Positions 1 to 30,974 of a DNA stretch of 30,974 nucleotides are shown piece by piece. Under the pieces are notes generated by a model, which searched no databases, was not told where the DNA came from, and saw only the letters and a program-made list of their open reading frames with translations. The translations under genes and the position numbers were made by a program. Within the stretch, counting starts at the first letter, position 1. Each line of letters begins with the position of its first letter. This stretch comes from Thermosulfurimonas dismutans (GTDB lineage: Bacteria; Desulfobacterota; Thermodesulfobacteria; Thermodesulfobacteriales; Thermodesulfobacteriaceae): NCBI RefSeq assembly GCF_001652585.1, contig NZ_LWLG01000021.1:1-30974 (forward strand), written 5' to 3'.

Positions 1-1
1 G

Positions 2-232
2 AGGTATCCGGTTGAAATAAGGCGGGTAATGTATACCACGAACATCATAGAGAGCGTAAACAGCAAATTTCGGAAGGCAACAGCGGGCAGGAGGGTTTTT
101 CCGACAGAGGAGTCTCTGCTTAAGTGTCTATACATGGCGGCCATGGAGCTTGAGAGGAAATGGCGCCGCCCTATTAAGGATTGGCCTTCAATTTACGCCC
201 AGCTCTCAATTTTATTTGAGGATAGGCTATAA
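2..232 (+). CDS. IS256-family (Mutator-type) transposase, C-terminal fragment; the 5' part lies outside the window
   Basis: The frame is open from base 2: RYPVEIRRVMYTTNIIESVNSKFRKATAGRRVFPTEESLLKCLYMAAMELERKWRRPIKDWPSIYAQLSILFEDRL*. The string IYTTNxIESxNxxxRK...FP...KW..PI..W is the conserved C-terminus of IS256-family transposases. This is the only plus-strand gene in the window. Confidence 0.8.
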   Translation, partial: RYPVEIRRVMYTTNIIESVNSKFRKATAGRRVFPTEESLLKCLYMAAMELERKWRRPIKDWPSIYAQLSILFEDRL

Positions 233-251
233 TGGGATTTACACAGAAGGG

Positions 252-1170
252 TGGACAGTCCCCCCACAAATTGAGGTGATGCCTCATGCCGCTAGTCTCT
301 CCTAAACCTCTGGCAAATTTCCTCCAAAATAGACCTCATCTGGAGTCCTCCCACCTAACCCAAAATGCGGCCTCTCCCGATTGTACCTCTCGATCCAGCG
401 CCCTATCGCCTCCCGAGCTTCTTTCCCGCCCTCAAATTCCAGCAGATATACGCACTCGTATTTCAGCGACCTCCAAAAACGCTCCACTATCCGGTTGTCT
501 TGCCTTCGCCCTCGACCGTCCATGGAAATGGCGACCCCTGCCTCCTCTAAAACTTCCAGAAACTCTCCACTCGTGTATTGACTCCCTTGATCCGTGTTGA
601 ATATCTCCGGCTTCCCATACCCCTCCAACGCCTCCTCCAGCACCTTCCGACAAAATCCAGCCTCCATCGTGTTCGATAGCCCCCACGAAAGTACCTTCCG
701 ACTGTACCAGTCTAGCACTACCACCAGATAGAAATAGCCTCCTCTTACGGGAATGTACGTGATGTCCGAACACCATACCTCATTGGGCCTCTCTACTTTC
801 CGATCCCTCAGCAAGTAAGGGTAAATCCGGTGATCCTTTGCTTTTTGGCTGGTCCTTTTGGGCCTGGGATGAAATACCTTGAGCCCCATAAGCCGCATCA
901 AGCGCTGCACCCTCTTGCGGTTCACCCTGTACCCTTCTTGCCTCAAAGCCTCCGCCATCCGTCGGCTCCCATAGTAAGGCTCCTTCTGCTTTCGAAATTG
1001 CTCTTTTCTTCTCCTCCTGTCTCAACTCTTCCTGTAGATTCCGGCTAAAAAATCGCGTTCCACCACGGCCTTGAATTCCGGAGAATACCTCTTAGGCTTT
1101 TTCCTGGACATTGGACCCCTCCTTTGTCTAATTTTTTCACCTTACCACGCTGTCCAAATTTCGGGGTCCA
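252..1170 (-). mobile_element. IS3-family insertion sequence remnant (about 0.9 kb, internally deleted); ends approximate
   Basis: It encloses the IS3 transposase remnant. Candidate imperfect terminal repeats both begin TGGAC: TGGACAGTCCCCCCACAAATT reading inward from 252 on the + strand, and TGGACCCCGAAATTTGGACAG reading inward from 1170 on the - strand. The element is shorter than the 1.2-1.5 kb usual for IS3 members. Confidence 0.5.
302..1111 (-). pseudogene. IS3-family transposase, collapsed orfA'-orfB reading frame interrupted by an in-frame TGA
   Basis: An ATG at 1111 with SD AAGGAGG gives MSRKKPKRYSPEFKA... (the IS3 OrfA N-terminus), then TGA at 1022-1024. The same frame continues ...PYYGSRRMAEALRQEGYRVNRKRVQRLMRLMGL and the integrase core. 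The DDE triad is present (WCSDITYIP, NTDQGSQYTS, DNRIVERFWRSLKYE). Most of OrfA and the first part of OrfB are missing compared with typical IS3 organisation (two frames, -1 frameshift). Confidence 0.75.
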
Positions 1171-1233
1171 ATTCTGTATGTCCTGAAACCGTTGATACAA
1201 GCGGATTCTACCACGGTGGGTGTCAAAGTTGGA

Positions 1234-2880
1234 TTAGAGATTCGGGGAGATCGTATCCAGGAGATCATCCCAGGCGGTGGCGTTGCTCCAGGCAAGAGCC
1301 CGATAAAGTGAAATATAGGAAGTATAGTCCGGGGCATGAGGGAGCCAGATGCTAAGACCATGGGCATCCTTCACCCCGTCTCCGGTGTTTGCATTGGCAA
1401 TTATCGCAGAGTCCAGAATGGACATAAGTTGAGAAGCCGCGTCTCTTACAGAAGAGGGAAAGCCCGGATCGTTCGCCAGGAGCTGAGCCAGGTGATAAAG
1501 GTCCACATAGTTATCAATAGTGCGATCTATAAAAGTATCGTTGTTATCGTCGAAGTACTGGACCTGCGCGAGGATCTGGTTACGAAAATGGTCAAACAGG
1601 GTAGCGTTTGAGGAAAAAACGCTTAAAAGCTCACGGGCCAGAACGTCGGTGGCGTTGGCTATGATATCCATTAGTGAAAGATCTATAGCGGATTGAGTGG
1701 CCAAGCTACTGGAGGAATAATTTAAATAATAATTAATAAAACGACCCACGATTACGCGCGCAAGCTCCGAAGATCCCATGGTGGCGTTTTCAGATAGCGC
1801 CTGGAGGATATGATCGTAGGGCCAGCCCACCACCCACTCGAAGTTCTCTGAACCTACCATGTAGCTGGCCAACCCTCGGATCTCGTAAGCCACCTCGGCC
1901 ATGGCCATGAGGCAGGCGTCCATTCCCACGAGATCTATAGGACGACCGAGGAAATCCCTGATTTGCGAAAGGGCATCCGCAAGCCGGGGAAGGCTCATAG
2001 AGGAATCGTAGTCGGGATTGTCGTCCCAGAGGAGATTCCGGGTAACGGAATAACCGCGAGCTTTGAAGCCCCCTCCGTGATTCCAGAGAACGAGGAGATA
2101 ATGATCAGCGGGAAAATGTTCAAAAACCCAGCGGGCAAAGTTTACCAAGGTGTCCACCCGGCTCATATCTACTTCTCCGAGATCTTCAAGCTCCACTGCT
2201 TCGCCGGATTCCACAAAATAGCGTTTGGCCGGTCCGTAATAAGTGTCGGCCTGAGCCACCACGTTCACTTCCGGACTGGAGCCTACGGAGGCCATCTCGG
2301 AAAGATCGCTATCCACATAGGTTCCCAGACTATTATCTCCACCCATGTAGACCATGACTGTCCAGCGGGATTTAAGTTTTAGATAAGGAGAGGTGCCAGT
2401 GAAGGTGTCGTTGTCAAGGGAAGTGGCCAGATCTCCTTCTCCGACTCCGGAGGGAGAGGCCCTTAGGACCAGGTAGTAGGCCCCGCCAAGGGCTTCCTTT
2501 AATTGTTGGTAAGCTGTATCATCAGGGGTGATCTCAAGAGTGTAATTTCCCTGCGAAGTGGTTACTTCGGAAAGGAGGACAGAGTCGGAAGGAAACTCGG
2601 TGCCGTTAAGCGAAGCATAAAAAGGGACAAGGTAAATCTGCATGTGATAAGAAAAGCCCGGTGGATCCGTGGAGACCTCCCAGTGAATGGTAAGGTTGTC
2701 CGAGGTCGAGGCCCTCGAACCGGAAAACCTGACAAGGGTTCCAGAGAAACTGGAGCTAAAACTAAAAGATCTTATCTCAACCCTTACCCAGGAAGGATCC
2801 CCACCCCCTCCGCCTCCTCCGCAGGCGGATAGCAGACAAATTAAAAAGAACACGAAAAAAATTTTCAGATAACCACGCAT
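1234..2880 (-). CDS. Clostripain-like cysteine peptidase (peptidase family C11) lipoprotein
   Basis: Signal peptide plus lipobox MRGYLKIFFVFFLICLLSAC followed by a Gly7 linker. The C11 His/Cys dyad context is present: YLLVLWNHGGG and DLVGMDACLMAMAEV. The conserved late motif AHGLSIWLP is also present. I prefer the ATG at 2880 over the track's TTG at 2931, because that TTG is part of a promoter-like TTGAAA. Confidence 0.8.
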   Translation of the reverse strand: MRGYLKIFFVFFLICLLSACGGGGGGGDPSWVRVEIRSFSFSSSFSGTLVRFSGSRASTSDNLTIHWEVSTDPPGFSYHMQIYLVPFYASLNGTEFPSDSVLLSEVTTSQGNYTLEITPDDTAYQQLKEALGGAYYLVLRASPSGVGEGDLATSLDNDTFTGTSPYLKLKSRWTVMVYMGGDNSLGTYVDSDLSEMASVGSSPEVNVVAQADTYYGPAKRYFVESGEAVELEDLGEVDMSRVDTLVNFARWVFEHFPADHYLLVLWNHGGGFKARGYSVTRNLLWDDNPDYDSSMSLPRLADALSQIRDFLGRPIDLVGMDACLMAMAEVAYEIRGLASYMVGSENFEWVVGWPYDHILQALSENATMGSSELARVIVGRFINYYLNYSSSSLATQSAIDLSLMDIIANATDVLARELLSVFSSNATLFDHFRNQILAQVQYFDDNNDTFIDRTIDNYVDLYHLAQLLANDPGFPSSVRDAASQLMSILDSAIIANANTGDGVKDAHGLSIWLPHAPDYTSYISLYRALAWSNATAWDDLLDTISPNL

Positions 2881-2956
2881 TTTGCCTTGTGAAGCTTTAT
2901 TCTTAAAATCCAAGCAAGACAATTTTTTCAAGAAATTTGGGAGACATCATCAAATT

Positions 2957-2982
2957 GAGGAGGGGGATTTCTCCCCCTCCTC
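2957..2982 (-). terminator. GC-rich stem-loop (perfect 11-bp stem, 4-nt loop) between the giant gene and the C11 gene; possible terminator or attenuator
   Basis: The + strand reads GAGGAGGGGGA tttc TCCCCCTCCTC. On the - strand the loop is GAAA, and the hairpin is followed by AAUUUGAUG, which is only a weak U-tract. Confidence 0.4.
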
Positions 2983-3008
2983 TTGGACTTTCTCCAAACA
3001 TTCAAGTT

Positions 3009-6000
3009 TTATCTCAGCGGTTTGAACCAGCCTTCACGCTGCCAGGGTTTGAGAATCTGTCTTCTAGAGAGAGACGAACGCCGCGATCGAGTATTGTCCC
3101 ACCACAAATCCCTGCTATAACTTATACCCTTCTTATCAAGCGTCCAAAGGGTCCCCTGAAGAGCGGACTGCACCCAGTCCTGAAGATCGGTCACATCGGG
3201 ATAAGCGTTGAGCATCAGGGTTTCATAAGAGTGCCCAGAAGTACCCGAAGTGTTCTGATACTGATTGTACATCTGATTCACCTGAGAGACATAAGAATAA
3301 ACCGGCTGCGGCAGTATTTGCGACCAATCAGGACTCCAGCTTCCAGAAGAAGGCACACCATAACCGGACACATCAATGTCCACATCATATTCCGTAACGC
3401 TACGGGTCACGGGATCAAAGATCCTAATTTCTCTCTCCCAAACATAATTCATCTCATTCACCTCGGAGAGCCCGGGTCCCGAGAATGAGAAGCTGCCCCA
3501 GCCGGAGGAGGTGAGATCTACATTGAGCATCTGTCGATTAAAGTCAAGCGTGCTCGGCATGGCATTGAAGGACAGATCGGCGTAGTAATTCCGTTCCTCC
3601 AAAACTGGATTGCTCGAAAAGTTTTCCCCCGAGAACAAAGTTACTTTAATGGGAGTTCCAAAGGGTATGTCCACTGTAAACAGAGTACCGTTCCCAATAT
3701 CATAAGTTGGAAGATGCCAATTTACGCCTTTATAAACTGTCCAAAACATCACCCAACTACCGCTTGTAGAGTTGATTAAGCTAACCTGCTTGGGAGGCTG
3801 AAAGGAATTATAATCCACAGTCACATTATCGCTCGACTGATCCAATAGCCAGAGATAATTATAGTTATTATCGTAGAAGAGTAATGTATAGTTTCCGTCG
3901 TTTTGGAGATCCCATTCATAAAGATCGAGTATTCCATTAGCCATCGTATTTGTACCATTATTCCACCAATAATCTATTGTCTCCCCGCTAACTACCTGCA
4001 AACCCGTCATTCCTGAAGATACATTCTTAACCTGCCAGGTTACGGTCTTCAGCGAAGTCGAAGGCGTAAAACCAGTTGCCCACCACCCGCAATAGATCCC
4101 CGTATCCGGCGTCGCATCAGCATAACCGTGACTGAAGAACTCCACAGTGGTGAGGTCGTAATCTCCGGGCGGCACGGTAAGAACCATCTGGACATCCACC
4201 TTCACATTCTTTCTCGATTCCTTGAGCTGGAGTTTTCCGTCACCGTTCGCATCGGCGCAAGCCAGTTTGAGGTTGTAAAGCTCGGTCTTGTCCAGGTAGC
4301 CATCCTGATTAATATCTCCAGAAGCTGCAGTGCAATTGGAGCCAGGATAAAATTGTTCGATTATGGCCTGGATGCAGGCCACGGGGAGAGTCCCATTCAG
4401 GGCTTCCTCGCAGGTAGATTTACAGAGCCCAGCGTTAGTGAGATACGCAACTCTTTCAGCCGCGCGTGCAAAAAGCATATCCGGCGAGACCACCAGATCC
4501 GGGGTCAAAGCCACGGAGATGGGCACCGGGGAGGTTACGCCCGCGAAGGTGACCACCCCGCTTGCGTCGGTCTGGCGGACCTCCACTGGGGCCAGGGTCT
4601 TCGGATCGTGACGGGTGACATAAAGGCCTTCAAGGCCAGTGCGAATGATGATTCTGTCAGTTATTCCTTGAGAACTTGCCGTCACCGTCCATTCACGAGA
4701 AATCACGTGTCCCTGCCCGTCATCCACTTCAAGTTTCATGTAGTAAATTCCAGCAGTCTGGAAGGTGTGAGTCATAGTGGTTCCTTGCCCTATCGCCTGA
4801 TAAGTCCCATCGGGATCGTTCTTGAGATACCAGCGATATGAAAGTAGATCGCCGTCCGGATCCCAGACATAGGCCGTATAACTTGCAGAAGAACCGGCGG
4901 TTACCAAAGTGGGACCCAACACGGAATAAATCTGAGGAGGACGATTATCTACAAAAACCATTACTGTAGTTTCAGCACTTGCGCTCTTCCCCGCGGCGTC
5001 CCTCACCGTAGCCCTGAAAGTAAGGTTGGTTCCCGAAGCCACCCCCTGGAACAGCCATTCACAGTACCCAGGACCACACTGGTTCACCGTCCCGTTAACA
5101 GGGGAACCGTTGATCACAGCCTCTGCAAGGCTCAAAGACTCACCCTCTGGATCCCAGGCCGAGACCCAGAAGCTCACCGTGTTCCCTTCGCGAACACTGT
5201 AAGCAGAAGGCCACACCGACACCATAGGAGGATTATTTACATAGGTTAGCATTACCCCGGCCTCAGAACCGTTATCATAATCCTCCTGATAATTCTTTGT
5301 CCCGTCCACTCTGACTGCCTGAGATAAAGTGCTCCCCAGAGAGGTCATGACGTCATAAAGGACGTTACTTCTGGCCTCGAGCACCACTTCTCCCGTAGCA
5401 TTGGTGAAACCAGTATTCCAGAAGTAGGAACCGTCAGAACCGTATCCCATAATCTCTACCAGTTCTCCCTCCATAGGATTTCCGTTTTCGTCTTGAACTT
5501 CTACCCTTATACGGGCATCTAGAATTTGGCGTGGATAAGTTACCCGCAGTTCAAAATCACATCCCGTAGTACCGGAAACAGTAACATTAGCAGATATGGC
5601 AGACCTCCCAAAACCAGAAGATCCCCAGTAGCCATAAAAAAAGGCATAATTGGCATTCACGTAATTCGGAGTATTGGCCTCCAGAGGTGTCAACACCACT
5701 ACCCTGGCTATACCATTGAGATCGGTATAGCCCCGATCAGAATAACCCTCGCGTTCATTACGTCCCTGAACCTCAATTTCTACTCCGCTAACTGGCTTAC
5801 CCCCGGGATCTTTCATCCAAATGCAAACTGTGCGCGGCTGAGCAAAAATTACATAGTCCAGATTGCACCAGGAATAAAAACTAGAAGAACAGAATTTCAC
5901 ATGATAAGAATGCACCGGATCAAGGACAGCATTATCCTCTACCGCGGTACCATTGGCATAATAAAGATCACCCTCTCCGAGATAACGCCAACGTCCATCT

Positions 6001-7103
6001 ATATACGCCCATACCGGAACCTGATATCCTGAAAGCCCAGGCTGATCATCCCGGAGCACACCGATTTGATCCGGGGGTACCTGAAGAACGTATTCATATC
6101 CGTTACAGGTTCCCGCCTGACGGGTAGCGTTTACCGAGGGAAGATTAAGAATGTTACCACTTTCGTCTTCCAATGAAATATATGCAAAAGCTACCGATTG
6201 AAGACGCTGTTCTTCAGAACCGGACCTTCCCGACGGATACCCCTGCCCCACAAAATCACCCGGAAAAGCTTCTGTCTGATTACCATTGAAGTAACCGAGC
6301 TCAGCAATAATGGTCCCGTTTAATGGAATATTCGCTCCCAGAGCTACCTGAAAAGCCACGTTACTCATATCCTGAGTAGCCCTTGTGCCAGCTCCCGCAA
6401 AAGCTTTGCCGTCCTTCGTAAGCCCGAAAAACACCCTTCCTCCCGCAGCCCTGGTAAGCTGGATCTGAGAGGACGTGACACGAATCTTAGAGACCGGCTT
6501 GAGCTTCGGAGAAAGATTGACCGAGATACCATTTTTAAAATCAATCACCTTCTCCCAGGGAGCAAACCCTTTGCTTTCTACCCTTACCAAAGCGCGGGTC
6601 GTGCTGTTCTCGTTTACTAAAATGGCAAACGAAATGGATTCCGAACCGTTTGCGGACCCCCAGTATACCACCCCATCGTTCATATAATCTCCATCCCCGT
6701 TGAGATCTACCAACACCTCCACCAGATAAATTCCAGAAAGACCTTCTGGAGTGACTCGAATCGAAGCTCTTCCTTCAGGCGGAGGACTAACCTGCCAATC
6801 AATAAGCGCCAAGGCCTTCCGCAACACTACTAAAGCATCACCAATAGTAATTTGGCCATCAGGTTGCGGCGTACCATCCGGGCTGAGAGGAGCCACGTCA
6901 GCGTGACATTTATCTTCTATAGTGGGAGTTTCCAGGGCAAGAGCAAATCGAAGGACTACCAGAGCGTCACCAATATTTATCCTCCCGTCACGATTACCCA
7001 GCGGGGCAACGTCGCCATCCGGAACACATAAGGAAAATGATATCCCTGGAGTTATAAAAGCAAGCAACCCTATACATAGGATCAGGACCTTGATCTTCCT
7101 CAT
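3009..7103 (-). CDS. Large secreted multidomain protein (1364 aa): N-terminal dockerin-like repeat pair, CarboxypepD_reg-like beta-sandwiches, two PKD/Ig-like domains, internal EF-hand pair
   Basis: ATG at 7103 preceded by GGGGGGGAGGA. Signal peptide MRKIKVLILCIGLLAFITPGISFS. Two repeats, DVAPLGNRDGRINIGDALVVLRFALAL and DVAPLSPDGTPQPDGQITIGDALVVLRKALAL. PKD-like signatures WDPEGESLS and YVWDPDGDLLSYRW...YYMKLEVDDGQG. EF-hand loops DINQDGYLDKTE and DANGDGKLQLKE. The track start at 7193 would lie inside the promoter. Confidence 0.8.
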   Translation of the reverse strand: MRKIKVLILCIGLLAFITPGISFSLCVPDGDVAPLGNRDGRINIGDALVVLRFALALETPTIEDKCHADVAPLSPDGTPQPDGQITIGDALVVLRKALALIDWQVSPPPEGRASIRVTPEGLSGIYLVEVLVDLNGDGDYMNDGVVYWGSANGSESISFAILVNENSTTRALVRVESKGFAPWEKVIDFKNGISVNLSPKLKPVSKIRVTSSQIQLTRAAGGRVFFGLTKDGKAFAGAGTRATQDMSNVAFQVALGANIPLNGTIIAELGYFNGNQTEAFPGDFVGQGYPSGRSGSEEQRLQSVAFAYISLEDESGNILNLPSVNATRQAGTCNGYEYVLQVPPDQIGVLRDDQPGLSGYQVPVWAYIDGRWRYLGEGDLYYANGTAVEDNAVLDPVHSYHVKFCSSSFYSWCNLDYVIFAQPRTVCIWMKDPGGKPVSGVEIEVQGRNEREGYSDRGYTDLNGIARVVVLTPLEANTPNYVNANYAFFYGYWGSSGFGRSAISANVTVSGTTGCDFELRVTYPRQILDARIRVEVQDENGNPMEGELVEIMGYGSDGSYFWNTGFTNATGEVVLEARSNVLYDVMTSLGSTLSQAVRVDGTKNYQEDYDNGSEAGVMLTYVNNPPMVSVWPSAYSVREGNTVSFWVSAWDPEGESLSLAEAVINGSPVNGTVNQCGPGYCEWLFQGVASGTNLTFRATVRDAAGKSASAETTVMVFVDNRPPQIYSVLGPTLVTAGSSASYTAYVWDPDGDLLSYRWYLKNDPDGTYQAIGQGTTMTHTFQTAGIYYMKLEVDDGQGHVISREWTVTASSQGITDRIIIRTGLEGLYVTRHDPKTLAPVEVRQTDASGVVTFAGVTSPVPISVALTPDLVVSPDMLFARAAERVAYLTNAGLCKSTCEEALNGTLPVACIQAIIEQFYPGSNCTAASGDINQDGYLDKTELYNLKLACADANGDGKLQLKESRKNVKVDVQMVLTVPPGDYDLTTVEFFSHGYADATPDTGIYCGWWATGFTPSTSLKTVTWQVKNVSSGMTGLQVVSGETIDYWWNNGTNTMANGILDLYEWDLQNDGNYTLLFYDNNYNYLWLLDQSSDNVTVDYNSFQPPKQVSLINSTSGSWVMFWTVYKGVNWHLPTYDIGNGTLFTVDIPFGTPIKVTLFSGENFSSNPVLEERNYYADLSFNAMPSTLDFNRQMLNVDLTSSGWGSFSFSGPGLSEVNEMNYVWEREIRIFDPVTRSVTEYDVDIDVSGYGVPSSGSWSPDWSQILPQPVYSYVSQVNQMYNQYQNTSGTSGHSYETLMLNAYPDVTDLQDWVQSALQGTLWTLDKKGISYSRDLWWDNTRSRRSSLSRRQILKPWQREGWFKPLR

Positions 7104-7194
7104 TCCTCCCCCCCTATTTTTTTCTTTTTCCGTATAAGACGGATTTTTTATCGTTTTAATCAAAAATAATATATAAGTCAATACATAAAACATA

Positions 7195-7203
7195 ATTATA
7201 ACA
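7195..7203 (-). promoter_or_regulatory. Extended -10 promoter element (TGTTATAAT) for the giant secreted-protein gene
   Basis: The - strand reads ...gattttGTTATAATtatg, i.e. TGnTATAAT. It sits in a roughly 100-nt AT-rich intergenic region, about 90 nt upstream of the ATG at 7103. Confidence 0.45.
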
Positions 7204-7206
7204 AAA

Positions 7207-7752
7207 TCATAGAGCCTGAAACCTCGTTAAAAATTCGATTTTGCGCTTAATATTTAACCGGGGAAAATTGTAGATTAGAGTTCGACCGGAAAAGTTGAGA
7301 AGAACGGTAGTGGGACCGGTGGGAGAGCGGAAACCCGAAACACGGAGTTTGCCAAAGAGACCTTCCGAGTGGCGATAGATGAGAGTTCCGGAGATTTTTT
7401 CGAAATCCTCGCGGCCGGCGCAGCGGCCTTCAAATTCTTTAAAAACGATCCGTAGATCCTTTAAAGGAAGATAGGAAACTCGCAAGTAGCCCTTCCGGCC
7501 GCAAGGGACCTCAAGTTCATACCAGCCGAGCCTAACCTCCGGAAATTCGAAGTGGTAGCCTTTAACCGAAAAGTGAACGCAGAAAAGCCGGGTCTCGAAT
7601 AATCCTTCCTTTATTCTTTCCGGATAGATCAAAAACCCCAGCTTTTCAAAAAATCGGACGAAAAGGTACCCCCGAGGAAGAAGAGCATAAGTAGCCGTTA
7701 AAATCAAAATCAAGAATATAATACCGGTTATGGTCGCCTTTAAAAATCTCAA
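7207..7752 (-). CDS. Small N-terminally membrane-anchored protein, last gene of the T2SS operon (possible GspN analogue; no motif recognised)
   Basis: TTG start overlapping the gspD stop (TTGA). There is no internal Met. The N-terminal hydrophobic helix is ITGIIFLILILTATYALL and the remainder is predicted soluble. Confidence 0.5.
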   Translation of the reverse strand: MRFLKATITGIIFLILILTATYALLPRGYLFVRFFEKLGFLIYPERIKEGLFETRLFCVHFSVKGYHFEFPEVRLGWYELEVPCGRKGYLRVSYLPLKDLRIVFKEFEGRCAGREDFEKISGTLIYRHSEGLFGKLRVSGFRSPTGPTTVLLNFSGRTLIYNFPRLNIKRKIEFLTRFQAL

Positions 7753-9608
7753 GAGGATGGCCCCTTCTTTAATAATCGGTGATTGTAATCCATAAGAGCC
7801 TTTAGGTCTTCAGAAAGTAGACGATGCTCCTCGGTGATGCGTTTTAACTCCTCGGGATTCGAGATGATATAGGGGGTAATAAAGACAAATAGTGTGGTAC
7901 GTTCCTCGTTGTGGCTTTGGCGCTTGAAGAAATGTCCGAAAAGAGGCACGGAAGAGAAACCGGGCACGCGGGAAAGACCGCGTGTGCTCTTCCGGGAAAC
8001 TAAGCCACCTAGAATCACGGTCTGGCCGTTGTCCACGATCACTTCGGAGGAGATTTCGCGCTTCGAGGTTACCGGGGCCACGAAGTCTATGGTGCCCTGC
8101 TGTGCCCGGTAAACTTGGGTGACCTCCTGAATGGTCTGATGAATCTCAAGCCGTACGGTGTCCCCAACAATGTGGGGCGTGATGGTGAGATTGAGCCCCA
8201 CATCTTTATATTCGAAGGAAACCGTGGGAAGCGTGTTGGTCTGATAGGTGATGCCGGTGGTGTAGGGCACGGACTGGCCCACGTTGATCACGGCCTTGCG
8301 GTTGTCGAGGGTGAGGATGCGTGGGTTGGAGAGGATGCGGAAGGAGGAATCCTCCTCCGAGAGGGTGAAGAGAAAAAGCAACTCAGGGAAGAAAAAATCC
8401 GTTCCCCCCACGGAGACGGTGCGCCCGCTGGTGCTGAGGGCTCCTACGATGAACTTTCCCTGGGCCACGGCGGAGTAAAGGTCGCTTTCCGAAATGCCGC
8501 CGAAGGCCGCCCCGCCGTGGCTTCCCAGGATCTGCCACTTAACCCCGAGATCCCGGAGCTTCGAAAGCGAGATCTCCACTACCGTGGTGGCAAGCAACAC
8601 CTGTTTGCGGCGGACATCAAGCCGCTCCACAAGATTCTTAACCTTCTCGAATTCCGCAGGTGTGGCATAAATTATCAGGGCGTTCGAGGACTTATCCGCG
8701 GCTATGCGAAGGCCGGTTCCAGGAAGAGGAGGCTTTTTATTGTCCTTTTGGTCGAGTCTCATTCGCTCCAGGTTAAGTGAACGCAGAACCTTGGCCAGCT
8801 CCTCAGCCGAGGAATACTTGAGGCGGAGCACATAGAAGCGCCTCTCCTGGCTTTCCACTGGGACATCCACTTCCTTAAGAAAGGCCTCGATTTCCTCGAA
8901 AATTTCCCGATTGCCGTAGACGATAAGGGAGTTGGTGCGGTCGTCCTTTACCATCCTGAAGGTAAGACCCTTCTCGGAAACTAAAGTCTGCACCAGAGGT
9001 GAAATGTTCCGGTAAACCCCCTCTACCGGGGCGTAACGGAGCCTAAAGACCCTGACCTCGGGAAGTCCGGGCTGTTTCTCAAGACTGTCCAATAGATTAC
9101 GAACCCGTGCGAGGTTTACGGCATAGTCCCTCAGAATCAGCACCGACGTTCCGGAAAGTTGTAGCACCAGACCCCGGGGAGAGAGAAGGGGTTTTATCAC
9201 CTGAGATACTTTTATGGGATTGAGGCGAGAGAGGGCATAGATCAAAATATAGGGTTCGGCACGGGCAGGCGGTTTTTCGCTCATTCGCGGGGTCTCTTCT
9301 CGGAGGCGGCGATTCGAAAGGATCTTCACATACCCCTCTTCTTCATAAACCGTGGCCCCTATCAGAGAGAGGGCTTCCGAGATGATGCGCCAGGCGGTCT
9401 CCTCATCCACTGGCTTTTTAGAAATGACCGTAATTTTCCCTTTCAGGGTCTCGTCATAAATCACATTTTTACCGAGCTCCTTTGCCAGAAACTGAACCAG
9501 GGTCTTTACGTCCACCTGATCAAAGTTGAGATAGACCCCGGATTCAGCTCCGAAAGCGGATACCCCACAGAAAAAGACCAGGATCAATACTAGTAATGCC
9601 CCCTTCAT
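7749..9608 (-). CDS. gspD: Type II secretion system secretin GspD
   Basis: Signal peptide MKGALLVLILVFFCGVSAFGA. N-domain VDVKTLVQFLAKELGKNVIYDETLKGKITV. Secretin core LSNPRILTLDNRKAVINVGQSVPY...VGLNLTITPHI...VILGGLV...SRVPGFSSVPLFGHFF...TTLFVFITPYII. Confidence 0.95.
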   Translation of the reverse strand: MKGALLVLILVFFCGVSAFGAESGVYLNFDQVDVKTLVQFLAKELGKNVIYDETLKGKITVISKKPVDEETAWRIISEALSLIGATVYEEEGYVKILSNRRLREETPRMSEKPPARAEPYILIYALSRLNPIKVSQVIKPLLSPRGLVLQLSGTSVLILRDYAVNLARVRNLLDSLEKQPGLPEVRVFRLRYAPVEGVYRNISPLVQTLVSEKGLTFRMVKDDRTNSLIVYGNREIFEEIEAFLKEVDVPVESQERRFYVLRLKYSSAEELAKVLRSLNLERMRLDQKDNKKPPLPGTGLRIAADKSSNALIIYATPAEFEKVKNLVERLDVRRKQVLLATTVVEISLSKLRDLGVKWQILGSHGGAAFGGISESDLYSAVAQGKFIVGALSTSGRTVSVGGTDFFFPELLFLFTLSEEDSSFRILSNPRILTLDNRKAVINVGQSVPYTTGITYQTNTLPTVSFEYKDVGLNLTITPHIVGDTVRLEIHQTIQEVTQVYRAQQGTIDFVAPVTSKREISSEVIVDNGQTVILGGLVSRKSTRGLSRVPGFSSVPLFGHFFKRQSHNEERTTLFVFITPYIISNPEELKRITEEHRLLSEDLKALMDYNHRLLKKGPSS

Positions 9609-10408
9609 TTCACCTCCGCCTTTAAAGTTAAAATTCTATCCCCCCTCCGAATTTTTACCGATAGGGACGGGGCCGTTTTGATGGTCTCAAGGATCCGGAA
9701 AGCATCCTCATTCCTCCGCACGGGAATACCGTTTATGGAAAGAATGACGTCTCCGACCCGAAGCCCGGCTTGAGAAAAAATGGAACCTGGAGCTACATAC
9801 TCTACCAGTACGCCCTCCATCCGCCCTAGACGGAAATAGGGGCGTAGGCGAATTTTGGAAAAGAGAGAACCTATGTCCGCGGTAAGCCTTTCAATCTCCT
9901 CTCGCGAAATCACGAAAGGCCTTTCCGAAGAGGTCGAAGGGCTCTCCTTTATGGAGCCGCCCTGAAAGAGTCGCTCCTCGGATTCAAAAAGTTTCCGCAC
10001 GACCTTGCGATCCTTAAAAACAAGGATTACAAAATCGGGAGCGATCCTCGCTACTCGCCAGCCCTTTACCCTTTCTCCCTCCCTCGCCCAGCGACTTTCC
10101 TTTTCCGTCTTCAAGAGAGCAAACCTTACCCCTTTGCCGAAGAAAATGGCCTGAAGCTCCGGAGCCTCAATACTGAAAGCCTCTGGGGACACGGAGGAGG
10201 TTTCCTCCGGTGGAAGATAAAAACCGGAAAGAATTCTTTCGAAGTCAAAGGAAGCCCGGGAGGAAGTCTCGTGAGCCCAGGAAGAGAAGCTCTTTTCGGG
10301 AAGACGGGGTGTCTCGGTGAGTTTCAATTGAAAGTATCCCAGGGAAAGAAGGGCGACCGCAGAAGAAACGAGGAGCAAAAGGACCAGCACTCTGGCCATA
10401 AGGAGCAT
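9605..10408 (-). CDS. gspC: T2SS inner-membrane protein GspC (TM anchor plus C-terminal PDZ domain)
   Basis: N-terminal TM helix VLVLLLLVSSAVALLSLGYF. C-terminal PDZ-like GVLVEYVAPGSIFSQAGLRVGDVILSINGIPV. Lies directly upstream of gspD with an ATGA overlap. Confidence 0.7.
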   Translation of the reverse strand: MLLMARVLVLLLLVSSAVALLSLGYFQLKLTETPRLPEKSFSSWAHETSSRASFDFERILSGFYLPPEETSSVSPEAFSIEAPELQAIFFGKGVRFALLKTEKESRWAREGERVKGWRVARIAPDFVILVFKDRKVVRKLFESEERLFQGGSIKESPSTSSERPFVISREEIERLTADIGSLFSKIRLRPYFRLGRMEGVLVEYVAPGSIFSQAGLRVGDVILSINGIPVRRNEDAFRILETIKTAPSLSVKIRRGDRILTLKAEVK

Positions 10409-11265
10409 CAGGAAAACCTCCAGTAAACCACCTTGAGGTCGGACCCCGTCCGCCGAAGGATGGCGTTGAGTTCTCCCTCCACCTCTCCCACCCGGACCTC
10501 GATGGTCACCCGAAAATTTTCACTCTTTACCGTAGCCCAAGGGCGCAGGTCATGCAGGATCTCGAAGTCAAAACCCTCGACCAGCACCACATCCTCCACC
10601 TTTTTGAGGGCGTGCGTCCGGCGATATTCTACCAGCCTTTTGGCCAGAGTTCTATTAACGCGGGGGCTTAAGGCCATGATGACTTCAGGGGGAGCGGTGT
10701 TGAGGTTCACCCGGCCGTTGCTCCACACCGTGGTGAGGGAGGAAAGCCCCGGGTAAAAGATAAAGCCCTCGGCCTTGCCGTAGAAGTCTTGCCGGGAAAG
10801 CCCCAAAAAGAGGAGTTCCTCGAGACTATCAAGCGGGGCTTTCTTCGGAGGGTAAGCCCGATCCCAGAACCCCGGCCCTCCGACCCATACCCGGAGAAGT
10901 TCCGGGGAAATGGAAGTAATATGAAGCTCCTCGAAGAGCCTTCTTACCACCTTGAATCCCGCCTCGGTGCGTACCAGGTTGAGGTTGAGGTATCGTTCCT
11001 CGTCTTCCACCCGGATCCTGATTTCCCCTTCGGAAATGGGGAGCTCGAAGGGATAGGCCCAAAGGTCGCTTAGGGTGTCGTAAGAGGCATTGTCTTCTCT
11101 GAAATAAGAAGAAAGGAGTTTTAGAGCCGAAACGGCCTCGTGGTAGACCTGTTGTTTGAGGTAGAACCTGCGAACCATGACCTCGGTCCGGCGAACCGAG
11201 AGAAACTCGTCGGAAATTACCCCGGATAAAATCAGAAAAAATCCCAGAACCACGAGAATAATCAT
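10408..11265 (-). CDS. gspK: T2SS minor pseudopilin GspK
   Basis: N-terminal hydrophobic segment. GspK-type motifs DLWAYPFELP, ERYLNLNLV and GRVNLNTAPPEVIMAL. Size is 285 aa. Position follows the I/J-like pseudopilins. Confidence 0.75.
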   Translation of the reverse strand: MIILVVLGFFLILSGVISDEFLSVRRTEVMVRRFYLKQQVYHEAVSALKLLSSYFREDNASYDTLSDLWAYPFELPISEGEIRIRVEDEERYLNLNLVRTEAGFKVVRRLFEELHITSISPELLRVWVGGPGFWDRAYPPKKAPLDSLEELLFLGLSRQDFYGKAEGFIFYPGLSSLTTVWSNGRVNLNTAPPEVIMALSPRVNRTLAKRLVEYRRTHALKKVEDVVLVEGFDFEILHDLRPWATVKSENFRVTIEVRVGEVEGELNAILRRTGSDLKVVYWRFS

Positions 11266-11822
11266 TTCAGAACCCAGCCCACCCTCACAGGAACAATTAT
11301 CCTAGTGTCTTCTAAATCTACTTCGACCTTTTCAGGCACCCCTTGAAACCCTTCGTCTTCCGGCCACCACCTGCCCCCGGAAAAGACCTTGACCCTGAAG
11401 TCCTCAAAGGCTCCCAGAGAAACCTCTCCGGTCCCATTGCAGGAAAGAAAATCGCCGTAAGGATAGGGTTTCTCGCAGTAAAACAACTCTTTTCCGCTAT
11501 AGCGATACCTGACCTGAACCACTCCTCGATAGGTCTCCCCCGAGGAAGTAATGAACCCCAAATAAAGACCGTCTTCCCTTTTTTCGAGACGAAAAGAACG
11601 CAGAAGTCCCTCGATCTGGTGGCGCAGGCGGTAGGTAAGAAAGACGCGCTGGTAAAGGCGCTCGGCATCTTTACGGAGGGTAAGGGCTCCCCGCCCCGCG
11701 GTACGGAAAACCGTGACCACCGTGCCGAAGATCAGAGAAAGGAGAAGAAGAACTACGAGGATTTCAAGGAGAGTAAACCCCCTATTATTTTCTTTCATAA
11801 AGCCGAAAAAAGGCCGTCTCAT
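11262..11822 (-). CDS. gspJ: T2SS minor pseudopilin (GspJ-like)
   Basis: Prepilin-type N-terminus ...NNRG/FTLLEILVVLLLLSLIFG. Size is 186 aa. SD GGAAGGAA lies before the ATG at 11822. Position is between the GspI-like and GspK genes. Confidence 0.55.
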   Translation of the reverse strand: MRRPFFGFMKENNRGFTLLEILVVLLLLSLIFGTVVTVFRTAGRGALTLRKDAERLYQRVFLTYRLRHQIEGLLRSFRLEKREDGLYLGFITSSGETYRGVVQVRYRYSGKELFYCEKPYPYGDFLSCNGTGEVSLGAFEDFRVKVFSGGRWWPEDEGFQGVPEKVEVDLEDTRIIVPVRVGWVLK

Positions 11823-12078
11823 TTCCTTCCGAAAGCCGATAAATTTCCTCCTGTATCACCAGCTCTTTAACCTTAAAAGTATGCCTTTCCACCTTTACAC
11901 CCTCCACCGGTTCTCCGGCTAGAAAAAGCTCAAGTTTTGAGACCGCCGAAAATAGTTTTTCGGAACGGATAAAGGAGTGGAAAGCCAGCGTATGGAGGTG
12001 GAGAAGCGCGGTATAAGCCACCACCAAAATGACTAAAGCCACGAGGACTTCGATGATAGTAAAGCCCGATTTTTTCAC
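11785..12078 (-). CDS. gspI: T2SS minor pseudopilin (GspI-like)
   Basis: (M)KKSG/FTIIEVLVALVILVVAYTALL prepilin motif. Size is 97 aa. GTG start overlaps the upstream stop (GTGA). Confidence 0.55.
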   Translation of the reverse strand: MKKSGFTIIEVLVALVILVVAYTALLHLHTLAFHSFIRSEKLFSAVSKLELFLAGEPVEGVKVERHTFKVKELVIQEEIYRLSEGNETAFFRLYERK

Positions 12079-12485
12079 CTTATCACCATCCTGATCCTAA
12101 AATTTCCTTCTCCGGAGGGATCTTCGGCATGGAAGGCCTTCACCCGGAGGTCCTGGGAACTCAGCCAAGAAAGAAGACGCGCCATCTCCTTCCAGGAAAG
12201 CTCCATCTCTATTTCCACTCCCAAAGAAACATCCCGTATAGTCTCCGGCTTAAACCCCCGAGAGATAAGTTTTTCCTTGAGGGCTTCGGCCGAAATAGGA
12301 GCTTTTCTAGGAGGAGCCTCAGTTTTGATAAGATACGCCAAGTATCGAAGTCGGCTCCATTCCGTAAGGAGAACGCTTTCAGCTTTTTTGACTTCCCATA
12401 TCAGAAACCCGAGGGCAATAACCCCTATCAACATTAAAAGCACCAGAGAGACTAAGGGATGGCCCTTCAGGTTAAGACTTTTCAC
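12075..12485 (-). CDS. gspM: T2SS assembly-platform protein, GspM/PilO-like
   Basis: Size is 136 aa with a single N-terminal TM (LVSLVLLMLIGVIALGFLIW) followed by a small periplasmic domain. Lies immediately after the GspL-like gene. The call rests on position and topology only. Confidence 0.5.
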   Translation of the reverse strand: MKSLNLKGHPLVSLVLLMLIGVIALGFLIWEVKKAESVLLTEWSRLRYLAYLIKTEAPPRKAPISAEALKEKLISRGFKPETIRDVSLGVEIEMELSWKEMARLLSWLSSQDLRVKAFHAEDPSGEGNFRIRMVIR

Positions 12486-13575
12486 CGTCGAATTCCAGGG
12501 TTACGATTTCGGTGCCCCCGGGAATCTTTTTGACCTCGGTGAGTCTTCCCGGAAGCTCTCCGGCCTTTTCCTCCGGAATCTCCGTCTTGATCTTAAGCTT
12601 TCCCTCCTCGAAGGTCAGGGCCATAATTTTGCTTTCTTTCGGAAGACCCTCCAGAGCCTCCTTTAAAAGGCTCTGGAAGTCCGGCCTTTTGGCCTCTTCG
12701 ATCATGGCCCTGAGCTGTTTAAGAGGGGCCACCACCGGAGTTCCGGGATAGTACTTACGGAAAAGGACCCTTTCCTGGGCCTTTAACTCCCGGTGCATCC
12801 TGGGAACCCAGAGTCTCAGACCTCCCCAGAGAAGGAAAGAAAGGACGAGCCCTGCAAGCATGGCCCTGGAAATTCTACGGACCTTTTCGGGATCAACCTC
12901 CAGAAAATAGGAGTGGAAAGCCGGAAGATCGCAACCCAGAACCCCCCAGAGGGCGGCCCCGAAAGCACTCACCTTCTCCGGGGAGACCGCGGGAACCCTC
13001 TTGGTTTCCCTTCCGGCAAAAAATTTTTCCACCTCCGGAGAGAGGCTTCCTCCTCCGGAAAGCACGAAAGGTCCGGAAGAATCCTCGAAATCAAGCTCCA
13101 GGTGACCGTTAAGAAAACACCGAAAACCGGAAAGCCTTCCCTCCCGAACCCTCACCAGGGTCACTTTCCTGCGACCGAAATCAACTATTTCTCCATTCTT
13201 TAAACCGGTGGCAAGAAAGGCCCTGGCCAGGGCTACCGGCTCGGCGTCCCAGAAGGCCCCTTTTTCGAGTTTTCCTTCGGGTTCAGCCACCAAAACCCTA
13301 GCCCGACCTTTTTCCCACCATAACTTCCAGAGAATCTCTCTGCCTTTTAAAAGAGAAAGTATTTCCTCCTCAAGGTAGCTACGGGCCTCTTCGGGATAGG
13401 TTATTTCCTCGGGAAGATTCCTGAGCAGCACTCGATGAGAAGAGATAAGATATATCTTCCGGCCGCGTGAGGATGAAGAAGAAACGAAGCGATAATAGGA
13501 GAGCCAAGGAAAAACCAGGAGGGTAACTCTCTTGGTTCCAGAGGCCCCCTGATCTATCCCCGTCTGAAAGATCAA
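12472..13575 (-). CDS. gspL: T2SS assembly-platform protein GspL-like (PilM-like actin-fold cytoplasmic domain + TM + PilN-like periplasmic domain)
   Basis: TTG start 5 nt after the gspG stop. N-terminal GIDQGASGTKRVTLL, then VDFGRRKVTLV and FVLSGGGSL (actin/PilM-type motifs). TM LAGLVLSFLLWGGLRLWV lies at about aa 241-258 and is followed by a roughly 110-aa domain. Confidence 0.6.
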   Translation of the reverse strand: MIFQTGIDQGASGTKRVTLLVFPWLSYYRFVSSSSSRGRKIYLISSHRVLLRNLPEEITYPEEARSYLEEEILSLLKGREILWKLWWEKGRARVLVAEPEGKLEKGAFWDAEPVALARAFLATGLKNGEIVDFGRRKVTLVRVREGRLSGFRCFLNGHLELDFEDSSGPFVLSGGGSLSPEVEKFFAGRETKRVPAVSPEKVSAFGAALWGVLGCDLPAFHSYFLEVDPEKVRRISRAMLAGLVLSFLLWGGLRLWVPRMHRELKAQERVLFRKYYPGTPVVAPLKQLRAMIEEAKRPDFQSLLKEALEGLPKESKIMALTFEEGKLKIKTEIPEEKAGELPGRLTEVKKIPGGTEIVTLEFDGEKS

Positions 13576-13580
13576 GTTCT

Positions 13581-14012
13581 TTACTCCCCGCTAGCCAGAT
13601 TCCAGACCGAGATATCGTCCTCCGTGCCTTCTATTCCATCCGGCCCCAGGGAGAAAAGCTCGTAGGGACGACCGCTTTGGCCCGGTGAAAGGTAAACAAA
13701 CTCGTTCCCCCAGCCATCCCGGGGAAGCTCGTCGAGATACTGATGCCAGCGCTTGGGGATGGGGGGGACCTCCGGCTTTTCTACCAGGGCGCGAAGCCCC
13801 TGTTCCGTAGTGGGATAGAAGCCGTTATCCATGCGAAACTGCTCAAGGGCCCCTTTGAGGGCCTTGAGCTGGATACGGGTGCTTTCCATCCGGGCCTGAT
13901 CCACTCTACCCACCACTCTAGGAATAACAATTCCGGCAAGGAGCCCCAGAATGATGATCACCACCAGAAGTTCAATAAGCGTAAAACCGGAATCACTTCC
14001 TTTCCTTTTCAT
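13581..14012 (-). CDS. gspG: T2SS major pseudopilin GspG
   Basis: MKRKGSDSG/FTLIELLVVIIILGLLAGIVIPR, then ...QLKALKGALEQFRMDNGFYPTTEQGLRALV...DGWGNEFVYLSPGQSGRPYELFSLGPDGIEGTEDDI. SD GAGGAGGAGAAGG. Confidence 0.95.
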   Translation of the reverse strand: MKRKGSDSGFTLIELLVVIIILGLLAGIVIPRVVGRVDQARMESTRIQLKALKGALEQFRMDNGFYPTTEQGLRALVEKPEVPPIPKRWHQYLDELPRDGWGNEFVYLSPGQSGRPYELFSLGPDGIEGTEDDISVWNLASGE

Positions 14013-14835
14013 CCTTCTCCTCCTCGGGAAAGACTACTTTAAGGCGTAAAGGCATACTCTCGTGCCCTGCCCCATCTAGGGCTTTTATATTATAAAGGAC
14101 TATTCTTTTTTTAAACCCATCCCGATCCCGAAACACATTTTTCTTAACCTTAAAAAACTCCCCCTCCCTTTCCACTATATAACCCACTACATCCCTTGAG
14201 GGACTGGGATCCCATACCAGAACCAGCGTATCTCCCTTCAAAAAATACCCTCCCCCCGAGGGGGGTAAAGGAGGCTCTTCATCATTTACCTCGACCTCAA
14301 GAGGTGGGGAAAAGGGACCGTAGATATCCGGGCCCAAAATTACGGCCGCCGAAATGAGATAAGTCTTCCCTAAAGAAAGTCCGCGTAAAGAATGAATTCC
14401 CGGAGAGATCGGACGAGGATTCAGAAAATCGGGTTTTCCCCCCTTTTCCCAGATAAAAAGGCCAAGTTTGGGAAAAAGACTCAGGACTTTGAGATCCAGA
14501 GCGTAGGAATCCATACGAAGGATTTTAAGGTGGGGATAAACCGGAGGAACCGACCTCACGCAGAGACGCCTTGACTTTCCTCCCCAAAGCACCTTCACGC
14601 ACTTTCCCTCCGGCTTAACCAACCATCCCCCGGACACCCTCTCAATCTCTTTCGCACCCTCAAAGCGGAAGGGCTCCCCACGTATCTCCTCAATAAAGAT
14701 CCGGGAACCAAACTGAACATAATAAATTTCAAAAGTCTTCTCGGGGGCATATATCGAAGGTCTCGGAGTACAACTCAAAAGAAAAATTGCAAAAACGAAA
14801 ATCAGTAAAAAATATCCTTTGAACCCTGGATTCAT
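13993..14835 (-). CDS. Lipoprotein of unknown function with a C-terminal FN3-like beta-sandwich, embedded in the T2SS operon
   Basis: Lipobox FAIFLLSC. The C-terminal segment GDTLVLVWDPSPSRDVVGYIVEREGEF resembles fibronectin type III. There is an ATGA overlap with gspF and a 20-nt overlap with gspG. Confidence 0.6.
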   Translation of the reverse strand: MNPGFKGYFLLIFVFAIFLLSCTPRPSIYAPEKTFEIYYVQFGSRIFIEEIRGEPFRFEGAKEIERVSGGWLVKPEGKCVKVLWGGKSRRLCVRSVPPVYPHLKILRMDSYALDLKVLSLFPKLGLFIWEKGGKPDFLNPRPISPGIHSLRGLSLGKTYLISAAVILGPDIYGPFSPPLEVEVNDEEPPLPPSGGGYFLKGDTLVLVWDPSPSRDVVGYIVEREGEFFKVKKNVFRDRDGFKKRIVLYNIKALDGAGHESMPLRLKVVFPEEEKDEKERK

Positions 14836-15845
14836 AATTTCACGGAGGAAGAGATTTCCATAATAGGCAAAATAACTGAAATTACTATATAAGCAACTAC
14901 TATACCTATAAAAAGAATAGTTAGAGGTTCAAGCCACTTTAGAGTCCGTTCAATGAGATAGTCCGCTTCCTTTATCATAATGTCGGAGGCGTTGTGTAAC
15001 ATTTCTGGCAAAGTTCCGGTTTCCTCCCCGATAGCAACCAGTTCTGAGAGAAATTCTGGGACGAACCCGTACCTCCGGAGATGTCTACTCAGGGATTGGC
15101 CCTCCTCCAGGAACTTAATTATCTCTTCCAGAGATTCCTTCACATAAAGATTCTGGCAACTATTACCTCCCGTAGCCACGGCTCTGGGAAGGACTACTCC
15201 GGACTCAAGAAGCAGCGCGGTGGTGTAACTCCACCTCGAAAGATCGAAGTAAAGCCAAATAGTCCCCACCACTGGTATTTTCAAGATGATCCGATGAATC
15301 TCATACCAGCCTTTTTTCTTAATCCACCACGCCCCGAAGACTAGGAAAATCGGAATCCCCAGCAAGAGAAACCACCACAGGAATTTAGCTCCCCAGAGGA
15401 GGACTTTGGTAAGAAAAGGCAAATCCCTTCCGAAACTAAGAAGGATCTTTCTCAACTTTGGAACGATGAATTCCAGAACCACTATCACTGATAAAAAACT
15501 GAACCCTATTACTAAAGCAGGATAAATAAGGGCTCCCGTAACCCGTGCCCGAAATTCCTCAATACGGGCAAGGAGATCCGAAGCCTTGGAGAATATTTTC
15601 TCAAGGCTTTCTCCGGTTTGAGCCGCGATCAACATTTCGCAGACAAATTCCGGGAAGAGTTTACTCTTGCTAAAAGCCCGTACCAGATCCTCGCCATCCT
15701 CTATACTTTTCTTTACTTCAAGAATCTTCTGAGAGGCCTCCGCTTTCTGGCGTGAGAGGAGTTCTAAAACTTTAGGTAAAGGAAGACCGCTTTTCAGGAG
15801 CACAGAAAGTTCCTTCAAAAGAAGATGGGACCGATAGGATTTCAT
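14832..15845 (-). CDS. gspF: T2SS inner-membrane platform protein GspF (short form, 337 aa)
   Basis: Two T2SS-F repeats (LSVLLKSGLPLPKVLELL... and LLLESGVVLPRAVATGG...). Three hydrophobic segments. Terminal ...ILPIMEI. ATGA overlap with gspE. Confidence 0.9.
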   Translation of the reverse strand: MKSYRSHLLLKELSVLLKSGLPLPKVLELLSRQKAEASQKILEVKKSIEDGEDLVRAFSKSKLFPEFVCEMLIAAQTGESLEKIFSKASDLLARIEEFRARVTGALIYPALVIGFSFLSVIVVLEFIVPKLRKILLSFGRDLPFLTKVLLWGAKFLWWFLLLGIPIFLVFGAWWIKKKGWYEIHRIILKIPVVGTIWLYFDLSRWSYTTALLLESGVVLPRAVATGGNSCQNLYVKESLEEIIKFLEEGQSLSRHLRRYGFVPEFLSELVAIGEETGTLPEMLHNASDIMIKEADYLIERTLKWLEPLTILFIGIVVAYIVISVILPIMEISSSVKL

Positions 15846-17305
15846 TCTTTGTCCGTGAGTGCCAGTAGCTCCGAGGAAGTAGTAAGACCGGCAAGGACCT
15901 TCTCTAGAGCATCCTGCCGCAAGATTTTGAACTTCCCCTTTAGAGCCTCATTACGAATTTCATTGGCATTTGGGGTGGTTAGAATTAAATTTTTTAATTT
16001 TTCATCCAACTCCAACACTTCAAAAATCCCAATTCGACCTTTATAGCCCGTTCCCAAACATTCATCACATCCCCTACCCCGGTAAAGTTCGCCATCAAAA
16101 TTCTCCGGAAGACCCAGAGCCTTCAATTCTTCCAGTGAGGGACGGTAGGGTTCACGACAGTGGGGACATATCCTTCGGACCAGGCGCTGAGCAATGACTC
16201 CCTCAAAAGAAGAAGCTATGAGGTAAGGCTCGATCCCCATGTCCACCAAGCGTGTTATGGCTGTGGGGGCATCGTTGGTGTGAAGAGTTGAGAGAACCAG
16301 ATGTCCGGTGAGGGCGGCGTGAATTGAAATCTCAGCGGTCTCGTTATCACGGATCTCTCCCACCAAAATAACATCTGGATCCTGGCGCAAAATGGAACGC
16401 AGACCCGCGGCGAAGGTAAGACCCACTTTGGGATTGACCTGTACCTGTCCCAGGCCACTCACCTGGTACTCCACCGGGTCCTCGATAGTAATGATGTTCT
16501 TGTGCGGATAAAGCTCGCGCACGAGAAGCAACATGGCATAGAGAGTGGTGGACTTTCCCGCACCCGTGGGACCAGTAGCTAGAATAAGACCATACGGTTT
16601 TTTGGCCAGTCGCACTATTTTGTGATAGTCTTCCTCAGAAAGCCCTAGTTCCTCAAGCATTAAAAGTCGATTACTTTTATCAAGTAATCTCAAGACAACC
16701 CTTTCTCCGAAAATAGTGGGGAGCACAGAAACACGAATATCGAGTTCCCTCTCGCCTATCTTTATGCGCATACGACCATCTTGGGGAACAAGCTTTTCGG
16801 CTACATTCAAATTAGACATAACCTTTATACGGGCAACAACCTGGGAATATATACGCATAGGGAACCGTTGATACTCGTGAAGAACTCCGTCGAGACGAAG
16901 CTTAATGAGGGCTTCCTTTTCTCCAGGATCAAAATGAATATCCGAAGCCCCTACACGAGAAGCCTTAATGAGCACACGATTTATAAGATTAACCACAGGA
17001 GCCTCAGAATAAACATTAAGGAGGTCGAGAGAACCCTTTTTTTCCCCCTCTTCACCCTCCTCGGAAAGACTAATCTCCTTGAGTTCCGAAAGCAGTCTTT
17101 CAAGTTTTTCCGAAAATTCCTCCAGACTAATCTTCCGTTTTTTGAAAGGTCTTTGGAGAAGAAACCTCACCTCCTCAATAGAATCCTTCGGAGTCTGCTC
17201 CGTAAAATAAAGACAAGGTTCCTCTCCATCCCATTCCAGAATAACCCGCCGTTTCTGAAAGTAAGAGCTACTCCAAGGAGTCAGCTTTTTTCGAGCTACA
17301 GGCAT
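15842..17305 (-). CDS. gspE: T2SS ATPase GspE
   Basis: Walker A GPTGAGKSTT. Asp box and Walker B ILVGEIRD. His box LTGHLVLSTLHTN. Tetracysteine CPHC...CDEC followed by GYKGRIGIFEV. Confidence 0.95.
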   Translation of the reverse strand: MPVARKKLTPWSSSYFQKRRVILEWDGEEPCLYFTEQTPKDSIEEVRFLLQRPFKKRKISLEEFSEKLERLLSELKEISLSEEGEEGEKKGSLDLLNVYSEAPVVNLINRVLIKASRVGASDIHFDPGEKEALIKLRLDGVLHEYQRFPMRIYSQVVARIKVMSNLNVAEKLVPQDGRMRIKIGERELDIRVSVLPTIFGERVVLRLLDKSNRLLMLEELGLSEEDYHKIVRLAKKPYGLILATGPTGAGKSTTLYAMLLLVRELYPHKNIITIEDPVEYQVSGLGQVQVNPKVGLTFAAGLRSILRQDPDVILVGEIRDNETAEISIHAALTGHLVLSTLHTNDAPTAITRLVDMGIEPYLIASSFEGVIAQRLVRRICPHCREPYRPSLEELKALGLPENFDGELYRGRGCDECLGTGYKGRIGIFEVLELDEKLKNLILTTPNANEIRNEALKGKFKILRQDALEKVLAGLTTSSELLALTDKE

Positions 17306-17320
17306 AATTAACTAGAATTT

Positions 17321-18505
17321 TCAACTTTTCATCTTCAATACCGCAATACCCGGGAGCTCCTTGCCCTCGAGGAACTCCAAAAAGGCTCCCCCTCCCGTGG
17401 AAAGGTAGGAGAAAGCGTGGATCACACCCGCTTTCCTTATAGCCGAAAGGGTGTCTCCGCCTCCAGCAAGAGTCAAGGCCGAACTCTCCGCTATGGCCCG
17501 AGCTATACCGACGGTACCCTTTGCAAAAGGAGGTTTTTCAAAAAGTCCAAGAGGCCCGTTCCAAACAATGGTTCCGGCCTCAGAAAGGGCTCCAGAAAAG
17601 AGTCTTACGGTCTCGGACCCAATATCATAGATAGCCGCCTCTGCCAGAACCTCCGATACCGAAACCTCCTGCATCCCCCTACCCTCCTCGTCCTCGGCCA
17701 CTACCGCGTCCACAGGGAGATAAACCTTTACTCCTCTTTCATCCGCTGAAAGCAGGATCTCCCTTGCGGTCTCTAGCTCGGAATCCTCAACCAACGACTT
17801 TCCGAGACTCAGGCCCTCGGCCGCAAGGAAAGTGTTGGCCATAGCCCCGCCAATGATCAGCTTGTCCACTTTGGAAATAAGGTTCCGTAAGACTTCGATT
17901 TTGCCAGAGATTTTGGCTCCACCTACAACGGCCACAAAGGGCTTTTCCGGGGCCTCAAGGGCCCTGGTGAGGTAATCTACCTCTCGTTTTAGCTGAAACC
18001 CGGCCGCAGCCGCCGGAACCCTTTCCGGAATTCCTACTACGGAGGCGTGCGCCCGGTGACTCACCGAAAAGGCGTCATTTACATAGACCTCGCATAGCCT
18101 AGCTAATGCCTCCGCAAATGCGGGATCGTTTTTAGTCTCCCCTTTGTGAAACCTCAAATTTTCAAGAAGCAAGATCTCCCCATGAGCAAGTTCTTCTACG
18201 GCCCTCTCCGCCACCTCTCCGATACAGTCTTCCGCAAAACGTACTGATTTTCCAAGTAGTTCTGATAGCTTTACGGCTACCGGTTTGAGGGAAAGCTCTG
18301 GAACCCGCTGGCCTTTCGGCCTACCAAGATGGGAACAAAGAATGATTCGTGCCCCTTTCTCCATTAGGTATTTTATAGTAGCCAAGCTTGCCCTTATGCG
18401 GGTATCGTCTACCACCTGCCCCTGAGAAAGGGGCACGTTATAGTCCACTCGTACAAGGACACGCCTTCCAGCAACTTCTATTTGGGAAAGATCTCTTATT
18501 CCCAT
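17321..18505 (-). CDS. pgk: Phosphoglycerate kinase
   Basis: RVLVRVDYNVPL, ILCSHLGRPKG, ENLRFHKGE, VNDAFSVSHRAHAS, STGGGAFLEFLEGK. Size is 394 aa. Confidence 0.95.
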   Translation of the reverse strand: MGIRDLSQIEVAGRRVLVRVDYNVPLSQGQVVDDTRIRASLATIKYLMEKGARIILCSHLGRPKGQRVPELSLKPVAVKLSELLGKSVRFAEDCIGEVAERAVEELAHGEILLLENLRFHKGETKNDPAFAEALARLCEVYVNDAFSVSHRAHASVVGIPERVPAAAAGFQLKREVDYLTRALEAPEKPFVAVVGGAKISGKIEVLRNLISKVDKLIIGGAMANTFLAAEGLSLGKSLVEDSELETAREILLSADERGVKVYLPVDAVVAEDEEGRGMQEVSVSEVLAEAAIYDIGSETVRLFSGALSEAGTIVWNGPLGLFEKPPFAKGTVGIARAIAESSALTLAGGGDTLSAIRKAGVIHAFSYLSTGGGAFLEFLEGKELPGIAVLKMKS

Positions 18506-18517
18506 CTCTCGGCCTCC

Positions 18518-19756
18518 TTAAAACATCTTCTCTGCAATATGAACCGTTAGATCACCCAGCATAGTCACGTAAGAACCAAATTCATTGTCATACCAGCCGT
18601 AAACCACCGCTTGAGTGATGGGAACTTCCACTTGGGCACAGGAAAGCCCCTTTACCTCTTCAGGGGTTATGCCCTTGCAGGCCTTGGATAGATCTACCCG
18701 GGCCAAAGCCGTGCGGGTATGGGTCTCGGCTCCCTCGATAATGGCCGCCGCCCGGGGGTAACCGATGATGTCTGTGGAGACGTTCTGCTCCAAGGTAAAG
18801 ACTAGGTAGGGCTTATACGGTCCCTCTGCAGCCTGACGATAAATCTCGTTTATGGTCTCCCGGGTTATACGGTTCTCAAGACTCTCGTCCTGGATGTTTA
18901 CCACCAGGACGATAAGGCTACCAGTGGTAGTGGGAATCCGTACGCTTTCTGCCATGAAACCTACACGCTTCATCTCCGGAATGACCAAGCCAAGGGCATC
19001 GGCCGCCCCAGTGGTGGTGAGGATGATATTGTTGAAGATACTTCTGGTCTTCCGCAGATCTTTGGCCCCGGACTTTGGGGGTTTATCGAGCACGGACTGG
19101 GAATTGGTAACCGCATGCACGGTCACCATCGAGGCCGAAAGGATACGGTCAGGTCCAAAGTGGTCTAGAAGGGGTTTTACCATGTAAGCCAAACAGGTAG
19201 TAGTGCAGGAAGCCGCAGAAATAACCCGATGCTTCTCAGGCCGATACGTCTCCTCGTTTATTCCATAGACCACGGTTACAGAGTCTTCGGGAAAGCCCTT
19301 CTCCTTATCTTTGAGTTTAAAAGGTGCCGAAAGGATGACCTTCTCCGCGCCGGCGGCCAGATGGCCCCTAAGCGCACCTTTAGGATCGTCAGGCTCGGCT
19401 TGGGGATTCCTAAAGACTCCTGTGGTATCCACCACCAGACGTACCCCCTCTTCCTTCCACTTGATATCCTTGGGGTTTCGGCTCTCGCGCAAAATCTTTA
19501 CCGGCACCCCATCTATGGTCATGGTGCCTTCCTTATCGTTCAGATTCTCGATTACCCGCCCGCCTTTATAACCATAGAGGTAATTAGAAAGCCGGCCATA
19601 GGTGCTATCCTTCTCAAGGTAAGAAGCTAGGTCCTCAAGGGACCTACCAATTTCACGGCCGGTATTTATCACGATTTCGGAAAAATATTTGCGGGCCACA
19701 TGATGCCACAAAGTGAGCTTTCCAATTCGTCCCAAACCATTGATCCCTAGTTTCAT
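18518..19756 (-). CDS. Long-form glyceraldehyde-3-phosphate dehydrogenase paralog (412 aa, with insertions)
   Basis: INGLGRIGK dinucleotide fold. Catalytic ASCTTTCLA and TVHAVTNSQ. C-terminal WYDNEFGY. It lacks the acidic residue after beta-2 (VINTGRE, versus AINDLTD in the neighbouring canonical gap). Confidence 0.8.
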   Translation of the reverse strand: MKLGINGLGRIGKLTLWHHVARKYFSEIVINTGREIGRSLEDLASYLEKDSTYGRLSNYLYGYKGGRVIENLNDKEGTMTIDGVPVKILRESRNPKDIKWKEEGVRLVVDTTGVFRNPQAEPDDPKGALRGHLAAGAEKVILSAPFKLKDKEKGFPEDSVTVVYGINEETYRPEKHRVISAASCTTTCLAYMVKPLLDHFGPDRILSASMVTVHAVTNSQSVLDKPPKSGAKDLRKTRSIFNNIILTTTGAADALGLVIPEMKRVGFMAESVRIPTTTGSLIVLVVNIQDESLENRITRETINEIYRQAAEGPYKPYLVFTLEQNVSTDIIGYPRAAAIIEGAETHTRTALARVDLSKACKGITPEEVKGLSCAQVEVPITQAVVYGWYDNEFGSYVTMLGDLTVHIAEKMF

Positions 19757-19782
19757 CTCCCCCTCCTTTCCTTAAAGTTTCA

Positions 19783-22700
19783 TTAACCGGGATAGAGCCC
19801 GGCTACTTCCCTTATGGGATGTTTACCTAAATATACGTTTCCCCTCAAGCCATCAATACTTATCCAGTCCCCAAGTCTCACGTAACGGCCATTAAAACGG
19901 GCCACCTTCTGATCTTCATCGATAATAAGATTCTCGCATCCCACCACACAAGTTTTGCCCAATCTTGAGGCTACAATGGCCGCATGGGAAGTCTGGCCTC
20001 CGCGGGCCGTGAGTAAACCATCAGCCTGACTGATCTCTTTGATGTCATCCGGCACGGTATCGTAACGTATCAGAATGAAGGGAGTCTCTGGGTCCTCCCG
20101 ACGAAGCCTTTCTATGTCCTCAAGGCTAAAAACCACCCTTCCTGAAAGGGCCCCTCCGGAAACCCCGATACCCTTTCCCAGAAAATATCTCTCAAGCTCC
20201 GCAACATTCTCAAAGATCCGGATACGGGGCCGCTCCTCCTGAGTAACCATGTCCCGCACCTGAAGAATATATAAATCTTCTTTATGCAATCCTTCAAAAG
20301 TAAACTCTATCTCCTGATGAGACCACTTCTTTTCGTAAACTAGATATTGAGCGATCTCAAAAAGGGCCCGATAGATTTCAGGAAAGGCCTCCTCAAGGGA
20401 AGGGCCCTCCCGGTTCTCTCGTTTCTTCTGCTCGATGGAAATAGGAAAGGTATTCACTAGTCCAGAAACGATGTCTTCCCCCTGGTTGCCAGGGGTATAA
20501 TCTCCCCAAAGTGCGATGCGGGAAAGTTTTCCGTATGGCGGAGCTGTAAAGACCACTCCGGTCCCGGAGTTGAGGCTCAGGTTTCCAAAAGTCATGGCCT
20601 GAACAATCACGGCTGTACCCCAGAAGTCGGAAATGCCCATAATTTCTCTATAAATCCGGGCTTTTCGGGCCTGCCACGAGGCAAAGATAAGTTCAAGGGA
20701 TCGAGCCAGTTGCTCCCAGGGATCATCTGGAATCTCTATACCGTGACTCTCGACCATCTTTCGGTAGAGGAGAGCCAGCTCCCGCATTTCCTCTCCAGAG
20801 AACTCCCGTTTCTTACGCACCCTGTAGAGCCTCTTGTGGGCCCGCATGAGCTGGTTAAAAAGTTCTCGGCCAAGGCCATGAGCCATAGCCCAACTCTGTA
20901 CAAAACGACGGTAGGTGTCCCAAGCAAACCAGAGATTGCCAGTCTTTTCCGCCAAGGCCTCTATAATCTCGGGATTGGAACCCAGATTGAGGATAGTGGA
21001 CATCATACCTGGCATGGAAATAGCCGCCCCGCTCCTTACCGAAAGAAGCAAGGGATTTTCCGGAGAACCAAACCTTTTCCCGGTATCCTTCTCAAGCCCC
21101 CGGATGCTTTCTTCAATACGAGCCAGAAGATCCTCCCTAGTTTCTCGATACTTGTAGATCACTGATTTGCAACGAAAGACCTCGGTAGTAATCACAAATC
21201 CCGGAGGCACACGGATACCCTCCTCCACCAGGAGGAGAAGATTATAGGCCTTATTACCCAGATGGATGAGATCTCGGGTCAAGGGGTTGGGATTTCTCAA
21301 ACAGCAAAGGGCCCGATCCGGGTCATAGCTCATAAGAAGATCTAGATCTCGTGGCTCAAGACGCTCTCTCTGCTTGAGGAGTATTTGATAGACCCTGGAA
21401 ACAAAGTTATCGAGGGACTGGAGGACAAAAGAAGAGGTCACCAGGTCCCGGGTAAAGTTTTCCGTAATTCGGTGAATGAACTCCTCCTCCGAAAGCCCTT
21501 GGGTACCTCGCCGATATAATGGAAGAAGGTGTTTTCGGCCGGTCTGTCTCAAAATGATGGAGAGATTCTCAAGATGGGGACTCACGTAGTAGGCCTTGAT
21601 GATGTGTTTGACCCCTTCAAGGAGACCTCGGAAAATGTCCAGATACTGGGTATAGGTAAAACGTCGCATCTCAAGCGAGGCCTCGAGGAGTTGGAGGTAA
21701 ATATCAAATTTTTTCGAAGAGATGCCCTCCACTTCCAGAGCCTTACGAAAAAGCTTCAAATACCTGAGGATCTTAAAGAAGGTCGCCCGGGTAATAAAGC
21801 GAGGATCGAAATTCTGGACTAATTCTTCGAAATAATTTCGGGCCAGGACCTCCAGTCGAAAAGTCAGCCCCAGGGCATCGAACTTCTTCTCGTGATAGCG
21901 GCCGTACATAGAAGGAATATCGGCCGCTATATGTCGCTTGAGATAAATGTCTTCCCTGGGCTCATATCTCTGCGGTGAAAGGATGATGTTTTTCAAATAC
22001 TCCAGATAGTCCAAGAGGGCCGAAAGACGGCTTTCAAGCCCCTCCTCCGAAAGAGCCGCAAGGAGCTCCTCTACCCCTTCAAAGCCCCAATATTTAGCCT
22101 GCAGGAGATACTCTCGAAGGTCTTCCGGGGAAAAACTGTATTTTTGATGTTCGAGTTTGTACATTTGGTAAAGTAGAAAGACTCGCCTCCTCTCCTTCTC
22201 ACTAGTCTTAACCCTAGCAAGGATCGCCTCCACTTCTTCGGAGGAATGCTCCAGGAGCTCATCGGGGCTCTTTATCCCCAGACTATCAAAAAGGGCTTTG
22301 GTGACCTCATGGGCCTTCTTAGTAAAGGGAGCTTTGGGATCAAGACTTTCCCAAAGACTTTTGGGAATAAAGGGTTTAAGGGGACGCTTATCTAGCGTCC
22401 GCCAGTAATCAAAAATAGCCGCGATGAAGTCTAAAATGAGGTTCGAACTCTCCACATGGCTTTGTTTCCGGAGAAAATGGATAAGGGGGTCCTTACGGTT
22501 ATAAATTTCGTCGATTTCAGTTGAAACGTCCCTCAATAGCCCTTCGGCACCGATCTCGTTGAAATAAACCGGAAGCAGCCTACAGAATTGCTTGACCAGA
22601 TGGTAAACAGGAGCAATATCGGCGTTAAGGAGCCGGGTAACGTCTTTTTGGAAAAGATCGGTGTCCCGAATACAAGTTCCAGCCAGTTTTAAATTAATGA

Positions 22701-23940
22701 TGAGAGCTGAAAGAAGAGTCACGCACCACTTGGGATTCTTCTCGAAAATTTCAAGCCAGACGCGTATGTTAAGAAGATGGGCCGGATTACAGAGAACGTG
22801 CCACTCCTGATCCACCCCTTTGATTTCTGGATATTGGAACCCGAACTTGACCACCTCTTCCACAAAGATCTCAGCTAAATGTGGATCTTCCCTCTCCAGA
22901 ATCTCAAACCCCAGGTTCTTGATACACTGAAGAGCAGTCCAGGGGAAAAGCCTGACCTTCTCTTTAAGAAGTTCAAAAGTTTTATAGATCAGACGATCGA
23001 GATTCTCGGGGGGCTCTTTTCTTATCACGGCCACTAGGGCCCGGTTGATCTCCCTCAGGACTTCCTCGTGGATAAGGGATAAAGCCGGGTTTTCAGCCAT
23101 TTTAAATAGAAAGAGGAGCTTGAGATCCTCAAGATTTCCCTTCTTAGAAGAAAGGGCCTCTAGTTTTTCTGGAACTTCCCTAAAGCTGCGTATCAGTTCC
23201 AGATGATCCGGAAGTTTGAGTAGATCTTCCAGTTTAGGAGAACTCATGCTCTTTAAGGTCTTGAGATAAGAGCGCAGGGTTCTTGCAGAAACCGGCTTAA
23301 TAATATCCACATAGCCAGGGACCTCGACAAACCATTTCTCAGGATCCGAGGCCGAAAGCCAGGCCTTGTAGGTAAGAAAAAGACTTTTCTTCACGAGGTC
23401 CACCAGGGATCCGGGAGGAGGGAGTGGACTCTTGAGGAAATACCTTTCAGCCAAACGCTTGAAGGAATGATAGCTCTCAAGAAAGACCAGCAACCGATCC
23501 TCTGGAAGTCCGGAAAGGGCCCGGAAAACCTCTTCGAAAACCGGAAGATAACGCGGCCAATCCTTTTTCTCTAAGCTCTCGAAGGCCTTTTCTAGAACCG
23601 AGAAAATCCCCTCCCCAGCCTGAAGCCAAAGTTCCCTCTTCTTGTCTCCAAGGCCAAGGAAAAAGAGATCCATAATGGCCCAGAGGGCTTGAGGACCTTT
23701 CTCACGGGGGGCCAGCACTCGAAAATTCTTGAGGGCAAAGGAACGAAGGTCGGAAAGAACCAGTCTCAGATTGCGATAGGGATGATAGGCCTCGCGCAGA
23801 AGTTCTTCGGCCTGTTTCTCAAGGCCCCGGTAACCCGAGACCGCCTCCACCAAAACTAAGTGCTGTTCATCAAGCCTGATCTCCGTAACGGCCGTCTCGG
23901 CCAGATTGGCAAGCAGGGCCTTGGAGGTGAAGGCCGGCAT
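19783..23940 (-). CDS. PPDK-like dikinase-family protein: about 880-aa unrecognised helical N-terminal region + PPDK ATP-grasp (nucleotide-binding) domain + phosphohistidine swivel domain; no PEP/pyruvate TIM-barrel domain
   Basis: From about aa 890: HLGNKAYNLLLLVEEGIRVPPGFVITTEVF, NPLLLSVRSGAAISMPGMMSTILNLG, FAWDTYRRFVQ, GTAVIVQAMTFGN, SGTGVVFT, GNQGEDIVSG, ILIRYDTVPDDI, LLTARGGQTSHAAIVASRLGKTCVVG (His codon at 19984-19986), ISIDGLRGNVYLG. A stop follows 18 codons later. The next gene starts 27 nt downstream with a strong SD. Confidence 0.8.
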   Translation of the reverse strand: MPAFTSKALLANLAETAVTEIRLDEQHLVLVEAVSGYRGLEKQAEELLREAYHPYRNLRLVLSDLRSFALKNFRVLAPREKGPQALWAIMDLFFLGLGDKKRELWLQAGEGIFSVLEKAFESLEKKDWPRYLPVFEEVFRALSGLPEDRLLVFLESYHSFKRLAERYFLKSPLPPPGSLVDLVKKSLFLTYKAWLSASDPEKWFVEVPGYVDIIKPVSARTLRSYLKTLKSMSSPKLEDLLKLPDHLELIRSFREVPEKLEALSSKKGNLEDLKLLFLFKMAENPALSLIHEEVLREINRALVAVIRKEPPENLDRLIYKTFELLKEKVRLFPWTALQCIKNLGFEILEREDPHLAEIFVEEVVKFGFQYPEIKGVDQEWHVLCNPAHLLNIRVWLEIFEKNPKWCVTLLSALIINLKLAGTCIRDTDLFQKDVTRLLNADIAPVYHLVKQFCRLLPVYFNEIGAEGLLRDVSTEIDEIYNRKDPLIHFLRKQSHVESSNLILDFIAAIFDYWRTLDKRPLKPFIPKSLWESLDPKAPFTKKAHEVTKALFDSLGIKSPDELLEHSSEEVEAILARVKTSEKERRRVFLLYQMYKLEHQKYSFSPEDLREYLLQAKYWGFEGVEELLAALSEEGLESRLSALLDYLEYLKNIILSPQRYEPREDIYLKRHIAADIPSMYGRYHEKKFDALGLTFRLEVLARNYFEELVQNFDPRFITRATFFKILRYLKLFRKALEVEGISSKKFDIYLQLLEASLEMRRFTYTQYLDIFRGLLEGVKHIIKAYYVSPHLENLSIILRQTGRKHLLPLYRRGTQGLSEEEFIHRITENFTRDLVTSSFVLQSLDNFVSRVYQILLKQRERLEPRDLDLLMSYDPDRALCCLRNPNPLTRDLIHLGNKAYNLLLLVEEGIRVPPGFVITTEVFRCKSVIYKYRETREDLLARIEESIRGLEKDTGKRFGSPENPLLLSVRSGAAISMPGMMSTILNLGSNPEIIEALAEKTGNLWFAWDTYRRFVQSWAMAHGLGRELFNQLMRAHKRLYRVRKKREFSGEEMRELALLYRKMVESHGIEIPDDPWEQLARSLELIFASWQARKARIYREIMGISDFWGTAVIVQAMTFGNLSLNSGTGVVFTAPPYGKLSRIALWGDYTPGNQGEDIVSGLVNTFPISIEQKKRENREGPSLEEAFPEIYRALFEIAQYLVYEKKWSHQEIEFTFEGLHKEDLYILQVRDMVTQEERPRIRIFENVAELERYFLGKGIGVSGGALSGRVVFSLEDIERLRREDPETPFILIRYDTVPDDIKEISQADGLLTARGGQTSHAAIVASRLGKTCVVGCENLIIDEDQKVARFNGRYVRLGDWISIDGLRGNVYLGKHPIREVAGLYPG

Positions 23941-23950
23941 GACCTATAAT

Positions 23951-24979
<1,029 letters not shown>

Positions 24980-24988
24980 TCAGTTTAC

Positions 24989-25017
24989 ATGGTAAGTTTT
25001 CAAGCCTCTCAAGTCAA
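24989..25017 (-). promoter_or_regulatory. Putative sigma-70 promoter upstream of gap (TTGACT-17 nt-TACCAT)
   Basis: The - strand reads ccTTGACTtgagaggcttgaaaactTACCATgtaaac..., about 30 nt upstream of SD GGGAGGG and the ATG at 24955. The -35 element overlaps the rimI stop. Confidence 0.35.
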
Positions 25018-25461
25018 GGAAAGCCCCATAAGAAGGGCATCCTCTCCGGTATCCGAGTAATAGCGGGGTCTTCGCCCCTCAAACTTAAAACCCAAACTCT
25101 GGTATAACCGTATGGCGGCCAGATTTCTCTCTCGAACCTCAAGGAGAGCCCTTTTCGCTCCGTAGCGCTTGGCCGTCTCAAGGGCAACTTCAAGGAGCTT
25201 CTTCCCCAATCCCTTTTGGCGATAATCCCTTCTGACAGCAAGATTGGCCAGATGCATCTCATCGGCTATCACCCAGAAACATATGTAACCCAGAATCTCG
25301 CTGGCTTCTTCTATAACCAGAAATACGCCATTTTTCTTTTCAAATTCCTTGAGAAAGGCCTCTTTACTCCAAGGAGTGGGAAAAGACTCCTTCTCAATGG
25401 CGAGAATTTGAGGGAGATCCGAGGACCTAGCCCTTCGTATCCTGATATCTTCAATCCTCAA
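25009..25461 (-). CDS. rimI: GNAT N-acetyltransferase, RimI-like (ribosomal-protein-alanine acetyltransferase)
   Basis: ILAIEKESFPTPWSKEAFLKEF and the acetyl-CoA motif RRDYRQKGLGKKLLE. Size is 150 aa. The apparent start is TTG. Confidence 0.7.
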   Translation of the reverse strand: MRIEDIRIRRARSSDLPQILAIEKESFPTPWSKEAFLKEFEKKNGVFLVIEEASEILGYICFWVIADEMHLANLAVRRDYRQKGLGKKLLEVALETAKRYGAKRALLEVRERNLAAIRLYQSLGFKFEGRRPRYYSDTGEDALLMGLSLT

Positions 25462-25846
25462 GGAGAGCAGAGGACTTCACGATGGCCTTCTTCCCGGCTT
25501 CGGTCACCAACGCAGCCAGTTCCGCCGGAGGAAGTTCTCGATGCTGAAAGGCCTTGATGAGCATGGGAAGATTTACTCCAGAAACCACCTCCACCTTTCC
25601 CTTTTCAAGAAAAATCAGCCCAAAATTAGAGGGGGTGCCTCCGAAAAGATCCGTGAGGATAAGGACCCCTTGTCCTCGGTCGGCGCGAGAGAGGGTTTCT
25701 TTGATACGATCTCGAATCCTTTCCGGAGACTCGGAAGGATCAATATCCAAGGGAAAAATCCCTTCGCTGTCTTCAAGGATGAAAGCCGCCACTTTAACCA
25801 ATTCCCGCGCCAAATTACCGTGAGCGATAACCACTATACCGGTCAT
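25451..25846 (-). CDS. PTS EIIA component, mannose/fructose (EIIA-Man) family
   Basis: MTGIVVIAHGNLARELVKVAAFI...GVLILTDLFGGTPSN. I prefer the ATG at 25846 (SD GAGGGA, 7 nt after the rapZ stop) over the track's TTG at 25876. Confidence 0.8.
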   Translation of the reverse strand: MTGIVVIAHGNLARELVKVAAFILEDSEGIFPLDIDPSESPERIRDRIKETLSRADRGQGVLILTDLFGGTPSNFGLIFLEKGKVEVVSGVNLPMLIKAFQHRELPPAELAALVTEAGKKAIVKSSALLED

Positions 25847-25853
25847 AATTCCC

Positions 25854-26735
25854 TCAGACACTAGAGTCTTTTTCAAGATCTCGATGAGTAACCAGGATAT
25901 GCCTCCCAGCCGCCTTCAATCTTTCGGCTAGGGCCTCCGTAATGGCCACCGATCGGTGTCGCCCACCGGTGCATCCCAAGGCCACCACCACATACCCCCT
26001 TCCTTCTTTTTCATAATACGGAAAGACAAAATTTAAAAGCCCCGAAAGATCATCCAAGAACCTACGGGCCTCCTCGCTACTCAAGACATATTGCTTTATC
26101 CGACCATCCAGGCCAGAAAGCGCTTTTAATTCGGGAACAAAATAGGGATTGGGAAGGAATCGGAGATCAAAGACAAAATGGGCCTCAGCAGGAAGACCGT
26201 ATTTAAACCCGAAAGAAAGGAGGTGGATAGTAGGCAAACGCAATCTTTCCCGGGAACCATATCTTCTTAGAATCTCGCTTCGCAATTGATAAAGGTTGAA
26301 ATTCGAAGTGTCTATAACTGTAGTAGCCATTTCTTTTAAAGAGGCCAGGAGATCCGCCTCCTTGAGGATGGCCTCCCTTAAAGGAATGTCTTTGCCTAGA
26401 GGATGAGGCCTCCGCGTCTGACTGTAACGATAGATAAGGATTTCCAGCGAGGCTGTAAGAAAAAGGATTTCTAGGTAATACCCTCTTTCCCGAACCTTCT
26501 TAAAAATGGGCTCGAAGTTCTCAATAAAATCCTCCCCCCGTACATCCATCACCAGAGCAAGCTTCTGAGGACCTTCCCGCTCTTTGATTTCAAGCAAGGG
26601 CAAAAGTAGGGAAACCGGCAGATTGTCTACGCAAAAGTATCCTAGATCCTCAAAGGCCTTGAGAGCCGTGCTCTTCCCAGAGCCCGAAAGACCGGTAATA
26701 ACAACTATTTCGAGATCTTTAAAATTCCCGATCAA
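25854..26735 (-). CDS. rapZ: RNase adapter / nucleotide-binding protein RapZ (YhbJ family)
   Basis: VVITGLSGSGKSTALKAFEDLGYFCVDNLP, FLPNPYFVPELK, ALGCTGGRHRSV. The apparent start is TTG. Confidence 0.9.
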   Translation of the reverse strand: MIGNFKDLEIVVITGLSGSGKSTALKAFEDLGYFCVDNLPVSLLLPLLEIKEREGPQKLALVMDVRGEDFIENFEPIFKKVRERGYYLEILFLTASLEILIYRYSQTRRPHPLGKDIPLREAILKEADLLASLKEMATTVIDTSNFNLYQLRSEILRRYGSRERLRLPTIHLLSFGFKYGLPAEAHFVFDLRFLPNPYFVPELKALSGLDGRIKQYVLSSEEARRFLDDLSGLLNFVFPYYEKEGRGYVVVALGCTGGRHRSVAITEALAERLKAAGRHILVTHRDLEKDSSV

Positions 26736-27177
26736 AATGAACGATAACCTCGAGGATTTCTTTCTTATCCCGGGCCGAAAGGATGGCCTCTCGAAAGGCC
26801 TTCTCCCGTAACATACGGGCTAAATTTGATAAACAGCGAAGATAAGCTGAGGTCTCCCTCTCCGGGGCCAGGACCGTAAAAATAATCTTAACAGGCTGAC
26901 CATCTGGAGCCTCAAAATCTATACCTTTTAGAATGCGGGCTGCGCCAATATATATCCTGGAAAGGAGGGGGAGACGGGCATGGGGAAGGGCTACCCCCTC
27001 CCCCATGGCGGTGGACCCCATCTTTTCCCTCTCTACCAGAGCGGCTTCGATCTTCTCCGGTTTAAGACCGGTTTCCTCAGCTAGAAATAGGCTAAGGTCT
27101 TTCAAAACTTGCCATTTATCGGAAACTTTAATCTCTTCAAGTACACATTTTTCAGCGATAAGAGGACGTATACGCAC
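26719..27177 (-). CDS. ptsN: Nitrogen-PTS EIIA (PtsN, EIIA-Ntr)
   Basis: EIIA type-2 fold with the phosphorylation-site context GSTAMGEGVALPHARL. GTG start. Position is between hpf and rapZ, as in Proteobacteria. Confidence 0.85.
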   Translation of the reverse strand: MRIRPLIAEKCVLEEIKVSDKWQVLKDLSLFLAEETGLKPEKIEAALVEREKMGSTAMGEGVALPHARLPLLSRIYIGAARILKGIDFEAPDGQPVKIIFTVLAPERETSAYLRCLSNLARMLREKAFREAILSARDKKEILEVIVHFDREF

Positions 27178-27183
27178 CGAAAC

Positions 27184-27696
27184 CTACTCCGGAATACAGA
27201 GGATAATCCTTTCTCCTTCCCTGGTAAGGGCACAGATCTTGTCCCCTTCATCCGGATTGATAAAGAGAAAAACCGGACGCTCAACCTTGGAAAATTGCTC
27301 TAGAGCCTCCTCCACGGACATAGGCTTAAGGGAAACTCTCTCAACTTGGATTTCAGGCTGAACCAGCTCGCCAGAACTTTCAATGCTTATACTACGCCGA
27401 CCTTTTTTGTTAATGCCTTTCCTCTTTTCCCGGAATCTTTTGATCTGTTTCTCCAAGATATCAGAAACCAGGTCAATAGCCTCGTACATATCTCCGGTTT
27501 CTTCTTTGGCTGTGACATCCAATCCGTCCCCTCTCAAGATTACCTCAACCTCGTTCCTAAGTTTTTCAGCCTTAAGGATCACCTGGGCCTCAACCGGACC
27601 TTCGAAGTACTTCTCTAAGCGCCCGATCTTCTTGCGCACGTACTCCTTAAGACCTTCAGAAGAATCCAGGTGTCTAAAAGTAATATTGATCTGCAT
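27184..27696 (-). CDS. hpf: Ribosome hibernation promoting factor, long form
   Basis: MQINITFRHLDSSEGLKEYVRKKIGRLEKYF... plus a C-terminal extension of about 60 aa (...PMSVEEALEQF...). SD AGGAGG. Confidence 0.9.
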   Translation of the reverse strand: MQINITFRHLDSSEGLKEYVRKKIGRLEKYFEGPVEAQVILKAEKLRNEVEVILRGDGLDVTAKEETGDMYEAIDLVSDILEKQIKRFREKRKGINKKGRRSISIESSGELVQPEIQVERVSLKPMSVEEALEQFSKVERPVFLFINPDEGDKICALTREGERIILCIPE

Positions 27697-27707
27697 ATCA
27701 ACCTCCT

Positions 27708-29096
27708 TCAGGAGAATTTCTTGCGACTACGGGCTGAAGGATACCCCAAAGCCTCTCGATACTTGGCCACCGTCCTTCGAGCTATTTTGACTTTATATTT
27801 AGTCTCCAGCAGTTTGGCAAGTTCTTGATCGGTGTAAGGACGTCGCGGATCTTCTGAAGCTATCAAATCCTTCAGATACTCCTTGACGGTCTGAGAGGAA
27901 ACCTCTCCAGAGGACCCCTTCACCCCGGAGGGAAAGAAAAATTTAAGTTCATATAGTCCATGAGGCGTTTCGGCGTATTTATTATGGGTAACCCGGCTCA
28001 CAGTAGATTCATGCACACCGATCCTTTCGGCCACATCCTTTAAGGTTAAAGGCCTAAGATAGGCTGGCCCTTTCTCCAGGAATTCTCCCTGAAGTTCCGC
28101 CAAGACCTCAGCCACCCTGAGAAGGGTCTTTCCCCTTTGATCAAGACTTTTCATGAGCCATTCCGCCGAACGGAGCTTCTCTCGAATAAACATCTTGGCC
28201 TTACGGGGAATGAAGGGATCCGAAAGGAGATTCCTGTAATAGCTGTTGAGTTTGAGCCGTGGAAGGCCCTCTTCGTAAAGGCGGGCTCGCCAGCGATTCC
28301 CTTCCTTGTAGAAGATCACATCTGGTTCCACATAAAGCGTCCTTTCCGTAGAAAAGGCCCTTCCGGGATAGGGTTCAAGACCGCGGATAACCTCAAGGGC
28401 TCGGCTAATTTCTTCTTCGGAAATGCCGAATTTTTTGGCCAGATACGTTTCTCCTTTGGGCACTTCTTTAAGATAGTCTCTCACTATCTCCGCAGGCAAA
28501 GAGTCCTCTGGGTATCCTAGATAGTGGAGCTGTGCCAGAAGACATTCCTCAAGAGAAAGAGAACCTATTCCCACAGGATCAAAAAACTTAAGGCGCTCCC
28601 TCACCTCCTCCACCAAAGAAAGAGAAACATTTAGATCCCGGGATACCTCCTCCGGAGAAATGGTAAGATAGCCCCTTTCGTCTAGATTCCGAATGATGTA
28701 TTCAGCCACCGTCTTTTCTTCTTCCGAAAAGCCTGCGAGAGCTAGTTGCCAGAGTAAATGTTCACATAGCCCTTCTTCTTTCCTTACTCGACCCTCCCAG
28801 TAGATAGGCTCCTTCTCTTCAAAGGCAAAGGGAGGATAAGGAGAAGGTTCTTCTTCTACCAAAGTTTCCCACAGATCGGTTTCTTCAACATTTTTTTCTT
28901 CTTTCAAACTCTCTTCTATGGAGAAGTTTCCATCCGGGTTTTCAAGCTCAAGCAGGGGATTGCTTTCCAGTTCCGTCCGTAAATATTCCATAAGTTCTAA
29001 GCGGTTTAACTGAAGTAACTTCAGGGCCTGCCTCAATTGAGGGGTCAGTATAAGTTCCGGCCGGAGCTTGAGCTGGGTCTTCAGTTCCAGAGCCAC
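27708..29096 (-). CDS. rpoN: RNA polymerase sigma-54 factor RpoN
   Basis: Region I LKLRPELILTPQLRQALKLLQLNRLEL. HTH TLKDVAERIGVHESTVSRV. RpoN box ARRTVAKYREALG. The start is reassigned to GTG at 29096 (SD GAGGAGG, 10 nt after the lptB stop) in place of the track start at 29180. Confidence 0.9.
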   Translation of the reverse strand: MALELKTQLKLRPELILTPQLRQALKLLQLNRLELMEYLRTELESNPLLELENPDGNFSIEESLKEEKNVEETDLWETLVEEEPSPYPPFAFEEKEPIYWEGRVRKEEGLCEHLLWQLALAGFSEEEKTVAEYIIRNLDERGYLTISPEEVSRDLNVSLSLVEEVRERLKFFDPVGIGSLSLEECLLAQLHYLGYPEDSLPAEIVRDYLKEVPKGETYLAKKFGISEEEISRALEVIRGLEPYPGRAFSTERTLYVEPDVIFYKEGNRWRARLYEEGLPRLKLNSYYRNLLSDPFIPRKAKMFIREKLRSAEWLMKSLDQRGKTLLRVAEVLAELQGEFLEKGPAYLRPLTLKDVAERIGVHESTVSRVTHNKYAETPHGLYELKFFFPSGVKGSSGEVSSQTVKEYLKDLIASEDPRRPYTDQELAKLLETKYKVKIARRTVAKYREALGYPSARSRKKFS

Positions 29097-29106
29097 GGCT
29101 TCCTCC

Positions 29107-29841
29107 TCAGATGGTAAAATCTTCGCCGAGATAGAGAGTTCGAGCCCGTTCGTTCCGTACGATCTCTTCCGGAGGACCACTCGCGATGATTTGCCCGCCA
29201 GCTACAATGTAGGCCCGGTCACAGACCGCAAGGGTCTCTCTTACATTGTGATCTGAAATGAGAAGCCCCAAGCCCTTCTCTTTGAGCCTTTTAAGGGTGA
29301 CTTTAAGATCCGCCACGGCCAAAGGATCTATCCCAGCAAAAGGCTCGTCGAGCAGGAGAAACCGTGGTTCGGTAGCTAGGGCCCGCATGATCTCCACCCG
29401 TCGTCTCTCTCCTCCGGAAAGAGAGTATCCTTTCTGTTTACGCAGGTGTTCTACCGAAAGAAGAGATAGAAGTTCCTCTAATTTCTCCTGAGCCTCTTTG
29501 AGACTCTTTCCGGTTTCCTCAAGGACCAATCTAACATTTTCCTCCACCGTAAGGCGTCTAAAGATAGAAGGTTCCTGGGGAAGATAAACCAGTCCCGCCC
29601 GGGCTCTCTGATAGACCGGAAGTCTAGTAATATCTTGTTCTTCCAACAGGACTTGGCCATCATCCGGCCTAAGGAAACCGGCTATCATATAAAAAGTAGT
29701 GGTCTTGCCCGCGCCATTAGGTCCAAGAAGCCCCACTATCTCTCCGGCCTGAATTTCAAGGTCTACTCCCTTGACCACTTCCCGCTTCTTAAATTTTTTA
29801 CGGAGCCTTTGGGCCCTAAGTCTAGTCCTCGGTATAGACAT
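29107..29841 (-). CDS. lptB: LPS export ABC transporter ATPase LptB
   Basis: Walker A GPNGAGKTT. Signature LSGGERRRVEIMRAL. Walker B FLLLDEPFAGIDP. Position is between lptA and rpoN. Confidence 0.9.
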   Translation of the reverse strand: MSIPRTRLRAQRLRKKFKKREVVKGVDLEIQAGEIVGLLGPNGAGKTTTFYMIAGFLRPDDGQVLLEEQDITRLPVYQRARAGLVYLPQEPSIFRRLTVEENVRLVLEETGKSLKEAQEKLEELLSLLSVEHLRKQKGYSLSGGERRRVEIMRALATEPRFLLLDEPFAGIDPLAVADLKVTLKRLKEKGLGLLISDHNVRETLAVCDRAYIVAGGQIIASGPPEEIVRNERARTLYLGEDFTI

Positions 29842-30277
29842 AGGCTTCTACCCTTCCGTTCCCGGACGATAAAACCTCGCTACGATTCTCCTTGAAATAA
29901 ATTACCACTATGGCCCCTCTAACCTCGTCCTTGCCATGCCAGACCCGAGGATTATCTTCAAGCACCAATCGATCTTCATCCTTGAAATAAACGGCTTTGC
30001 CGGAAAGAGCCCGCCATCTCCCCTTTTCTATCCTTACCTCCCCCAAAGCAATAAGCTTTTTGACCTCCCGTCGTCCTTTGCGTATCTCGTAATAAACATA
30101 AAGTCTATTAGACCAGAGTTTGAGATCCCCCTTTTTAGCTTCTACGTGTCCGGTAAAGACCGCAAGTTTTTCATCTTCAAGAACTTCCATACGATCGGAA
30201 CGAATATCAATAGGAGCGGCCCAAAGGTGGCCCACAAGAAGACAGAGACCAAAAAAGACCAGGCCCCATCTAACCAT
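29822..30277 (-). CDS. lptA: LPS transport periplasmic protein LptA (OstA-like)
   Basis: Signal peptide, then IDIRSDRMEVLEDEKLAVFTGHVEAKKGDLKLWSNRLYVYY. Size is 151 aa. Synteny supports the call. Confidence 0.8.
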   Translation of the reverse strand: MVRWGLVFFGLCLLVGHLWAAPIDIRSDRMEVLEDEKLAVFTGHVEAKKGDLKLWSNRLYVYYEIRKGRREVKKLIALGEVRIEKGRWRALSGKAVYFKDEDRLVLEDNPRVWHGKDEVRGAIVVIYFKENRSEVLSSGNGRVEAYVYTED

Positions 30278-30809
30278 GAAATTCCACCTGACTTCTCTGT
30301 TTGACCCTCAATTTCCCAGTAGAGACTTGATATTCAAAACCTATTCCTTTAATAATAAGCCCCCTGTCCTTCAATACCACCGGGGCCTGGTTGGTAAGGA
30401 TATGCTTCCGAGGGAAATAATAAAGGACCTCGGTAAAAAGCATACCCTTTTCAGGGGTTTTTAGAACCACTTTCTTCCGAAAGACAAAAAAATCTTTTTG
30501 TCTTTCATAAATCCCCTGACGGGCTTTAATAAATAGTCCCTCTTTTTGGAGAGAAAAAATTTGAGGAGAAGTCATCTCTATCCGATCTGGATAGCGATTA
30601 GCCTCTTTAGCTTGGACCTTCCACTCAGGCCTACCTTTTCGAAAGTAAACATACTCTAGGTCTTTAAAGGTATTTCGGGGCTTTTCCGGAACTTCTTTTG
30701 GTTTAGGAGCTGCAGGGACTTTATTGGTCTTTGGCGAGGGAGGTGGGGTTTGGGTGCAGGATACACATCCCCACAGTAATACTATCAAGAAGACAAGAAT
30801 TCTTGCCAT
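30270..30809 (-). CDS. lptC: LPS export protein LptC
   Basis: N-terminal anchor ARILVFLIVLLWGCVSC followed by a beta-jellyroll-sized domain. Synteny is kdsC-lptC-lptA-lptB. I prefer the ATG at 30809 (SD GGGAGG 4 nt upstream); 30821 is the alternative. Confidence 0.7.
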   Translation of the reverse strand: MARILVFLIVLLWGCVSCTQTPPPSPKTNKVPAAPKPKEVPEKPRNTFKDLEYVYFRKGRPEWKVQAKEANRYPDRIEMTSPQIFSLQKEGLFIKARQGIYERQKDFFVFRKKVVLKTPEKGMLFTEVLYYFPRKHILTNQAPVVLKDRGLIIKGIGFEYQVSTGKLRVKQRSQVEFHG

Positions 30810-30973
30810 AGAGCCTCCCATTTGCCATGAGCTTTCAGAATGAGATCACAAACCTCTCTTACCGCCCCTCTCCCCCCCGGTCTTTGGGTGACATAGTGAA
30901 CCCATTCCTTGACCGGAGGCCAGGCCTCTGGAACCGTAATCGCAAGCCCCACTCGCTTCAAAACCGGAATATC
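30785..30973 (-). CDS. kdsC: KDO 8-phosphate phosphatase KdsC, C-terminal fragment (5' part outside the window)
   Basis: My own translation, as this ORF is not in the track: DIPVLKRVGLAITVPEAWPPVKEWVHYVTQRPGGRGAVREVCDLILKAHGKWEALWQEFLSS*. The GGRGAVREVCDLIL block is the conserved KdsC C-terminus. Confidence 0.75.
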   Translation of the reverse strand, partial: DIPVLKRVGLAITVPEAWPPVKEWVHYVTQRPGGRGAVREVCDLILKAHGKWEALWQEFLSS

Positions 30974-30974
30974 C

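Follow-up and report, generated by a model that had tools for sequence, protein, structure and literature searches.

A predicted dikinase derived from pyruvate phosphate dikinase, with a novel N-terminal domain, encoded between two GAPDH genes of Thermosulfurimonas dismutans

The DNA stretch analyzed here (the window; 30,974 nucleotides of Thermosulfurimonas dismutans contig NZ_LWLG01000021.1) contains a gene, referred to below as X, whose product appears to descend from pyruvate phosphate dikinase (PPDK) and to be a functional phosphohistidine dikinase. Judging from its similarity to PPDK, the C-terminal 490-aa part of X is a PPDK-type ATP-grasp domain followed by a phosphohistidine swivel domain with the catalytic residue His1319. 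It is quite probable that X works as a dikinase and uses a new acceptor module, and its functional coupling to GAPDH, in particular to the downstream enzyme (GAP2), can be considered probable. Its adjacency to a long GAPDH across several phyla suggests a so far undescribed reaction or control step within the central metabolism of sugars. As a tentative reading, which we favor, the phosphoryl group of His1319 would be delivered at the GAPDH step, perhaps linking 3-phosphoglycerate (3-PG) and 1,3-bisphosphoglycerate (1,3-BPG) to AMP and PPi. The initial annotation, which had described X as a PPDK-derived dikinase that lacks the PEP/pyruvate domain, was confirmed as a whole in its observations. 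Its interpretation was borne out in part: the predictions on domain profiles, fold, gene neighborhood, and intact orthologs held, but PGK did not prove to be a conserved neighbor.

Gene X and its catalytic half

Gene X starts with ATG and is read from the minus strand (Table 1), a correction or addition to the initial annotation. Its homologs are full length at 1335 to 1450 aa, and none of the 81 complete homologous loci has a disrupted frame, so X is not a chance open reading frame, and the pseudogenization of orthologs that the initial annotation had allowed for was not seen. The apparent interruption in locus L067, which was examined directly, comes from an alignment that overruns the natural stop codon; L077 shows a similar pattern. 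All motifs quoted initially are found in the translation: SVRSGAAISMPGMMSTILNLG (residues 967 to 987), GTAVIVQAMTFGN (1108 to 1120), GNQGEDIVSG (1151 to 1160), TARGGQTSHAAIVA (1311 to 1324, including His1319, codon 19984-19986), and DGLRGNVYLG (1363 to 1372). The stop codon had been placed 18 codons past the swivel domain, which is correct from the end of the Pfam match but not from the VYLG motif, which is followed by 13 residues.

Table 1. Features of gene X and its neighbors in the window
Feature	Position	Strand	Description	Basis or remark
Gene X	19783..23940	-	1385-aa predicted PPDK-derived dikinase with novel N-terminal domain	Translation, full-length homologs, intact frame
N-terminal domain	21286..23940	-	X residues 1-885; predicted all-alpha solenoid	Proposed acceptor- or partner-binding module
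Conserved block 1	22438..22845	-	X residues 366-501	FGFQ, NPxHLxNIRxW, DTDLFQKD, NEIGAEG, HFLRKQSHVESSNL
Conserved block 2	21850..21957	-	X residues 662-697; predicted beta-hairpin with flexible invariant tip	EDIYxKRHIAxDIPSMYGRYxExKFDALG
ATP-grasp nucleotide-binding domain, PPDK-type	20251..21261	-	X residues 894-1230	PF01326, TIGR01828, PPDK structure alignment
Phosphohistidine swivel domain	19825..20181	-	X residues 1254-1372; His1319 in GGQTSHAA	PF00391
GAP1	23951..24955	-	Canonical type I GAPDH, 334 aa, NDL motif with Asp32	Directly upstream of X
X-GAP2 spacer	19757..19782	-	26 nt, strong Shine-Dalgarno sequence AAGGAAAGGAGGGGG	Sequence read directly
GAP2	18518..19756	-	Divergent long-subfamily GAPDH, 412 aa	Conserved partner of X, downstream
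PGK	17321..18505	-	Final gene of the gap1-X-gap2-pgk run	PF00162, E 3e-154

As had been predicted, Pfam searches matched PPDK_N (PF01326) at residues 894 to 1175 (E 3e-27) and the PEP-utilizers mobile domain (PF00391) at residues 1287 to 1367 (E 7e-19), with no PEP-utilizers_C match anywhere in X even at E ≤ 10. Residues 894 to 1378 align to residues 18 to 513 of the Clostridium symbiosum PPDK (E about 1e-78, about 32% identity); the ATP-grasp domain covers TIGR01828 profile positions 18 to 335, the swivel domain aligns to TARGGMTSHAAVVA of PPDK, and X terminates at the linker where the TIM barrel of PPDK would begin. In the family alignment, the ATP-grasp residues K897, R969, G978, E1210, E1212, Q1227, and R1229 are invariant; from the alignment and general knowledge of PPDK, we take them to be the counterparts of C. 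symbiosum K22, R92, G101, D321/E323, Q335, and R337. The swivel residues T1311, G1314, G1315, S1318, H1319, and A1320 are likewise invariant. An AlphaFold2 (AF2) model of residues 186 to 1385 (pLDDT 85, pTM 0.71) can be superposed, at 3.6 to 4.0 Å over about 540 columns, on the conformer of C. symbiosum PPDK whose His domain is docked against the ATP-grasp domain. X scores 385 bits against TIGR01828 (PPDK) and 81 bits against the best PpsA model, NF005057, and so is far nearer PPDK than PpsA; both whole-protein scores are far under the respective cut-offs of 843 and 598.

Various databases give homologs of X the name “phosphoenolpyruvate synthase” or the name “pyruvate, orthophosphate dikinase,” and the gluconeogenic gene context would be compatible with an ordinary enzyme of this kind, with its PEP/pyruvate domain permuted into the N terminus or supplied in trans; a further variant would be a decaying, truncated PPDK. 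Such an assignment is highly improbable. It is contradicted by the sub-cut-off scores, the intact frames, and the all-alpha N-terminal domain, and the missing PEP-utilizers_C signal and the fixed length and architecture of the family also argue against it. A hidden or permuted TIM barrel is absent, as residues 1 to 885 are confidently modeled as all-alpha, and no TIM-barrel gene recurs beside X across the examined neighborhoods. In addition, X is not the PEP synthase of the cell, since a canonical PEP synthase, TDIS_0764, is annotated separately in T. dismutans (PMC4911364); the same paper passes over TDIS_2023, which lies between the two gap genes.

The N-terminal domain

The N-terminal 885 residues contain 16.6% Leu, 9.8% Glu, and 7.3% Lys, and their AF2 model (pLDDT 84, pTM 0.68) consists of 46 helices and one beta-hairpin, in agreement with the initial impression of a Leu/Glu/Lys-rich, helical region. 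That impression also included the lack of any recognized motif: Pfam gave nothing in residues 1 to 890 at E ≤ 10, and a profile search of the PDB with residues 1 to 885 found no sequence match. Foldseek returned only generic solenoids, such as CRM1 and importin-beta, at TM ≤ 0.2. As modeled, this domain is a HEAT-like all-alpha solenoid, which speaks against the possibility, raised at the outset, of a permuted but ordinary PPDK or PpsA.

When 56 family members with identities as low as 28% were aligned, two blocks stood out (approximately residues 366 to 501 and 662 to 697) in which conservation, taken over residues 401 to 500 and 651 to 700, exceeds that of the catalytic domains. Across these blocks, about 25 positions occupied by polar or aromatic residues, Gly, or Pro are invariant. 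Block 1, with a mean column identity of 0.62 to 0.72 that exceeds that of the ATP-grasp domain, has the invariant residues F368, W380, H388, D426, D428, G464, E466, G467, R470, D477, D484, R491, K492, and H495, and its loop 461 to 465 has low pLDDT in both AF2 models. In block 2 (invariant E663, K668, R669, H670, P676, S677, Y679, G680, Y682, and E684), strands 662 to 669 and 676 to 683 form the hairpin, whose tip (666 to 680) has pLDDT below 50 in both models. The conserved loops stay disordered in the model that includes the C-terminal domains, in which docking of His1319 on them is not predicted. Given its conserved blocks, the N-terminal domain looks like a working site.

Family spread and GAPDH neighbors

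The X family is large, with no fewer than 570 loci in genomes and with 543 clusters at 50% identity, and its architecture is fixed across Thermodesulfobacteriota, Cloacimonadota, Nitrospirota, and Myxococcota. The constant architecture and the intact frames indicate maintenance by selection. The initial annotation had allowed for membership in an already characterized family; the literature search found no such family with this architecture and no paper on X homologs.

In the window, the stop codon of GAP1, which scores 430 bits on TIGR01534 (over the cut-off), precedes the ATG of X by 10 nt. The GAP2 start had been placed 27 nt after X behind a strong Shine-Dalgarno sequence, which is indeed present, although the distance past the TAA is 26 nt. 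A GAPDH gene directly adjoins X on the same strand in 36 of 61 loci. Canonical gap lies directly upstream in 31 of the 75 loci with sufficient upstream sequence and is often the partner of X in Desulfobulbia. GAP2 orthologs are found immediately 3' of X in six of eight sampled distant lineages, where the remaining neighbors all differ; conversely, in a set of 60 GAP2 genes drawn independently of X, 43 (72%) lie next to X, convergent arrangements included. Of the GAPDH types, it is the long subfamily, encoded downstream, that forms the conserved pair with X. PGK is encoded within 3.5 kb downstream in just 11 of 61 genome loci, and no PGK gene adjoins X in Caldimicrobium-like loci or in the sampled distant lineages; of the gap-X-gap'-pgk order suggested initially, the GAPDH part is therefore conserved in related and distant genomes and the PGK part is not.

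A large Desulfobulbaceae clade has monocistronic X genes in GAPDH-free surroundings. An adjacent GAPDH is also missing at one Nitrospirota locus and in one of the two sublineages in which a hemerythrin domain is fused to the N terminus of X. All these loci count against phosphoryl delivery at the GAPDH step.

Members of the long subfamily have about 381 to 430 aa. GAP2 carries Gp_dh_N and Gp_dh_C and scores 342.6 on TIGR01534, under the cut-off of 367.2. It retains SAASCTTTCL, VHAVT, TGAA, VRIPT, and WYDNE and the catalytic Cys/His pair; its conserved motifs (SCTT, TGAA, and the equivalents of R195 and R231) are those that make up both phosphate sites in GAPDH. The NAD-specifying Asp32 is lost, and the four to five conserved, subfamily-specific insertions include an E-T-H-T-R-T motif with many phosphorylatable residues. 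GAP2 is probably a genuine GAPDH, and it is likely to handle 1,3-BPG, because gap2 genes away from X form gap2-rimI-pgk operons.

The sub-cut-off score, loss of Asp32, and insertions, along with the canonical GAPDH and the PGK by which the window already covers the standard reactions, could also suit a different substrate pair. X would then make an acyl phosphate from another carboxylate, phosphorylated or plain, for GAP2 to reduce to the aldehyde, or the reverse, by the logic of ProB/ProA, ArgB/ArgC, and Ask/Asd, which would define a new side pathway. The pairing of a kinase with a Cys-dependent acyl-phosphate reductase is a recurrent design. Such a pair is nonetheless rather improbable here, as the retained catalytic residues and phosphate-site motifs of GAP2 and its association with pgk when away from X argue for ordinary GAP/1,3-BPG chemistry.

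Proposed reaction and related systems

Both catalytic modules are homologous to those of PPDK, so the first two partial reactions are expected to be alike. The ATP-grasp domain would pyrophosphorylate His1319 from ATP with release of AMP, and the terminal phosphate would leave as PPi through attack by orthophosphate, as in PPDK, or, less likely, as Pi through attack by water, as in PpsA. His1319 would retain the beta-phosphate, and the swivel domain, tethered solely by its N-terminal linker, would move from the ATP-grasp domain to the N-terminal domain, where the phosphoryl group would pass to an acceptor, in line with the initial annotation. Conservation suggests that the second active site is formed by the two invariant polar blocks on flexible loops, with candidate residues D426/D428, E466, R470, D477, D484, and R491/K492/H495 of block 1 and K668/R669/H670/S677/Y679/Y682/E684 of block 2. 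Gene context suggests an acceptor from the GAPDH step. The preferred reaction would be the reversible 3-phosphoglycerate + ATP + Pi ↔ 1,3-bisphosphoglycerate + AMP + PPi, a dikinase counterpart of PGK, with the labile acyl phosphate exchanged directly with GAP2 held on the solenoid. From standard free energies, the ATP-forming direction is estimated at about -4 kJ/mol. This particular acceptor pair is possible but doubtful: with PGK in the same operon of the window, it is not evident why an additional route to 1,3-BPG should be required, and HEAT-like solenoids typically bind proteins, not small molecules.

The HEAT-like domain puts the other initially suggested acceptor, one of the enzymes encoded beside X, on a par with a small molecule. 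X might thus be a protein-directed dikinase that transfers the phosphoryl group from His1319 to a residue of GAPDH (GAP2, or the canonical enzyme in Desulfobulbia) or to H670, S677, or Y679 of its own hairpin, switching GAPDH activity or direction by energy or redox state, with the solenoid as the docking platform. Alpha-solenoids are classic scaffolds for protein binding, either GAPDH type is found adjacent to X, the GAP2 insertions include a motif rich in phosphorylatable residues, and the fused hemerythrin is a typical O2, redox, or iron sensor. PTS Enzyme I, whose homologous His domain phosphorylates the protein HPr, provides a precedent. However, the invariant residues of the two blocks exceed the usual need of a docking surface, the ATP-to-AMP cost is unusual for regulatory phosphorylation, and many Desulfobulbaceae carry X without an adjacent GAPDH, so we regard a regulatory role as unlikely, if a serious contender.

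Among known systems, PPDK (EC 2.7.9.1; TIGR01828; PDB 1DIK/1KBL) is the closest to the dikinase with a new acceptor module envisaged here: its ATP-grasp and swivel domains are clearly homologous to those of X, with identical order and linker and a common GGxTSHAA motif. X stops at the second linker, lacks the C-terminal PEP/pyruvate TIM barrel, and cannot bind its acceptor as PPDK binds pyruvate; the family-specific ~885-aa all-alpha domain that precedes its ATP-grasp domain is absent from PPDK. PpsA (pyruvate, water dikinase) shares the two N-terminal modules and the swivel logic but, unlike X, has a TIM barrel, and the similarity is much weaker (70 to 81 bits) and confined to the His-domain region. 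Rifampin phosphotransferase (RPH) and the ligases PigC/RedH, in which the acceptor module was swapped and the ATP-grasp and C-terminal His swivel domains were kept, are precedents for X. The order is ATP-grasp, substrate domain, His in RPH and new domain, ATP-grasp, His in X; the profile scores of X are negligible, at 36.7 versus 999 for RPH and 18 to 21 versus 1300 to 1350 for PigC/RedH. Foldseek matches RPH to X only through the ATP-grasp and His parts (E about 4e-5), and the RPH substrate domain was not found with the N-terminal domain of X as the query.

Glucan, water dikinase (GWD/PWD) also delivers a beta-phosphate through phosphohistidine to a non-pyruvate acceptor and has N-terminal acceptor-recognition modules; in GWD, these are CBM45/CBM20 carbohydrate-binding modules, and the His domain comes before the ATP-grasp domain. 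Pfam detected no carbohydrate-binding module in X. PTS Enzyme I shares the mobile His domain and passes phosphate to a protein, but its charging by PEP relies on a TIM barrel, it lacks an ATP-grasp domain, and a dedicated subdomain binds HPr; on TIGR01417, X reaches only 15 bits. Finally, HEAT/ARM solenoids (the karyopherins CRM1 and importin-beta and the PP2A A subunit) resemble residues 1 to 885 in helical-repeat architecture. The likeness is generic (10 to 14% identity, no sequence-family matches), and the invariant charged loops and beta-hairpin of X are atypical of such scaffolds.

Domain organization of X

The protein encoded by gene X, located between two GAPDH genes of Thermosulfurimonas dismutans, has intact PPDK-type catalytic residues, no TIM barrel, a novel and strongly conserved all-α domain, and a partnership across phyla with a long GAPDH, GAP2. 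The initial annotation had described this ORF as a PPDK-derived dikinase, an observation that is confirmed here, with all the quoted motifs found at the residues assigned to them; the corrections concern only the strand and the length of one spacer. The coordinates of the ORF stand, but the gene lies on the minus strand; the next gene is indeed a GAPDH that follows closely behind X and has an SD sequence, but its start is 26 nt, not 27 nt, after the X stop codon. The GAP2 start is preceded by AAGGAAAGGAGGGGG.

Coordinates of X and other features of the window (forward-strand numbering)
Feature	Coordinates	Strand	Description
X	19783..23940	minus	1385 codons, ATG start (ORF list, translation)
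His1319 codon of X	19984-19986		Catalytic His of the swivel domain
GAP1	23951-24955	minus	Canonical GAPDH, 334 aa; stop 10 nt before X start
GAP2	18518-19756	minus	Divergent GAPDH, 412 aa
PGK	17321-18505	minus	Begins 12 nt after GAP2
RimI-like GNAT	25009-25461		Small acetyltransferase just upstream of gap1
lptC-lptA-lptB-rpoN-hpf-ptsN(EIIA-Ntr)-rapZ	25451-30821	minus	Classical run, then EIIA-Man-type protein and RimI
Type II secretion/pilus-like cluster	7207-17305	minus	Complete-looking; directly after pgk
Repeat protein and peptidase	1234-7193	minus	1394 aa (Big_9, PKD, Ig-like repeats), then 565-aa clostripain-family (C11) peptidase
IS3-type transposase fragment	302-958	minus	rve integrase core and HTH_21; window edge

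In Pfam searches, X matched PF01326 (PPDK_N) at residues 894-1175 (E value of 3e-27) and PF00391 (PEP-utilizers mobile domain) at residues 1287-1367 (E value of 7e-19). As had been anticipated, both domains are C-terminal and PF02896 (PEP-utilizers_C) is found nowhere: it gave no match at E ≤ 0.01 in the whole protein, and the N-terminal region (residues 1-885/890) matched no Pfam entry, PF02896 included, even at E ≤ 10. Alignment to solved structures pairs residues 894-1378 with residues 18-513 of the Clostridium symbiosum PPDK (E value of about 1e-78). The C terminus of X corresponds to PPDK residue 513, which, judging from the 1DIK structure, we take to be the start of the linker into the TIM barrel. 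The GGQTSHAA motif of X, which includes His1319, aligns with the PPDK catalytic motif G-G-x-T-S-H-A-A.

The best NCBIfam model for X is TIGR01828 (PPDK), which is matched over profile positions 18-335 and the His region with a score of 384.6 bits, below the equivalog cut-off of 843.45. Scores with the PEP synthase models TIGR01418/NF005057 are 70-81 bits, against cut-offs of 598-740, and come solely from residues 1202-1338. The rifampin phosphotransferase (RPH) model NF041857 gives 36.7 bits (cut-off, 999), the PigC/RedH ligase models 18-21 bits (cut-offs, 1300-1350), and the PTS Enzyme I model TIGR01417 15.4 bits (cut-off, 341.7), the latter in the His domain only. No PADLOC defense model matched X or GAP2, and an anti-phage role for X was rejected on that basis.

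The AlphaFold2 model of the N-domain, built from a 53-sequence alignment (pLDDT of 84 and pTM of 0.68), consists of 46 helices and a single β-hairpin at residues 662-683. A profile derived from six diverse N-domains found nothing among PDB sequences at E ≤ 10, and a Foldseek search of PDB returned only generic α-solenoids (CRM1, importin-β, PP2A-A, and FANCI) with TM scores of ≤0.2 and 10-14% identity. Because the modeled N-domain is all-α and its fold matches are limited to solenoids, X has no TIM barrel. The possibility that such a barrel is hidden or permuted within residues 1-885, which would turn X into a circularly permuted PPDK, was rejected on the strength of the Pfam search at E ≤ 10, the PDB profile search, and the all-α model. 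The reading of X as an ordinary PpsA or PPDK is essentially excluded, and the absent barrel makes X unlikely to catalyze the reaction ATP + Pi + pyruvate ↔ AMP + PPi + PEP.

Conservation was evaluated in an alignment of 56 full-length members with identity down to 28%. Conservation in the protein peaks within the N-domain, where blocks 401-500 and 651-700 have mean column identity of 0.62-0.72, compared with 0.5-0.66 in the catalytic half. About 25 polar, aromatic, Gly, and Pro residues of the N-domain are invariant; the invariant positions include His53, Phe368, Trp380, His388, Asp426, Asp428, Gly464, Glu466, Gly467, Arg470, Asp477, Asp484, Arg491, Lys492, His495, Lys600, Tyr601, Glu663, Lys668, Arg669, His670, Pro676, Ser677, Tyr679, Gly680, Tyr682, Glu684, Arg831, and Asp844. 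Also invariant are the ATP-grasp residues Lys897, Arg969, Gly978, Glu1210, Glu1212, Gln1227, and Arg1229 and the His-domain residues Thr1311, Gly1314, Gly1315, Ser1318, and His1319.

Several of the invariant N-domain residues are found in loops with pLDDT below 50 (377-380, 461-465, and the hairpin tip 666-680). A second AlphaFold model, covering residues 186-1385, was used to see whether these loops gain confidence beside the His domain (pLDDT of 85.3 and pTM of 0.71). Its C-terminal half superimposes on the C. symbiosum PPDK structures 1KBL and 1DIK at 3.6-4.0 Å over about 540 columns, as opposed to 12-14 Å for 2R82 and the maize PPDK, conformers with the His domain facing the TIM barrel; in the model, the His domain is thus docked on the ATP-grasp domain. 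Residues 377-380 are no longer among the stretches with pLDDT below 50, whereas loops 461-464 and 666-680 remain disordered, and the model did not reveal a second docking site. Structural matches to RPH are confined to the common ATP-grasp and His modules.

Distribution and annotation of the X family

A word-indexed search queried with the N-domain of X retrieved at least 2,840 proteins, nearly all of them 1,380-1,440 aa long and containing PF01326 and PF00391, while an exhaustive search of 50%-identity representatives yielded 543 clusters, in which full-length members span 1,335-1,450 aa with identity down to about 30%. At least 570 loci were found in a one-genome-per-species collection. Their hosts are Thermodesulfobacteria and Desulfobulbia (among the latter Electrothrix cable bacteria, Desulfobulbus, Desulfurivibrio, and Desulfarculaceae), and the names attached to distant clusters are those of Cloacimonadota, Nitrospirota, and Myxococcota.

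No other catalytic module was seen joined to the N-domain. The only variation in domain architecture is an additional N-terminal hemerythrin (HHE) domain, found in two clusters: P0293/P0164 (1,540 aa; locus L088, positions 6001-10623) and P0154 (1,455 aa). This fusion may point to a role in sensing O2, redox state, or iron; at the single locus inspected, no GAPDH adjoins the hemerythrin-fused gene. The X frame is intact in all 81 complete loci, so that pseudogenization of the orthologs, considered in the initial annotation, is not borne out. Apparent pseudogenes or in-frame stops (possible selenocysteine) at two loci from metagenome-assembled genomes were rejected: the L067 alignment had overrun the natural stop codon, and L077, which shows the same pattern, is probably explained likewise.

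Source databases name these proteins “PEP/pyruvate-binding domain-containing protein,” “phosphoenolpyruvate synthase,” or “pyruvate, orthophosphate dikinase.” A literature search found no publication on this architecture, and its assignment to an already characterized family finds no backing there. The T. dismutans genome paper assigns GAPDH to TDIS_2022 and TDIS_2024, PGK to TDIS_2021, and PEP synthase to TDIS_0764 and says nothing of TDIS_2023, which lies between the two GAPDH genes (PMC4911364). These locus tags show that the same arrangement exists in T. dismutans, which has a separate PpsA and in which X has been overlooked.

Pairing of X with the long GAPDH

The neighborhood of X was compared in 92 loci, 61 of which had both flanks present. 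A GAPDH gene directly adjoins X on the same strand in 36 of these 61. Upstream of X, such a gene is nearly always of the canonical type (31 loci); downstream, it is always of the long type (17 of 70). A pgk gene is found within 3.5 kb downstream of X in just 11 of the 61 loci and is absent beside X in the other lineages sampled, so PGK was rejected as an obligatory partner. In a Caldimicrobium-like lineage, for example, the order is rapZ-rimI-gap1-X-gap2-nusB, without pgk. In a Desulfobulbaceae clade, X is monocistronic; divergently transcribed upstream genes encode an HD-GYP-type phosphohydrolase and a HEAT_2-like protein (about 600 aa), and nadA lies downstream on the opposite strand (L081-L083).

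The decisive comparison is with distant lineages, at 30-35% identity to X: a GAPDH of 381-424 aa directly follows X in six of the eight lineages sampled (L084 from Cloacimonadota, L086, L087, L089, L090, and L091), while every other neighbor differs. These GAPDHs are orthologs of the GAP2 in the window: they share its insertions and are 42-59% identical to GAP2, versus 30-35% to GAP1. Of the gap-X-gap-pgk neighborhood, whose conservation the initial annotation put up for testing, the pairing of X with GAP2 is kept across phyla but the adjacency of pgk is not.

The reciprocal survey used a DNA pattern for the GAP2-specific WYDNE-x-G-S-Y signature in metagenomes, chosen without reference to X, and recovered 120 stretches, of which 115 were of the GAP2 type. 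Among the 60 stretches with at least 900 nt upstream, X lies directly upstream of GAP2 on the same strand in 37 and is its immediate neighbor in convergent or divergent orientation in 6 more, for a total of 43 (72%). The pairing thus outlasts changes of phylum, of other neighbors, and of relative orientation, which strongly supports a functional link. Most GAP2 stretches without X are gap2-rimI-pgk operons, and this location beside pgk in the absence of X argues for a working GAPDH. Such loci may come from genomes of Desulfobulbaceae with monocistronic X; no Desulfobulbaceae labels are found among the best 120 GAP2 homologs listed.

The GAP2 subfamily (about 381-430 aa, with orthologs in L084, L086, L087, L089-L091, and L099-L218) appears to be uncharacterized. 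All sources name GAP2 a GAPDH, and it scores 342.6 with TIGR01534, whose cut-off is 367.2. It retains the catalytic Cys (SAASCTTTCL) and His (VHAVT), the TGAA, VRIPT, and WYDNE motifs, and Arg residues that we take to form both GAPDH phosphate sites. The NAD-specifying Asp32 is lost (NDL to NTG), which suggests an altered NAD/NADP preference. Of the four to five insertions specific to the subfamily, one holds a conserved E-T-H-T-R-T segment and another forms an additional loop (roughly 25-33 residues) ahead of WYDNE. It appears improbable that X and GAP2 act on a substrate pair other than that of the GAPDH step. Dissulfuribacter thermophilus encodes a GAP2-type GAPDH (P0435); a proteomics report on this organism counts the GAPDH DITHS69_1283, which could be either paralog, in the 20 proteins that are most abundant when it disproportionates thiosulfate (PMC13490349).

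A RimI-like acetyltransferase is repeatedly linked to gap and pgk: gap2-GNAT-pgk operons away from X were seen in L113, L115, L135, L163, L200, L203, L205, L213, and L217, and the same small GNAT, recognized as RimI by TIGR01575 (129.6 bits; cut-off, 86.4), is encoded upstream of gap1 in the window. Synteny of X with upstream PTS-Ntr genes (ptsN, rapZ, and EIIA-Man) is limited to the closer Thermodesulfobacteriota-type loci and absent from the distant lineages sampled. A functional link was therefore rejected, and this synteny is probably inherited gene order with no tie to the PTS-like His domain of X. The secretion cluster of the window encodes a GspE ATPase, GspF, the pseudopilin GspG, more N-methyl pseudopilins, a GspK-like protein, a PDZ protein, and a secretin; in Desulfurivibrio-type loci, too, a gspE gene follows X. 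The repeat protein and C11 peptidase encoded downstream of this cluster are plausible secreted cargo or cell surface proteins.

Possible reaction and comparison with known families

The initial annotation envisaged phosphate transfer from ATP via His1319 to an acceptor bound by the N-terminal region. As far as computation reaches, this interpretation is supported and has now been sharpened: the N-domain is a predicted solenoid, it contains a conserved putative second site, and the conserved partner is GAP2 rather than PGK. By the logic of PPDK enzymology, ATP would pyrophosphorylate His1319, Pi (as in PPDK) or water would remove the terminal phosphate, and the phosphohistidine would then swivel to a second site; the Pi route is favored because X is far more similar to PPDK than to PpsA. 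Conservation points to blocks 366-501 and 662-697 as the candidate second site, and gene context suggests that the acceptor sits at the GAPDH step.

The reaction that we prefer, if only tentatively, is 3-PG + ATP + Pi ↔ 1,3-BPG + AMP + PPi, in which the acyl phosphate would be exchanged with GAP2. Standard free energies are about −49 kJ/mol for 1,3-BPG and about −46 kJ/mol for ATP to AMP + PPi; the proposed reaction is estimated at about −4 kJ/mol toward ATP and would hence be freely reversible. It is possible that X and the long GAPDH together make up an unrecognized step of central carbon metabolism, with X as a PPi/AMP-linked “3-phosphoglycerate, phosphate dikinase” and the acyl phosphate channelled to or from a dedicated, solenoid-bound GAPDH. 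The main alternative, protein-directed phosphotransfer by X that regulates GAPDH, appears only a little less likely; it is supported by the solenoid fold of the N-domain and by the hemerythrin-fused variants. Loops that are at once invariant, charged, and flexible would suit a catalytic or ligand-binding site better than a passive scaffold.

The glycolysis/gluconeogenesis trunk is commonly held to be fully catalogued, and X is a 1,400-aa enzyme present in at least 570 genome loci, whose carriers range over sulfate reducers, sulfur disproportionators, cable bacteria, Cloacimonadota, and Nitrospirota. In metabolic reconstructions, X is either counted wrongly as an enzyme that converts pyruvate to PEP or left out, as with TDIS_2023. 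Should X prove to be a 3-PG dikinase, its oxidative direction would produce ATP straight from AMP and PPi, both by-products of sulfate activation, and raise the glycolytic ATP yield of anaerobes with a PPi economy, while its reductive direction would offer autotrophs that are short of energy a strong drive into gluconeogenesis. Identification of the acceptor would establish either a new energy coupling at the 3-PG/1,3-BPG/GAP node, with a bearing on how sulfur-cycling anaerobes recycle PPi and AMP, or a new control of GAPDH. Either outcome would add a new domain family and set thousands of annotations right.

With PPDK (TIGR01828; EC 2.7.9.1), X shares the catalytic Lys/Arg/Glu/Gln/Arg set of the ATP-grasp domain and the phosphohistidine swivel domain with its catalytic His, but it has neither the C-terminal PEP/pyruvate TIM barrel (PF02896) nor the curated whole-protein score; its sequence indicates descent from PPDK but not membership in that family. 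Similarly, X falls below the cut-off for PEP synthase (TIGR01418/NF005057) and does not have its PEP-utilizers_C domain. In RPH (NF041857) and PigC/RedH, the ATP-grasp domain is followed by a central substrate-binding domain and a C-terminal His domain, whereas in X the order is the novel domain, ATP-grasp, and His. PTS Enzyme I combines an HPr-binding subdomain, a His domain, and a PEP-binding TIM barrel, the last of which is missing in X. X lies outside the RPH, PigC, GWD, and Enzyme I families. In the broad sense, its ATP-grasp and mobile His domains, intact catalytic residues, and flexible linker are those of the swivelling phosphohistidine dikinases, and by analogy X would work like them. 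The X family is large, uncharacterized, and partly misannotated, and what is new in it is the putative acceptor module, the domain order, and the partner enzyme.
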